A DNA stretch of 60,242 nucleotides, taken from Eubacteriales bacterium. Its GTDB lineage: Bacteria > Bacillota > Clostridia > Oscillospirales > CAG-272. The position numbers and the translations under genes are program-made. Position 1 is the first letter of the stretch. The number at the start of each line of letters is the position of its first letter. Positions 1-60,242 of the stretch are shown here, piece by piece. A model generated the notes under the pieces. That model worked only from the letters and a program-made list of their open reading frames with translations, had not been told where the DNA came from and searched no databases. Location: contig JAZLIW010000076.1 of the NCBI GenBank assembly GCA_045617585.1, positions 1-60,242 of the forward strand. The letters run 5' to 3'.

Positions 1-60
1 CGAAAAGCCGAAGGTGACGAAAGGATTTGTTGCGCTGCCGATTATTTGCTTATCATTTCC

Positions 61-87
61 CAACCTTTTTGAATTTCGGTGTCTATA
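61..87 (+). promoter_or_regulatory. Putative ECF-type (autoregulatory) promoter
   Basis: CAAC (61-64), 16 bp, then GTCTATA (81-87), upstream of RBS AAGGAGA and an ECF sigma gene; fits the AAC/GTC architecture of ECF promoters. Confidence 0.35.
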
Positions 88-118
88 TGGTTGAAAGCTT
101 TCAAGGAGACTCAAACAA

Positions 119-1780
119 GTGAACAGAAATGATGCTGAAAAGGAAATATCTGTATTTATCAAGCCGGTTTTCGGATTTGCTTTGAAACGCTGTAAATCTT
201 TGCAGGATGCCGAAGATTTGTCGCAGGAGATCATTCTCCGCGCCTATTATGCGCTGACGGTACGGGACGATATTGAGCATATCGACAAGTTTATATGGAC
301 AATTGCACATAATATGCTTGCCAATTATTACCGCAATGCATCGCGTGAATCGCTCGGAATTCCGCTTGACGATATTGCGGAAACGCTTGCGTCTGACGAT
401 GATATCACTGAAGAAACAGACTGCGAGAAAATCGCCGGATTACAAAAAGAAATTGCATATCTGTCAAAATTACAGCGCAGGATTGTGATCGCTTATTATT
501 TTGATAACAAAAAGCAAATCGAAATTGCAGATGAGCTCGATATTCCTCTCGGAACAGTCAAATGGCATTTGTTTGAGGCAAAAAAAGAACTGAAACGAGG
601 AATGAATACCATGATAGAATCAAGTGAACTGAAATTCAGACCAATCAAATTTGATTCTTACGGAATCAACGGAAGCATTGGAACAAAATCCCCCGATGAG
701 TTTTTCCGTTCAATACTGACACAGAATATCTGTTACAGTGTACGCGATACTTATAAAACCGTAAACGAGATTGCCGACGATCTCGGTGTGTCTCCCGTCT
801 TCATCGAAAGCGAAGCAGAACATCTTGAAGAATACGGCTATCTGAAATCCGCAAAGAACAAATATATTTGTAATTTCATTATCGACGAACCCACATCCGA
901 GCTTTTGACGATGCGGGATAGGATGTATAAACAGGCTGCCGATCTTTTGGCAAACAATCTTTTTGACGAACTGACAGAGAGCGGAATTCTTGACGATCCG
1001 GATATTTATTGCGGTTACATGGATCAGCCGATTTCGATGACCGAAACGCCTACAACCCCGAGAGATTATAATTTTCTTTTGTGGGCACTGATCCCTTATC
1101 TTGCGGCTTGTTCGGGAGATGAGCTGCTGGACGAAAAAATCACATTCCGTGAAGTATCGACCATTCGACCGGACGGTGCCGATAATATTTTCAGTGCAGC
1201 AGTCACACATGGCAGCCTGCAATTGCCGCCCGACTATGTTGAAATGAAAAACTGGTGCGGTCCGATGTGGAACGAAAAAGGTGATCTGCGGATATGGCAG
1301 GTCAACAGCGAATGGTGCAGCCGGGGAGCACCTGATATGCAAAATGTCAGTGATATCCGACGCATACTCTCCCTGTTTGCTGATGATGGGGGAAATGCGG
1401 ATGACTGGCTTTGGCTTGCGGAACGAGGGTACGTCAAGACCTGCGGTTCGCTTGACGGATATTTCAAAGCACATTGGGAGATCGTTTGGCTTCAAAGCAA
1501 AGAAATACACAGAAAACTGATTGATATCGGTTATCGGATCAAGAAAAAATACGAGGATGATTTCAATCATATCAAAGCGCCGTATCTCAAAGCATCGCTT
1601 GGGGCAGTACCGGATCATCTCAAAAAAATACGTGAATATGAATTACAGTTTGTTTTTCATTCGGACGGATGGTTTTTGCTCCATTGTATCAAAGCATTGC
1701 TCGATAACGGGAAACTGAAACTGCCGACGGAAGACCAAAGAAAAATCATTTCGACAATGATTTTTCCCAAGATTAATTGA
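119..1780 (+). CDS. ECF sigma-70 factor with ~390-aa C-terminal extension
   Basis: Region 2 (DAEDLSQEI...FIWTIAHN) and region 4 (EIADELDIPLGTVKWHLFEAKKELK); second HTH-like segment TVNEIADDLGVSPVFIE; GTG start with RBS. Confidence 0.85.
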   Translation: MNRNDAEKEISVFIKPVFGFALKRCKSLQDAEDLSQEIILRAYYALTVRDDIEHIDKFIWTIAHNMLANYYRNASRESLGIPLDDIAETLASDDDITEETDCEKIAGLQKEIAYLSKLQRRIVIAYYFDNKKQIEIADELDIPLGTVKWHLFEAKKELKRGMNTMIESSELKFRPIKFDSYGINGSIGTKSPDEFFRSILTQNICYSVRDTYKTVNEIADDLGVSPVFIESEAEHLEEYGYLKSAKNKYICNFIIDEPTSELLTMRDRMYKQAADLLANNLFDELTESGILDDPDIYCGYMDQPISMTETPTTPRDYNFLLWALIPYLAACSGDELLDEKITFREVSTIRPDGADNIFSAAVTHGSLQLPPDYVEMKNWCGPMWNEKGDLRIWQVNSEWCSRGAPDMQNVSDIRRILSLFADDGGNADDWLWLAERGYVKTCGSLDGYFKAHWEIVWLQSKEIHRKLIDIGYRIKKKYEDDFNHIKAPYLKASLGAVPDHLKKIREYELQFVFHSDGWFLLHCIKALLDNGKLKLPTEDQRKIISTMIFPKIN

Positions 1781-1817
1781 AAGTGAGCCATCCTCCCGGC
1801 TGTGAAATCGGGAAAGC

Positions 1818-1886
1818 AAAAGGGTGAGTATCAGAGAAAAGAAAGCAGAAGGACAATTCTGCTTTCCCCTGATGCTCGCCCTTTTT
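1818..1886 (+). terminator. Long hairpin/terminator after the ECF gene
   Basis: AAAAGGGTGAGTATCAG...CTGATGCTCGCCCTTTT arms (two G-U pairs on +) enclosing GAAAGCAGAA/TTCTGCTTTC, ending in a T run. Confidence 0.55.
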
Positions 1887-1908
1887 GTCATATTCTTCCG
1901 TTTACAAT

Positions 1909-2127
1909 GCCGCACATGCGGCGATAAATGGCATCCGCGCAAGGATGCCTGCCGCTTCCGCATCTGCCCGACAAAGGCGTTTACGGTGCCTTCTGCGGGC
2001 TGATGCAGGTGAACGCCGCCCACTTGGCACGAAGTGCAGGCGGTCACAAAAGCCCCCGGCAGGGCGCAATGCGCTTTTGGCGGTCAACGGCTGCCGAAAG
2101 TGCTTTTGCGTACTTTTGGCAAAAGTA
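1909..2127. repeat. Cluster of consecutive inverted repeats (REP-like element or structured RNA)
   Basis: Six adjacent hairpins, ending in TACTTTTG-G-CAAAAGTA (2111-2127); no credible ORF. Confidence 0.45.
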
Positions 2128-2348
2128 ACAAAACCCCGCGGCTCGCTCCGCAAAAAAAAGGATGCATCTGATTGAAAGAACAGTCAGTGCCATAGTCAGA
2201 AAAGGATCGACAAGACACAAATGATTATACTTCAGCAAAACGATATGGGACAGAGAAGATTTCAAAAACGCCGATCCAAGCCCTGTTTCAGATAAAAAAC
2301 AAATCCGAACTGATCGTTCATTACGAACCAGTTTGGATTTGTCGTTTT

Positions 2349-2463
2349 TGGTGACCCGTACGGGAATCGGGTCTCGCGCCTCGACGGCGCTCGGTCTTCC
2401 GCGGCTCTGCCGTGCCCCCGGCACGGCATTCACTACCGCTCCCCTTCGATTCCCGTACGGCAC
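2349..2463. repeat. tRNA-Glu 3'-end duplication plus inverted copy enclosing a hairpin core (att-like or miniature element)
   Basis: TGGTGACCCGTACGGGAATCG at 2349-2369 is identical to 2496-2516; inverted copy CGATTCCCGTACGG at 2447-2460. Confidence 0.8.
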
Positions 2464-2494
2464 AAAAAAAGCACCGCTATTGCGATGCTTTTTT
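2464..2494 (-). terminator. Intrinsic terminator of the tRNA operon
   Basis: Minus strand AAAAAAGCATCGC-AATA-GCGGTGCTTTTTTT directly after the tRNA-Glu CCA. Confidence 0.7.
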
Positions 2495-2495
2495 C

Positions 2496-2570
2496 TGGTG
2501 ACCCGTACGGGAATCGAACCCATGTTACAGCCGTGAAAGGGCCGTGTCTTAACCGCTTGACCAACGGGCC
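2496..2570 (-). tRNA. tRNA-Glu (TTC)
   Basis: Reverse complement GGCCCGTTGGTCAAGCGGTTAAGACACGGCCCTTTCACGGCTGTAACATGGGTTCGATTCCCGTACGGGTCACCA folds as a cloverleaf; anticodon TTC; encoded CCA. Confidence 0.97.
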
Positions 2571-2647
2571 TGGTAGCGGAAGTCGGATTTGAACCAACGA
2601 CCTGTCGGGTATGAACCGAATGCTCTAGCCAACTGAGCTATTCCGCC
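2571..2647 (-). tRNA. tRNA-Met (CAT), elongator type
   Basis: Reverse complement GGCGGAATAGCTCAGTTGGCTAGAGCATTCGGTTCATACCCGACAGGTCGTTGGTTCAAATCCGACTTCCGCTACCA; paired first base pair and TTCATAC loop resemble Firmicute elongator Met rather than fMet or Ile2. Confidence 0.92.
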
Positions 2648-2678
2648 ATCTGCTTTCGGTTCTACCGGAAGCCTATGT

Positions 2679-2707
2679 ATTATAGCAGAATCCGAGAGGT
2701 TTGTCAA
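2679..2707 (-). promoter_or_regulatory. Sigma-A promoter of the tRNA operon
   Basis: Perfect TTGACA-17 bp-TATAAT on the minus strand. Confidence 0.9.
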
Positions 2708-2811
2708 GAGTTTTTTGAAATTTTTTCGGAAACCCGGTTTTTCCTGGTTTTGGCGGTATTTGGAGCCGTTTTCGCGGCTCGGCCTGATTTTTCGTTTTTT
2801 CCGGTTTTGTC

Positions 2812-2840
2812 TTGTTTTTTTCATGATTCCGTTATATAAT
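2812..2840 (+). promoter_or_regulatory. Putative sigma-A promoter of the rnfC-like operon
   Basis: TTGTTT-17 bp-TATAAT; a second TATAAT at 2842-2847. Confidence 0.5.
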
Positions 2841-2880
2841 ATATAATGAATATATGTGTATTGCAAGACGGAGGAAGCGT

Positions 2881-4482
2881 ATGAAAATCACATGGAACAG
2901 CGGCGCGGATCTGCGGGAAGCAATCGCGGGCGGCGGAAGCCGGATGCGGTACTCCGAGGTCTGTCTGCCGGAGTTTCCTTTTGAACTGACATTTGAACGG
3001 TACGGACTCCCTTTCGTCCGCGTGGGGCAGAAGCTGCTCGCCGGAGATCCGATCGACAGATATCATCACGTGCCTTTTTCCGGCACCGTCGCTTCGATCG
3101 GAGAACACACCGTCCGCTTCACCTGCGAGGGGGAAGAAGCGGCGTTCACCCGCGGATATCCCAAATCCCTCCGGGACAGCACGGCAGAAGAACTCCTTTC
3201 GTTTCTGGCAGCCTCCGGCATCCCCGGTTCCCGTCCGGGCACTCTGCTCGCGGACGAGATGCGCGAGATCGTCTCCGTTCCGATCGGGGAAAAGGGCCGC
3301 ACAGTCGTGATGAACATCGCGGGACAGGAGCCCGGCTGCGAGGCACTGCTCTGCTCCGTTCTCACCCGGGAGGGCGACGCCGTCTCGGACGGGCTGAAGA
3401 TCCTCATGAAGCTGACCTCCGCACGGAAAGCCCTTTTTATCCTGCCAGAGGACGATATCAAACTGCTCAATCTTGCCGAAAAAGTCGCGGCAAACAGTAA
3501 AATGTTCCGGGTCGTCACGCTGAAAAACGCGTCGTATCCCGCTTCCGACCCCCGCCGTCTCGTCTCTCTCCTGACCGAGCGCGAGCTGCCGCCCGAAATG
3601 GGAGATTCCCTGACGATATTAGAGCACACCGGAATGTTCACGCTCACCCCCGAGCTCTGCGTCGAGGTCTTTTACGCCTTCTCCTCCGGGACGCCTTACC
3701 AGTTCGTCCCCGTTTTCGTCGGCGGGAACGCCTTCCGCAAGCCGAAGCTCGTCCGTCTTCCGATCGGGCTGAAGATCGCCGACTGTTTTTCCGCCTGCGC
3801 GGACAAGCGCGCAGGTCAGGACAAAAACCTGCTGTACGTCTGCGGAAAGGGCCCGATGACCGGCAGAAAGGAAACGGAAGACGGATTTCTGCGGCCGACC
3901 GACCGCGTCCTGCTCGTCTCCACGCCCGGCGGTCTCGGTCTGACCGGCCTTGCCGCCTCCTGCTCCCGCTGCGGCAGATGCGTCAGCGCCTGCCCCGCCT
4001 TTCTGATCCCGCCCGATATCATCACCGCGCTCGAAACCGGAAACGACCGCAAGATCCTTTCCTCCGGCGCGCGGACCTGCCTCTCCTGCGGGACCTGCTC
4101 CTTCGTCTGCCCTGCCGGGCTCCCCGTTTCCGAATACATGGAGAAGGCGAAGAAGCGCTCCGCGGAGGGATGGATAAAGAAGCATCCGGACGAAGCCGCT
4201 GCTGCCGCACGCCCGAAGGGACCCGCTCCCGAAGAAGCCGTCCCGCAAACCGGCAGCGACCGGACCGAAGAAGCCGCCGCGGTGACCGCCTCCCCCGCGG
4301 AAGCGGAAAGAGAGAGCGCGCAGGGATCCCGGAAGCAGGAGCCCGCGCCTCGGGAAACCGCGGTTCAGGAACCGCCAAGAAAAACACTGAAAGACTATCT
4401 GACCGATTTCTTTTTTGAAGACGACCCGGACGCGGAAGCGGAGCCGGAAAAGGAGGATGACGACTGTGAATCCGGAAATTGA
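2881..4482 (+). CDS. rnfC: RnfC/RsxC-like iron-sulfur protein (divergent)
   Basis: N-terminal VRVGQKLLAGDPI..HVPFSGTV barrel-sandwich motif, GPMTG, two ferredoxin motifs CSRCGRCVSACP and CLSCGTCSFVCP; ATG 2881 with RBS GGAGG. Confidence 0.75.
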   Translation: MKITWNSGADLREAIAGGGSRMRYSEVCLPEFPFELTFERYGLPFVRVGQKLLAGDPIDRYHHVPFSGTVASIGEHTVRFTCEGEEAAFTRGYPKSLRDSTAEELLSFLAASGIPGSRPGTLLADEMREIVSVPIGEKGRTVVMNIAGQEPGCEALLCSVLTREGDAVSDGLKILMKLTSARKALFILPEDDIKLLNLAEKVAANSKMFRVVTLKNASYPASDPRRLVSLLTERELPPEMGDSLTILEHTGMFTLTPELCVEVFYAFSSGTPYQFVPVFVGGNAFRKPKLVRLPIGLKIADCFSACADKRAGQDKNLLYVCGKGPMTGRKETEDGFLRPTDRVLLVSTPGGLGLTGLAASCSRCGRCVSACPAFLIPPDIITALETGNDRKILSSGARTCLSCGTCSFVCPAGLPVSEYMEKAKKRSAEGWIKKHPDEAAAAARPKGPAPEEAVPQTGSDRTEEAAAVTASPAEAERESAQGSRKQEPAPRETAVQEPPRKTLKDYLTDFFFEDDPDAEAEPEKEDDDCESGN

Positions 4483-5587
4483 TCCGAATCTGACGACCGC
4501 GGCAGCGGAACCGGCGGGAAAACCGTCCGGCAGACGGCTGCGTCCCGTCCGCACGGTCCGGGAGACCGAGCACGCAGCCGATAAGGCATCTGCCGCGCCG
4601 TCCGTTCTGCCCCCCTTCCTGCACACCGCGGACCGCCCGACGACCTTTGCCTTCGATCTTCTGATCGCGTCCCTCCCCGTGCTCGGCGCCCGTGTCTGGT
4701 TTTACGGCTGGAGAACGCTGACGGTCGCCGTCATCGCCGTTCTTTCCTGCCTGCTCTTCGACGCGCTGTTTTCCCTCGTCGTGGGGAAAGACCTGCGTAT
4801 GCTCCTTTCCGATCTTGATTTTTCCGTCACCGGACTTCTGGTCGCGCTGACGGTCTCTCCGAACGTCCCTCTGTGGGTCCCCGCCGTTCTCGCCGCCTTC
4901 GCTTCCGCGATCTTCAAGGGGCTGCTGGGGCTCCGGACCGACGCGGTCCGCTCCTATCCTCTGAACCCGGCTCTTGCCGCCTTCGCGCTGCTGCTCCTCC
5001 TCTGGAATCAGCTCGATCTGTTCGGCGCGATCCCCGGAAAGCACGCCGCGCTCTTCTCGTTCGCGCCCGATCCGAGCGTCTTCGGTCTCGGCAATCCGAT
5101 CCTGACTTCGCTCCGGGGCGGAGCGCTTCCCTCCGTTTCCCCCGTCTCCGTACTGTTCGGTAACGCGGAAGGCGCAGCGCCCACGCTCCTCATCCTGTTT
5201 GCGTTCGCGTATCTTCTGATCCGCAGGACCGTTTCGTGGCAGGCACCGTGCGCCATGCTGTTCACCTGCGTTCTGTTTTCGGCACTCGTTCCGCGCACCC
5301 CGCTCGTCACCGACGTGATCCTCCTCCAGAGCGTTTTATTTGAGATCACCTCCGGGTCGCTCCTCGTCTGCGCCGTGTTCGGCACGGCGGACCGCGTCAC
5401 CATGCCCTATACCGGGACCGGGAAGCTGTTCTTCGGGATCGCTGCCGGCGCCGCGACGATGCTTCTCCGCTATTTCACGGGGATCGTCAACTGCGCTCCG
5501 CTCGGCATCCTCATTGCCGACCTCCTCACGCCCCTGCTCAACCGTCTGACGCGCCCGCGCCCCTTCGGGATCCGTTCCGATGAATGA
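4466..5587 (+). CDS. rnfD: RnfD/RsxD-like membrane protein (divergent)
   Basis: Multi-TM; VTGLLVALTVSPNVPLW, NPAL, TADRVTMPYTGTGKLFFG and terminal RPRPFG resemble RnfD; follows rnfC; start uncertain (GTG 4466 after AGGAGG). Confidence 0.75.
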   Translation: MNPEIDPNLTTAAAEPAGKPSGRRLRPVRTVRETEHAADKASAAPSVLPPFLHTADRPTTFAFDLLIASLPVLGARVWFYGWRTLTVAVIAVLSCLLFDALFSLVVGKDLRMLLSDLDFSVTGLLVALTVSPNVPLWVPAVLAAFASAIFKGLLGLRTDAVRSYPLNPALAAFALLLLLWNQLDLFGAIPGKHAALFSFAPDPSVFGLGNPILTSLRGGALPSVSPVSVLFGNAEGAAPTLLILFAFAYLLIRRTVSWQAPCAMLFTCVLFSALVPRTPLVTDVILLQSVLFEITSGSLLVCAVFGTADRVTMPYTGTGKLFFGIAAGAATMLLRYFTGIVNCAPLGILIADLLTPLLNRLTRPRPFGIRSDE

Positions 5588-6497
5588 GGCGGCAACACGG
5601 CAGGCATCCGGCGTCCTGCTTCTTGACAAGCCCGCCGGGATCACATCGCAGGATGCGGTCAACGAGATCCGCCGTCTCTACGGCACCCGTCAGGTCGGTC
5701 ATACCGGCACCCTCGACCCGATGGCGACCGGTGTCCTCGTCGTCCTCGTCGGACGTGCGGTCAAGGCGTCCGAATACGTCACGGCCTCGACGAAACGCTA
5801 TCTCGCCGGGATCACGCTCGGCGTCGTCAGCGATACCGAGGATATCTGGGGACAGACAGAAGAGACCGGAGCGGCACTCCCCGGAGAAGCGGCGTTCACC
5901 GACGCCGCGCGCTCCTTCCTCGGTCCCTCTTTTCAGGTCCCGCCCATGGTCAGCGCGCTGAAGGTCGGAGGAAAAAAGCTGTGCGATCTTGCGCGGCAGG
6001 GGATCGAGATCGAGCGGGAAGCCCGTCCGATCGAGATCTTTGCGCTCGACGTCCGGAGCACGCCCGATCCGCGGGTCTATTCGCTGGACGTCACCTGCTC
6101 CAAAGGGACCTATATCCGCACGCTCTGCGCCGACATCGGAAAAAAGCTCGGCTGCGGCGCCGTCATGTCCTCCCTCCGCAGGATCGAAAACGCCGGGTAC
6201 GGCATCGGACAGACCGTAACGCTCGACCGGCTGAAGGAAATGACGGAGGAAGAGCGGTCTTCCCTTCTTCTCCCGCCCGAATCCCTGTTCTCCGCCCTGC
6301 CCTGCCTGACGCTGCCCGCGTTTTTCGCCCGGCTCGCCAGAGCGGGCTGCGAGATCTACCTGAAAAAGATCGGTGCTTCCCTCCCCGTGGGGACCGCCGT
6401 CCGTCTCTCCGACGAAAGCGGCTTCTTTGCCCTCGGCGAGGTCCGCGACTATCCGGACGGTCCCGCCGTCAAGCCGCTGAAGCAGCTTGTCCTCTGA
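5580..6497 (+). CDS. truB: tRNA pseudouridine(55) synthase
   Basis: LDKPAGITS, GHTGTLDPMATGVL, QVPPMVSALK, CSKGTYIRTL. Confidence 0.96.
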   Translation: MNEAATRQASGVLLLDKPAGITSQDAVNEIRRLYGTRQVGHTGTLDPMATGVLVVLVGRAVKASEYVTASTKRYLAGITLGVVSDTEDIWGQTEETGAALPGEAAFTDAARSFLGPSFQVPPMVSALKVGGKKLCDLARQGIEIEREARPIEIFALDVRSTPDPRVYSLDVTCSKGTYIRTLCADIGKKLGCGAVMSSLRRIENAGYGIGQTVTLDRLKEMTEEERSSLLLPPESLFSALPCLTLPAFFARLARAGCEIYLKKIGASLPVGTAVRLSDESGFFALGEVRDYPDGPAVKPLKQLVL

Positions 6498-6535
6498 AAC
6501 CAATACCGCGTACGTATGAAAGGACGTGAAATACG

Positions 6536-7498
6536 ATGACCGAAGTCCTCGTTCTTGCCTCTCTTGAGCCCGCGGAGCGCGCCAAACTGGAAGCCGCGCT
6601 GCCCGGCGCCCGTTTTTCCTACGAGTTAAACGACCGGAACCTCGAAAACGCCGAGATCCTGATCGGTCAGCCCACTCCCGCCATGATCGCCAAGGCAGCG
6701 AAGCTGCGCTGGATCCAGTTCAGTATGTCGGGCGTCGATACCTACATGAAGCCGGGGATCATCCCGGAACACGTTCAGGTCACGAACGTCACCGGCGCTT
6801 TCGGGCAGGCGATCTCGGAGCATATGGTCGGCTGCACGCTGATGCTGATGAAAAAGCTCCATCTCTACGTCCGCAATATGACGGAGCACGTCTGGGCTGA
6901 CCGCGGGACGGTGGAAACCCCCGAGGGTGCCGTCGTTCTCGTCCTCGGAATGGGGGACATCGGCGGGAATTACGCGAAGCGGATGAAGGCACTCGGCTCC
7001 TACGTGATCGGCGTCCGCCGCGCGGACGCGGCAAAGCCGGACTACTGTGACGAGCTGTATCTCTCCTCCGACGAGGTCATCGACAGCCTCCTGCCCCGCG
7101 CCGACGTCGTCGCGCTGGCGATGCCGGGCACCGCGGCGACCTGCCGGATGTTCGACGACCGCCGTCTCTCCCTGATGAAGCCGGGCTCGATGCTCCTCAA
7201 CGTCGGACGGGGGAACGCAGTCGACTGCGATGCGCTCGCCGCGGCGCTGAAGACCGGGACGCCCGGATGCGCGTCGATCGACGTGACCGATCCCGAGCCC
7301 CTGCCCGCCGATCATCCGCTGTGGGACTGCGAAAACTGTCTGATCACGCCCCATATTTCCGGTTTTTATCATCTGCGCCGCACCTACGAAAAGATCGCGG
7401 CGATCTTTGCCGAGAATCTGCGCCGTTACGGCGCGGGTGAACCGCTCCTGCATACGGTGGACCGGGAGACCGGCTACGCCAGAAAGGACAAAACATGA
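6536..7498 (+). CDS. D-isomer-specific 2-hydroxyacid dehydrogenase
   Basis: GMGDIG Rossmann motif, NVGRG, DVTDPEPLPADHPLW, TPHISG. Confidence 0.92.
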   Translation: MTEVLVLASLEPAERAKLEAALPGARFSYELNDRNLENAEILIGQPTPAMIAKAAKLRWIQFSMSGVDTYMKPGIIPEHVQVTNVTGAFGQAISEHMVGCTLMLMKKLHLYVRNMTEHVWADRGTVETPEGAVVLVLGMGDIGGNYAKRMKALGSYVIGVRRADAAKPDYCDELYLSSDEVIDSLLPRADVVALAMPGTAATCRMFDDRRLSLMKPGSMLLNVGRGNAVDCDALAAALKTGTPGCASIDVTDPEPLPADHPLWDCENCLITPHISGFYHLRRTYEKIAAIFAENLRRYGAGEPLLHTVDRETGYARKDKT

Positions 7499-9756
7499 CC
7501 TATATCGAAGAGATCCGCATCGTCCGCTTTGCCGGTCTGCGTGACCGGACGCTGACCCTCTCCTGCGGCGTGAACCTGATCATCGGCGGCAACGAATCGG
7601 GCAAAAGCACGACCGAGGCGTTTCTGACCTTCCTCTTTTACGGCTTCGCCGACAAGAACGAGCGGACGCGCTGGATGCCGCTCGACGGGGGCTCCTGCGA
7701 GGGCTCCTGCATCGTCGTCTGCGACGGGCAGAAATACCGCGTGGAGCGCAGAGCCGCGCCGGGCGGAAACGAGCGCCTTAACGTGATCGACCTTGCCTCC
7801 AGGGCACCGATCCCCGAGATCACGAAGCCGGGCGATTTCTTCTTCGGCGTTCCGCGCGATATCTTTACCGGAACGGCGCGGATCAGCCAGTCCGACGTCT
7901 CCACCCTTGACACGCGCATGGGAGAGGCGGTCGACAATATGCTGTTTTCCGCCGACGAGCACGTCAACGTTCCCCGCGCGCTGAAAAAGCTGGACGACGT
8001 CCGCACCTCTCTCTGGTACAAGAACAAAAAGGGCGGGCGGATCTACGACAACGAAAAGCGGCTGGAAGAGCTGCAGGAGCGCTTTGAGGCCGCCTCCGAG
8101 AAGCAGGCGGGTATCATCGATACCGAGGGACGGCTCGCGGACACGCTGGAGCAGAAGGAAGCGACCGAGCAGAAGCTCGCCGTCCTCGCCGTCCGCATCC
8201 GCACGGGAGAGCTGTTACAGTGCCGTGCCAAGCAGGCGGAGGTGGAAAAATGGAAGCGGGAACGCGCAGACAGCCGGACCCGCGTGGAAGCGATCCTCTC
8301 CGAATTCCCGGAGGGGGACGGAAGGATCCGCCCCGACCGCTCCTTCCTTGAACGCGTCCGCGGAGAACGGATGAAGATCGACGGGCTGGAACGCGACCGC
8401 CGTGCCGTGGAGGACCGTCTCCACGCCATCATGAACGGGACCGACCGTCAGGCTGCGGCAAGAGCCAAATTCCCCGACCTCGTCCGTGACATCGGCGGAA
8501 CACTGAAGGTCAGCGAGCACGTGACCTCTCTCTCCGAGCGGGAGAAAAAGACGGGCAAGCTTGCAAAGCTCCTTCTGATCGCCGCGGCAGTGCTCCTCCT
8601 CGTCGGCGTCCTCCTTCTGATCCTGCCGCGTACCCCGCTTCTTCTCGGGCTCGGGATCGGCGGTCTGGTGCTCGGTGCCGGGCTTCTCGCCTTCTCGGTC
8701 CGTGAATTTCTCCTTTCCCGGCGTGCCGGAAAAGAGGAGGCGGACTTCATCGCCTCCTTCGGCGCGGACAGCCGGGAGGAACTGATCCGCTGGATGGACC
8801 GCATCTCGCAGTCCGGGCAGCAGCAGACCGATCTTTCCCCCGCGGAGCAGCTCCGCCTCGACCGTTCCGAGCTGTTTGAAGCGGCGGACGAGCACCGCGA
8901 GATCCTCGACGGGCTTTGCCGTTCCGTCGGCTGCGCCTCCGCTGAGGAGACCGAAAAGCGCGTCGCGGATTTCCTCGACCGTATGAACGGGGCGACCGCA
9001 GACTACAACCGTCTGGACGCGCTCATCACGTCGACCGAGGAAATGCTGCGGGACGACGTCGAGCGCTTCGAGGGGAAGGAACCCGAGGTCGAGCTCCCGA
9101 AGAACTTCGATCTGAAGGAAGCGCGCCGTGCCGAGGACTTCGAGAAGAAGCGTCTGAGCGTCCTGACCGAAAGGCTCCACAGTCTGGAGCTGAAGCGCAC
9201 CGAGCTCCGCGCCACCGCCGAGCCCTCCGCGCCGCTCTACGACCGCGTGATAGAGACCAGAAAGCAGCTTGAAAAAGACAGAGAAAGCTTTGCCGCCTAC
9301 GAGCTCGCGCGGGACGCGCTGTCCGGTGCCTCGGACGATCTGCGCAAAATGATCTCCCCCCTGCTCTCCGCCAAGGCAAGCGAAAACATGAAATTCTTCT
9401 CCGACGGGAAGTACGATTCCCTCGGCGTTTCCTCCGATTTCGGTCTTTCCTTCGACACCCTGACCGAAAACGGCGGAAAAATGTCCGCGGACTCGGTCTA
9501 TATGTCGCAGGCAACGCGTGACGGTGCGTATCTCTCCCTCCGCGTCGCGCTGCTGGACCTCGTCTGCCGCGGCTCGGACAAGCGCCCGCCCTTCTTATTC
9601 GACGAGGCGCTGGTCTTCTTCGACGAAGCGCGTCTGCGCGCGGCGCTCCGCCTTCTCTCCTCCCTCTCTCCCCGGATCCAGACCGTTCTGTTCTCCTCCT
9701 CCGACCGCGAAAAACGGGCGCTCGGTGAGACAGACGCGACCGTGATCTATCTGTAA
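7495..9756 (+). CDS. YhaN-like SMC/Rad50-type ATPase with central transmembrane hairpin
   Basis: N-terminal Walker A GGNESGKST, long coiled coils, two hydrophobic helices mid-protein, C-terminal YLSLR...PFLFDE Walker B. Confidence 0.8.
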   Translation: MTYIEEIRIVRFAGLRDRTLTLSCGVNLIIGGNESGKSTTEAFLTFLFYGFADKNERTRWMPLDGGSCEGSCIVVCDGQKYRVERRAAPGGNERLNVIDLASRAPIPEITKPGDFFFGVPRDIFTGTARISQSDVSTLDTRMGEAVDNMLFSADEHVNVPRALKKLDDVRTSLWYKNKKGGRIYDNEKRLEELQERFEAASEKQAGIIDTEGRLADTLEQKEATEQKLAVLAVRIRTGELLQCRAKQAEVEKWKRERADSRTRVEAILSEFPEGDGRIRPDRSFLERVRGERMKIDGLERDRRAVEDRLHAIMNGTDRQAAARAKFPDLVRDIGGTLKVSEHVTSLSEREKKTGKLAKLLLIAAAVLLLVGVLLLILPRTPLLLGLGIGGLVLGAGLLAFSVREFLLSRRAGKEEADFIASFGADSREELIRWMDRISQSGQQQTDLSPAEQLRLDRSELFEAADEHREILDGLCRSVGCASAEETEKRVADFLDRMNGATADYNRLDALITSTEEMLRDDVERFEGKEPEVELPKNFDLKEARRAEDFEKKRLSVLTERLHSLELKRTELRATAEPSAPLYDRVIETRKQLEKDRESFAAYELARDALSGASDDLRKMISPLLSAKASENMKFFSDGKYDSLGVSSDFGLSFDTLTENGGKMSADSVYMSQATRDGAYLSLRVALLDLVCRGSDKRPPFLFDEALVFFDEARLRAALRLLSSLSPRIQTVLFSSSDREKRALGETDATVIYL

Positions 9757-9795
9757 GCGGGCGCCGTCCCTCCGATCCCGATGAAAGGACACCGC

Positions 9796-10458
9796 ATGGG
9801 AATGACACCGAAAGCAAAAACGATCGTTGAAACGCTGAAGGAGCGCTATCCGGACGCGGAATGCTCCCTTACGTACGGCGGTGATCCGTGGCGGCTGCTG
9901 ATCATGGCACGCCTTTCCGCCCAATGCACCGACGCGAGGGTCAATATCGTATGTGAGACCCTGTTTGAAAAATATCCAACCGCCGCGGACATGGCAGCGG
10001 GACGGCAGGACGAGATCGAAGCGATCGTCCGCCCCTGCGGACTGTTCCGCACCAAGGCTGCCTCGATCCGGGAGATCAGCGTTCTCCTCACCGAAAAGTA
10101 CGGCGGAAAGGTCCCTTCCGATATGGACGAGCTCCTTTCCCTGCCCGGCGTCGGCAGAAAGATCGCCAATCTGATCCGCGGTGACGTGTTCGGTCTTCCC
10201 GCCGTCGTCACCGATACCCACTGCATCCGCATCGCCGGACGGCTCGGCTTCTATCCCGAGGAGGAAAAGAGCCCGGAAAAAGCGGAGCGCGTCCTCTGTG
10301 CCGCGATCGACCCGGAGGAGCAATCCGACTTCTGTCACCGCCTCGTCCTCTTCGGCAGGGAGATCTGCACCGCACGCTCCCCGCGCTGCGGCGACTGTCC
10401 CCTTTCCCCGTTCTGTGCACACCGTTCTGCCGGAAACCCCGAAAAAGCGAAGGAATAA
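9796..10458 (+). CDS. nth: Endonuclease III
   Basis: LSAQCTDARVN, HhH motif LPGVGRKIAN, VTDTH, 4Fe-4S motif CTARSPRCGDCPLSPFC. Confidence 0.95.
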   Translation: MGMTPKAKTIVETLKERYPDAECSLTYGGDPWRLLIMARLSAQCTDARVNIVCETLFEKYPTAADMAAGRQDEIEAIVRPCGLFRTKAASIREISVLLTEKYGGKVPSDMDELLSLPGVGRKIANLIRGDVFGLPAVVTDTHCIRIAGRLGFYPEEEKSPEKAERVLCAAIDPEEQSDFCHRLVLFGREICTARSPRCGDCPLSPFCAHRSAGNPEKAKE

Positions 10459-10501
10459 ATGCAAATTTTTTATGAAACCCGTTGTTTTTTCGTGCGGAAG
10501 A

Positions 10502-10536
10502 TGGTATAATTGAGGTTGTGCAAATCTGCGTTTGCA
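10502..10536 (+). promoter_or_regulatory. Extended -10 promoter of PFOR with downstream palindrome
   Basis: TGgTATAAT at 10502-10510; TGCAAA-N6-TTTGCA at 10519-10536. Confidence 0.55.
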
Positions 10537-10579
10537 TTTTTGTTCATTTGTTAAATTTTTTCAGGAGGATATATCGTCA

Positions 10580-13500
10580 ATGGAAAGAAAAAAGCTGTCC
10601 ATGGATGGCAACACAGCGGCCGCTACCGTATCGTACGCGTTCACTGACGTTGCCGCTATCTACCCCATTACGCCTTCCAGCGTGATGGCAGAGCTGACCG
10701 ACTCCTGGTCCGCAACCGGCCTCAAGAACATTTTCGGTGATACCGTCAAGGTCATCGAGATGCAGTCCGAGGCAGGTGCCGCCGGTGCCGTTCACGGTTC
10801 CCTCGCAGCAGGCGCGCTGACCACGACCTTCACGGCGTCTCAGGGTCTGCTCCTCATGATCCCCAATATGTACAAGATCGCCGGTGAGCTCCTTCCCTGC
10901 GTAATCCACGTCTCCGCCCGCTGCGTCGCGTCCCACGCGCTGAACATCTTCGGCGACCACTCCGACGTCTACGCGTGCCGTCAGACCGGTTTCGCCATGA
11001 TGGCGGAATCCAACCCGCAGGAGGTCATGGACCTCGGTGCCGTCGCACATCTCTCCACCATCAAGGGCAGAGTCCCGGTTATCAACTTCTTCGACGGCTT
11101 CCGTACCTCTCATGAGATCCAGAAGATCGAGGTCTGGGATTACGAGGATCTGAACGAGATGGTCGACAAGGACGCCATCGAAGCGTTCCGCAACCACTCC
11201 CTCAACCCCGAGCATCCGATCCTGAAGGGCTCCGCCGAAAACGGCGATATCTTCTTCCAGCACCGTGAGGCCTGCAACCGTTACTACGACGCTTTCCCGT
11301 CCATCGTCGAAAGCTATATGGACAAGGTCAACGCCAAGCTCGGCACGAACTACAAGCTCTTCAACTACTACGGCGCGCCGGACGCTGACCGCGTCATCGT
11401 TGCGATGGGCTCCATCTGCGATGTGACCGAGGAAGTCATCGACTATATGAACGCGCACGGTGGGAAGGTCGGTCTGGTCAAGGTCCGTCTCTACCGTCCT
11501 TTCGTCGCTTCCAAGCTCATTGAAGCGATCCCCGCCACCGCAAAGAAGATCGCGGTCCTCGACCGCACCAAGGAACCCGGCTCCCTCGGCGAACCGCTTT
11601 ACCTCGACGTCGTCACCGCGCTCGCTACGAACGGTGTCAGCGGCGTGAAGGTCGTCGGCGGCAGATACGGCCTCGGCTCCAAGGATACGCCTCCGTCCTC
11701 CGTCTTCGCGGTCTACGAGAACCTTGCCGCTGACGAGCCCAAGAACGGCTTCACCATCGGCATCGTCGACGACGTGACCGGTCTCTCCCTCGAGGAGAAG
11801 CCCGCTCCCGATACCGCTGCGAAGGGCACCATCTCCTGCAAGTTCTGGGGTCTGGGCGGCGACGGTACCGTCGGCGCGAACAAGAACTCCATCAAGATCA
11901 TCGGCGACCATACCGATAAGTTCATTCAGGCTTACTTCCAGTACGACTCCAAGAAGACCGGCGGCGTCACCATTTCCCATCTGCGCTTCGGTGACAACCC
12001 CATCAAGAGCCCGTACTATATCACCAAGGCCGACTTCGTTGCCTGCCACAACCCCTCCTATATCAAGAAGGGCTACAAGATCGTCAACGACGTCAAGCCG
12101 GGCGGAACCTTCCTCCTGAACTGCCAGTGGACGCCCGAGGAGCTGGAGAACCACCTCCCCGCGGAAGTCAAGGCTTATATCGCCAAGAACGATATCAAGT
12201 TCTATACCGTCAACGCGATCGACAAGGCGCGTGAGATCGGTATGGGCAGGCGCACCAACACCATCCTTCAGTCCGCCTTCTTTGCTCTGGCAAACATCAT
12301 GCCGATCGCGGAAGCCGTTGACTATATGAAGTATATGGCGAAGAAGTCCTACCTGAAGAAGGGCGAGGACGTAGTCCAGATGAACTACAACGCCATCGAC
12401 GCCGGTGTCGACGCGATCGTCAAGATCGACGTTCCCGCCGCCTGGGCGGACCTCGACGTCGAAAAGAAGGATGAAACGGTCGACGGCAGCCGTGAAGACC
12501 TCGTCAAGTTCGTCAAGGAGATCGTTCTCCCCGTCGAAAAGATGCAGGGTGACGCGCTTCCCGTCTCCGCATTCACCGATCACGTGGACGGTTGCTTCCC
12601 GCAGGGCGCTGCCGCATACGAAAAGCGCGGCGTCGCGGTCGACGTTCCTGCCTGGAACCCCGCGACCTGCATCCAGTGCAACAACTGCGCGTTCGTCTGC
12701 CCGCACGCTGCAATCCGTCCCTTCGCCATGACCGAGGAAGAGGCTGCCGCTGCTCCCGCTTCCACCAAGTTCACCGCGAAGCCGGTCATCAAGACCAACT
12801 ATAAGTTCACGATGGCGATCTCCCCGCTCGACTGCATGGGCTGCACGCTCTGCGTCAAGGCCTGCCCCGTCACCGCAAAAGCGATCAAGGACGGCAAACC
12901 CGAGAACGCCCCGCTCGCCATGGTCTCTCAGGAAAGCCAGCTCGACCAGCAGGCAGCCTTTGATTACGCCGTCAAGAGCGTGTCCGAGAAGAAGGACATC
13001 ATCAACGGCACCGTCAAGGGCAGCCAGTTCAAGCAGCCGCTGCTTGAGTTCTCCGGTTCCTGCGCAGGCTGCGCCGAGACCTCTTACGCGCGTCTGATCA
13101 CCCAGCTCTTCGGTGAGAGAATGTATATCTCCAACGCGACCGGATGCTCCTCCATCTGGCGGCTCCGCTCCCGCTACGCCTTACACCGTCAACCGCGAAA
13201 CCGGCAAGGGTCCCGCCTGGGCGAACTCCCTGTTCGAGGACAACGCGGAGCACGGTCTCGGCATTGTGCTCGGTCAGAAGGCGATCCGTGACAGACTGAA
13301 GGGCAAGGTCGAGGCGCTCATCGCCGGCGACGCTCCCGAAGCCGTCAAGGAAGCCGGAAAGAATTGGCTCGACACCTATAACGACAACAAACTGAACGCT
13401 GCCGCTGCCGACGCCCTCATCGCTGCGCTCGAAGCCTGCGGCTGCTGCAAGGCAAAAGAGATCCTCGCCGAAAAGAGCTACCTCGCCAAGAAGTCCATCT

Positions 13501-14162
13501 GGATCTTCGGCGGTGACGGCTGGGCTTACGACATCGGCTTCGGCGGTCTGGACCACGTCATCGCTTCCGGTGAAGACGTCAACATCATGGTCTTCGATAC
13601 CGAAGTTTACTCCAACACCGGCGGACAGGCTTCCAAGGCATCCCAGATCGGTCAGGTCGCACAGTTCGCGGCTGCCGGTAAGGTCATGAACAAGAAGAAC
13701 CTCGCCGAGATCGCTATGTCCTACGGTTACGTCTACGTCGCACAGATCGCGATGGGTGCCGATATGAACCAGACCCTGAAGGCTCTGCAGGAAGCGGAAG
13801 CTTATCCCGGACCCTCCATCGTCATCGGCTACGCGCCCTGCGAAATGCACGGCCTCAAGGGCGGCATGACCAACTGCCAGTCCGAGATGAAGAAAGCGGT
13901 CGAAGCCGGTTACTGGCAGATGTTCCGCTTCAATCCCGCACTCAAGGCAGAGGGCAAGAACCCGCTGACCATCGACAGCAAGGCGCCCTCCGCGTCCTAC
14001 GTCGACTTCATCAAGTCCGAGACCCGTTACAGCCGTCTCGTCGGTGCCTTCCCCGAGAGAGCCGAACAGCTCTTCACCAAGGCTGACGCCGCCGCGAAGG
14101 AAAAGTACGAGCGTCTTCTCAAGATGGGCGAGCTCTACGCTCCCAAGACGGACGATCAGTAA
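10580..14162 (+). CDS. nifJ: Pyruvate:ferredoxin (flavodoxin) oxidoreductase, frameshifted near 13158
   Basis: YPITPSS, EMQSEAGAAG, CIQCNNCAFVCP, EFSGSCAGC, GGDGWAYDIGFGG; the two ORFs join at SSIW/GGSAP, where two G appear to be missing. Confidence 0.95.
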
Positions 14163-14181
14163 TCTCCTCCCTCCCGAAAAC

Positions 14182-14254
14182 ATCCTTCCGCCGCACGTCC
14201 GTGCGGCGGAAGGATCAGCCGACAAAACCCGTCTTGCGAAAAGACGGGTTTTGT
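14182..14254 (+). terminator. Tandem hairpins/terminator after PFOR
   Basis: 15-bp perfect IR at 14182-14215, then ACAAAACCCGTCTT/AAGACGGGTTTTGT at 14222-14254 followed by a T run. Confidence 0.8.
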
Positions 14255-14407
14255 TTTTCTTCGCAGTCGGTTTTCCTTCTGCCGTCCGGTCCGACCGCTT
14301 TTTCCCCACATATCTGCTGTTCAGCACCATTCGTCCGGTTTTTCCGGGAAAAAGATCCGCTTGAGCACGTTTTTTTCGGATATTTCAAAATAAAACGAAA
14401 AAAGCCG

Positions 14408-14436
14408 TGACAAACTCCGCTTTATTCTGTCATATA
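14408..14436 (+). promoter_or_regulatory. Putative ECF promoter or operator
   Basis: TGACA...GTCATATA just upstream of the ECF gene; TGACA/TGTCA is also an inverted repeat. Confidence 0.35.
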
Positions 14437-14463
14437 TCTGTGAAGGGGAAAGGAGGAAACGTA

Positions 14464-15021
14464 ATGGAAGACAATGAGATCATCGAGGCGTATTTCAGGC
14501 GTGACGAAAGCGCGATCTCGGAAACGAAGATCAAATACGGCGCACACCTGAACAACCTCGCTTTCAATATCGTAAAAAACCGCGAGGACGCCGAAGAATG
14601 CGTCAGCGACACCTACGTGAAGGCGTGGAACAGCATCCCGCCGGCGAAGCCCGCGCATTTCTGCTCGTGGCTCGTCCGCGTGACGCGCAACCTCTGTCTG
14701 AACCGGATCGAGGAAAAAAAGCAGGGGAAGCGGAATGCCGAAACGGTTTCCCTTTCCGAGGAGCTTGCGGAATGCCTCGTTTCTCCGGACAGCGTGGAAC
14801 GGAGCCTTGACGACAGGACCGCGGCAAGCGTGATTGACGGATATCTCGATTCCTGCGACAAGGTCAGCCGCTTCGCCTTCGTCCGCCGCTATTTCTTCGG
14901 CGACGATTACGCGCAGATCGCCCGTTATACCGGAAAATCGAAAGCAGCGATCCGCACGCTTTTATACAGGATGCGCGGAGAACTGCGGGAACTGTTGATC
15001 AAGGAGGGGCTGAACACATGA
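14464..15021 (+). CDS. ECF sigma-70 factor
   Basis: DAEECVSDTYVKAW, WLVRVTRN, region 4 FVRRYFFGDDYAQIA..TLLYRMR; RBS AAAGGAGG before ATG 14464. Confidence 0.92.
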   Translation: MEDNEIIEAYFRRDESAISETKIKYGAHLNNLAFNIVKNREDAEECVSDTYVKAWNSIPPAKPAHFCSWLVRVTRNLCLNRIEEKKQGKRNAETVSLSEELAECLVSPDSVERSLDDRTAASVIDGYLDSCDKVSRFAFVRRYFFGDDYAQIARYTGKSKAAIRTLLYRMRGELRELLIKEGLNT

Positions 15022-17891
15022 AAAATGAAAATCATCCCGCGGGAATGATCCTGCTCCGCCAAATCGGCGGCATTTCGGACCGCCACGTCGAGGAGGCGCT
15101 GACCTACGTGCCGGTCGTACCGCTCCGGAAGACGATCCTGCAATGGGGCGGGATCGCCGCCGCGTTCGCCCTGATCATCGCCGAAGTGGCAGTCGTCGGT
15201 CCGATGCTGGCAAGAAACCACGGCGTGATCCCGGCGGACAGTGAAACGACGGCTGAAACGGCGGAGGAGACCGCACCCGGAACCGAACCCATGACCGACG
15301 CGGAAACCGAACCGGAGACCGAGCCCGGAACCGAAGCGGTGACCGACGCGGAAATCGTGCCGGATACCGCGCCCGAAACCGAGCCCGTTGGACCGGAAAT
15401 CGAACCGATCACGGAACCCGTAACGGAACCGGAGACCGAACCCGAAACGGAGCCCGAAACGGAACCGGAGACCGAGCCTGAAACGGAACCCGTGAAGGTG
15501 CCCGAGACCGAGCCTGAAACGGAGCCGGAAACAGAACCCGAAACCGAGCCTGAAACGGAACCCGGAACCGAACACGAGACGGGACCCGTGATAGACCCCC
15601 TGAGCGGAGCAGTCCTGCTCGAAACAGACGGAACGTTTTATTATATCCTCGCTGACGACGGCAGATCCTACGAGCTGCGGCTCGGGAAAAACGTGAGAGG
15701 GGACACGGTCACCCTGCCCTCCTCCTTCCACGGTCTTCCCGTCACCGCCTTCCGCTCCATCGAATCCTGCGATTTTCGCTGCAGACTTGAGGGAGAATTC
15801 ACGGTGAAAAATTGCGACTTCGCCTGCTGGATGAACAGCTCCTTCCGAAAGCTCGTGATCCCGGAGGGATACAAGTCGCTCGACGCCTCCTGCCTTCTCG
15901 AAATTGACGGTCTGGAGGAGGTCGTCCTGCCCGACAGCGTGACCGAAATCCCCGACAGATTTTTGTTTACGGGCTTTACCTCGCTGAAAAAGATCACCTT
16001 CGGAAAAAATCTGACCCGCATCGGCGCGGAAGCCTTCAGTGGCTGTTCTGAGCTGACGGAGGTCAATTTTCCCTCCTCCCTGAAGGAGATCGGAGACGAA
16101 GCCTTTTACCATACCGGGCTGACCTCGGTCCGCGTTCCGAAGCTTGAAACATTCGGCAGAAGCGTATTTGCCAACTGTTTCTCGCTGAGCAGCGTGACCT
16201 TTGCAGACGGCACGGCCGAAATTCCTCCCGAGACGTTTCGGTACTCTTTCCTTACTTCCGTCTCCCTCCCCAAGGGTCTGAAAAAGATCGGTGACCGCGC
16301 GTTTGAATTCACCGGACTGACATCGGTTTTTCTCCCGGATTCTGTCACCGAAATCGGCATCTCGGCGTTTGCGCACTGCACGTTCCTGACCTCCGTCGAT
16401 TTCCCCTCCTCCCTCAAGGAGATCGGGGACAAAGCCTTCCAGGGTGCCGGGCTGACCTCGGTCCGCGTTCCGAAGCTTGAAACGTTCGGCAGAAACGTAT
16501 TCGACAGCTGCTCCTCGCTGAACAGCGTGACCTTTGCAGACGGCACGACTGAAATTCCTCCCGAGACGTTTCTGCACTCTTCCCTGACCGCCGTCTCCTT
16601 CCCCGCGGGGCTGCAAAGGATCGGCGACAGCGCGTTTGGATCCACCGGACTGACCTCGGTTTCTCTCCCGGATTCGGTCACCGAAATCGGCACCTCGGCG
16701 TTTATGAATTGCACGTTCCTGACCTCCGTCGATTTCGGAAAGGGTCTGACAACGATCGGCGCGCAGGCGTTTCGGGACTGTACGTCCCTGACCTCGGCAC
16801 CCCTGCCTCCTTCGATCCGTTCGATCGGCGATCACGCCTTCAGCAATACCGCGCTGACCTCTGTCACGGTGCCGGAGAGTGCCGCGCTTTCCGACGGCGT
16901 TTTTGAGAACGCGAAGGTGAAAACGGCATCCCTGCCCGGATCGCTGACCGTGATCCCGCCGTATCTCTTCCGGAGCTGCCCGCTCACCGCGGTGACCGTC
17001 TCTTCGGAGCTGGCGGAGATCGGCGAATACGCCTTTCAGAATACCCGTCTCACCTCGTTCGATTTCCCGGTCAGCATCAGGAAGATCGGAACGGCGGCAT
17101 TTGAATTCAGCCGTCTGACTGAGGTCCGGCTGACGGTCGGAGGATCCGGCGGGAAAGTTTCGGACCTCGCGTTTGCGGGGAACCCCCTCTCCTTCGTCTT
17201 CCTCGACTGCGGACCGGACGTCGGCTTCGGTTCCGGCGTGTTCGCCGACTGCGGAAAACTGCGCGTCGGATTCGGAAAGTCCCTGCCGTCCTCCGATGCC
17301 CTGAAAGCGATGTTCCGGTTCCGCGCTTCCTCCGATCCGGGATCGACCGAGATCACGGAAATATCGATCGATCCGGAAAACGCGCGGTTCAGCGTTGAGA
17401 ACGGGCAGCTCTGTGAAAACGGCTCGCTGTACTGGGATCCCGCGTCGGTCACGGATATCAGTGGCGTCGTCGCCAAGTTGTACGTAAACGGAAGAAATAT
17501 CGCTCCCGGTCATTACGTAGCCGTAAACGACCAGCTCCAATACGCAATGCTCCCGCTGACGGCGATCTTTGAGGCATGCGGGGCGGAGGTGACCCGGATC
17601 GACGAAACGACCGAAAAGATCGTTTACAAAGGATGGGAACTTCTCCTGAACAGAGCCAACGGCACGATGACCGAGGCCGGCGGTACGGTCAATCTTCTTT
17701 CCGTTGCCCCCGGTTCTGATCACGGAACGGTTTATAAGATCGTGAACGACGAATTCATCGTTGACAGCGACTCGGCGGAAGGTCTCCTCTTCAGCGTGCT
17801 CGGCAAACGGTTCACCGTATATTATGCTGCGCATAACGTCTCGTTTTATGACGTCGCGTCTTACTCGCGAACGGGTAACGGATCCTACTGA
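15018..17891 (+). CDS. Membrane-anchored BspA-type leucine-rich-repeat protein; putative anti-sigma factor/sensor
   Basis: ATGA overlap with the sigma gene; short N-terminal IGGISDRHVEEA segment, one TM, (EPET)n stalk, many LPxSVTEIGxxAF repeats, C-terminal MLPLTAIFEACGAEV stalk-like domain. Confidence 0.85.
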   Translation: MKNENHPAGMILLRQIGGISDRHVEEALTYVPVVPLRKTILQWGGIAAAFALIIAEVAVVGPMLARNHGVIPADSETTAETAEETAPGTEPMTDAETEPETEPGTEAVTDAEIVPDTAPETEPVGPEIEPITEPVTEPETEPETEPETEPETEPETEPVKVPETEPETEPETEPETEPETEPGTEHETGPVIDPLSGAVLLETDGTFYYILADDGRSYELRLGKNVRGDTVTLPSSFHGLPVTAFRSIESCDFRCRLEGEFTVKNCDFACWMNSSFRKLVIPEGYKSLDASCLLEIDGLEEVVLPDSVTEIPDRFLFTGFTSLKKITFGKNLTRIGAEAFSGCSELTEVNFPSSLKEIGDEAFYHTGLTSVRVPKLETFGRSVFANCFSLSSVTFADGTAEIPPETFRYSFLTSVSLPKGLKKIGDRAFEFTGLTSVFLPDSVTEIGISAFAHCTFLTSVDFPSSLKEIGDKAFQGAGLTSVRVPKLETFGRNVFDSCSSLNSVTFADGTTEIPPETFLHSSLTAVSFPAGLQRIGDSAFGSTGLTSVSLPDSVTEIGTSAFMNCTFLTSVDFGKGLTTIGAQAFRDCTSLTSAPLPPSIRSIGDHAFSNTALTSVTVPESAALSDGVFENAKVKTASLPGSLTVIPPYLFRSCPLTAVTVSSELAEIGEYAFQNTRLTSFDFPVSIRKIGTAAFEFSRLTEVRLTVGGSGGKVSDLAFAGNPLSFVFLDCGPDVGFGSGVFADCGKLRVGFGKSLPSSDALKAMFRFRASSDPGSTEITEISIDPENARFSVENGQLCENGSLYWDPASVTDISGVVAKLYVNGRNIAPGHYVAVNDQLQYAMLPLTAIFEACGAEVTRIDETTEKIVYKGWELLLNRANGTMTEAGGTVNLLSVAPGSDHGTVYKIVNDEFIVDSDSAEGLLFSVLGKRFTVYYAAHNVSFYDVASYSRTGNGSY
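15420..15575 (+). repeat. 12-bp coding tandem repeats (EPET linker)
   Basis: Degenerate GAACCGGAGACC/GAGCCTGAAACG units encoding EPET repeats. Confidence 0.85.
16068..16733 (+). repeat. 333-bp (111-aa) tandem duplication within the LRR array
   Basis: 16068-16400 and 16401-16733 share long identical stretches such as CCGGGCTGACCTCGGTCCGCGTTCCGAAGCTTGAAAC. Confidence 0.85.
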
Positions 17892-18320
17892 TCACGACTG
17901 AATCGTACGGAGACTGCCGGATCATGACTGACGACGTATCAGCAGAATCACCGGGGAGGGCGATCGTATTCCGATGAAAAAGAAAGAGTATCTCATATAC
18001 GGTCTTTCCCGTATCGTTTTTGGGTGGATTCAATTCCATGATATCGCAATCCGGCAGAAATGTATTTGGTCAGGTGTTATGATCGGATAGGTCTGCGTGG
18101 GTATGGCGGTTTTATACGTGGACGGAAGCGGTTATTTGCCTTTCAGAATAAACAAAAAACACATTCATAACGACCATCCGGGAATTGATGCATTGGGATT
18201 TGCCGTCGTGCTGTGTCTATTCGTGCTGGCACGTCGATAGTAAACTTTGGCTTTGAAAACGGCATAAAATCCGTTCCGCTTTACGCGGCTTTCTGCATCG
18301 TATGAAAGAACGCAATATGG

Positions 18321-18370
18321 AAAAAGAGATACCGGGAAAAGCATTTCTGCTGCTCCCGGTATCTCTTTTT
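18321..18370. terminator. Bidirectional terminator
   Basis: AAAAAGAGATACCGGGA / TCCCGGTATCTCTTTTT 17-bp arms between convergent genes. Confidence 0.8.
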
Positions 18371-18407
18371 GATTCCGTAAACGATGGCCGCGTTTCCGCT
18401 CCGCGGA

Positions 18408-20882
18408 TCAATCGAGCTTGACGCCCGCGTTTTTCTGCGCTTCGCCGACCGACGCGGTCTTCTGCGTCTGCGCCGTAAGCGCGTGTTCCTTCATCATTTC
18501 GTTTCTCGTCTCGATCCCGCGGTTGATCTCGTGAAACACCTCGTTTTCCTCGTGCGTCATCGGCAGATAGCCGACGCCGGAGGAGGCAAGATGGCGGTCT
18601 TCCTTTTTGATGAGCGCGTCCGCTTCCTGCAGACGTTCCTCCGCCTGCTTCGTGAATTCGACCAGGCGCTTCGCGAAGTCGAGGCGGTACGAACGCATTT
18701 TGGACGGGATCGGACGGATCTGCGTGTTCTTCGCATCCAGATACGCCTGCGCCGCGTCGTGGACCCGCTTCATCTGATACTTATAGTCCTGAAGAGAAGA
18801 CGTTCCGTTCCCCTGCCCGTACAGCTTTTCGAGCTCTTCCTGCATGGCGACGAAATGAGTACGGTTGTTATGCTTCGGGTCCTTGACGCACTGGATCGTT
18901 TCGCGGAAGGACGCAACGGAGGCGTCGATCGCGAGGCGGGCTTTCCGGAACGGATCGGTCCCGATCCTGCCGGATTCGGTGATTTTGACGCGGTCCCGCA
19001 GCGTGTCGTTCCGGTGCTTCAGGTCCCCGTGCTTTTCATACACTTTTTCAAACGTTTTGATATCGGCAGCAGCCTTCGTATGGATCCGTTCCTTCGCCTT
19101 GCGCTCGTCCTCAAACGACTGCAGCTTCTTCCCCGCTGCCTCCGCACGGTCGCTTGCCGCGATCTTGGCGTCTCTTGCCTTTTCAAACGATTCCCTCAGG
19201 AAAGCAAGATGGTTGGTGCGTTCTTCTTTTTCGGTGACGAGACCGTTGCGCTTTCCGATCAGCGCCGCGATCTGCGCGTCGGAGGTCTCACGCGCCGCAC
19301 GTTCCTTCAGCGCGTCCGCTTCCTTCTGCAGCGCTTCTCTTCTCCGGGTCAGCTCTTCCCTCTCGGCGGCGGCTTCCCTTTCGCTCTTTTCGACGTACTC
19401 GATCATGCTTTTTTTCTTTTCCAGGTTTTCGTAGCTGTACTGCATGAGATGCACGGTGCCGGTGATCTCCTTCACGTCCGCGCCCTCGGGCAGTCTTTCC
19501 AGCGTATGGCGCTTCGAGTTGTCGATCCGGAGCGTGGCTGCCTGCAGGATGGAGTAGATCTCGGCGGGAGATCTGACGTCGCTGTCGGAAACGATCGGCT
19601 TGTCTTCCTCCGTGACGCTGCCGATCGCCGTCAGGCGGTCCTTGATGCTCTGATATTTTTCGTACAGATTCACGTCCGCGACCAGCTCCATGTTCGGATG
19701 GAGCTCCCGGTACTGACGCAGCATCTCGGGCGTCATGGTCCCGACCCATTTTTTGCCGTTTGCGATCTTTTCTTCAAACGCGGCGGGCGTCATCTTGTCC
19801 AGACCGTTTTCCTGATAGAATTCGTTGAATTCCTTCATCAGCCCCGTGACTTCTTCCTCACGGAGAAGGAGGCGGGCGTAGCGCTTCGTCGCGTTGATCC
19901 GGGCGGTCTCCGCCTTGCTGGCGAAGAACGGGACGGACGCGTTCGCTGCCGACTCGATCTTTGCGCGGTCGTCACGGTAACCCTGCTCGATCGTCGCCTT
20001 CGATTCCGCCAGCTGTCGGATCGCTTCCGCATTCTTTTCAAGATCACCGTCCAGTGCCGCGATCTGCCCGAGCTTTTCCTCACGTTCCCCGTTCAGACGC
20101 GCGGCAGCGCCGTCGATCTGCTCCGCGGACGCTCTCACTTCTTCGATCCTGTCGTCGATCTCTTTGATCTCACGCTCTTTTTCTTCAAGAAAAGTCTCCG
20201 CTTCCGCGATGCCGCGGTGGAACGCGGGGAGATCGCCGGCATACGCCACGGCAGCCTTGTGCGCCTCGTCCTTAAGACGCTCGACCTCGCCGGTCGCCTT
20301 ATATTCGTCGTAAAGTCTCGCGCATTCCTTCTCTTCCTTCGCGCTGGTCTGCTCGGTGCGGTACATTTCGGCAGCGCTGCCGTAGTTCAGCTTTTCGGGA
20401 ACGGAATACACCTGCTTCCGGTACTCCAGCGCCTCCGCGTCGTACACGTTCAGGTCGTCTTCGATCGCGGAAAGCTCGCTCTTGCTCTCCATCGCACGCG
20501 CCGTGTGACGGAGATCCGCCACCGTGCTCGCCGCGGACCACAGCGCACGGAAATCGTCGTCGCTCAGATCCCGGCTCAGCTCCGCTTTTTCTTCCTCGTT
20601 GATGCCGACGGCGTAGATCATCCCGTCGTTCATGTGCTCAATGCAGCCGCAAAGGTCTTCCCACGCGCGCTCCGCGTCCCCGACAGGGGCGTTCTTGTCG
20701 TGCAGGACGTCAAAGCATCTCTCCATCTCTTCAAAGCGGTCGGACACGTTCGCAAAAGCGGCGTGATGCTTATGCTTGCCCATATTCTTTTTGATCTTCG
20801 ACTCGTACCCGGCACGGGCAGCGTTGATCTTCTCTTCCAGTGCGTTCAGTTCCTCGGGGAATTCCTTATATTTCGGCAGCAT
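18408..20882 (-). CDS. Hypothetical coiled-coil protein (824 aa)
   Basis: E/K/A-rich helical sequence, RBS GAGAGGA; no signal peptide, TM or NTPase motif seen. Confidence 0.8.
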   Translation of the reverse strand: MLPKYKEFPEELNALEEKINAARAGYESKIKKNMGKHKHHAAFANVSDRFEEMERCFDVLHDKNAPVGDAERAWEDLCGCIEHMNDGMIYAVGINEEEKAELSRDLSDDDFRALWSAASTVADLRHTARAMESKSELSAIEDDLNVYDAEALEYRKQVYSVPEKLNYGSAAEMYRTEQTSAKEEKECARLYDEYKATGEVERLKDEAHKAAVAYAGDLPAFHRGIAEAETFLEEKEREIKEIDDRIEEVRASAEQIDGAAARLNGEREEKLGQIAALDGDLEKNAEAIRQLAESKATIEQGYRDDRAKIESAANASVPFFASKAETARINATKRYARLLLREEEVTGLMKEFNEFYQENGLDKMTPAAFEEKIANGKKWVGTMTPEMLRQYRELHPNMELVADVNLYEKYQSIKDRLTAIGSVTEEDKPIVSDSDVRSPAEIYSILQAATLRIDNSKRHTLERLPEGADVKEITGTVHLMQYSYENLEKKKSMIEYVEKSEREAAAEREELTRRREALQKEADALKERAARETSDAQIAALIGKRNGLVTEKEERTNHLAFLRESFEKARDAKIAASDRAEAAGKKLQSFEDERKAKERIHTKAAADIKTFEKVYEKHGDLKHRNDTLRDRVKITESGRIGTDPFRKARLAIDASVASFRETIQCVKDPKHNNRTHFVAMQEELEKLYGQGNGTSSLQDYKYQMKRVHDAAQAYLDAKNTQIRPIPSKMRSYRLDFAKRLVEFTKQAEERLQEADALIKKEDRHLASSGVGYLPMTHEENEVFHEINRGIETRNEMMKEHALTAQTQKTASVGEAQKNAGVKLD

Positions 20883-20977
20883 TTTTTCGTTCCTCTCATT
20901 TCGTCGTCGTTTTTCCGTTCTGACCTTAATACTCCGGCGGGCAGGAAAATATTACGTATCCCGCCGGTTTTTTTGCT

Positions 20978-22081
20978 TTATTCCTTCCCGTCCGGGTCCC
21001 GGTTTTCGGTCTCCGCGGGGTTCCCGCCGATCCGGATCACGGGACTGCCGCCCGGCATTCCGGAGGGAGTCGGCACCGTTCCCGCCTTCGCGGGATACGG
21101 GACGAGCTGCTTCTCTTTCACCGGCTTGACGAGGAACAAAAGCACGGCGAGCGCCGCAAGCTCAACGAAGGTATCGAGCAGACCGCCCTCCACGCCGAAG
21201 ACGCCGCCGGTCAAGAGAGGCGATTCGTCGTTCAGCAGCGTCAGAAGCGGCGTCGCGCCGTTTGCGACCCCGGTCCCGCTGACCGAAACGCCGAAGATAT
21301 TGCCCTGAATGAAATTCCAAAAGGTGTGCAGCGCGCAGGCGCCCCAAAGATTCCCCCGTTTCACGACGTAAACCGAAAAGACGACGCCGCAGAGGAAGAT
21401 ATTGAAGAGCGCGAGGAGGTTCATCCCCGGATTCATCAGGTGCAGCGCGGCAAACGCCGCGGAGTTCAGCACGATCGCCAGCCATACCGGATTCTTTCTT
21501 GCGATGGAAACCATCAGGTATCCGCGGCACAGGACCTCTTCACTCATTCCCTGCAGGACGTAACCGAAGAAATACGCAAGGATCATCGGCACCGAAAAGC
21601 TTTCCGCCGCCTCGATCCGGTAGATCCCGAACGCCGCACCCAGCCCGAGCGCGGACGCGATCATCGCGGCTCCCACGAGCGCGCCGACGGCATATTCCCG
21701 GAGGATATGCCCTCTCCGGAAGCCCATCGACGTCAGGCGCCGCTTTTCGATCACCCGGCAGAAGAAGATCGTTCCCGCGGTCATCAGAACGGTGGAATAC
21801 AGCTGGACCAGCATCAGCCAGTTCGGCATTGCGCCCATCAGGACCTCAACGGCCTCCATATAGCCGTTCAGGTCCCCGTGCATCAGTGCTTCACTCAAAC
21901 CGCGGATGAAGCCCGGATCGCGGAACATCCATAGAAACGTCCCGATCGTTACGGGGATCGACTCAAACGTCGTGACGCCGATGAACACCCCAGCAAAGAT
22001 CAATAGCTCCAGATACCAGGAGCGTCCGGCGGAGGTCGCCCTCGCTTCGTCCATCATATCGGGATGACCGAGTTTTTTCAT
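20978..22081 (-). CDS. CPBP/CAAX-family intramembrane metalloprotease
   Basis: EEVLCRG, FAALH and HTFWN motifs; multi-TM. Confidence 0.92.
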   Translation of the reverse strand: MKKLGHPDMMDEARATSAGRSWYLELLIFAGVFIGVTTFESIPVTIGTFLWMFRDPGFIRGLSEALMHGDLNGYMEAVEVLMGAMPNWLMLVQLYSTVLMTAGTIFFCRVIEKRRLTSMGFRRGHILREYAVGALVGAAMIASALGLGAAFGIYRIEAAESFSVPMILAYFFGYVLQGMSEEVLCRGYLMVSIARKNPVWLAIVLNSAAFAALHLMNPGMNLLALFNIFLCGVVFSVYVVKRGNLWGACALHTFWNFIQGNIFGVSVSGTGVANGATPLLTLLNDESPLLTGGVFGVEGGLLDTFVELAALAVLLFLVKPVKEKQLVPYPAKAGTVPTPSGMPGGSPVIRIGGNPAETENRDPDGKE

Positions 22082-22120
22082 GCGTTTTCTCTCTTTCTGA
22101 TATTGATCGGTCCTTACGAA

Positions 22121-22158
22121 AAGGCTTCCGCCCCGGGATACCCGGCAGCGGAAGCCTT
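22121..22158 (-). terminator. Hairpin terminator after the lipoprotein gene
   Basis: AAGGCTTCCGC...GCGGAAGCCTT arms with inner CCGGG/CCCGG. Confidence 0.6.
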
Positions 22159-22175
22159 CGCAGGCCCTTTGGCGG

Positions 22176-24623
22176 TCAGTCGAACGAAACGCTCTTCCCT
22201 TCCGTGTTTTTGCCGAGGTCGATCTCCGCGTGCTTCTGATAGGAATAGCCGTTCATCAGCAGGACGCAGTCGATCATCGTCGCGCAGCCGAACATCGCGG
22301 GACGGACGCCCGTTCCGATCGGAGCGCCCTTGGAAACGTCGTAGTTTTCGGAGAGCATCCCGCAGACGCAGATATCGCGCGCGTAGATCTCCGCAAGGCT
22401 GTACGCCTCGGTCTTCTTGCCGTATTTCGCAAGTCCGAGGATCGCGGACGCCTGCTCCGGGTGCTTGACGGTCACGAAGCCGGCAAGCGGGCTGTCGATA
22501 TTATATTCTCTCTTGAATCGGTCGTAAATGATCTTCGAGTGTTCCTCGTCGATCCCGTCGATCAGGAGCCCCTTGGTGATCCAGATCGTGTTGCCGAAGC
22601 TGCGCGCGAAGGTCTTTTTATTGCAGTACTGGTACGTCTGATCGCCGTCGAAACACCACTGATAGTACATTCCGAGGAAATCGTCGTGCTTCTTCGCCCA
22701 GGCGGCCTTGTCGTCCGTCTTTCCGAGTGCCTCCGCGATCAGCTCCATGTATTCGATATCAACGAGTGCCGAGACGACGAAATCCGCGTCGGCGGAATTG
22801 ACGTCGTTCGTCTGCTGGAAGATCCAGCGTGGGTTTTCGATCCGCCAATCCAGATAGCGGCCGATCCCGTCGTAGACGCCGGCGAGGCGTTCCTTGTTCC
22901 CGGTCAGATCGTACAGCAGCCACGCGGTATGCGCCTTTTCGGACGGGAGCGACTCACCGCCGAGCATCCCTTCGTCATCCACGAGGGAGATCATGCCCTC
23001 GAGCGCCGCCCACGCGGTTTCGGGATCGACGTAACCGAGCAGCTGCATCCCGAAGAAGCTCTCCCACGAGGCGGAATACGCGGATTTCGGATCACCGTAC
23101 GCCCACATTCCCGGCTTTCCGCAGCAGGCCTGCGGATAATCGTAACCGATCTCGGGATTTTCGGGGAGGACGTTCTGCATCAAGAAGACCCAGGCGATCT
23201 CGTACATCTGCTCCATCTTCTTTGCCGTGGTACCCTGCGGCTTGACGAGGTCCAGATCAAAGTCGGAAGGCATCGGGATCTTGTTCAGCAGGTCGATATA
23301 ATATTCCGCCAGCTTGTTGCGTGCGGCTTCCGCGGCGTTCTCAGCGTTTACCGCGTTCGTCGCGTTTTTCATGACCTCGCTCTTCTTTACTGCATCGGAA
23401 TGCAGAGAGAACGCGATGGTCACGCTGTCGCCCGGCTTCATATCCGCAAAGGAGAATTCCGCGAATTTCGCTTTGGAAACGTCCGTCAGTTCGCCGACGC
23501 CCGCCTTGAGCATCGTGGCGTCCCCGAAATAACGGAGAGCGGCCTTGCGGTCGGTCTTGATCGCATAGGAATACGTTCCGCAGTCCACGGTCACCCCGCC
23601 GCCGGTCACGGTCGTAACACCGGTCAGCCCCGCGGCGATGCGGACCATCGGCCCTTCGATCAGCGTGATCTTACGGAGCACGGTATCCGGGTCAGCAAAG
23701 GTATCGAAGCCCTCGATCTTCGTGCCGTTTTCGTATTTTGCGCTGAAGGTCAGACATTCAGGCTGCCAGCCGGTCTTATAGGAGACGGCGTCCGTCTTCA
23801 CGTCGGGAAGCGACATGATATCCATACGGCTGACCGTGACCGTCTTGTCAAACCCGATCTCAAAGATCTTGATCACGCCCTTGAAGTTGTCCTCTCTTCC
23901 GAGCATCGACGCAAGGTCCAGGGAGAAGGTCCCGGTCTTTGCGGTATCGCCGATCAGCGTGATATCCTGACTGCCGTTCTCACAGATCTTCAGTGCCCAG
24001 CTCGCTTCGCTCTCCTCAACGGTCAGCGTCAGCGTCGGATGGACGGAAAGATCGAGATTCACGGGCATCGACGCGTACTGCCACGGTTCCATCGCACCGG
24101 AAAGGACCTTGATCGTAAGGCATTCACCATCCGCATTCAGCTCGGTCCGGTTGCCGCCGCTCTTGGACCACGTCTTGACGTCGTCGAAATCGGCGGCAAA
24201 CAGATATTCCGGTTCCGCTCCGCCCGTACCCGCGTCGGAGCAGAGCGTCAGGATATCTTCGAGCCAGACGCCGGTACCGGACGTCGTATAGGGATCGAGA
24301 TATCCCACGTTCAGCGGAACGGACGGGCGGTCGCTGTAATCCGAGTGTGTCAGCTCGTTCCCGGCGTTGAAGTTATAGGGGTTGAGAACAAGCCGGGAAT
24401 AGGGAACGCTCATCCATCTCTGGGAGTTCCTTCCGGTCTGCGCCAGTTTGCTCAGGTCGATATTTCTTTTGTTCACGTTTTTATCCTCCTCCGTTTCCGC
24501 GGGTCCCGCGGTTCCTTCCGTTTGTTCCGGTCCCGCAGGTCCCTCCGGCTTGCAGGAAGCAAGCGATGAGACGAGCGTCAGGACCGCGAGAATCAAACCA
24601 AGAACTCTGATTCGTTTTTTCAT
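22176..24623 (-). CDS. Lipoprotein, probable (alpha/alpha)6 glycoside hydrolase (GH63/MGH1-like) with beta-sandwich insert
   Basis: Lipobox LASC; C-terminal ASWESFFG, AWLLYDLTGNKERL, YLDW, LSENYD typical of six-hairpin glycosidases; family uncertain. Confidence 0.6.
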   Translation of the reverse strand: MKKRIRVLGLILAVLTLVSSLASCKPEGPAGPEQTEGTAGPAETEEDKNVNKRNIDLSKLAQTGRNSQRWMSVPYSRLVLNPYNFNAGNELTHSDYSDRPSVPLNVGYLDPYTTSGTGVWLEDILTLCSDAGTGGAEPEYLFAADFDDVKTWSKSGGNRTELNADGECLTIKVLSGAMEPWQYASMPVNLDLSVHPTLTLTVEESEASWALKICENGSQDITLIGDTAKTGTFSLDLASMLGREDNFKGVIKIFEIGFDKTVTVSRMDIMSLPDVKTDAVSYKTGWQPECLTFSAKYENGTKIEGFDTFADPDTVLRKITLIEGPMVRIAAGLTGVTTVTGGGVTVDCGTYSYAIKTDRKAALRYFGDATMLKAGVGELTDVSKAKFAEFSFADMKPGDSVTIAFSLHSDAVKKSEVMKNATNAVNAENAAEAARNKLAEYYIDLLNKIPMPSDFDLDLVKPQGTTAKKMEQMYEIAWVFLMQNVLPENPEIGYDYPQACCGKPGMWAYGDPKSAYSASWESFFGMQLLGYVDPETAWAALEGMISLVDDEGMLGGESLPSEKAHTAWLLYDLTGNKERLAGVYDGIGRYLDWRIENPRWIFQQTNDVNSADADFVVSALVDIEYMELIAEALGKTDDKAAWAKKHDDFLGMYYQWCFDGDQTYQYCNKKTFARSFGNTIWITKGLLIDGIDEEHSKIIYDRFKREYNIDSPLAGFVTVKHPEQASAILGLAKYGKKTEAYSLAEIYARDICVCGMLSENYDVSKGAPIGTGVRPAMFGCATMIDCVLLMNGYSYQKHAEIDLGKNTEGKSVSFD

Positions 24624-24658
24624 TGCGGCGCACTCCTTTTTGTATTCTTACTATCTTA

Positions 24659-24687
24659 TTTATAGCATATTTGAGGCCGTTTGTCAA
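24659..24687 (-). promoter_or_regulatory. Sigma-A promoter
   Basis: TTGACA-17 bp-TATAAA with extended TG. Confidence 0.7.
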
Positions 24688-25847
24688 TTCAAACTGAAAA
24701 GACCTTGCCGATCATTCCTTTTTTCATGCCCGTTTTCACCGAGCACGGTGCGGTACGCCCGCATCGCGTCGTCCGCCATCCGGCGCACCGTGAAGCGGTT
24801 CAGGATCACGGAACGGTTATACGCTCCCATTTCCGCCCGTTCCTCCGGTGAAAGCGTGAAGATATGATAGATATCGTTCGTTATTTCTTCGTTCGTCGGG
24901 GAAGCGTTGAGGCAGCAGAAGTTCGTTGCCTCCGCCCGGCGTCTTTTTGCCTCGCTCATAACGCCGAGATACCCCCGGGGACCCAGCAGAAGAACGGGGC
25001 GCGCGCAGCTCATCGCCTCCATCGCAGACCGGGAGACGCCGACCATCAGATCAAAGAGCCTCAGAACCCGCTCCACGTCGGTCCTTCCGCCGGTCAGTAC
25101 GACCGCCCGGCGCCCGAGGGAAATGTTGATCTCCCGTGCCCGCCGCCGGAACACCTCAGCATCCGTGCCGTCCCCGCAGATCACGAGCTCCGCGCCCGGG
25201 ATCGCCGCCGCGAGAACGGAGAAGAGCGAAAGGAGCCGGTTGGCGGCTGTATCCGCGTCGGGATCGAGACGGGAGACCGTGCCGATCCGGAACGGCGCGT
25301 TTTCCTTCAGCCCGAGCGAAGCAAGCAGCGTCCGGTCGGGAGGAGCGGGGGAAAAACGGTCCGTATCGATCCCGTTCACGGTGTTTTCCACAGCCAGTGG
25401 GGAAACTCCGTATTCCCGGATCAGGTAGGACCGGATCGGTGCGGAGACCGCAAGCGTCCGTTCTCCCCAGACTGCAAGCCGCCGCAGCACGGGATCGACC
25501 CGGAACTGCAGATGTGCCGTCGTCACGAGCGGAAGGGAAGGATCGACGGCGTTCCGCGCCAGGGAAACGAGGAACGCGGGATACCGCGCGTGGGCGTGGA
25601 TCACGTCGAACCGGCCCCGCCGCAGGATCCGTAAAAGCATCGGATACGCCTTCGGCGCGTCGGTCCGGCGCCAAAGGGGAACGGTGAAATGCCGGATCCC
25701 CTGCTTTTTCAGCATTTCCGCGTATTTTCCGCCCGCGGAGACGACCGTGACCTTATTTTCGCGTCGTTTCAGCTCCCGCGCCAGCTCGTAAATATGCGTT
25801 TCGGCACCGCCGGGCTCCATCCGGGCGGTCACCAGCAGGATCCGCAT
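24684..25847 (-). CDS. Glycosyltransferase family 4 (GT-B)
   Basis: GGAETH, IHAHAR, NGIDTDRF, EAMSCARPV; RBS AAAGGAGA before ATG 25847. Confidence 0.9.
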   Translation of the reverse strand: MRILLVTARMEPGGAETHIYELARELKRRENKVTVVSAGGKYAEMLKKQGIRHFTVPLWRRTDAPKAYPMLLRILRRGRFDVIHAHARYPAFLVSLARNAVDPSLPLVTTAHLQFRVDPVLRRLAVWGERTLAVSAPIRSYLIREYGVSPLAVENTVNGIDTDRFSPAPPDRTLLASLGLKENAPFRIGTVSRLDPDADTAANRLLSLFSVLAAAIPGAELVICGDGTDAEVFRRRAREINISLGRRAVVLTGGRTDVERVLRLFDLMVGVSRSAMEAMSCARPVLLLGPRGYLGVMSEAKRRRAEATNFCCLNASPTNEEITNDIYHIFTLSPEERAEMGAYNRSVILNRFTVRRMADDAMRAYRTVLGENGHEKRNDRQGLFSLN

Positions 25848-25959
25848 CCCGTTCTCCTTTCCGCCATTTTTCGTTTTCGTTCTCATTCCGGTCTCCTTCT
25901 TTGTAAAAAAGCGGTGCGGAAATCCTTCGGGGTCTCCGCACCGCGCTGTCCTGCCGTTT

Positions 25960-26904
25960 TTATGAGTTTTCCGGCGTCAGAACGATCTTGCCGTTTTCAA
26001 AAACGCCTTCGTACGTTCTTCCGTCTGCCCAACGGTAGATCCCTCTGCCGGTGATCAGACCGTTTTTCATTTCTCCTGTATAGGTATCCTTGCTTTCCGC
26101 CCACGTATAGGTCCCGGTCCCGGTGATCGCGCCCTCGGTGAACTGACCGACGTACGTATCCCCGTTCGGGAAGGTGAACGTGCCCTGACCGTCTCTCAGG
26201 TCGTTTTTATAGCTGCCGTCGTAGGTATATCCGTCGGCCGTAGCATAGAAGCCGCTGCCCTCGCGGACGTCGTTGACCCACGTGCCGCTGTAACTGGAGC
26301 CGTCCGCCCAGGTGAACACGCCGCTGCCCTGTTTTTTGCCGTCGACCAGTGCGCCCTCGTATTTATCGCCGTTTGCGAAGGTAAAGACACAGTTTCCGGT
26401 CATTTTGTCGTTCACGAAGGTCCCTTCGTAAACGTCGCCGTTGGACAGGGTCAGTTTTCCGGTCCCGTTGCGCATCATATTCACGAGTTTGCCCTCGTAG
26501 ACCGTTCCGTCAGCGTATTCGATCCGGTCCTCTCCCGTGATCTTCGCCTTGCTGCCGCCTGCATAGTAGATCGTACCGGATACGGGCTCACCGTCCTTGT
26601 TCACCTTTCCGGAGAACGTGACCGACTCCCCGTTGTCAAAGGAGATCTTTTCATACCGGTACCCCGAAACGCGGAGCCCGATCAGCGTGGCGATCACGAG
26701 CACCAGCGCGATCGCGAGCAGGATCACGACGATCTTGCCGCCCGAGCTGTGCCGCTTTGCGAGCTTCTTTTTCTTTCTTTTCACCGGCTGGGCGGTCTGA
26801 GAACGTGCCGCCGTGTTCTGCGTCGGTCTTCTCTGACCGTTCTGCGCCGACGTGCCGTTCGCCCGGGTCCCGCCCGTGCTTTGATTTCTCGGCTGCTGAT
26901 TCAT
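25960..26904 (-). CDS. Membrane-anchored MORN-repeat protein
   Basis: Basic/polar N-terminus, one TM, tandem YEGxxxxGxxxGxGxxxxxxG repeats. Confidence 0.9.
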   Translation of the reverse strand: MNQQPRNQSTGGTRANGTSAQNGQRRPTQNTAARSQTAQPVKRKKKKLAKRHSSGGKIVVILLAIALVLVIATLIGLRVSGYRYEKISFDNGESVTFSGKVNKDGEPVSGTIYYAGGSKAKITGEDRIEYADGTVYEGKLVNMMRNGTGKLTLSNGDVYEGTFVNDKMTGNCVFTFANGDKYEGALVDGKKQGSGVFTWADGSSYSGTWVNDVREGSGFYATADGYTYDGSYKNDLRDGQGTFTFPNGDTYVGQFTEGAITGTGTYTWAESKDTYTGEMKNGLITGRGIYRWADGRTYEGVFENGKIVLTPENS

Positions 26905-26980
26905 TGTAGTTTCCCGTTGCTTTCGCGCGGGCGAAAGCTCCTTTCTCTGAAATGCGTAAAACGACCGGAAAGGAAGCGGC

Positions 26981-27460
26981 TCACTCGCCTCTTACCATAT
27001 CCGTGAAATTCTTCACAAGCTGAAGCATATCAGGCATCAGCGCACGGATGATCAGGATCATGACCGCAAACAGGATCACGGCAAGAAAAACCGTGAAGAT
27101 CGAGGTCCCGTTGTTGTCGTATTGCAGCGCCGCCCGCGGATATTTCTCCTCCGGGAGGTAAAACGCCGTTTCATCCGTCACTTTGGCGTCCTCTTCCACC
27201 GAAAGAACGACTTTTCTGAGCCCGGAGCCGCGCCGCAGCGCGAACCGGATCAGAAAGTTCTTCTGCAGTCCCATCTGCGTCAGAGTCATTGCGGTCGACG
27301 GATCCGTCGATTTTTCATCAAACAGCTTCCGGACCACGGCGCCACCGATCTTCTTGTTGTAAAAGATCGCGAGCGCGCCGATCACGATGCCGATAAACAT
27401 GGACCACAGTACGAGGTCCAGCGACATATCCGCTTCGGTCAGTAATTTCGTTAAATTCAT
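26981..27460 (-). CDS. Hypothetical membrane protein
   Basis: Two hydrophobic helices flanking a soluble segment; same strand as and downstream of serS; start probably ATG 27460. Confidence 0.7.
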   Translation of the reverse strand: MNLTKLLTEADMSLDLVLWSMFIGIVIGALAIFYNKKIGGAVVRKLFDEKSTDPSTAMTLTQMGLQKNFLIRFALRRGSGLRKVVLSVEEDAKVTDETAFYLPEEKYPRAALQYDNNGTSIFTVFLAVILFAVMILIIRALMPDMLQLVKNFTDMVRGE

Positions 27461-27535
27461 TTGGACCGTATCTTTCCGGCGGTTCAGGCCGCCCCGGTAC
27501 GGAGTACCGTACACCGGGATACACCCGGATTTGTG

Positions 27536-28810
27536 TCAGCGAATAACGTCCTTTCCGAAGTACGGGCGAAGGACCTCGGGGATCCGGACGGAGCCGTCCG
27601 CCTGCAGATTGTTCTCAAGGAACGCGATCAGCATACGGGGCGGAGCAACGACCGTGTTATTCAGCGTATGAGGCAGATATTTTCCGTCTTTGCCGTTGAC
27701 GCGGATGCGGAGGCGTCTTGCCTGCGCGTCACCGAGGTTGGAGCAGGAACCGACCTCAAAATATTTCTGCTGTCTCGGAGACCACGCTTCGACGTCGAGA
27801 GAACGCACCTTCAGGTCTGCGAGGTCGCCGGAGCAGCACTCCAGCGTGCGGACCGGGATATCCAGAGAACGGAAGAGGTCCACCGTGTTCTGCCACAGCT
27901 TGTCGAACCACATCTTGGATTCCTCGGGCTTGCAGAGAACGATCATTTCCTGCTTTTCAAACTGATGGATGCGGTAAACGCCGCGTTCCTCGATCCCGTG
28001 TGCGCCTTTTTCTTTGCGGAAGCAGGGAGAATAAGAGGTCAGGGTCAAAGGCAGGGAAGATTCATCCACGATCTGATCGATGAATCTGCCGATCATCGAA
28101 TGCTCAGAGGTACCGATCAGGTACAGATCCTCACCCTCGATCTTGTACATCATGTTGCTCATCTCATCGAAGGACATGACGCCGGTCACGACGTCTGCAC
28201 GGATCATAAAGGGCGGCACCACATAGGTAAAGCCGCGATTGATCATAAAGTCACGCGCGTAGGACAGGATCGAGGAATGGAGACGGGCAATGTCACCGAC
28301 AAGGTAATAGAAGCCGTTTCCGGCAACTCTTCTCGCGCTGTCGAGGTCGATCCCGGCAAAGCGCTCCATGATCTCGGTATGATAGGGGATCTCGAAGTCC
28401 GGGACGACCGGATCGCCGAATTTTTCGATCTCAACGTTCTCACTGTCGTCTTTTCCGATCGGAACGGAGGGATCGATGATGTTCGGGATCGTCATCATGA
28501 TCTTTTTGATCTGTTCCGCAAGCTCTTCTTCCTGCTTTTCGAGTTCGGCAAGGCGATCCGCTGCCGCGGTCACCTTTTTCTTCATTTCCTCGGCTTCTTC
28601 CTTCTTGCCCTGACGCATCAGGTTGCCGATCTCCTTGGAAAAGCGGTTGCGGTCAGCGCGCAGACCGTCGGCCTCACGCTGTGCGGCACGGTTTTTCTCA
28701 TCCAGTGCGATCACTTCGTCAACAAGCGGAAGCTTTCTGTCCTGGAACTTATTTTTGATGTTCTGCCGAACGATATCGGGGTTTTCTCTCAGAAATTTGA
28801 TGTCAAGCAT
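27536..28810 (-). CDS. serS: Serine--tRNA ligase
   Basis: MLDIKFLREN, LIGTSEH, CFRKEKG, YRIHQFEKQE, EVGSCSN, HTLNNT. Confidence 0.97.
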   Translation of the reverse strand: MLDIKFLRENPDIVRQNIKNKFQDRKLPLVDEVIALDEKNRAAQREADGLRADRNRFSKEIGNLMRQGKKEEAEEMKKKVTAAADRLAELEKQEEELAEQIKKIMMTIPNIIDPSVPIGKDDSENVEIEKFGDPVVPDFEIPYHTEIMERFAGIDLDSARRVAGNGFYYLVGDIARLHSSILSYARDFMINRGFTYVVPPFMIRADVVTGVMSFDEMSNMMYKIEGEDLYLIGTSEHSMIGRFIDQIVDESSLPLTLTSYSPCFRKEKGAHGIEERGVYRIHQFEKQEMIVLCKPEESKMWFDKLWQNTVDLFRSLDIPVRTLECCSGDLADLKVRSLDVEAWSPRQQKYFEVGSCSNLGDAQARRLRIRVNGKDGKYLPHTLNNTVVAPPRMLIAFLENNLQADGSVRIPEVLRPYFGKDVIR

Positions 28811-28838
28811 GGGATCTGCTCCTTTTGTTTATCAATAT

Positions 28839-28854
28839 TGTTTCACGTGAAACA
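28839..28854. promoter_or_regulatory. parS site 1
   Basis: Perfect TGTTTCACGTGAAACA palindrome. Confidence 0.95.
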
Positions 28855-29742
28855 TTATTCGTCGAAGATATTGTCTCCGCAGAGATTTTTTACGATCGCT
28901 TCCAGATCCTCGTCCGATTCGTACGAGATCTCGAGCTTTTTGTTCTTTTTACCGGGGTAAATACGTACCGTGCTGCCGAGTTTTCTGCTCATCCGGTTGG
29001 CAAGCTCGCCGTAATAGTCCACTTTGACGTGGACCGGCGTATCCGCGTCTTCCGCCGGCTTTGTTTTCCGGTTATTGATGCGTCTGACCAGTTCTTCGGT
29101 CTCGCGCACGGCCAGGGAGCGGGACGCGACAAGCTCGGCAGTCGCCGGGATCTGCGCCGGGTCTTTCAGCCCGAGGAGCGCTCTGCCGTGACCCGCGGAG
29201 ATCGTTCCTTTTTTCATATAGGAAAGAACTCGTTCCGGAAGCTCCAGCAGACGCATGGAATTTGCCACGGCGGAACGGGACTTACCGACCTTTTCGGAGA
29301 TCTCCGCCTGCGTCATCCCGTACGCTTCCATCAGCGCCGCGTAGGCAGAGGCTTCGTCGATCGGATTCAGGTCCTCACGCTGCAGGTTTTCAACGAGCGC
29401 AAGTTCACTTGCTTTGCGGTCGTCCACGTCCATGATGATGACGGGGACCTCGGTAAGCCCGGCTATCTTGGACGCTCTCCATCTTCTTTCGCCCGCGATA
29501 ATACGGTAATAGCCGTTTGCATCGGCGTTCCGTACCACGATCGGTTGGATCAGCCCGTTCTGAAGGATGGACTGTGCAAGCTCGCTGATCGTTTCCTCGT
29601 CAAAATCTTTTCGCGGCTGATCGGGATTGGGTTCGATCTCGGAAAGGCGCAGAACTCTCGGTCCGCCGCTGTCCTCCATCGAATTGTCAAGAAAAATCGC
29701 ATCCAGGCCCTTACCGAGCCCGGAATTTTTGTTTTTTGCCAT
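28855..29742 (-). CDS. parB: Chromosome partitioning protein ParB/Spo0J
   Basis: GLGKGLDA, PNPDQPRKDF, IIAGERRWRA, ENLQREDLNPIDEA, VGKSRSAVAN. Confidence 0.97.
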   Translation of the reverse strand: MAKNKNSGLGKGLDAIFLDNSMEDSGGPRVLRLSEIEPNPDQPRKDFDEETISELAQSILQNGLIQPIVVRNADANGYYRIIAGERRWRASKIAGLTEVPVIIMDVDDRKASELALVENLQREDLNPIDEASAYAALMEAYGMTQAEISEKVGKSRSAVANSMRLLELPERVLSYMKKGTISAGHGRALLGLKDPAQIPATAELVASRSLAVRETEELVRRINNRKTKPAEDADTPVHVKVDYYGELANRMSRKLGSTVRIYPGKKNKKLEISYESDEDLEAIVKNLCGDNIFDE

Positions 29743-29806
29743 GATTCACCATTGCTTTCACGCGGAAAGCTGCCTTTCTTCGTTTGCGGTTCCGTCAAAA
29801 CGGATT

Positions 29807-30568
29807 TCAGATGCGTTCCATGATTTCCTTGGCGACCTCATTATACGCCTGGCAGCCCTTGCTGTACTTATCGTAATACAAGATCGGCATGCCGTAACTC
29901 GGCGCCTCGGACAGCCGTACGTTCCTTTGGATCGTCGCGGAAAACAGTTTGCTCGCATAATACTTTTTCAGCTCGTCCATGACCTGAAGCGTCAGATTGA
30001 GTCTGCCGTTGTACATCGTGATCAGGATACCGACGATCTGTAATTCCGGATTATAAAGCCGTTTGACCTGCTTGATCGAATACATGAGCTGGGACAGTCC
30101 CTCAAGGGAATAATATTCGCACTGCATCGGTACGATCACGCCGTCGCAGGCAACAAGCGCGTTGACCGTCAGAATCCCGAGAGATGGCGGACAGTCGATC
30201 AGAATGTAATCAAATCCATCTTTTACCGAATCAAGTGCCGCTTTCATGCGGTTTTCACGGTTATCGCTTGAAACCAGCTCAAATTCGGCACCCGCAAGGG
30301 TAATATTGGCAGGCATGACCGAAAGATTCTGGAATTCGGTCTCCATGATGCAGGATGCTGCCGTAGAACGATTGATCAGAGCGTCATACGTTGAGAGTTT
30401 GATGCTTTTTTTATTCACACCGACACCGCTGGAAGAGTTGCCCTGCGGGTCCATATCGACGAGCAGAACGCGTTTTCCCATCGCGCCGAGCGCGGCGGCA
30501 ATATTGACGGCTGACGTCGTTTTTCCGACGCCGCCCTTCTGGTTGGCAAGTGCAATGATCTTGCCCAA
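29807..30568 (-). CDS. parA: Chromosome partitioning ATPase ParA/Soj
   Basis: NQKGGVGKTT, DMDPQGN, IDCPPSLG, EAPSYG; likely TTG start after GGAGGTG. Confidence 0.97.
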   Translation of the reverse strand: MGKIIALANQKGGVGKTTSAVNIAAALGAMGKRVLLVDMDPQGNSSSGVGVNKKSIKLSTYDALINRSTAASCIMETEFQNLSVMPANITLAGAEFELVSSDNRENRMKAALDSVKDGFDYILIDCPPSLGILTVNALVACDGVIVPMQCEYYSLEGLSQLMYSIKQVKRLYNPELQIVGILITMYNGRLNLTLQVMDELKKYYASKLFSATIQRNVRLSEAPSYGMPILYYDKYSKGCQAYNEVAKEIMERI

Positions 30569-30612
30569 AACGTTCACCTCCGTCCACGTTGATTTTTTTC
30601 GTAATTATAATT

Positions 30613-30641
30613 ATTATATCAAACGGAAGTCTTTTTGTCAA
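30613..30641 (-). promoter_or_regulatory. Sigma-A promoter of parAB
   Basis: Perfect TTGACA-17 bp-TATAAT. Confidence 0.85.
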
Positions 30642-30688
30642 CATGGGACAGATGAATTTCTGTAAACTTTCGGTACCGGTGCCGTCAA

Positions 30689-30704
30689 TGTTTCACGTGA
30701 AACA
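30689..30704. promoter_or_regulatory. parS site 2
   Basis: TGTTTCACGTGAAACA within the 20-bp palindrome 30687-30706. Confidence 0.95.
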
Positions 30705-30705
30705 T

Positions 30706-31611
30706 TCAGTGAAGAACAGAGATCAGAAAATCGGTCCTGCCCTCGTTTTCTTCTTTTTCCACCTCGGTCGGGATACCGTTCTCACGCAGAAGAGCGGCTG
30801 AACGTTCTATGGTATTGATAAAAAGCCGTATCCGTGACGACGGCAGCGTCTGACCCCCGCCAAAGGTCCTGTGAAGCTGATATTTTCTGACAAGTTCCGA
30901 CGTCTGCCGTTCGGAAAGGCGTTTTTCCGCTGCCGCACGGAACAGAAGCCGTCTTGCTTTCGGTGAACGGACTGAATTCAGCGCGGCATACTGCTTAACG
31001 GTAAAGTTGGCGTCCCGGACAAGCATTTTTTCCTCTTCCGGCGCGTCGTGATACGCATTCATGACGGAGCCAGTCAGTTCCGCCATGTCAAACAGTTCCG
31101 CGGCTTTTTCTGATGTCCAACCGTATTTCCGCATCAGCAGCGCAGCGTACTCCGCTATTTTCGTCCAGTTTTCAGATCCACCGTCTTTTTCGAGCACGCA
31201 CACCAGTTCCGCGGCGCTTTCCCGTCCGAGATCTGTCATCAGGCAGGGAACGGTCTCCAATCCAAGCAGCAGCGCCGCGCGGAATCTGCAGCTTCCGGAC
31301 ACGATATAATACAAAGGCTTTGATCCGGGTGCTCCGTACGCGTGATCCGAGATCAGGGATACCTCACAGCGGTCCTTCACGGAACAGAGCACTTTTTCTT
31401 CTTCGTCATTGTCCGCGTCTCGCAGCAGCAGAGGTTCCACGATCCCGTATTTCCGGATCGACCCGGCAAGGGAAGCGATCCGTTCCTGCCCAACGTCGGT
31501 CTGCGGCATTTCAGGGTCAAATCCGATCTGATCCACGGGGATCCTTCTGACCGTAGCCAATACATCCCCGTCTTCGTTCGTCCTCGACCTGAATAATTTG
31601 CAGCGTTTCAT
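30706..31611 (-). CDS. Divergent ParB paralog at the noc/yyaA position
   Basis: LAGSIRKYGIVEPLLLR, YIVSGSCRFRAALLLGLETVPC, C-terminal IRLFINTIERS typical of Noc-like proteins; located between rsmG and soj. Confidence 0.75.
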   Translation of the reverse strand: MKRCKLFRSRTNEDGDVLATVRRIPVDQIGFDPEMPQTDVGQERIASLAGSIRKYGIVEPLLLRDADNDEEEKVLCSVKDRCEVSLISDHAYGAPGSKPLYYIVSGSCRFRAALLLGLETVPCLMTDLGRESAAELVCVLEKDGGSENWTKIAEYAALLMRKYGWTSEKAAELFDMAELTGSVMNAYHDAPEEEKMLVRDANFTVKQYAALNSVRSPKARRLLFRAAAEKRLSERQTSELVRKYQLHRTFGGGQTLPSSRIRLFINTIERSAALLRENGIPTEVEKEENEGRTDFLISVLH

Positions 31612-31675
31612 CTGATTTGTCCTCTCTTTTGTTTTTTCCGATTCTAACACAAATGAAACGCGAAAAAGCGCACAA

Positions 31676-31691
31676 TGTTTCACGTGAAACA
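31676..31691. promoter_or_regulatory. parS site 3
   Basis: Perfect TGTTTCACGTGAAACA. Confidence 0.95.
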
Positions 31692-31734
31692 AAAAAAGAA
31701 GAACGGTCGTGCCGTTCTTCTTGCGTAAGCGTCA

Positions 31735-32511
31735 TTATAACGGTTTTTTTGTGATCGCCGCGTAGTCTCTCGGATATCTGTCGTCGGTCTCTCTGATCTT
31801 TTCGATGATGACCACCGACCGTTCGAGCGTTTCACCGTTCCAGCTGAGCGTCAGTTTCTCTTCGGACAGAAACTTCCCGCCGAGCATGTGGATCGCCTTT
31901 TTTGCTTCCTTGCGCTCTTCCTCGGCAAGAAGGCTCTTCATCGCGAGGAACCTACCGCCGACGCGGACGTAGGGAAGGCAGAGTTCACAGAGAACGTTCA
32001 GCCTTGCGACCGCTCTTGCGGTGACTGCGTCAAACTGTTCCCGGAAGGACGGATCCTTTGCGACCGTTTCCGCTCTTCCGGTCATCGCACCCACGTTCGG
32101 GATCCCGACAGAAGCGATCGTCTCCCGCAGGAATCTGACTCTCTTTTCTGTCCCGTCGAGAGCGATCACCCGCAAATCGGGCCGGCAGATCGCTACCGGC
32201 AGCGCGGGGAACCCGGCGCCGCTGCCGATATCGATGATCCGGGCGTTCTCCGGCAAATAGGGCAGGATCGACAGACTGTCCGCAAAATGCTTGAGCGCTA
32301 CGGCGTAGGGCTCTTTGATCGCCGTCAGATTCATATAGCGGTTGACGTCAAGCATCGCGTTTTCAAAGGCGGACAGCTTTTCCGCAGCGCCCTCGGGGAT
32401 CGCGATATGGTTGAATTCCAGGACCTCCCGGATCTCTCCGGTATGGTCGGTCGGAACAAATGTTTCCGGTTCTTTCAAGTTTCGTTCCTTTCCCGGTGTA
32501 TCGCCGGTCAT
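31735..32511 (-). CDS. rsmG: 16S rRNA m7G527 methyltransferase
   Basis: [28 protein letters not shown]. Confidence 0.96.
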
Positions 32512-34424
32512 GATTTTCCGAGCCAGATCAGAAGGACGGACACGTCCGCGGGTGAAACGCCCGAGATCCTTGACGCCTGACCGACGTTCAGCGGTCTGAC
32601 CGCGTTCAGCTTCTGCATCGCTTCCAGGCGCAGACCGCGGATCGTGGTATAGTCAAGGTCCTGCGGCAGCGCTTTTTCCGACAGTTTTGCGCTTCTTGCC
32701 GCTTCCGCAAGCTGCCTTTTGATATATCCGTCGTATTTGATCAGGATCTCAACGCATTCGGTCACTCTGTGGGGGAGAGAAGGCCGTTCGGGATCCAGCG
32801 GCGCCAGCGACGCGTAATTCAGCCCGGGTCTGCGCAGCAGATCCGCAAGTCGGATGCCGGAAACGGCGGGAGGCATCCCGTTTTCCGCAAGCAATCCGTT
32901 CAGAAGCGGGGTAGGAGGTACGACGACGCGTTCCAGCCGCGCGGCTTCCTCCCCGATCATGCGCTGCTTTTCCGTAAATCTGCGGTATCGGTCCTCATTC
33001 ACGAGCCCGACCCGGTAGCCGAGCGGCGTCAGACGGGCGTCTGCGTTGTCCTGCCGGAGAAGCAGACGGTATTCCGACCGTGAGGTCATGATCCGGTAGG
33101 GCTCTTCCGTGCCCTTCGTCACGAGGTCGTCGATCAGCGTTCCGATGTAGGAGCTGTCTCTCGAAAGGATCAGCGGTTCCTCTCCTTTGATTCTGAGTGC
33201 CGCGTTGATCCCGGCGATCAGCCCCTGCGCCGCCGCCTCTTCGTAGCCCGAGGTCCCGTTGAACTGTCCCGCGCCGTAAAAGCCGGATACGGTCTTGCAT
33301 TCGAGCGTGGGATAGAGCTGAAGGGGATCGATACAGTCGTATTCGATCGCGTACGCGGTCCGCATGGTCTCCGCGTGTTCAAAGCCGGGCAGCGTCTTCA
33401 GCATCGCCTGCTGTACGTCCTCCGGCAGGGAAGAGGAGAATCCCTGGAGGTACATTTCTCCGGTTTCCGCGCCCATCGGCTCCACGAACAGCTGATGCCG
33501 TTCTTTGTCGGCAAACCGGACGATCTTCGTTTCGATGGAAGGGCAGTACCGGGGGCCGATCCCGTCGATCAGTCCGTTGAAAAGCGGACTTCTGTCCAGA
33601 TTTTCCCGGATGATGCGGTGCGTTTCCGCGTTGGTATATACGATATGACACGGGACCTGTGTAATTGCGTTCAGCGCCTCCTCGTCCGTATCGGCGGAAA
33701 ACGGCGTGATCGGTGATTCACCCGGCTGTTCTTCCAGAACGGAAAAGTCGATCGAATCGCGCCGGATCCGCGGAGGCGTCCCGGTCTTGAAGCGCATCAG
33801 CCTGAGGCCGGCTTCCTTCAGGGAATCGGAAAAGCCGATCGCAGGCAGCATATCGTCCGGTCCGGAAGGATAGGAGGCGTCTCCCACGATCACCCGCCCG
33901 TTCAGATAGGTCCCGGTGCAGCAAACGACCGCTTTGACGGTCCAGATCCCGCCGAGGCGGGTCATAACGCCGGTCACTTTTTTCCCTTTTTCGTCCTCTT
34001 CGGTCAGAAGAGAGACGATCTCGCTTTGGATCAGGCGCAGATGCTCCGTCTCCTCAAGCGTTTTTTTCATCACGGTCTGATACAGACGCCGGTCCGCCTG
34101 GATCCTCTTGGAATGGACGGCAGGGCCTTTTCCGGCGTTCAGCGTCCTGCCGGACATCGTGACCTTGTCCGCCGCACGGCCCATTTCACCGCCGAGCGCG
34201 TCGATCTCGTAGACCAGATGTCCTTTTCCTGTTCCCCCGATCGAGGGATTGCATGGCATATTTCCGACCGCGTCGAGAGACATGGTGAACAGTACGGTAT
34301 CCAGACCCATTCTCGCGGCGGCGAGCGCCGCCTCGATCCCGGCGTGACCGGCACCGATCACCGCGACGTCAGCCGTCCCGAGGGCGTACCCGGTCGCCTG
34401 ATGGTACAGAGAAGAGATCTCCAT
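32508..34424 (-). CDS. mnmG: tRNA uridine-5-carboxymethylaminomethyl synthesis enzyme
   Basis: [47 protein letters not shown]. Confidence 0.97.
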
Positions 34425-37088
34425 TTATTCTTCGCTTTCGTTATCCGGTTCTTCCGCGGTCTCATCCGCGTCCCCGTCTTCGGGAACCTCCGCCGTGACG
34501 TTCCCGGTCTCCTCCGCTTCGTCCGCGTCCGTTTCCGGTGCGGTATCGTTCTTGGAAGCCTCTTCTGCGGCGGCGATCATTTTGTCGATCTCACTGTCGT
34601 CAGGGATCACGGTAAAGTCGGTGACCACGATCCCGCGCTCCCGGTCGGTGCGCATGACGATGACGCCCGAGGCTGTACGGCTGTAATAGGAGATGCCGGA
34701 AACCGGCGTACGGATGATCTTCGGTTCGGAGGACATCAGCATCACGTCCTCGGTCGGAGAAACGGAGGCGATGCCGCAGAGCTTCCCCGTCTTTTCGTTG
34801 ATCCCGTGAACGATCACGCCCTTGCCGCCGCGATGCGCGCAGCGGAAGTCGTCGTAGCTGGTCAGCTTTCCGTAACCGTATTCGGTCACGGTCAGCAGGT
34901 CCTTTTCGGGCTCAACGAGCGCCGCGGAGATGACGTAATCACCCTCCTCCGGACGGATCCCTATGACGCCGCGGGCACTTCTGCCCATTTCACGCACTTC
35001 GGTCACCGGGAAGCGCGTCGCGCTGCCCGACTTCGTCGCGATGATGATCTCGTCGGTCTCTTTGGTATTCAGGACGAAGGTCAGCTCGTCTCCCTCGTCG
35101 AGAGAGATCGCGATCTTGCCGCCCTTTCTCTGATATTCGAATTCGGCGAGCGCGGTCCGTTTGACGGTCCCGTTCTTCGTGACCATCGTCAGATAGGAGC
35201 CGTCCTTCCAGTCGTTGATCGAAACGAGGGCGGTAACGTTCTCCCCGGACTGCAGATCGACGATATTATTGATATGCGTTCCTTTTCCTGTATTGCTCTT
35301 GATCTCGGGAATGGTGAACGCCTTTTTGACGTGTACCTTACCGAGATTGGTAAAGAAGAGCAGGAAGGAGTGGGAATAAACGCCGAACATCTTTTCCACG
35401 TCGTCGGATTCCTTGGTCCCCATCCCCTTGACGCCCATTCCGCCGCGATTCTGTGCAAAATACTCGGCGGAGTTCTGACGCTTGATATATCCGTCGTGCG
35501 TCATCGTGATCAGGCAGGTATGCTTTTCGATCAGGTCCTCGGCAAGCAGCTCGTTCTCCACGGCTTCCAGCCCGGTCCGTCTCGCGTCGCCGAATTTTTC
35601 CTTGATCTCGGTCAGATCCGTACGGATGATATCCCGGACCTTGCTCTCGTCGTGCAGGATCTCTTCGATTTTCTTGATCTGATCCATGAGTCCGGCAAGC
35701 GTATCCTCGATCTTTTTGCGCTCCAATCCGGCAAGACGGCCGAGAGGCATCTCCACGATCGCCTGCGCCTGCATATCGGAAAGGCCTTCTTTTCCGCCCT
35801 CTCCGATCAGATTGTCCACGTCGTCGGCAGTAAAGGCGCGCATCAGCGCTTCCTTTGCCTCCTGAACGGAGCCGGACGCGCGGATGATGCGGATCACCTC
35901 ATCGATATTGTCGATCGCGATCCGGTATCCTTCGTTGATATGCGCGTCGTGCAGCGCGCGCTTCAGCTCATACTGCGTCCGTCTCGTGATCACGTCTACC
36001 TGATGGGCAACGTAGACCTCGAGGATCTGCTTCAGGTTCAGAATCTTCGGTTCCCCGTTGACCAGCGCCAGCATCACGGCGGCAAAGGTATCCTGCAGCT
36101 GCGTGAATTTATAGAGCTGATTCAGGATGATCTGTCCGTTCGCGTCCTTGCGGAAGTCAACGACGATCCGCATCCCGTCCATTCCGGATTCGTCGTTGAT
36201 ATTGGTAATGCCCTCGATGCGCTTGTCCTTGACGCATTCCGCCATTGCCTGCACCAGATTGACTTTGTTAACCTGATACGGGATCTCGGTGATGATGATC
36301 TGGTGCTTTTCCTCGTCGACCGTCGCCTTGGAACGGACGGTGATGCGTCCGCGGCCGGTCATATAGGTCTCGGTGATCCCGGCGGTACCGTAGATCGTCG
36401 CCCCGGTCGGGAAGTCAGGACCTTTGATAAAGGTCATGAGGTCCTGAATCGTGGCTTCCGGATGATCCATCAGATAGATCGCGCCGTCGATGACCTCGAC
36501 GAGGTTGTGCGGCGGGATATTGGTCGCCATACCGACCGCGATGCCGACCGATCCGTTGACCAGCAGGTTCGGGAAACGGCTCGGGAGAACGTGAGGCTCC
36601 TTCAGTTTATTGTCAAAGTTGGGATCCCAGTCCACGACGTCCTTCTTGATGTCGGAAAGCATGAGTTCCGCGATCTTCGCCATTCTCGCCTCGGTATAAC
36701 GGTATGCCGCCGCGGGGTCGCCGTCCACGGAACCGAAGTTCCCGTGCCCGTCCACCAGCGGATATCTCATGGAGAAGGGCTGGGCAAGGCGCACCATCGC
36801 GTCGTAAACCGAAGAGTCACCGTGCGGATGATAGCTGCCGAGCACGTTGCCGACCGTCGTCGCGGACTTGCGGAACGGCTTGTCGCAGGTCAGCCCGTCC
36901 TCGAACATGGAATACAGAATGCGGCGATGGACCGGCTTGAGTCCGTCCTTCGCGTCGGGAAGCGCACGGGACACGATGACAGACATCGCATAGTCGAGGA
37001 AGTTTTTTCGTACCTCCCGCTCCATCGGGACCTCTACGATCTTCTGATTCGGAAACTCAAAGGTTTCTTCCGTCTCATTCTTTTTCAC
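34425..37088 (-). CDS. gyrA: DNA gyrase subunit A
   Basis: [24 protein letters not shown], GyrA-box QNRGGMG, acidic tail. Confidence 0.97.
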
Positions 37089-37120
37089 GTTGTATCTTAC
37101 CTTTCGTTGTTCTCATATCA

Positions 37121-37382
37121 TGTGGAAAACGTTTCTTCGCCGTACGGTGGAAAAACCGCATTTTTTCTTTTTTTCCCTTTTTCCGGGAAAAAAATCAGGA
37201 TCACGACGGAATGCCGTGGATTGTTTTCCCTGTGGATTGTCGGATATCTTCTGTACGGCGGGTGCGTCTTCCTTATTTTCCACAAGTGAAAATCGGCTGA
37301 TTTCAGGCAAATCTCACGTTTTCCACAGACTGTTTGTGGATATTGTGGAGAATGGTCTCACTGCCGTCCGAATTGTGGAAAA
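37121..37382. promoter_or_regulatory. DnaA-box cluster in the gyrB-gyrA spacer
   Basis: One-mismatch boxes at 37121, 37276, 37319, 37335, 37344 and 37374; two-mismatch boxes at 37146 and 37231. Confidence 0.8.
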
Positions 37383-37404
37383 CCGGAACGGATGTCGTTA
37401 AATA

Positions 37405-39372
<1,968 letters not shown>

Positions 39373-39386
39373 TTATCGTTTTCGGT

Positions 39387-39656
39387 TCATACCGTTTCGT
39401 CCGCGTCGTTCTCGGTGAACGCGGACGTTCTGCCGAGCAGCCGTTTGGACGAGATCTGCGAAAAAATGATCTTACCGTCTTCCGTGAGAATGAAGGACTT
39501 CGGGATCTCCTCCGCGGCAAATTCCGTGTCTCCTTCTTTTTCGCGTCTTTTGAGATAGCTTCGCGTCACCGCGGAGGCAGACGCGGTATCGAGATCAAAG
39601 ATCCCGATGATCTGTCTGGTCCTGACGTTTCTGTGATTTCCGATGTGAAGATACAT
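39387..39656 (-). CDS. remB: RemB/DUF370 family protein
   Basis: MYLHIG..IIGIFDL..PKSFIL; conserved position between recF and gyrB. Confidence 0.9.
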   Translation of the reverse strand: MYLHIGNHRNVRTRQIIGIFDLDTASASAVTRSYLKRREKEGDTEFAAEEIPKSFILTEDGKIIFSQISSKRLLGRTSAFTENDADETV

Positions 39657-39678
39657 ATTTCCGTTCCTTCCGTGTCTT

Positions 39679-40794
39679 TCAGAACGTATCCCGTCCCGCG
39701 GGATACAACTGCCCGTTCTCCACCTCGATCCTTCTGCAGGCGAGCGGCAGCGGATCGCAGGACGTCATGATGACCTGCTTGGAGCGGATTCCGGAGAGGA
39801 GATATTCTCTTCTTGCGGCGTCAAGCTCGCTCAGAATGTCGTCAAGAAGATAGACGGGTTCTTCTCCCGTGATCCCGGCGGAAAGCGCTCCTTCGCCGAA
39901 TTTCAGCGCCAGAGCGAGACTGCGCTGCTGTCCCTGCGAAGCAAACAGCCTCGCGTCGTGGGAATTGAGCCTGATCTCGACGTCGTCCTTCTGGATACCG
40001 TACAGCGTCACGCCGGCGCGGATCTCGTTTTCGAGATTTTCGGTCAGCATGATGAGATATTCTTTTTCCGTTTTCGGCGTTTTGTACCGCAGCGACGGCA
40101 TTTCGGGCGCGTTCAGTCCTTTTTTTGCCAGCTCCGTGAAAAACACGGTACACTCCCTGCTCAGCTTTTCGGTATATCCGTTTCTCCGCTCCGCGAGATA
40201 GCAGGCTTCCTTCGCCATCTGCTCGGATATGACGCCGACGGTGTCGTCCGATTTCGGATAGGCGCCGCCCTGAAACCGTAACTGCCGTATCCGCGCGTTC
40301 CTCTGTTCCAGAAGCCTGCGGTAATTCTGCAGGGAGGATAAATACCGCGGCTCCAGCTGCGAGATCGCCACATCAAGAAAATTCCGGCGCACGGCGGGCC
40401 CGTCACAGACCAGGGACAGATGCTGCGGACAGAACAGAACCGCGCGGAATCTGCCGATGACCTCGCTCATTCTCGACACGGGGATGCCGTCTACCCGCAA
40501 AACCCTTTTTTTCAGGGTCAGCGACCAGCGTACGTCGATCTGTGAGACCCGATCCGGCGCGCTTTCCGTCGAATATTCCAGTCTGACTCCCGCGTCCGTC
40601 TCTCCGAACAGCGTCAGGTCGGCTTCGTGCGGCGTACGGAAGGATTTTCCCTGTGCGAACAGATAGATGCCTTCCAGCGCGTTCGTCTTTCCCTGCGCGT
40701 TTTTTCCGTGCAGCACGGTGATCCCGGGATCGGGCAGCAGTACGACGTCTTTCAGGTTTCTGAAATTGCGGTATGCGACCGATCTTACGTGCAT
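39679..40794 (-). CDS. recF: DNA replication/repair protein RecF
   Basis: FRN, GKNAQGKTN, RRNFLD, SQGQQRS, LLDDILSELD. Confidence 0.96.
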   Translation of the reverse strand: MHVRSVAYRNFRNLKDVVLLPDPGITVLHGKNAQGKTNALEGIYLFAQGKSFRTPHEADLTLFGETDAGVRLEYSTESAPDRVSQIDVRWSLTLKKRVLRVDGIPVSRMSEVIGRFRAVLFCPQHLSLVCDGPAVRRNFLDVAISQLEPRYLSSLQNYRRLLEQRNARIRQLRFQGGAYPKSDDTVGVISEQMAKEACYLAERRNGYTEKLSRECTVFFTELAKKGLNAPEMPSLRYKTPKTEKEYLIMLTENLENEIRAGVTLYGIQKDDVEIRLNSHDARLFASQGQQRSLALALKFGEGALSAGITGEEPVYLLDDILSELDAARREYLLSGIRSKQVIMTSCDPLPLACRRIEVENGQLYPAGRDTF

Positions 40795-40795
40795 A

Positions 40796-41947
40796 TCAGT
40801 TGTTCAGACGCACGGGAAGAACGAGCATCAGGAATTCTTTTCCGGGCGTCGCGTTCTCCGGCTCGATGATCATCGACATATAAGGCGAAGTCATGGAGAT
40901 CTTCAGCCGATCCGCGTCGCAGACGCGAAGCGCGTCGAGCAGAAGCTTGCAGTTGAAGCCGATCTCGATGTCCTCGCCCTCCTTGGTGATCGGGAGGTCG
41001 TCGGAAACTCTCGATACGACCGACGCGGAACTGACGGTCAGCGTATCGTCGGTGAATTTCAGGCGGACCGGGCTCTTGGACTGCCCGCTGACCTTATCCT
41101 CCGTGACGAGAAGCGCTCTCGTGACGGCACCGGTCAGAGCGGCGGTATCAAGATACGCGAAGATCTTGTTGGTCTTCGGGATAAAGCGCTGATATTCCAC
41201 GTAATTCTGGTCGATCAGGCGGGAGAAGAAGTCGGTCCCGTCCATCTTGAAGAAAACGTGCTTGTAGGTGAGCTGCATTTCCATCATGTCGTCGGTATCG
41301 TCGATCACGGAGAGAAGCTCCGCCATGGTCTTGCCGGGAATGATGAATTCCTGATCGAAATGGACGGTATCAAGCGTGAATTCCACGTCCAGATCGACGA
41401 TCGCGCGGGCAAGACGGTTCCCGTCACAGCCGACGACGGTGAAGCGCCCGTCTTCCACGTGAAAATAGGCGCCGTTGAGCGAGGCACGCGCGTCGTTGAC
41501 GGCGATCGCAAACGAGGTCTTCGTCACGATGTCACGGAAATCCGATTTCTTGAGACGGATGCCGCGCTCGCCCTCCAGAAGCGGGAGCACGGGGAATTCC
41601 TCACCGTTCTGAGCGCTGAAGACGAAGGACGCTTTTCCGGAGACGACGGTCGTCTGATTGGTCTTGCCGTCGACGGTCACGGTGACCTGATCGTCCTCCA
41701 TGGAGCGGACGACCTGAACGAATTTGTTCGCGTTCAGGATATAGGAGCCGTCCTCGATCACCTCACAGGGGACGGTCGTCCGCATTCCCTTTTCGAGGTC
41801 GTACGCGGACATGACGCAGCACTGCTTTTCGGAGTCCGTCGAAAAGAGGATCCCGGAAATTGCCGCGAACGTATTTTTGTTGGATACACAGCCGAGAAGA
41901 GGCGTGATATCGTCGAGAAGCTGCTTTCTGTCGAAGATTACTTTCAT
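40796..41947 (-). CDS. dnaN: DNA polymerase III beta clamp
   Basis: AYDLE, CDGNRLA, SRLID, IGFN..LLDAL, terminal LVLPVRL; downstream of dnaA. Confidence 0.96.
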   Translation of the reverse strand: MKVIFDRKQLLDDITPLLGCVSNKNTFAAISGILFSTDSEKQCCVMSAYDLEKGMRTTVPCEVIEDGSYILNANKFVQVVRSMEDDQVTVTVDGKTNQTTVVSGKASFVFSAQNGEEFPVLPLLEGERGIRLKKSDFRDIVTKTSFAIAVNDARASLNGAYFHVEDGRFTVVGCDGNRLARAIVDLDVEFTLDTVHFDQEFIIPGKTMAELLSVIDDTDDMMEMQLTYKHVFFKMDGTDFFSRLIDQNYVEYQRFIPKTNKIFAYLDTAALTGAVTRALLVTEDKVSGQSKSPVRLKFTDDTLTVSSASVVSRVSDDLPITKEGEDIEIGFNCKLLLDALRVCDADRLKISMTSPYMSMIIEPENATPGKEFLMLVLPVRLNN

Positions 41948-42297
41948 ATCGGTTGATCCTTTCGGTTTGATTTACTTTGTTCGGCTCTTACGCGCATACA
42001 CGCGCGCGCGCACGCGCGAGAGAGAAAGAGAAGAAGAAAAACGATTCGTCGTAGCAGTAGGGGGTACCGAAAATGTTGAAAAAATCGTTTTTCCGCTTCT
42101 CAGGCTGAAATACGGACTCCAGCCCTGTCTGTTTTTCTCTTGACCGGATGTGGAAAAGGGCTACGGTCCCGTGGAAAAAGTCGGAATGAAATACGAATAC
42201 GTCTGTTTTGCCTGCTTTATCAACAGCTTGTTGACAAAACTGTGGATAACTCGGGCTGAAAACGTGAGATCCTGTGGAAACGCGGACGGGAGAGGGA
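41948..42297. other. Chromosomal replication origin oriC (dnaA-dnaN spacer)
   Basis: DnaA boxes TGTGGATAA (42241, perfect), TTATCAACA (42217), TGTTGACAA (42229), TGTGGAAAA (42149), CGTGGAAAA (42170), TGTGGAAAC (42273), TGTTGAAAA (42074); DnaA-trio-like CTA-CTG-CTA-CGA-CGA on the minus strand at ~42046-42060 after a GC clamp. Confidence 0.9.
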
Positions 42298-43797
42298 TCA
42301 TTCCATGATCTGTTTCTCCAGCTCCTTGACCGTGACTTCCATGGCGGGATTGTTTTTCAGCTCCTCGGTGATCTTCTCAAAGGAGTTCATCATTGTGGTG
42401 TGGTCCCGCTGAAAGACCTTGCCGATCGCCGGGAAAGACATATTGGTGTGCGTGCGGATCAGATAGACCGCGACGTGACGCGGCTGGGAATAGATCGCGT
42501 CTCTCTTTTTACTGAGCAGAAATTCGGGCTTGACGCTGTAATAGCGGGCGACCTTGTCGATGATCCGGTCGGCGGAAAGCTTGACGGTCTGCGTCGGCTC
42601 GATAATATCGGCGATGCACGCGCGGATCATCGGGACGGAGATCGTGGCGCCGGACAGAAATACCTGCGCGGCGATCATCTTTACCGCACCCTCCAGCTGC
42701 CGGACGTTGGAATGGATGCTGTCGGCAAGGAAAGTAAGACATTCCTCGTCCAGCGTCAGACCGACCGTTTTCAGCTTGGATTTCAGGATGGCGACGCGAA
42801 GCTCCGCGTCCGGCGGCTTGATATCGGCGATCAGACCCCATTCAAAGCGCGTCTTCAACCGTTCCTCCAGCGTGTTGATGTCACGGGGCGGCCGGTCGGA
42901 GGTCATGATGATCTGCTTTTTGTTTTCGTAGAGGTCGTTGAAGGTGTGAAAGAATTCTTCCTGCGTTGCTTCACGCCCGGCGATAAACTGGATATCGTCG
43001 ATCAGGAGCACGTCACACATCCGGTACCGCTCCCTGAAATTTTTCGTCGCGTTTTTACTGATCGCGTCGATCATCTGATTGGTAAACTCCTCTCCCTTGA
43101 CGTAGGCGATCTCAAGAGACGGATGCTTTTCCATGATGTAATTGGCGATCGCATAAAGGAGATGCGTTTTGCCGAGCCCTGAGGGACCGTAAATAAAAAG
43201 CGGATTGTAATGCTTTGCCGGTTCCTTCGCGACGGCGTAGCACGCTGCCTGCGCGAATTTATTGGAATTGCCGATGACGAAATTGCCGAAGGTGTAGTCC
43301 GGGGATTTACCGCCGTGCTCCTCCGCGCTCTCCGATTTTTTCTCGGAAATCTGTTCCGCTTCCGTTCCGGGACGGTGATCCGCGGTCGAATAATAGGCGA
43401 TCTCCTTGGTCTCCGAAAAAAAGGGCGTCTTTTCCGGCTCGAGGCGGGAGGGCTCTTCCTTCTGCTTCCGGAGCGCGGAAAGCTCTTCCTCGGACGGAGC
43501 GGAAAAATCGAAGGTCTCGGACCCCAGTTTTTCGGAGGAACGGAAATCGATCCTGACGTCGAGCCCGGTGATCTCTGCAAACGCACGGGTCAGACCCTCC
43601 GAAAAGCGTTTGATGAGAATATCTCTTTTATAGTCGTACGGCGTAACGATCACGGCGAGATCAGACGTCAGATATTTGATCTCCGCGTCGGAGAACCACA
43701 GCTCCATGGCGGCGGAGGAAATTTTTTCGGTCGTTCTGAAATATTCAAGTATTTTCTGAAACAGTTCGTTCAGTTCCTTTTCGGGACAGCCGTTCAC
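42298..43797 (-). CDS. dnaA: Chromosomal replication initiator DnaA
   Basis: YTFGNFV, YNPLFIYGPSGLGKTHL, LLIDDIQF, QEEFFHTFN, RDHTT; likely GTG start at 43797 after GGAAAGGAG. Confidence 0.98.
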   Translation of the reverse strand: MNGCPEKELNELFQKILEYFRTTEKISSAAMELWFSDAEIKYLTSDLAVIVTPYDYKRDILIKRFSEGLTRAFAEITGLDVRIDFRSSEKLGSETFDFSAPSEEELSALRKQKEEPSRLEPEKTPFFSETKEIAYYSTADHRPGTEAEQISEKKSESAEEHGGKSPDYTFGNFVIGNSNKFAQAACYAVAKEPAKHYNPLFIYGPSGLGKTHLLYAIANYIMEKHPSLEIAYVKGEEFTNQMIDAISKNATKNFRERYRMCDVLLIDDIQFIAGREATQEEFFHTFNDLYENKKQIIMTSDRPPRDINTLEERLKTRFEWGLIADIKPPDAELRVAILKSKLKTVGLTLDEECLTFLADSIHSNVRQLEGAVKMIAAQVFLSGATISVPMIRACIADIIEPTQTVKLSADRIIDKVARYYSVKPEFLLSKKRDAIYSQPRHVAVYLIRTHTNMSFPAIGKVFQRDHTTMMNSFEKITEELKNNPAMEVTVKELEKQIME

Positions 43798-43862
43798 AAA
43801 GATGCTCCTTTCCTGATAATTCCGTAAAACACGTTTTTTCAGACAACAATATTCCATCTATT

Positions 43863-43891
43863 ATTATATCACAAAAACAAACCGTTTTCAA
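43863..43891 (-). promoter_or_regulatory. dnaA promoter
   Basis: TTGAAA-17 bp-TATAAT with extended TG. Confidence 0.8.
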
Positions 43892-43962
43892 GAGTTTCCC
43901 GAAAAAATGGTGGAAAACCCGCAAAAATAAAACGGTTTTTTTGAAAAAATGCGGCAGGACAC

Positions 43963-43992
43963 TTGACAAACGGGATTTTTTGTGTATATAAT
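43963..43992 (+). promoter_or_regulatory. rpmH promoter
   Basis: TTGACA-18 bp-TATAAT. Confidence 0.8.
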
Positions 43993-44037
43993 AAGGGGTA
44001 ACGGCATGAAACTGTCTGCAAAGGAGTGAAAAACGAA

Positions 44038-44172
44038 ATGAAGAGAACCTATCAGCCCAAAAAGCGTCAGAGAAATAAGGTCCACGGTTTCCGCAAGAGA
44101 ATGGCTTCCGCTGACGGCAGACGCGTCCTGAAGAGACGCCGCAATAAGGGAAGAGCCAGACTGACTGTCTGA
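44038..44172 (+). CDS. rpmH: 50S ribosomal protein L34 (absent from the ORF track)
   Basis: Manual translation [44 protein letters not shown]; RBS AAAGGAG. Confidence 0.98.
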
Positions 44173-44285
44173 TCCGACGGAATTGAAGAACGGTAATCAG
44201 AAAACGGATGGCAATCGGGCTTTCCGTTTTCTGTTTTCGCGCCTTTCTTCTGCCTCTTCCGAAGGACCGCACCGGAGACCGATCA

Positions 44286-44678
44286 ATGAAAGAAATCGCC
44301 ATCACGGAAAATCATCTCTACGGCAAGGCATACGCAAAGGGGAAAAAAGCGGTGACGGATACCGTCGTCGTTTATCTGCTGCCCGACTATAAAAAGAGGG
44401 AATACGTAAAATATTCTCCCGACGGAAAAACACCGATCAACCGGTTCGGTATCACGGTATCGAAAAAAATCGGCGGAGCGGTGGAAAGAAACCGTGCCAA
44501 GAGAGTGATCAGAGAAGCATACCGGGCAATCCGCAGAAAAAAGCGGATCATGGTCGGTTTTCTGATCGTTGTCGTGGCAAGAGAAGCCGCCGTCCGTGAA
44601 AAGACCGGAAAGGTAACGGCGGATATGGAAAAAGCGTTCGGCAGACTGGGAATGATCCTTCCCGGTGAGAACGCATGA
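44286..44678 (+). CDS. rnpA: Ribonuclease P protein component
   Basis: [25 protein letters not shown]; follows rpmH. Confidence 0.95.
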
Positions 44679-45046
44679 AAAAGATCTTTCTGTATCTGAT
44701 CCGCTTCTACCGCAAGTATCTCTCCCCGCTGAAGGGAAGACCGACCTGTCGGTTTTTTCCCTCCTGTTCCTCCTACGCCGAGCAGGCGATCACGGAATGG
44801 GGCGCGATGCGCGGCGGATGGATGTCGCTGACCCGACTTTTACGGTGTCAGCCCTTCTGCCGCGGCGGATACGACCCGGTCGGCAAAAACCCGGAAAACC
44901 ACCCGCAAATGATGACCCAAAGGGTGCCCGGCTTTCTTTCGAGAAGGAAAGAAAACGGCAGCACTCTCCTTTGTCTTTATTATGCCGGAAGACAGAGGTA
45001 CACGCAGCCCGTACGTTCCCTTTCTGAAAAGCAGGAAAGAAGCTGA
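44675..45046 (+). CDS. yidD: Membrane protein insertion efficiency factor
   Basis: [34 protein letters not shown]. Confidence 0.93.
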
Positions 45047-45112
45047 ACGGAGGGGCTTCCCGAATGTCCGGTTCTGAAAGACAGGAACCGGAAAAAAGGA
45101 AAAAGGAAAAAA

Positions 45113-46447
45113 ATGAAGAAAAAGACAATTCTCTCAGTGATTCTCGCCGTGACGGCGATCGCGCTGCTTCTGACTCTCCCGGTCTTCGCGGAGGTGACTG
45201 CGGATCCCGCAGCGGAAACAGCCGCGGAATCCGCGGCGGAGACGGTGACCGGGACCGCGAAGGACTTCGTGTTCTGGGACATTCTCCGCGTACCAATCAG
45301 CTTTATCATACGCCTTGCGTATAAGCTGGTCCCGAATTATGCGATCGCGCTCCTGATCTTTGCGATCGTGATCAAGATCCTTCTGTTCCCGCTGTCGATC
45401 AAGCAGCAGAAAAACAGCATCAAGCAGGCGTCCCTCCGTCCGAAGGAAGCGGCGATCCGCAAGCGCTACGCGGGGCGGACCGACCAGGTCACGCAGCAGA
45501 AGGTCCAGCAGGAGATCCTCGATCTCTATCAAAAAGAGGGATTCAATCAGTTTGCCGGCTGTCTGCCGCTCCTGATCCAGCTGCCGATCCTGCTTTCCCT
45601 GTATCAGGTGGTCATGAACCCTCTGAAATATCTGTGTTCTCTTTCCGCGAACGCGATCAACAGCATCACCAATCAGATCAATAAGCTCGCCGCTGCGTTC
45701 AACGCCGGTACCTTCCAACCGGTCGGCACCATTTCGGAAGCGATCGCGACCAAACTCGAAAAAGGAACTGCCCTGACCGGGATCGAGCAGATCAACGCGA
45801 TCCGCTGGCTCGGCGAAGAGAACTTCAGTCAGTGGCTCGGGGAAACGAAGCTTCCCTCGTTCAATATCGGTCCGATCGACCTTTCTCCCAGCCCCACGAT
45901 CAAACCTACGAACGGGAACGAATGGCTCCTTCTGCTTCTGCCGGTCGTGACCTTTATCGTCATGTATCTCTCCATGAAGCTGACCAGAAAATGGTCGTAT
46001 CAGCCGATGGAGCTGACCGAGGATCAGAAAAAGTCCAACGTCATCATGGACCTGTTCATGCCCGCGATGTCGACCTTTATCCTGTTCGGCGTTCCTGCCG
46101 TGGTCGGTGTTTACTGGCTCTATCAGAACTTCCTCGGTATTTTCCAGTCCTGGCTCTTAAAGGTGATCTGGCCGCTCCCGACCTTTACGGACGAGGAGCT
46201 CAAGCGGATCGAAAAAGAGATGAACGGGAAGATCAAGCCGGAAAAGACGGAGAAAAAGACGGGTACCAAAGCAAACGTCAGATCTCTGCATCATATTGAC
46301 GACGACGATTATCCCGATCCGCCGAAGAAGAACGAACCCAAAAAGAGAAGCGACCCGAACGACGAATTTGCGGAAGAGGAAAAGCTTCCTCCCGTGTCTC
46401 CCGCCGTGATCCCGCCCGCGAAGCTCAAGGACGACGATAAAAAGTGA
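45113..46447 (+). CDS. yidC: Membrane protein insertase YidC/Oxa1
   Basis: KILLFPLSIKQQK, GCLPLLIQLPIL, GVYW; conserved synteny. Confidence 0.95.
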   Translation: MKKKTILSVILAVTAIALLLTLPVFAEVTADPAAETAAESAAETVTGTAKDFVFWDILRVPISFIIRLAYKLVPNYAIALLIFAIVIKILLFPLSIKQQKNSIKQASLRPKEAAIRKRYAGRTDQVTQQKVQQEILDLYQKEGFNQFAGCLPLLIQLPILLSLYQVVMNPLKYLCSLSANAINSITNQINKLAAAFNAGTFQPVGTISEAIATKLEKGTALTGIEQINAIRWLGEENFSQWLGETKLPSFNIGPIDLSPSPTIKPTNGNEWLLLLLPVVTFIVMYLSMKLTRKWSYQPMELTEDQKKSNVIMDLFMPAMSTFILFGVPAVVGVYWLYQNFLGIFQSWLLKVIWPLPTFTDEELKRIEKEMNGKIKPEKTEKKTGTKANVRSLHHIDDDDYPDPPKKNEPKKRSDPNDEFAEEEKLPPVSPAVIPPAKLKDDDKK

Positions 46448-46513
46448 CCCGGGCATCCCGTTTTTCAGACGAAAAGCAGAAAGGAATCAGTCGCAGAAAG
46501 CGATGAGAACGAT

Positions 46514-47257
46514 ATGAAAAAAGAAGTCATTGTCACCGGCACGTCCGTGGAAGCTGCCGTTTTCGACGGTGCGAGATCGCTCGGTGTCGACAGCAGTTTC
46601 GTAACGTACGAGATCCTCGAAAAACCGAAAAAGGGCTTTCTCGGGTTCGGAGAAACGCTTGCCAAGGTCCGCGTCGAATATACCGAGACACCTGAGCTCG
46701 CCGCGCTCCGCCTGATGAAGAGCATTCTCGAAGATATGGAGATCTCCGCCGACGCTCAGCTGACCCACCCGAACGGGGAACGTCAGATCACGGTCACCGG
46801 TGAGGACGCCGCGATCCTGATCGGGCATCACGGTGAAACGCTGGAATCCCTGCAGTATCTGATCAATCTCGCCGCCTCCCGTTCGGAGGGGAGCGAAAAG
46901 GATCTGCCGTCGTTCGGCAGGATCTCCGTAGATATCGAAAATTACCGCGCCAAGAGAGAAGATACGCTCAGACGTCTTGCACGCCGCATGGCTGACAAGG
47001 TCGTGAAATACGGCAAAAACGTCACGCTGGAGCCTATGAACCCGAACGAGCGCCGCATCATCCATTCCGAGGTCCAGAAGATCAAGGGTGTGACCACCGT
47101 CTCGATTGGTGAGGATTCCCAGCGCCGCGTTGTGATCTACCCCGAGGGCGGTACGGTCGACGCCGCGGAGGCGCAGCAGAGCGCTCCTTCTTCCTCCTCC
47201 GGCCATCGCCGCAGACGCAGAAGACAGGGCGGAGCGGACAAAGGCGAAAAACAGTAA
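46514..47257 (+). CDS. jag: RNA-binding protein Jag/KhpB/EloR
   Basis: KKGFLGFG, KH motif LIGHHGETLESLQYL, R3H motif PMNPNERRIIH. Confidence 0.96.
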   Translation: MKKEVIVTGTSVEAAVFDGARSLGVDSSFVTYEILEKPKKGFLGFGETLAKVRVEYTETPELAALRLMKSILEDMEISADAQLTHPNGERQITVTGEDAAILIGHHGETLESLQYLINLAASRSEGSEKDLPSFGRISVDIENYRAKREDTLRRLARRMADKVVKYGKNVTLEPMNPNERRIIHSEVQKIKGVTTVSIGEDSQRRVVIYPEGGTVDAAEAQQSAPSSSSGHRRRRRRQGGADKGEKQ

Positions 47258-47259
47258 AA

Positions 47260-47309
47260 TTACGACAAATAAAAAAGGCTGCCGCGGCAGCCTTTTTTAT
47301 TTGTCGTAA
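47260..47309. terminator. Bidirectional terminator (perfect 50-bp palindrome)
   Basis: TTACGACAAATAAAAAAGGCTGCCG followed directly by its reverse complement. Confidence 0.9.
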
Positions 47310-47316
47310 GAAAGGA

Positions 47317-47712
47317 TCAGAACAGAGCGTTCGGATCGACCGTGTATTTGTCAAGCAGGATCTTGATCAGGTCGATCAGGGCAAGGATCGTGCTGATCCC
47401 GCAGACGAAGCAGGCAACGATCTTGACGATCCCTTTCTTGTTTTCGCCCATCATGAAGTTATGGATGCCGATCGTGCCGAGGAAGAAGCAGACAAGCGCG
47501 ATGACGAGCTTGCTTTGTCCGCCGAGGTTCCCTTCAAGGAATTGAGTCTGCTTTTTCAAAGATACACCGCAGTTCAGACACACATCTGCGTTGGCATCGA
47601 CCTGCTTGCCGCAGTTTGGGCAGAAGGCAGTCCCTTCTCCTTTTATCACGCCGCACTTAAGGCAGATCTCCTGATTATCATTCATGGGTTCACCGCAATT
47701 TCTGCAAAACAT
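47317..47712 (-). CDS. Double zinc-ribbon plus TM2-domain membrane protein
   Basis: Four CxxCG motifs, then KLVIALVCFFLGTIGIHNFMMG; RBS GGAGGA. Confidence 0.88.
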   Translation of the reverse strand: MFCRNCGEPMNDNQEICLKCGVIKGEGTAFCPNCGKQVDANADVCLNCGVSLKKQTQFLEGNLGGQSKLVIALVCFFLGTIGIHNFMMGENKKGIVKIVACFVCGISTILALIDLIKILLDKYTVDPNALF

Positions 47713-47772
47713 GGGATATCCTCCGATCATATGAGATAGTATTCCGGTTCAGCCGGATCAAGTTACGTAATA

Positions 47773-47801
47773 ACTATACCATAGGAACCGGATTCTGTCA
47801 A
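47773..47801 (-). promoter_or_regulatory. Sigma-A promoter
   Basis: TTGACA-17 bp-TATAGT with extended TG. Confidence 0.75.
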
Positions 47802-47830
47802 GAAAAAACGAAAAGAAGTGGTTTTTATCC

Positions 47831-47859
47831 AAAAAGAGGCTGCCGAAACCAGCAGCCTC
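47831..47859 (-). terminator. gap terminator
   Basis: GAGGCTGC/GCAGCCTC stem followed by TTTTT on the minus strand. Confidence 0.75.
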
Positions 47860-47878
47860 CGTGAAAAACGGGATCTGA

Positions 47879-48913
47879 TTACTTCAGCTCAGCGAAGTAC
47901 TTGATGGTGCGGACCATCTGAGAGGTGTAGGAGTTCTCGTTGTCGTACCAGGAAACGACCTGGACCTGATAGGTATCGTCGTCGATCTTGGAGACCATGG
48001 TCTGGGTAGCGTCAAACAGAGAACCGAAGCGCATACCGATCACGTCGGAGGAGACGATCTCGTCGGTGTTGTAACCGAAGGACTCGGTGCTCTCAGCCTT
48101 CATGGCGGCGTTGATGGAATCCTTGGTGACGTCCTTGCCCTTGACGACCGCAACGAGGATGGTGGTGGAACCGGTCGCGGTGGGAACGCGCTGAGCGGAA
48201 CCGATGAGCTTGCCGTTCAGTTCGGGGATAACGAGGCCGATCGCCTTCGCGGCACCGGTGGAGTTAGGAACGATGTTCTGCGCACCTGCGCGGGAACGGC
48301 GGAGATCGCCCTTTCTCTGGGGACCGTCGAGGATCATCTGGTCACCGGTGTAAGCGTGAACGGTGGTCATGATACCGGAAACGATCGGATAAGCGTCGTT
48401 CAGAGCCTTCGCCATGGGGGCGAGGCAGTTGGTGGTGCAGGAAGCGGCGGAGATGACCTGATCCTCGGGCTTCAGCGTGGTGTGGTTGACGTTGTAAACG
48501 ATGGTAGGCAGATCGTTGCCCGCGGGAGCGGAGATGACGACCTTCTTGGCGCCGGCGTTGATGTGAGCCATTGCCTTATCCTTGGAGGTGTAGAAGCCGG
48601 TGCACTCGAGGACGACGTCGACCTTCAGTTTCTTCCAGGGGCAGTTTGCGGCATCCTTCTCGGCATAGATGCGGATCTCCTGACCGTCAACGATGATGGA
48701 ATCCTCAGTCGCTTCGACGGTGTGGAGGTTCTGACCGTATGCGCCGAGGTAGGAGCCCTGCGCGGTATCATACTTGAGCAGATGAGCGAGCATCTTGGGG
48801 CTGGTCAGGTCGTTGATCGCAACGACTTTGTAGCCCTTTGCGCCGAACATCTGACGGAATGCGAGACGGCCGATACGACCGAAGCCATTGATCGCTACTT
48901 TTACAGTTGCCAT
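47879..48913 (-). CDS. gap: Glyceraldehyde-3-phosphate dehydrogenase, type I
   Basis: [32 protein letters not shown]. Confidence 0.98.
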
Positions 48914-48960
48914 GGTTGTAGTTCTCCTTATATATAGAAATTTTTTATTTGCCACGGTAT

Positions 48961-48989
48961 ATTTTACCCCGAAAACGCGTCTTCTTCAA
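48961..48989 (-). promoter_or_regulatory. gap promoter
   Basis: TTGAAG-17 bp-TAAAAT. Confidence 0.6.
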
Positions 48990-49031
48990 GAGGTTTCCGC
49001 AAAATTTTTCATTTTTGTTACAATTAACAAC

Positions 49032-49067
49032 GCCCTGATAAAAAAGCGGCAGCTTTTTTATCAGGGC
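49032..49067. terminator. 16-bp perfect inverted repeat after the ABC permease
   Basis: GCCCTGATAAAAAAGC-GGCA-GCTTTTTTATCAGGGC. Confidence 0.65.
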
Positions 49068-49096
49068 TTCAAAAAGAGGCAAGATCAGGGTGCGGT

Positions 49097-49903
49097 TTAT
49101 TCGAGATTCAGATGCTTTTTCAGGATGAGATTGGCGGTGATCACACAGGCGACCGTGATGAGGACGGGCGGAAACGCCTGCAGGAACGAGGTCAGATCCA
49201 GCGCCCAGACCGCGGCGTTATCGTTCAGTCCGTCGATGAAGATCGCCTGCGAGATCAGCGAGAAGAAGGAGGAGATCGCAGACGCCGCCGTGCTGAGCCC
49301 GACGTACGAGAGGATGGAATACAGAAGTTTGTTTCCGGATGCGAGCTGACCGATGCACATCGAGCAGAAGAGGACGGCGTTCGTCCCGAACAGATACTGC
49401 ACGACGGCAAGGATCACGGTGGCGATGAAGAGCGCGATCTGCCCGCCGCTCACGAATTCGCCGAAATCGATGACCGAGAAGATCTCGGCGATCTCGCTGA
49501 TCACGTGGGCGGCTTTCGTTCCGACGAAGGCGATCAGGATGCCGCCCGCCGCGACGACCAGCATAAAGACGAGTCCGAGGGCGCCGGTAAACAGCTTGGA
49601 AAAATAGACGGCGGAGCGTTTGACGGGAAGCGTGAAGGTGAGGTACCCCTGGTCCTTCAGCACCGTCTGATAGAATCTGACTGCCGGAATGACGTAGGCA
49701 AAAACGAAGGAGGCGAGGATAAAGAAGACGGTCATACCGACCGAAACGGTATACGGCAGGATCCTCCATACCATGGTTTCCGGATCGTCCGTCAGGAACA
49801 GATGGAGCAGCCTGCTGATCCCCGCCATCACGAGAACGAGCGCGCCGGAGGTGACGTAGAGCCACCAGACCGAACGGATCTCATATTTCATCAGTTTCAG
49901 CAT
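49097..49903 (-). CDS. ABC-2-type permease
   Basis: MLKLMKYE start, six TMs, QGYLTFTLPVKRSAVYFSKL, terminal LNLE; overlaps the ATPase gene. Confidence 0.85.
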   Translation of the reverse strand: MLKLMKYEIRSVWWLYVTSGALVLVMAGISRLLHLFLTDDPETMVWRILPYTVSVGMTVFFILASFVFAYVIPAVRFYQTVLKDQGYLTFTLPVKRSAVYFSKLFTGALGLVFMLVVAAGGILIAFVGTKAAHVISEIAEIFSVIDFGEFVSGGQIALFIATVILAVVQYLFGTNAVLFCSMCIGQLASGNKLLYSILSYVGLSTAASAISSFFSLISQAIFIDGLNDNAAVWALDLTSFLQAFPPVLITVACVITANLILKKHLNLE

Positions 49904-50622
49904 CTGAATACCTCCCGGAAAAGCTGATCGAGCGAGATTCCTTTGTCGTTCCGGATCGCGTTCGCGTCTCCGGCGATCATGATCTGACCCTGACGCAGAA
50001 AGATCGCGTCGGTCAGGACGGGCTCGATATCGTAGATCAGATGGGTGGAAAGCATGATCGTGGAGCCGGGGTTGGCACAGGAAAGGATCGTGGAGAGGAT
50101 ATAGTCCCGTGCCGCGGGGTCAACGCCCGCGATCGGTTCGTCCAGAAGATAGAGGTCCGCGTCCCTTGCCATCGTCAGGATCAGCTGGATCTTCTCCAGC
50201 GTCCCCTTCGACATGGTCTTGAGCTTCATATCCGGGCCGATGCCGAGCCTCGCGAGCATATCGTACGCACGCGCCTCGTTGAAATTGGTATAAAAATCGT
50301 TGAAAAAGGAGATCGCCTGCTCGGCCCGCATCCCCTTGTCCAAAGCGATGCGCTCGGGCAGATACGCGATGCGTTCCCGGGTCTCGACCGAGTTTGCACT
50401 GACCCTGACGCCATTCAGACGGATGAAGCCGTTCGTCGGACTCAAAAGGCCGCAGATGAGCTTGATCAGCGTGCTTTTTCCGCTGCCGTTCGGACCGAGC
50501 AGACCGACGATCCTGCCGCGCGCAAGTTCCAGATTGAGATCGTATAAGGCAAAATAGCCGTTTTTGGTATACCGCTTGGACAAGCTCTTACATTCGAGCA
50601 GCGGTATATTCGGGGCATTCAT
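49897..50622 (-). CDS. ABC transporter ATP-binding protein (YtrB-like)
   Basis: GPNGSGKST, MSKG, LLDEPIAGVDP, STH. Confidence 0.93.
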   Translation of the reverse strand: MNAPNIPLLECKSLSKRYTKNGYFALYDLNLELARGRIVGLLGPNGSGKSTLIKLICGLLSPTNGFIRLNGVRVSANSVETRERIAYLPERIALDKGMRAEQAISFFNDFYTNFNEARAYDMLARLGIGPDMKLKTMSKGTLEKIQLILTMARDADLYLLDEPIAGVDPAARDYILSTILSCANPGSTIMLSTHLIYDIEPVLTDAIFLRQGQIMIAGDANAIRNDKGISLDQLFREVFRC

Positions 50623-50722
50623 AAACGATGACCGCCTTTCTTTTGTATTTTCGGTGACGTACGTATGATATCAGATTTTCGGAAAGAATGCAACCGTATT
50701 TTATGAACGGGAGGGGGTCTCC

Positions 50723-53182
50723 TCACTGCTTTTTACCCGTTTCCGCGGGGGAAACTGCGGTGTTTTTCTTTTTCCGGAGGAGAAATACGGCGGCGATCGC
50801 GGCGATTGCCGCTGCGGATGCGGCAATGACTGCGGGGAGGAGCCATCCGTTATCCGCCGCGGTCACGGTGACGGGATAGGCGGCGGAACGCGTGACGCCG
50901 GTCAGCGCGTCGGTCACGGTCACACGGATGAGATAGGTCCCCTCCGCGCAGCCGCGGAAATCGACGGGAGAGACGGTATATTCGTCGGGTCCGACGGTCA
51001 CGGTCCTGCCGGAAGCACACAAACGGGTCACCATGACCCCGTTCAGATCGGGCGTTTCTCCGGCGCGGTATTCCGTTTTCGCGGCGGAGGCGTCGATCAG
51101 GAGCGCCTCGATCGTATCGGAGACGGTGAAAACGGCGTTCCCGCCTTCCGTTCCGCGGTAGAGGAAGGAAACGGTCTGCTCCCCGGGTCTTTTCGGGGAA
51201 TAACCGACGAAAGTGATCTCCGCAGGGTCGACCTCGCGTTCTCCGCCCGCCTCGAAGACCGCTTTTCCGGCGATCCCGGTCAGGTCCGGCATCTCACCGA
51301 ACGGGAAGACTGTTTCTTTCGGGAGCGCGGTGACGGTAAAGGAGAGGAGACGGTCGGTCACGGTCAGGAGGAAGGACGCGGTCTTCGTGCCGCCGTACTC
51401 CGACGTGACGGAAACGGTCACGGGGTAGGTCCCTTCCTTCTGCGGATCGAAGGCGCCGAGGTCGAGGCTGTATTCCCCTTCCTTCAGCGGCGCGGTACCG
51501 GAATAAGAGAGGACGCGGGAGACGGAAAGACCGTCGAGATCGGGCGTTTCACCGAGGAAGAGCGCGGTGCGGACGCGGGAGGCGTCGATCTCCACGCCGA
51601 CCAGCGTATCCATGATATTGACGTGGAAGACGGCGCTGCCTTCCTTTCCGTCAAGGGAGGCGCGGTAGACCACGCGGTAATAGCCGTGCTCGGTCGGCGT
51701 GAAGAGCAGGGGCTCTCCGTCCGCTCCGCCGAGCGGGGTCCCGATCGGAAGATCGACGAAGCCGGCGACGTCGACCCATTCGGTCCCCGTATTGTGCTGG
51801 ATCGTATAGATCACGGCGTCATGAAGATCGGTCACGGTGCCGTCCCCGTGCTCCGCGCGCGCGGTCACGTCGGGAAGGCGGCAGGGAAGACGGTACGGGA
51901 CGTTCATCTCGGTCCCGTCCACGCTGACCGTGACCTTCGTCCGGTCGATCATCTGTCCGGCGGGAACGACCGTCAGTGTGATCGGCGCCGTTTTGGTCAC
52001 CGTCGTCCCGTCGTAATCGCAGCGGACCGTGACCGTCGCGGTGAAGGGTCCCTCGGTCCCGGGCGCGGCGGCGGGAGAGACCGTCCATTCCTTTTCCGAA
52101 AGGAGCCGTTCCCCGGTATAGGAGAAGGTACCGTAGACCGCGACGCCGGGCAGGCTCTGTCCGGGCAGGTCGAGCCGCTCCGACGGATGGACCTCGACCG
52201 TATGCCCGTCGGCCGCGACGCGGATGCCGGTCAGCGTATCCATGACGTTCAGATAATATTCCGCCTCCGCCGTATTTTTCCCGTCGGTCACGCGGTAGAC
52301 GATCCGGTAAAAGCCGTGGCGGTCGATCTGCAGGTTCCGGTCGGCGGCGGTGTTATTCCGGTCGGTATAGCCGGGGAGCGGCGTCCAGTTCGTCACGTCC
52401 CCGTGATAGACGGTGAAAGTCACCTTCGCCGCGGAGGAAGCGCCGCGCAGGGTAACGTCGGGAAGAGAAAAGGGATGACCGAAGGCGACGTTTGACTCCG
52501 CGGACGCGGAATCAACGGAGACCGTCAGCGGATCGCCGGGATCTTCTTCCCCGCCGTCTTCCGAGACGCGGCGGATCGAAAGGTCGTCGACGTAGAATTT
52601 TCCTGGCGTCACGACCGTGCCGAAGGCGATCGAGATGCGGAAGCCGGTTGTATTCCGCTGCCCGCCCGCGCCGTGTGTCGGGGCAAGGGTGAAGCGCGCG
52701 GTGACCTGCTCCCATTCGCCCTCCGTTCCGGTCAGATTGTTCGCGTAGGCAAAGGGCTGCCCGTCCGCGGTTGTGACCGGGACTTCGTCGTCCTGCGCGA
52801 AGATCCCGTCGTGTGCGTAGAAGAGCTTGATATATTCCCAACCGCGGAAGCCGTCCGTCGCTTTGAACCAGAGGCTGATCTCGTATTCCTCCCCGGTGCG
52901 GAACGTTCCGCCGGAGAGGGGGATATCGCATAGGATCGCCTGCATGGTCCCGGAGGAGCAGTCGAAGAGAAGGGAGCGGCTTCCGCTGCGGACGCCCTCG
53001 TCTCCCTCCGACGCGAGATACCATTCCGCGCCGAAATCAAAGGCAAAACCGTAACCGCGCGGGTTCGCCTCAAAGGACCCGCCGGGGAAGAGCTCCTTCG
53101 CCGCGCGCGAGGGCAGGGGGAAGGAGAGGGGAAGCAGAAGGAGCAGACAGAGAAGCAGCAGACCGAAAGAATATTTTTTCAT
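50723..53182 (-). CDS. Secreted, C-terminally anchored protein with CBM4/9-like domain and bacterial Ig-like repeats
   Basis: Signal peptide, ELFPGGSFE...FYVDDLSIR beta-sandwich, repeated KTxYxxGExPDLxG units, C-terminal TM plus RKKK. Confidence 0.8.
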   Translation of the reverse strand: MKKYSFGLLLLCLLLLLPLSFPLPSRAAKELFPGGSFEANPRGYGFAFDFGAEWYLASEGDEGVRSGSRSLLFDCSSGTMQAILCDIPLSGGTFRTGEEYEISLWFKATDGFRGWEYIKLFYAHDGIFAQDDEVPVTTADGQPFAYANNLTGTEGEWEQVTARFTLAPTHGAGGQRNTTGFRISIAFGTVVTPGKFYVDDLSIRRVSEDGGEEDPGDPLTVSVDSASAESNVAFGHPFSLPDVTLRGASSAAKVTFTVYHGDVTNWTPLPGYTDRNNTAADRNLQIDRHGFYRIVYRVTDGKNTAEAEYYLNVMDTLTGIRVAADGHTVEVHPSERLDLPGQSLPGVAVYGTFSYTGERLLSEKEWTVSPAAAPGTEGPFTATVTVRCDYDGTTVTKTAPITLTVVPAGQMIDRTKVTVSVDGTEMNVPYRLPCRLPDVTARAEHGDGTVTDLHDAVIYTIQHNTGTEWVDVAGFVDLPIGTPLGGADGEPLLFTPTEHGYYRVVYRASLDGKEGSAVFHVNIMDTLVGVEIDASRVRTALFLGETPDLDGLSVSRVLSYSGTAPLKEGEYSLDLGAFDPQKEGTYPVTVSVTSEYGGTKTASFLLTVTDRLLSFTVTALPKETVFPFGEMPDLTGIAGKAVFEAGGEREVDPAEITFVGYSPKRPGEQTVSFLYRGTEGGNAVFTVSDTIEALLIDASAAKTEYRAGETPDLNGVMVTRLCASGRTVTVGPDEYTVSPVDFRGCAEGTYLIRVTVTDALTGVTRSAAYPVTVTAADNGWLLPAVIAASAAAIAAIAAVFLLRKKKNTAVSPAETGKKQ

Positions 53183-53228
53183 CGGATCTCATCCTTTCCG
53201 TACGATAATTCGGATCGCGTCCCGGGTT

Positions 53229-55565
53229 TCAGCGGATCTGCCATTCGATGATCCCGCAGGGAGCGTCGGCGCGGAGCACGAGCCGGACCGCCTCCGTCGT
53301 GATCGGATCGAAGGTAAGCGTGCTGAACCCATCCCGGACCGTCTTTTCCGACGTGCCCGCCGTTTTCCACGTTCCGTCCGAAAGATACTGGAGCTCGAAG
53401 GAGGAGGGGAGGGAAACGCCGTTCCCCGCCGCGAAATAGACGCCGGTCTCGGTCAGAGTCTTCTCCCCGTCGAAGTCGTACCGGAGATAGTGCCCGTCCT
53501 TCCCGCCCGCGGGAACGAAGAAGAAGGGAGAGGCGAAGCGGAAGAGGTCGTTTGCGTAGGGGGAAAGCGAGGAGGAATCTTTTGCCGTGATCCCGTCGTT
53601 CACTGCCTCAAGGTAATGGGAAAGGCCGGAGGCGTCGTACCAGATATTCCCGGAAAGACGGTCGGCGCGGGTGACCGCGGCACCGAAGTCGCAGGAGACC
53701 GCGGCACGCATCGCCGGGTCCTCCTCCTTCGCCTCCGGGGGCAGCTCCCCGACCGAACGGAAATAGACGGTATAGGTCTCGTTCACGATATCCGCGTAGC
53801 GGCGGAGGGTGACCGTTTCCTCCCCGTCTTTCAGAAGGAAGCTTCCGTCGGCATCCGGGAGGAGGGAGGAGAGGGAAAAGAGCGCGCCGTAGGAGAGATA
53901 ATTCTTTTTTTCGTACCGTTTGCCGACCGCGGCGAGGAGATAGGGGCCGTATTTGATCGCGACGGTGTCGGGATCGTCCGGCGTTTCCTCGTAATAGCCG
54001 CCGTAGGGCAGGAAGAATTCGAGGGTGTCCCCGTCGTGGTAGATCCGGTCGAAGACGAGATAGCCGTTTTCCTCTTTGCCGGTGACCGTCGTTCCGTTGA
54101 GGACGGCGACCGCGGCGGAGGCGTAATAGGGAACGCGGAGCATCAGCTCCATCCTGCCCTCACCGGTAAAGGTAAAGACGTTTCTCTGTCCGTCTCCGGT
54201 CAGGGTCACTTCCCGGTCCCCGACGCGGAGCACCGCGTTTTCATAGACGTTGACGATCAGCCCGCGGTCGGTGCGGAAGCCGATCATCGAGCCGAGCCGG
54301 GAGAAGGTCTCCATCCCGGTCCCGGTGCAGCACCAGAAGGAATCCTCCGGGGAGTGGAAGAGCTTTTTCGCGTCGGTGCAGAGCCACTGATAATAGGTTT
54401 TGCAGCCGTCCCCGTCGATCGAACCGGCAAGACCGTTGAGCAGCGCCCGTTCCATGTAGTCGGCGTATTTCACGTCCCCCGTCACGGCGAACAGATACGC
54501 AGAGAGCTTGCTCATGTTGTAAATATTGCAGGTCTCATCCGGGTTGTACCAGAACTGGTCGGAGGTGTGCTCCGGATAACCGAACGCCTCTCCCTCGGAG
54601 TTGCCGCCCGTGGCGTAGGTCCTGCCGTTCACCACGATATCCCAGAAGAACTCGGCGGCTTCGAGCAGAGCGGGATCTCCGGTGATCGTGTAGCCGCGCG
54701 CGTAGCCGACCGCCTTCGGGATCTGCGTGTTCGCGTGGATGCCGGTCAGGTTGTCCTTTCCGCCGGACCACGCGTCAAGATAGAGTGCCTCGTTGAAGAA
54801 TTCCGCGACCGCGAGATAGTCCTCCTCCCCGGTCACGTCGTAAAGATTGTAGGCGACCTCGTTCATGCCGCCGTATTCGACGCGGAGGACCGTTGCCCGC
54901 TGGCTCTCCGAAAGGGGAGCGGTGAAATTACGGATCCAGTCCATCATCCCGCAGGCGATCGAGAGCGCTTCCCCGTTGTCCGTATAGACGTAGGCGTCGT
55001 AAAGACCGGCAAGGATCTTGTGGACGGTATAGAACAGGACGCTGTTCGAGCCGTCGCCGCGGAGCAGTGCGGAAAAATCCTCCGCGGGCCGCGCCATCAG
55101 GTAACCGTCCTCCGCCTGACATCTGCCGAGCTCCGTTACGATCTCACCGACCCGTTCGAGGCACCATGCTTCCCCGGTCGAGGCGCAGAGCATCGACAGA
55201 GCGGAAAGGTAATGACCGAGGGTGTGCCCCGCGACGGAGCCGCCGGTGTTCCCGGCTTCCCAGCCGCCGTAAGGCATCGTCCCGGCGGGAACGTCGATCC
55301 CCGCGGTGACGTAGAAAAAGTATAAAAGGGTCGCCGGATCCAGGCTTTTCAGATATTCCGCGTTCGCTTGCTGTTTTTCGTACAGCATTCCGGCGTTCAG
55401 GATCACGTCGCCCGCGCGGAGCGGGGAAATGACCCGTTCTCCGGGATAAGCGGGCAGAGGTTCTTCCTCCCCGTCCGGCTGCCGCACGGCAGGCGTGCAG
55501 GCGGGCAGGAAAAGGGTGAAAACGGAGAGCAGCGCAAGAAGCAGAGAAAGGATCTTACGGTACAT
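53229..55565 (-). CDS. Lipoprotein beta-L-arabinofuranosidase-like (GH127/GH146) with C-terminal discoidin-like domain
   Basis: Lipobox LPAC; YGGWE, GHYLSA, EYGGMNE, HANTQIPK, ETCNIYNM, YMERAL, FWCCTGTG. Confidence 0.9.
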   Translation of the reverse strand: MYRKILSLLLALLSVFTLFLPACTPAVRQPDGEEEPLPAYPGERVISPLRAGDVILNAGMLYEKQQANAEYLKSLDPATLLYFFYVTAGIDVPAGTMPYGGWEAGNTGGSVAGHTLGHYLSALSMLCASTGEAWCLERVGEIVTELGRCQAEDGYLMARPAEDFSALLRGDGSNSVLFYTVHKILAGLYDAYVYTDNGEALSIACGMMDWIRNFTAPLSESQRATVLRVEYGGMNEVAYNLYDVTGEEDYLAVAEFFNEALYLDAWSGGKDNLTGIHANTQIPKAVGYARGYTITGDPALLEAAEFFWDIVVNGRTYATGGNSEGEAFGYPEHTSDQFWYNPDETCNIYNMSKLSAYLFAVTGDVKYADYMERALLNGLAGSIDGDGCKTYYQWLCTDAKKLFHSPEDSFWCCTGTGMETFSRLGSMIGFRTDRGLIVNVYENAVLRVGDREVTLTGDGQRNVFTFTGEGRMELMLRVPYYASAAVAVLNGTTVTGKEENGYLVFDRIYHDGDTLEFFLPYGGYYEETPDDPDTVAIKYGPYLLAAVGKRYEKKNYLSYGALFSLSSLLPDADGSFLLKDGEETVTLRRYADIVNETYTVYFRSVGELPPEAKEEDPAMRAAVSCDFGAAVTRADRLSGNIWYDASGLSHYLEAVNDGITAKDSSSLSPYANDLFRFASPFFFVPAGGKDGHYLRYDFDGEKTLTETGVYFAAGNGVSLPSSFELQYLSDGTWKTAGTSEKTVRDGFSTLTFDPITTEAVRLVLRADAPCGIIEWQIR

Positions 55566-55631
55566 GAACGGCACCTCCCGGTCTGTTTTCATTCCGTTCT
55601 CCGCGTGAAACGGAGCGGATCGTCCGTCTTC

Positions 55632-55660
55632 AGTATAAAATAAGACGGAAGGATTGTCAA
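55632..55660 (-). promoter_or_regulatory. Sigma-A promoter
   Basis: TTGACA-17 bp-TATACT. Confidence 0.75.
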
Positions 55661-55911
55661 TAATAAAATGAAGGATCCCGAAATACAGGTCCCTCCGCGG
55701 CGTCCCCCCTCCGCCGAGACACCCTGCTTCCGCCCCGTCGGAGTTCCCGTCCCCCGCGGAAGCAAAAAAAACGGAGCGGAAGCCGCTTATTACAACTTCC
55801 GCTCGTTTTCAGGGGCTTTTCCCCCCTCCTTTTCGCCGAAACGACGTTCCGCGCAAAACCGCCCGACCTGATACAAAACCGCAGACCCCCCTTTGGAAGA
55901 GAGCGGTGCGG

Positions 55912-56700
55912 TCATTCGTCGTCCTCGAAGAAGACGTCGTATTTCGCGGCGCGTTCGATGTCGTTCAGGCGGCCGTCACCGTCATAATCGAAGGCGCTGT
56001 CCATGGAGGAAAACATTTTGTCTTCCGGGCAGCCGGGATACCATCCGCCATCGGCGGGGCCATCGGCGGAGGTGCCGGAGGTATTCCCGAAGAAGCGGCT
56101 CCGTCCGCTTCTGGCGCGGTGTTTTACGGGAGTTTCCGGCTGCACCGGATCGGGATCCATGATCGCATAGAGCTCCAATACGATCACGAAGGGCAGCGCG
56201 AGGATCAGGGGCAGCCACAGACCTCCGTCACCGTCCCAGCCGAACAGGAAGAGAATGACTGCGGCGATCAGACCGCCGATCAGCTCCAGCTTCGGCAGAA
56301 ATATGAGCATGGTGATCAGCGCGGCGAACAGGTCGAAGCTGCGCCCCGGCTTTTTATCATGGTTCGGCTCCCAACGGACGGGATCCGCGCCGTAACGCGG
56401 CGGGGTTCCGTTTTTCGCGGGCTCTGACGTTCCGACAGGAGAGGCGGTCCGCTCGCTCAGGCTATCGCAGCGGATCCGGCAGATCACGGTTTTCGGATCT
56501 TCCGGCGGGCAGGGGGCACCTTCCGCACCGAAAAATCCGGCGGAGACGACTTTGGCAAGCGTGATCGTCCCGTTCTCCGTCCGGATAAAGACCTCGTCCC
56601 CGACCCGAACGGACAGGTCAGGGCACAGATACGGGTCCGGCAGCGTGATCCCGTTTAACCGTACGGTAACGTAATACGAAAGCGATCCGCCGGTTTCCAT
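55912..56700 (-). CDS. Hypothetical membrane protein
   Basis: RBS AGGAGGGA before ATG 56700; N-terminal YLCPDLSVRVGDEV beta module, 2-3 TMs, C-terminal DYDGDGRL. Confidence 0.65.
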   Translation of the reverse strand: METGGSLSYYVTVRLNGITLPDPYLCPDLSVRVGDEVFIRTENGTITLAKVVSAGFFGAEGAPCPPEDPKTVICRIRCDSLSERTASPVGTSEPAKNGTPPRYGADPVRWEPNHDKKPGRSFDLFAALITMLIFLPKLELIGGLIAAVILFLFGWDGDGGLWLPLILALPFVIVLELYAIMDPDPVQPETPVKHRARSGRSRFFGNTSGTSADGPADGGWYPGCPEDKMFSSMDSAFDYDGDGRLNDIERAAKYDVFFEDDE

Positions 56701-56813
56701 CGATCTGTCCCTCCTTCGGTCCGTTCGGCAATCCTCTTTTTTTCTTCCGATCACAGGATACCATATCCCATGCGTCGTTTTCGGGTCATGGATCGGTTTT
56801 TTGCGCTGCCGCG

Positions 56814-57568
56814 TCAGATTTCTTCGGGGAAGCCCTCCCACTCGTCAAAGCCGCAGGAGCGCAGGGCTTTCAGATAGTCGGCGTACGCCGTTCCCCGGAT
56901 GTCGGCGATATAGTGGCTTTTGCCGGAAACGGCGGTGCCGCCGTCCGGCTCGTCGAACGCGAACAGGACCGGTTGCTGCGTCCTTTTGATATAGTGATAG
57001 GCGAGCTTTTTCGTGTATCCGTAGTCCACGACGGCGTCGGAGACCTGTGGCCAGCCGTCGATGAGGCTCCACCAGATAATGCCGTTTCTCCTGCCGCGTG
57101 AGACGCGGAACCGCTCGATGAAGTATTTTTTCGCCTCCGCCTGCGAGATCTGGCTCATCCGCGCAAAATCCTCGAGCGTATCCGGCACGCAGCCGAATAG
57201 CGTCCGGACCTGATCCCGCATCAGGCAGATCCGGTAGGCGTAGGGATCGCTCATATCCGTCCGCATACACGAGACGTGCGCCAGCCAGTCCGCGTTCGGA
57301 ACGCCGCGCCCGTCGAAGATCGGATACAGAGCCCCGGGCGCGAGGAAGGTTTTCAGGGAGGCGGGAGAGGGACAGCCGTGGTAGCCGGTCTCAGATGCGA
57401 AGTGGCAGACCGAGCTTTTATAATAATTCCCCTTGAAATAGCCTCACGGGTGAAGATATTTTCATTGGGGTCGCGCTTCCATCCCGCCCAGTTCACGGCG
57501 CAGTCGCACTCGTTGTCCCCCGCCCACAGGACGAGAGAGGGATGATTGCGGTACGCCTTGACGACTTT
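56814..57568 (-). pseudogene. GH2 beta-mannosidase-like gene remnant
   Basis: Fragments in different frames: VKAYRNHPSLVLWAGDNECD, HFASETGYHGCPS, SQISQAEAKKYFIERFR, GIIWWSLIDGWPQVSDAVVDY; N-terminal domains absent. Confidence 0.85.
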
Positions 57569-57597
57569 ATCATACTATACGCGGGCGGAAAAGTCAA
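57569..57597 (-). promoter_or_regulatory. Sigma-A promoter abutting the GH2 remnant
   Basis: TTGACT-17 bp-TATGAT. Confidence 0.55.
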
Positions 57598-57846
57598 GAC
57601 GGATGCCGCCGTCCTCCGTCAAACCCGCGGAAGACCGGCGCTTCGGGCAGGATCACAAAAAAAATAAAAAAATTCGGTCCCGACGTAATATTTCATCCCC
57701 GCGCGAGGTATTGAGTGTGAAGGGACAAAAAAAGCGCCGGGCACTCCCGGACATGATCCCGCGTCCCGGGGCACCTGAAAAGACGGTGTGCCCGGCAGAT
57801 ACGTTACGATACGGAAAGAACGAAAAAAGTATAGGAGAAACACAAA

Positions 57847-58527
57847 ATGAAAAAATTAACTGCCGTTATTGTTCTGCTCGCACTGCTCATTCCGTTCGCC
57901 CTCGGCGGATGCACGGAAACGAAAGGGAATACCGATCTTCCTGTCGACGAATCCACCGCGGAAAACGAAACCGTAAACGAAACCGAAGCGGAAAGCGGGA
58001 AGCTTTCTTCGCCCGGCCTTTTCTCCTCCGGCACACTCGGTTCCGCCGTGAATTCACTGAACGGTGCGGGCGTGCTCCTCTACGTGAACGGCATGGTTAC
58101 GGGGGAGGTCCGTTCCGCGGAGAACCGTCTTTCCGGAGAACTGAAAAACGCCATTGAGGCGCTCACCTTCGAAGAAGGGATCGAGGTCCCCTACGACGAG
58201 GAAAGCGGGTATCCCATGGGGAGAAACAAGTTCCTTCCCGCGTCCTTTACACACGCGCTCGATAATACCTCCGTTCTCTTCCGCAAGTTCCTGTCGACCG
58301 GCGAACTGCTTGAGATCACTGCCGACTTCTACCGCATGGGAAGCAACGGTACGCTTGAAAAATACTATTCCGTCCGGTACGAGGATGCGGTCGTGATCAG
58401 CGTCGGATCTGCGTCCGACGGCCATGGGTCGGACAGTTTCACCCAGGCGGAAACGGTCAGATTCACTTACCAGCGCGCGACCTACACGTATACCGACAGC
58501 GGCTTTTCCTATACGGTTACCCGCTGA
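57847..58527 (+). CDS. Lipoprotein with Hcp/TssD-like (T6SS tube) domain
   Basis: RBS AGGAGA; MKK plus hydrophobic stretch and lipobox LGGC; acidic linker; IEALTF..VPYDEESGYPMG..PASFTHALDNTS..TGELL..FYR..G..EKYYSVRYEDAVV..ETVRFTYQRATY follows the Hcp pattern. Confidence 0.75.
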   Translation: MKKLTAVIVLLALLIPFALGGCTETKGNTDLPVDESTAENETVNETEAESGKLSSPGLFSSGTLGSAVNSLNGAGVLLYVNGMVTGEVRSAENRLSGELKNAIEALTFEEGIEVPYDEESGYPMGRNKFLPASFTHALDNTSVLFRKFLSTGELLEITADFYRMGSNGTLEKYYSVRYEDAVVISVGSASDGHGSDSFTQAETVRFTYQRATYTYTDSGFSYTVTR

Positions 58528-58555
58528 CGCCGAAGAAACCATTCTCGTTTGAAGA

Positions 58556-58598
58556 AAAACCCGGCACGGATCCCCGAAGGATCTCCGTGCCGGGTTTT
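58556..58598. terminator. Bidirectional terminator
   Basis: AAAACCCGGCACGGA / TCCGTGCCGGGTTTT 15-bp arms. Confidence 0.8.
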
Positions 58599-58617
58599 CG
58601 CGCGTTCATTTCGCGGG

Positions 58618-60242
58618 TCAGTCCTCTTTGCTGAGGGAAGTGCTGACGGGAACGGTGACGGTGCGGTCGTAGCAGGAGAACATCCCGTCCACGTTTTCCG
58701 GCACCGCCTTCCGGGTCAGGAGGCTGACCGCGGGGACGACGACGAGACCTGCCAGCATGGCGAGCATTCCCGCGTTGATGGCGGAATTGAAGAAATAGGC
58801 AAGGGGGGCGTTTTCAAAGCGGATGCCCAGTACGGAGGTCAGGACGAACTCCGTCATGGTAATGCCGAGACCGGTGATGAAGGAAGCCCACACCGCGGGA
58901 CGGGTGGTCTTTTTCCAGAACAGACCGTACAGGAAGGGCGCGAGGAAGCAGCCCGCCAGCGTGCCCCAGGAAATGCCCATCAGGTCGGAGATATACAGCC
59001 GCCCGGCCATCTCCTTATCGTACGCCGTCAGGATGGCGATGGCAGCCGCCACGGCGATGGAAACGGCGATCAGCACGCGCATCAGAAGCATATCCCGGGA
59101 TTCACGTGCCGCCTTCTTTTTGCGCACCGCCGCCACGAGGTCCAACGCGACGGTGGAGGCGGAGGTCATGACGAGGGAGGCAAGCGTGGACATGGAGGCG
59201 GAAAGCACCAGGATCAGCACGAGCCCCATGAGCCAGTCGCCGCGCACGCCGAGACGGCTCGTGACCGCGTTCAGCATCGTGGGGACGATGTTGTCGAAGG
59301 ATTGGGGAACGCCCGCTTCCGTCAGGGCGATCTCTCCTGCAAAGAGTCTGCCGAAGCCGCCGAGGAAGTAACAGCCGCCCGCGACGATCAGCGCGAACAC
59401 GGTGGAAATGACCGTTCCCTTGTGGACGGCGCCCTCGTCCTTGATGGCGTAGAATTTCCCGACCATCTGGGGCAGTCCCCAGGTCCCGAGAGAGGTGAGG
59501 ATCACCACGCCGAGGAGCTGCAGGGGCTGAGGGCCGAGGAAGGAGGCGTAGGCACCCGAGAAAACGGTGCCCTGCGCGGTGGTCACGGAGTCGGCGGAGA
59601 GCCGCGCGATCGCTTCTCCGATGCCGCCCTGATCCGCCAGCACCGCGCCGATGACGGCGGCGATGCCCGCCAGCATGATCATTCCCTGAATAAAGTTATT
59701 GACGGCGGCACCCATGTAGCCGCCGATGATGACGTACACACCGGTCAGCACGGCCATGATGATGACCCACCACGCGTAACTGACGCCCGGGAACGCCGAC
59801 GTGAACAGCTGGGACAGTCCGTTGAACAGCGAGGCGGTGTAGGGGATCAGGAAGATGAACACGATCACGGCGGCGGTGAGGCGCAGTGCGCGGGATTCAT
59901 ACCGCAGACCGAAGTAGTCGGGCATGGTGCGGCTGCCGAGGTGCTGGGTCATGACGCGGGTGCGGCGTCCCAGCACGACCCACGCGAGCAGCGAGCCGAT
60001 GAAGGCGTTGCCGAGTCCGATCCACGTGGACGCCAGACCGAAGTTCCAGCCGAAGCGTCCCGCGTATCCGATGAAGATGACCGCGGAGAAGTAAGACGTG
60101 CCGAAGGAGAACGCGGTCAGCCACGGGCCGACGGCGCGTCCGCCGAGGACGAAGCCGTCCACGCCGCGGCTTGAGCGGCGGGACATGATGCCGACGAACA
60201 GCATCGCGGCAAAGAAGATGACGATCAGGAGAATCTTGACTA
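58618..60242 (-). CDS. Sodium:solute symporter (PutP/PanF-like); 5' end beyond the window
   Basis: FVLGGRAVGPW, TMPDYFGLRY, WGLPQ, SASMSTL; many TMs; frame stays open to the window edge. Confidence 0.92.
   Translation of the reverse strand, partial: VKILLIVIFFAAMLFVGIMSRRSSRGVDGFVLGGRAVGPWLTAFSFGTSYFSAVIFIGYAGRFGWNFGLASTWIGLGNAFIGSLLAWVVLGRRTRVMTQHLGSRTMPDYFGLRYESRALRLTAAVIVFIFLIPYTASLFNGLSQLFTSAFPGVSYAWWVIIMAVLTGVYVIIGGYMGAAVNNFIQGMIMLAGIAAVIGAVLADQGGIGEAIARLSADSVTTAQGTVFSGAYASFLGPQPLQLLGVVILTSLGTWGLPQMVGKFYAIKDEGAVHKGTVISTVFALIVAGGCYFLGGFGRLFAGEIALTEAGVPQSFDNIVPTMLNAVTSRLGVRGDWLMGLVLILVLSASMSTLASLVMTSASTVALDLVAAVRKKKAARESRDMLLMRVLIAVSIAVAAAIAILTAYDKEMAGRLYISDLMGISWGTLAGCFLAPFLYGLFWKKTTRPAVWASFITGLGITMTEFVLTSVLGIRFENAPLAYFFNSAINAGMLAMLAGLVVVPAVSLLTRKAVPENVDGMFSCYDRTVTVPVSTSLSKED

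Follow-up and report, generated by a model that had tools for sequence, protein, structure and literature searches.

A stand-alone Hcp-family protein behind a predicted lipoprotein signal in an apparently monoderm Clostridial genome

The window, the whole stretch of 60,242 nucleotides that was analysed, is an entire contig, and the Hcp gene lies about 1.7 kb from its end. ORF calling and translation place the whole reading frame at positions 57847 to 58527 of the plus strand, encoding a protein of 226 amino acids plus stop (P0001). A Shine-Dalgarno sequence, AGGAG (57833 to 57837, plus strand), can be read 9 nt 5′ of the ATG. The upstream neighbors (56814 to 57266 and 55912 to 56841) are on the minus strand, and so is the downstream neighbor, a sodium:solute symporter gene (58618 to 60204). 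The Hcp and symporter genes are convergent, and the intergenic region that separates them contains a GC-rich hairpin and U-run (58558 to 58598), located by fold energy. The hairpin spans roughly 58558 to 58594, with UUUU after it, and its predicted energy of −32.2 kcal/mol (z −4.46) was equalled by none of 200 shuffles; it is likely to function as a two-way terminator. A consensus promoter and terminator scan gave no convincing promoter on the plus strand and did not list this hairpin, and an Rfam search of 56800 to 58700 gave no match at E values up to 1. An earlier, sequence-only reading had described a 226-residue ORF with its own ribosome-binding site and terminator between oppositely oriented genes, and the AGGAG, the folded hairpin and the minus-strand neighbors confirm this arrangement.

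The same contig carries gyrA, gyrB, mnmG, parB, yidC and jag, and therefore belongs to the core chromosome. A GH127 lipoprotein and a Big_3 surface protein are also found among the window neighbors. The GC content of the Hcp gene (0.561) is inside the range of the window genes, and its GC3 (0.683) is the lowest, by a small margin, of the 11 window genes compared; no conclusion on recent transfer was drawn from this composition. The position near the contig end and the low GC3 could point to an artefact, that is, to contamination or a chimeric join, or to a decaying and functionless remnant of a horizontally acquired Hcp gene, and none of the independent sequencing runs covers the locus. Run X1 (share 0.05) contributed seven short diverged pieces, none across the gene, and is uninformative on assembly and expression. 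An artefact is nevertheless hardly credible. The frame is intact and has its RBS and terminator, the GC content is unexceptional within the window, and the estimated contamination of the genome is 0.49%. Moreover, a full-length ortholog of 63% identity has the same architecture, and the clade of P0001 (see below) also occurs in four other related MAGs of Spo0A type (with G098 outside the Spo0A test).

By sequence and fold, P0001 is a genuine member of the Hcp/TssD family. The β-barrel domain (residues 76–226; 58072 to 58524, plus strand) was defined with Pfam, TIGR03344, AlphaFold2 and Foldseek. The Pfam profile T6SS_HCP (PF05638) matches residues 84–215 over profile positions 7–129 of 129 (E value 2e-13, 51.2 bits), and the NCBIfam profile TIGR03344 (TssD) matches residues 90–221 with 69.3 bits; the curated cut-offs are 23.5 and 58.9 bits, respectively, and both are exceeded. 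The best solved relatives found by phmmer in the PDB are Hcp3 (3he1, 2.7e-14) and Vibrio cholerae Hcp (5mxn, 1e-10). The AlphaFold2 model has a mean pLDDT of 83.6, with values mostly above 90 across residues 76–226, and its top Foldseek match in the PDB is Hcp 6a2v (E value 1.2e-14, TM score 0.86, rmsd 2.1 Å). The best PDB matches listed by Foldseek are Hcp chains, two of them in constructs fused to Hcp1. The nearest ESM Atlas clusters, at 0.82–0.87, are below the 0.9 mark and serve as leads only; all are Hcp-domain clusters, with Myxococcota, Promethearchaeota-rich and Bacteroidota labels. The seven motifs on which the Hcp assignment was originally based are all present in the translation: IEALTF (residues 103–108), PYDEESGYPMG (115–125), PASFTHALD (131–139), TGE (151–153), FYR (161–163), EKYYSVRYEDA (171–181) and ETVRFTY (202–208). 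That assignment has thus passed both the profile search and the structural comparison proposed for it.

P0001 shares with the Hcp/TssD proteins of type VI secretion systems (3he1, 6a2v, 5mxn) the PF05638 and TIGR03344 matches, the fold, the D-x-x-SG-x-P-x-G motif (residues 117–125), and the FYR, YY and FTY strands. There are clear differences, however. Residue 136 is a His in P0001 and its clade (described below) and a Lys in 95% of the other relatives, and, given this and other clade-specific residues, some of the canonical Hcp contacts may be lost. In addition, P0001 has an N-terminal extension that canonical Hcp lacks, and its gene stands alone, with T6SS genes not found, in a host that appears monoderm and spore-former-like (both described below). 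The similarity to the tail tubes of phages and eCIS (T4 gp19 and TP901-1 major tail protein types) lies in the ancient tube fold, with a best E value of 1.6e-7 in BFVD. These matches are weak in comparison, with TM scores of 0.3–0.6 and rms distances mostly of 5–10 Å. P0001 has no PHROG or PF06841 match, and its neighbors are chromosomal housekeeping genes, with no phage genes.

The N-terminal extension begins with a putative type II signal peptide (residues 1–22; 57847 to 57912, plus strand). It consists of MKK, a hydrophobic stretch of 16 residues (LTAVIVLLALLIPFA), modeled by AlphaFold2 as a helix at residues 3–18, and LGGC, ending in Cys22. The call is based on this pattern and on its conservation. 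The sequence has the features of a lipoprotein substrate, namely a positive n-region, a hydrophobic h-region and a Cys-ended lipobox, and the genome itself encodes both Lgt (PF01790, 250.4 bits) and LspA (PF01252, 144.2 bits). We infer that P0001 is exported by Sec and lipidated at Cys22. The signal peptide is followed by an acidic linker that is probably disordered (residues 23–75; 57913 to 58071, plus strand), as judged by charge count and low pLDDT. Residues 23–72 contain nine Asp or Glu against two Lys or Arg, and the pLDDT in 10-residue blocks over residues 21–70 runs from 62 down to 44. The lipobox and acidic linker noted at first reading are therefore both found in P0001. Within the clade, the linker before β1 is 57 to 83 residues long, whereas β1 begins after only 2–6 residues in canonical Hcp.

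In a tree of 138 relatives, P0001 falls into a clade of eight rows with 100% local support. All eight begin with an MKK-type n-region, continue with a hydrophobic segment and have a Cys near position 21–26. The residue equivalent to Cys22 is invariant in the seven aligned members (alignment A1), and P0121 also has a Cys-ended lipobox. A lipoprotein signal is likewise present in all four multi-domain relatives (P0008, P0010, P0124 and the L072 ORF). Together, the clade and its multi-domain kin are Hcp proteins with a lipobox whose chains hold one to three Hcp domains. A survey of homologs for the lipobox had been proposed earlier, together with the opposite case of homologs that lack it inside a complete injection system. 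In all of the nearest relatives, by contrast, the lipobox is retained and the gene is solitary.

The clade is rare, with one occurrence among 300 relatives of the same order, none among 399 of the same class, and two among 150 genomes of a sister family. Members or fragments were found in five related Clostridia-type MAGs, each amid unrelated housekeeping genes, and the four complete loci that were read have no conserved neighbor gene that would hint at a client or function. The Hcp proteins show identities of 31–38%, against 71–72% for GyrB of the window compared with GyrB of the clade hosts (74% for a genome of the same family and 61% for one of the same class). A word-based homolog search returned only the query and P0002, and further relatives came from an exhaustive profile search. 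Related-locus searches with alignment A2 gave 29 pattern matches in genome contigs and 77 in metagenome contigs, with no confirmed relative in either set. Alignment A4 yielded 62 loci, 61 of them from diderm or other phyla, and the 53 that were examined (partial loci L055–L059, L061–L063 and L065 lie outside this set) are mostly canonical Hcp with no signal.

Export signals on Hcp domains extend beyond this clade. By a crude hydrophobicity rule, 90 of the 138 nearest single-domain relatives have an N-terminal hydrophobic signal. Sec-signal Hcp proteins are found in Nannocystis and in an Armatimonadetes MAG, and L007, L051 and L052 are named examples of exported Hcp. A peptidoglycan amidase is encoded upstream of the Nannocystis gene and is a lead in the search for conserved partners. 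The exported proteins of diderms resemble P0001 in having the Hcp domain behind an N-terminal export signal; they differ in that they have other anchors or none, would end in the periplasm or on the outer membrane, and are outside the eight-row lipoprotein clade. Our literature search found no study of exported Hcp-domain proteins in diderms, and for monoderms it turned up nothing published on an Hcp that is a lipoprotein or is exported by Sec; entries of this kind may be present in the PMC8262886 supplementary tables.

Some distant relatives join the Hcp domain to surface modules: P0105 has a T9SS sorting domain and FlgD_ig, P0133 has collagen repeats, and P0018 has CarboxypepD_reg. Moreover, the accessible part of one Hcp survey records that Hcp genes with PEP-CTERM sorting signals had to be discarded (PMC8262886). 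Together with the GH127 lipoprotein and the Big_3 surface protein encoded near P0001, these observations could suggest that P0001 is a structural or adhesive module, a β-sandwich-like block for wall organization, adhesion or polysaccharide handling that has no lumen client and is perhaps monomeric. This function is improbable for P0001 itself, in which Pfam finds T6SS_HCP alone and no additional domain besides the linker. The four complete loci have nothing in common in their neighborhoods, and the modeling gives a confident Hcp-type lateral interface (see below).

The host appears to be a monoderm, gut-type Firmicute of the spore-former kind. Spo0A is present in its genome, and profile searches of this genome, which is 81.67% complete, did not find Omp85 or LpxC; the impression of a monoderm Firmicute gained from the window alone is thus upheld. 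In the three other clade hosts examined, Spo0A is present in all three, and TssC and Omp85 were not found. The window had been read as free of tssB/C, vgrG, PAAR, baseplate and phage tail genes, and a Pfam scan of its 30 large ORFs agrees, with no T6SS, baseplate or phage-tail family detected (six of the 30 have no match of any kind). A search of the same 81.67%-complete genome for six marker families, proposed earlier as a check, found none of TssC (PF05943), Phage_sheath_1 (PF04984), Phage_GPD (VgrG/gpD, PF05954), gp25 (PF04965), gp19-type tube (PF06841) and PAAR (PF05488). A component of a T6SS would be marked by a signal-free cytoplasmic form that leaves the cell through sheath contraction, by core genes (TssB/C sheath, VgrG, TssE/gp25 and PAAR) and by a diderm host, and none of these marks was found in what is assembled.

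As the genome is incomplete, an injection machine could be encoded in the missing 18%. P0001 would then be the tube protein of an unseen contractile or non-contractile system, and its N-terminus a signal that does not work. According to the accessible text of one survey, the Hcp genes of diderms are often distant from the main T6SS locus (PMC4793230), which would fit a lone gene. The same text describes monoderm genomes as having no diderm-type secretion loci. We consider this explanation very improbable, because the lipobox is kept in all eight clade rows and all four multi-domain relatives and is at odds with the assembly of a tube in the cytoplasm. The six marker families missing from the assembled genome, the lack of TssC in the three further host genomes and the lack of Omp85 in the hosts examined also argue against it.

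The structure predictions suggest that the barrels associate. With four copies of residues 72–226, the predicted complex has an ipSAE of 0.56, compared to 0.00 for the best control, a result that may reflect memory of solved Hcp hexamers. Of 30 proteins solved as homo-pairs, 20 attain this ipSAE mark, as does one of 23 solved as single chains, in a calibration made with two copies where the model has four. Contact agreement among the four-copy runs is at least 82%, and the partner pLDDT is at least 81. In the predicted interface, the strand at residues 105–114 pairs with the strand at residues 184–190 of the adjoining copy, as in the head-to-tail strand pairing of T6SS Hcp. The P0001 barrels are therefore predicted to self-associate head to tail in the manner of a ring. 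Among the roles put forward in the sequence-only reading (ring or filament, decoy, scaffold), ring-type self-association is the one that this model favors. The model of the two-domain L072 ORF, built from a four-row alignment, has a pLDDT of 66.4 and a pTM of 0.52, and its Foldseek matches are to single Hcp domains only. Chains hold a single domain, two (as in L072) or three (as in L073), which is a weak hint of a ring of six domains. The idea that domain numbers are divisors of six holds within the Clostridial clade and fails in the wider set, where chains with four (P0074) and seven (P0015) Hcp stretches are found.

A real Hcp domain is thus found with a lipoprotein signal, with no T6SS detected, in a single-membrane host, and the tube fold therefore appears to have found a second use as a module tethered to the cell surface. 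P0001 is probably a lipoprotein form of Hcp, exported through Sec and Lgt, that makes up a membrane-tethered ring and serves as a static platform for binding or holding, with no contractile machine. In this model, Sec would export P0001, Lgt would lipidate Cys22 and LspA would cut off the signal peptide. The acidic, disordered tether of about 50 residues would then keep the barrel attached to the cytoplasmic membrane, the only one of the cell, on its outer side. Outside the cell, the barrels would most likely join head to tail by β-strand pairing like that of T6SS Hcp, giving a ring, and the two- and three-domain relatives of the clade would form the same ring with fewer chains, a stoichiometry that we infer. 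In a host that, as far as its genome is assembled, has neither an outer membrane nor a sheath, spike or baseplate, such a ring cannot be a fired tube. The function is the least certain part of the model: the platform may bind or hold a secreted partner whose gene lies at another place in the genome, putting to new use the capacity of Hcp rings to bind clients. The repurposed, Sec-exported and membrane-tethered Hcp proposed in the sequence-only reading is consistent with the fold, the conserved lipobox, the Lgt and LspA genes and the machinery that was not found.

A ring in this location could also act in defence by mimicry: tubes that reach the membrane from outside, or the cargo they deliver, would be capped or trapped there. 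The targets would be phage tail tubes, tape-measure proteins, or T6SS effectors carried on the Hcp of diderm neighbors. The functional analogy is with Ltp-type proteins, which the accessible part of PMC3952083 describes as superinfection-exclusion lipoproteins of Gram-positive phages, located on the outer face of the monoderm membrane. The signal would place P0001 on the same face, and P0001 and phage tail tubes have the tube fold in common. In addition, the patchy and rare distribution, and a divergence faster than that of GyrB, are typical of conflict genes. On the other hand, P0001 has no sequence or fold relation to Ltp, it is not prophage-borne, it matches no defence family in PADLOC and no PHROG, and its match to phage tubes is far weaker than that to Hcp. 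None of the four complete loci that were read is located in a prophage or beside recognizable defence genes. Defence by mimicry is accordingly an unlikely function. It is about equally unlikely that Sec-exported Hcp rings are unrecognized extracytoplasmic machines that, in monoderm Clostridia, act as tube mimics between membrane and wall, docking onto phage tubes and blocking them or catching Hcp-borne T6SS cargo; if true, they would represent a new kind of envelope-level defence, made from the attackers' own tube fold.

Hcp is treated as a hallmark of type VI secretion, a machine of bacteria with two membranes, and serves as a T6SS marker in genome annotation. In P0001 and its clade, an unmistakable Hcp fold is located behind a conserved lipoprotein signal in single-membrane hosts whose genomes, as searched, yielded no contractile machine. 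In practice, an 'Hcp' annotation in a monoderm genome should not be taken as a sign of a T6SS. The clade is part of a much larger, unstudied set of Hcp-domain proteins that have Sec signals, T9SS sorting domains or collagen stalks. If the ring predicted for the tethered P0001 forms outside the cell, it would offer a simple stand-alone system for the study of sheath-free roles of Hcp, such as the holding of clients, the building of surface structures or the blocking of tubes.

The gene for P0001, the 226-residue Hcp protein, is a genuine ORF as read from the sequence, located at positions 57847..58527 on the forward strand of the window. An AGGAG motif is found 9 nt 5′ of its ATG, on the same strand, and a fold calculation places a strong hairpin with a U-run 3′ of the gene, before the convergent symporter gene (-32.2 kcal/mol, z -4.46, equalled by 0 of 200 shuffles). 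The flanking genes on both sides are on the opposite strand, and the P0001 gene is therefore considered monocistronic. The ribosome-binding site, terminator and oppositely oriented neighbors described in the sequence-only reading all agree with these observations, and the idea that the gene is an artefact or a remnant can practically be set aside.

The window, an entire contig of 60,242 bp, also carries gyrA, gyrB, mnmG, parB, serS, yidC, jag and a GAPDH gene, so it is core chromosome rather than a stray element. The origin-proximal genes among them (parB, serS, mnmG, gyrA, gyrB, yidC and jag) are located at 28855-47257, and the Hcp gene is therefore roughly 11-20 kb from the gene set typical of a Firmicute oriC region. 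At the other end of the window, positions 1-2000 have a GC content of 0.44, against 0.51-0.65 across the remainder, and a 553-aa ORF (119..1780) matches sigma-70 regions 2 and 4 in its first ~160 residues only.

Two ORFs lie divergently upstream of P0001, at 56814-57266 (-) and 55912-56841 (-), neither with a Pfam match. The first, of 150 aa, may be a glycosidase remnant, its sole match being the beta-galactosidase-like part of a composite PADLOC model (E 1.7e-7). The second, of 309 aa, has hydrophobic stretches and belongs to no family. Large predicted surface proteins in the window include a BspA-type LRR protein of 957 aa (15018-17891, +), an 819-aa Big_3 protein (50723-53182, -) and a GH127 protein (53229-55592, -). 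The last is beta-L-arabinofuranosidase-like and has an F5/8 type C domain, and its N-terminus (LFLPAC) looks like a lipoprotein signal.

P0001 belongs to the Hcp family by sequence and fold. Residues 84-215 match Pfam T6SS_HCP with an E value of 2e-13 and 51.2 bits (cut-off 23.5), spanning profile positions 7-129 of 129, and the NCBIfam TssD model TIGR03344 gives 69.3 bits (cut-off 58.9). The nearest solved proteins by sequence are P. aeruginosa Hcp3 (3he1, 2.7e-14) and V. cholerae Hcp (5mxn, 1e-10). An AlphaFold2 model, based on a 138-row alignment, has a mean pLDDT of 83.6, mostly above 90 for residues 76-226. Hcp chains rank first in a Foldseek search of the PDB with this model, the best being 6a2v (E 1.2e-14, TM 0.86, rmsd 2.1 Å over 159 columns). 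In comparison, viral tail-tube models match much more poorly, with a best BFVD E value of 1.6e-7 and rmsd values mostly of 5-10 Å. The protein is thus of the Hcp rather than the phage-tube type. The assignment of the ~150-aa domain to Hcp1/TssD had first been made from the order and spacing of its motifs.

The N-terminus of P0001 consists of MKK, a 16-residue hydrophobic stretch and the motif LGGC, ending in Cys22. The linker that follows (residues 23-72) has 9 acidic and 2 basic residues and is disordered in the AlphaFold2 model. Both the type II signal and the acidic linker are as proposed earlier.

An exhaustive search of 1.84 billion representatives finds 467 relatives at E values up to 1e-3 and 18 at up to 1e-10, with P0002 (63% identity, lipobox LCGC) as the sole close ortholog. 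A FastTree tree was calculated from the Hcp-domain columns of 138 rows of up to 300 aa, taken from the query and its 150 best hits after omission of 13 longer proteins. P0001 falls in a clade of eight rows (P0001-P0007 and P0121) with 100% local support, all eight having a hydrophobic N-terminus and 57-83 residues ahead of β1. Cys22 is unchanged in 7 of 7 aligned members, and the lipobox of P0121 also ends in Cys. The lipobox is found as well on proteins with two Hcp domains (P0124 and a 365-aa ORF at locus L072) and with three (P0008; P0010 and the ORF at locus L073, 549 aa). The lipobox-and-Hcp architecture thus recurs in these relatives. Conserved positions of the clade are E119, F134, H136, A149, I157, A159, Y178 and Y213; at residue 136 (58252-58254), His occupies 7 of 8 rows of the clade, where 95% of the remaining 130 aligned relatives have Lys. 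Judged from the alignment, these residues mark where the clade diverged and may have a functional role.

P0006 has an exact counterpart (100% identity) at locus L004 in G687, a metagenome-assembled genome titled Eubacteriales bacterium. The two- and three-domain forms occur in 2 of 150 other genomes of its family (G787 and G721), and 1 of 300 other genomes of the window's order (G098) has a contig-end fragment nearly identical to the C-terminus of P0005. No Hcp domain was found in 399 other class-level genomes scored (one further genome was unscorable). The window GyrB is 71-72% identical to those of G687 and G787, compared to 74% for a same-family genome and 61% for a same-class genome, so the clade hosts are fairly close kin. 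Identity between their Hcp proteins and P0001 reaches just 31-38%. The four complete loci read share no conserved partner gene, the neighbors being unrelated housekeeping genes. Besides GH127 and the SSF symporter in the window, these are, as we take them to be by eye, PPK2-like (538 aa) and EamA-like (289 aa) ORFs at L004, asparaginase-like and RibF-like ORFs at L072, and ABC-F-like and histidine-kinase-like ORFs at L073.

The host genome (2.93 Mb, 208 contigs, 0.49% contamination) encodes Spo0A (158 bits), Lgt and LspA, and has a single Hcp domain. The genome gave no match to Omp85, LpxC, TssC/VipB, Phage_sheath_1, Phage_GPD (VgrG), gp25, gp19-type tube or PAAR, absences that fall short of proof at 81.67% completeness. 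A like pattern is seen, however, in three other hosts: Spo0A is present in G687, G721 and G787, and neither Omp85 nor TssC was found there. The picture that emerges is a monoderm-type host, as first supposed, with no T6SS part found in its assembled genome. None of the tests for T6SS membership places P0001 in such a system, and it is very improbable that the protein is part of an unseen injection system.

By established lipoprotein biogenesis, P0001 would be exported by Sec, lipidated at Cys22 by Lgt and relieved of its signal by LspA. The barrel would then be left outside the membrane, held by the flexible acidic linker. A four-copy model of residues 72-226 has an ipSAE of 0.56, compared to 0.00 for the best control; 20 of 30 proteins with solved homo-pair structures and 1 of 23 with single-chain structures reach the ipSAE mark. 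Contact agreement among the runs is at least 82%, with partner pLDDT of at least 81. The contact between adjacent copies joins strand 105-114 of one to strand 184-190 of the other, and one copy engages both faces, like the arc of a ring. This predicted arrangement indicates likeness to solved Hcp rings rather than proof of self-binding. The one-, two- and three-domain forms of the clade are weakly consistent with a six-domain ring, a pattern that is broken in the wider family (4 or 7 Hcp stretches).

With no sheath, spike or outer membrane, such a ring cannot be fired. Hcp acts as an effector carrier in the T6SS, and by analogy the P0001 ring would most likely stay static on its tether and hold, or serve as a platform for, a secreted client. 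That a tube-like protein at the surface acts in defence, by mimicry of the tube, is unlikely, and a plain surface or adhesive module is less probable still.

Exported Hcp proteins extend beyond the clade. By a crude rule of our own (mean Kyte-Doolittle of at least 2.0 over 11 residues; not SignalP), 90 of the 138 rows have a hydrophobic segment ahead of β1. The remaining 48 comprise 10 cut at the N-terminus, 33 with the canonical 2-6 residues and 5 others. The label shows clustering on the tree, changing 24 times where shuffled labels average 39.8 changes and 0 of 500 shuffles go as low, and signal-bearing rows form more than one clade; the top-150 list may favor such proteins because the query has a signal. 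Sec-signal Hcp proteins are found in Nannocystis (loci L007 and L051) and an Armatimonadetes genome (L052), and most other genome_contigs loci (53 examined) begin MALNAYLKLKGQK, with the signal absent. Among longer relatives, Hcp is fused in P0105 to a T9SS sorting domain, in P0133 to collagen repeats and in P0018 to CarboxypepD_reg domains, and P0072 joins a lipoprotein signal to Hcp domains. There are 3, 4 or 7 Hcp stretches per chain (4 in P0074 and 7 in P0015).

In the Nannocystis sp. locus L007 (6319-10492), the gene for the Sec-signal Hcp immediately follows, in the same orientation, that of a 1129-aa protein with N-acetylmuramoyl-L-alanine amidase and Golvesin_C domains, a possible lead to a client or partner of exported Hcp in diderms. 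One look-alike cluster in the ESM Atlas gathers Hcp-domain proteins of ~198 aa and is labeled 69% Archaea, most commonly Promethearchaeota; it scores 0.82, under the tool's 0.9 mark, and is a lead only. Locus L065, from an uncultured genome of Actinomycetota, a mostly monoderm phylum, has a partial Hcp-like match to query residues 59-111 (38% identity, E 5e-5).

As excerpted, a survey of Hcp takes PF05638 genes from Gram-negatives only, with PEP-CTERM-bearing ones removed (PMC8262886), and an excerpt of a secretion-system survey has monoderm genomes without diderm-type loci (PMC4793230). Our literature search found no report of exported Hcp in monoderms. The main proposal, a repurposed, membrane-tethered Hcp, stands on Hcp sequence and fold, the T6SS tests and predicted export. 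We would class P0001 as a T6SS-independent, lipoprotein-anchored Hcp of monoderm Clostridia that belongs, with other exported Hcp-domain proteins, to a larger group not yet studied.
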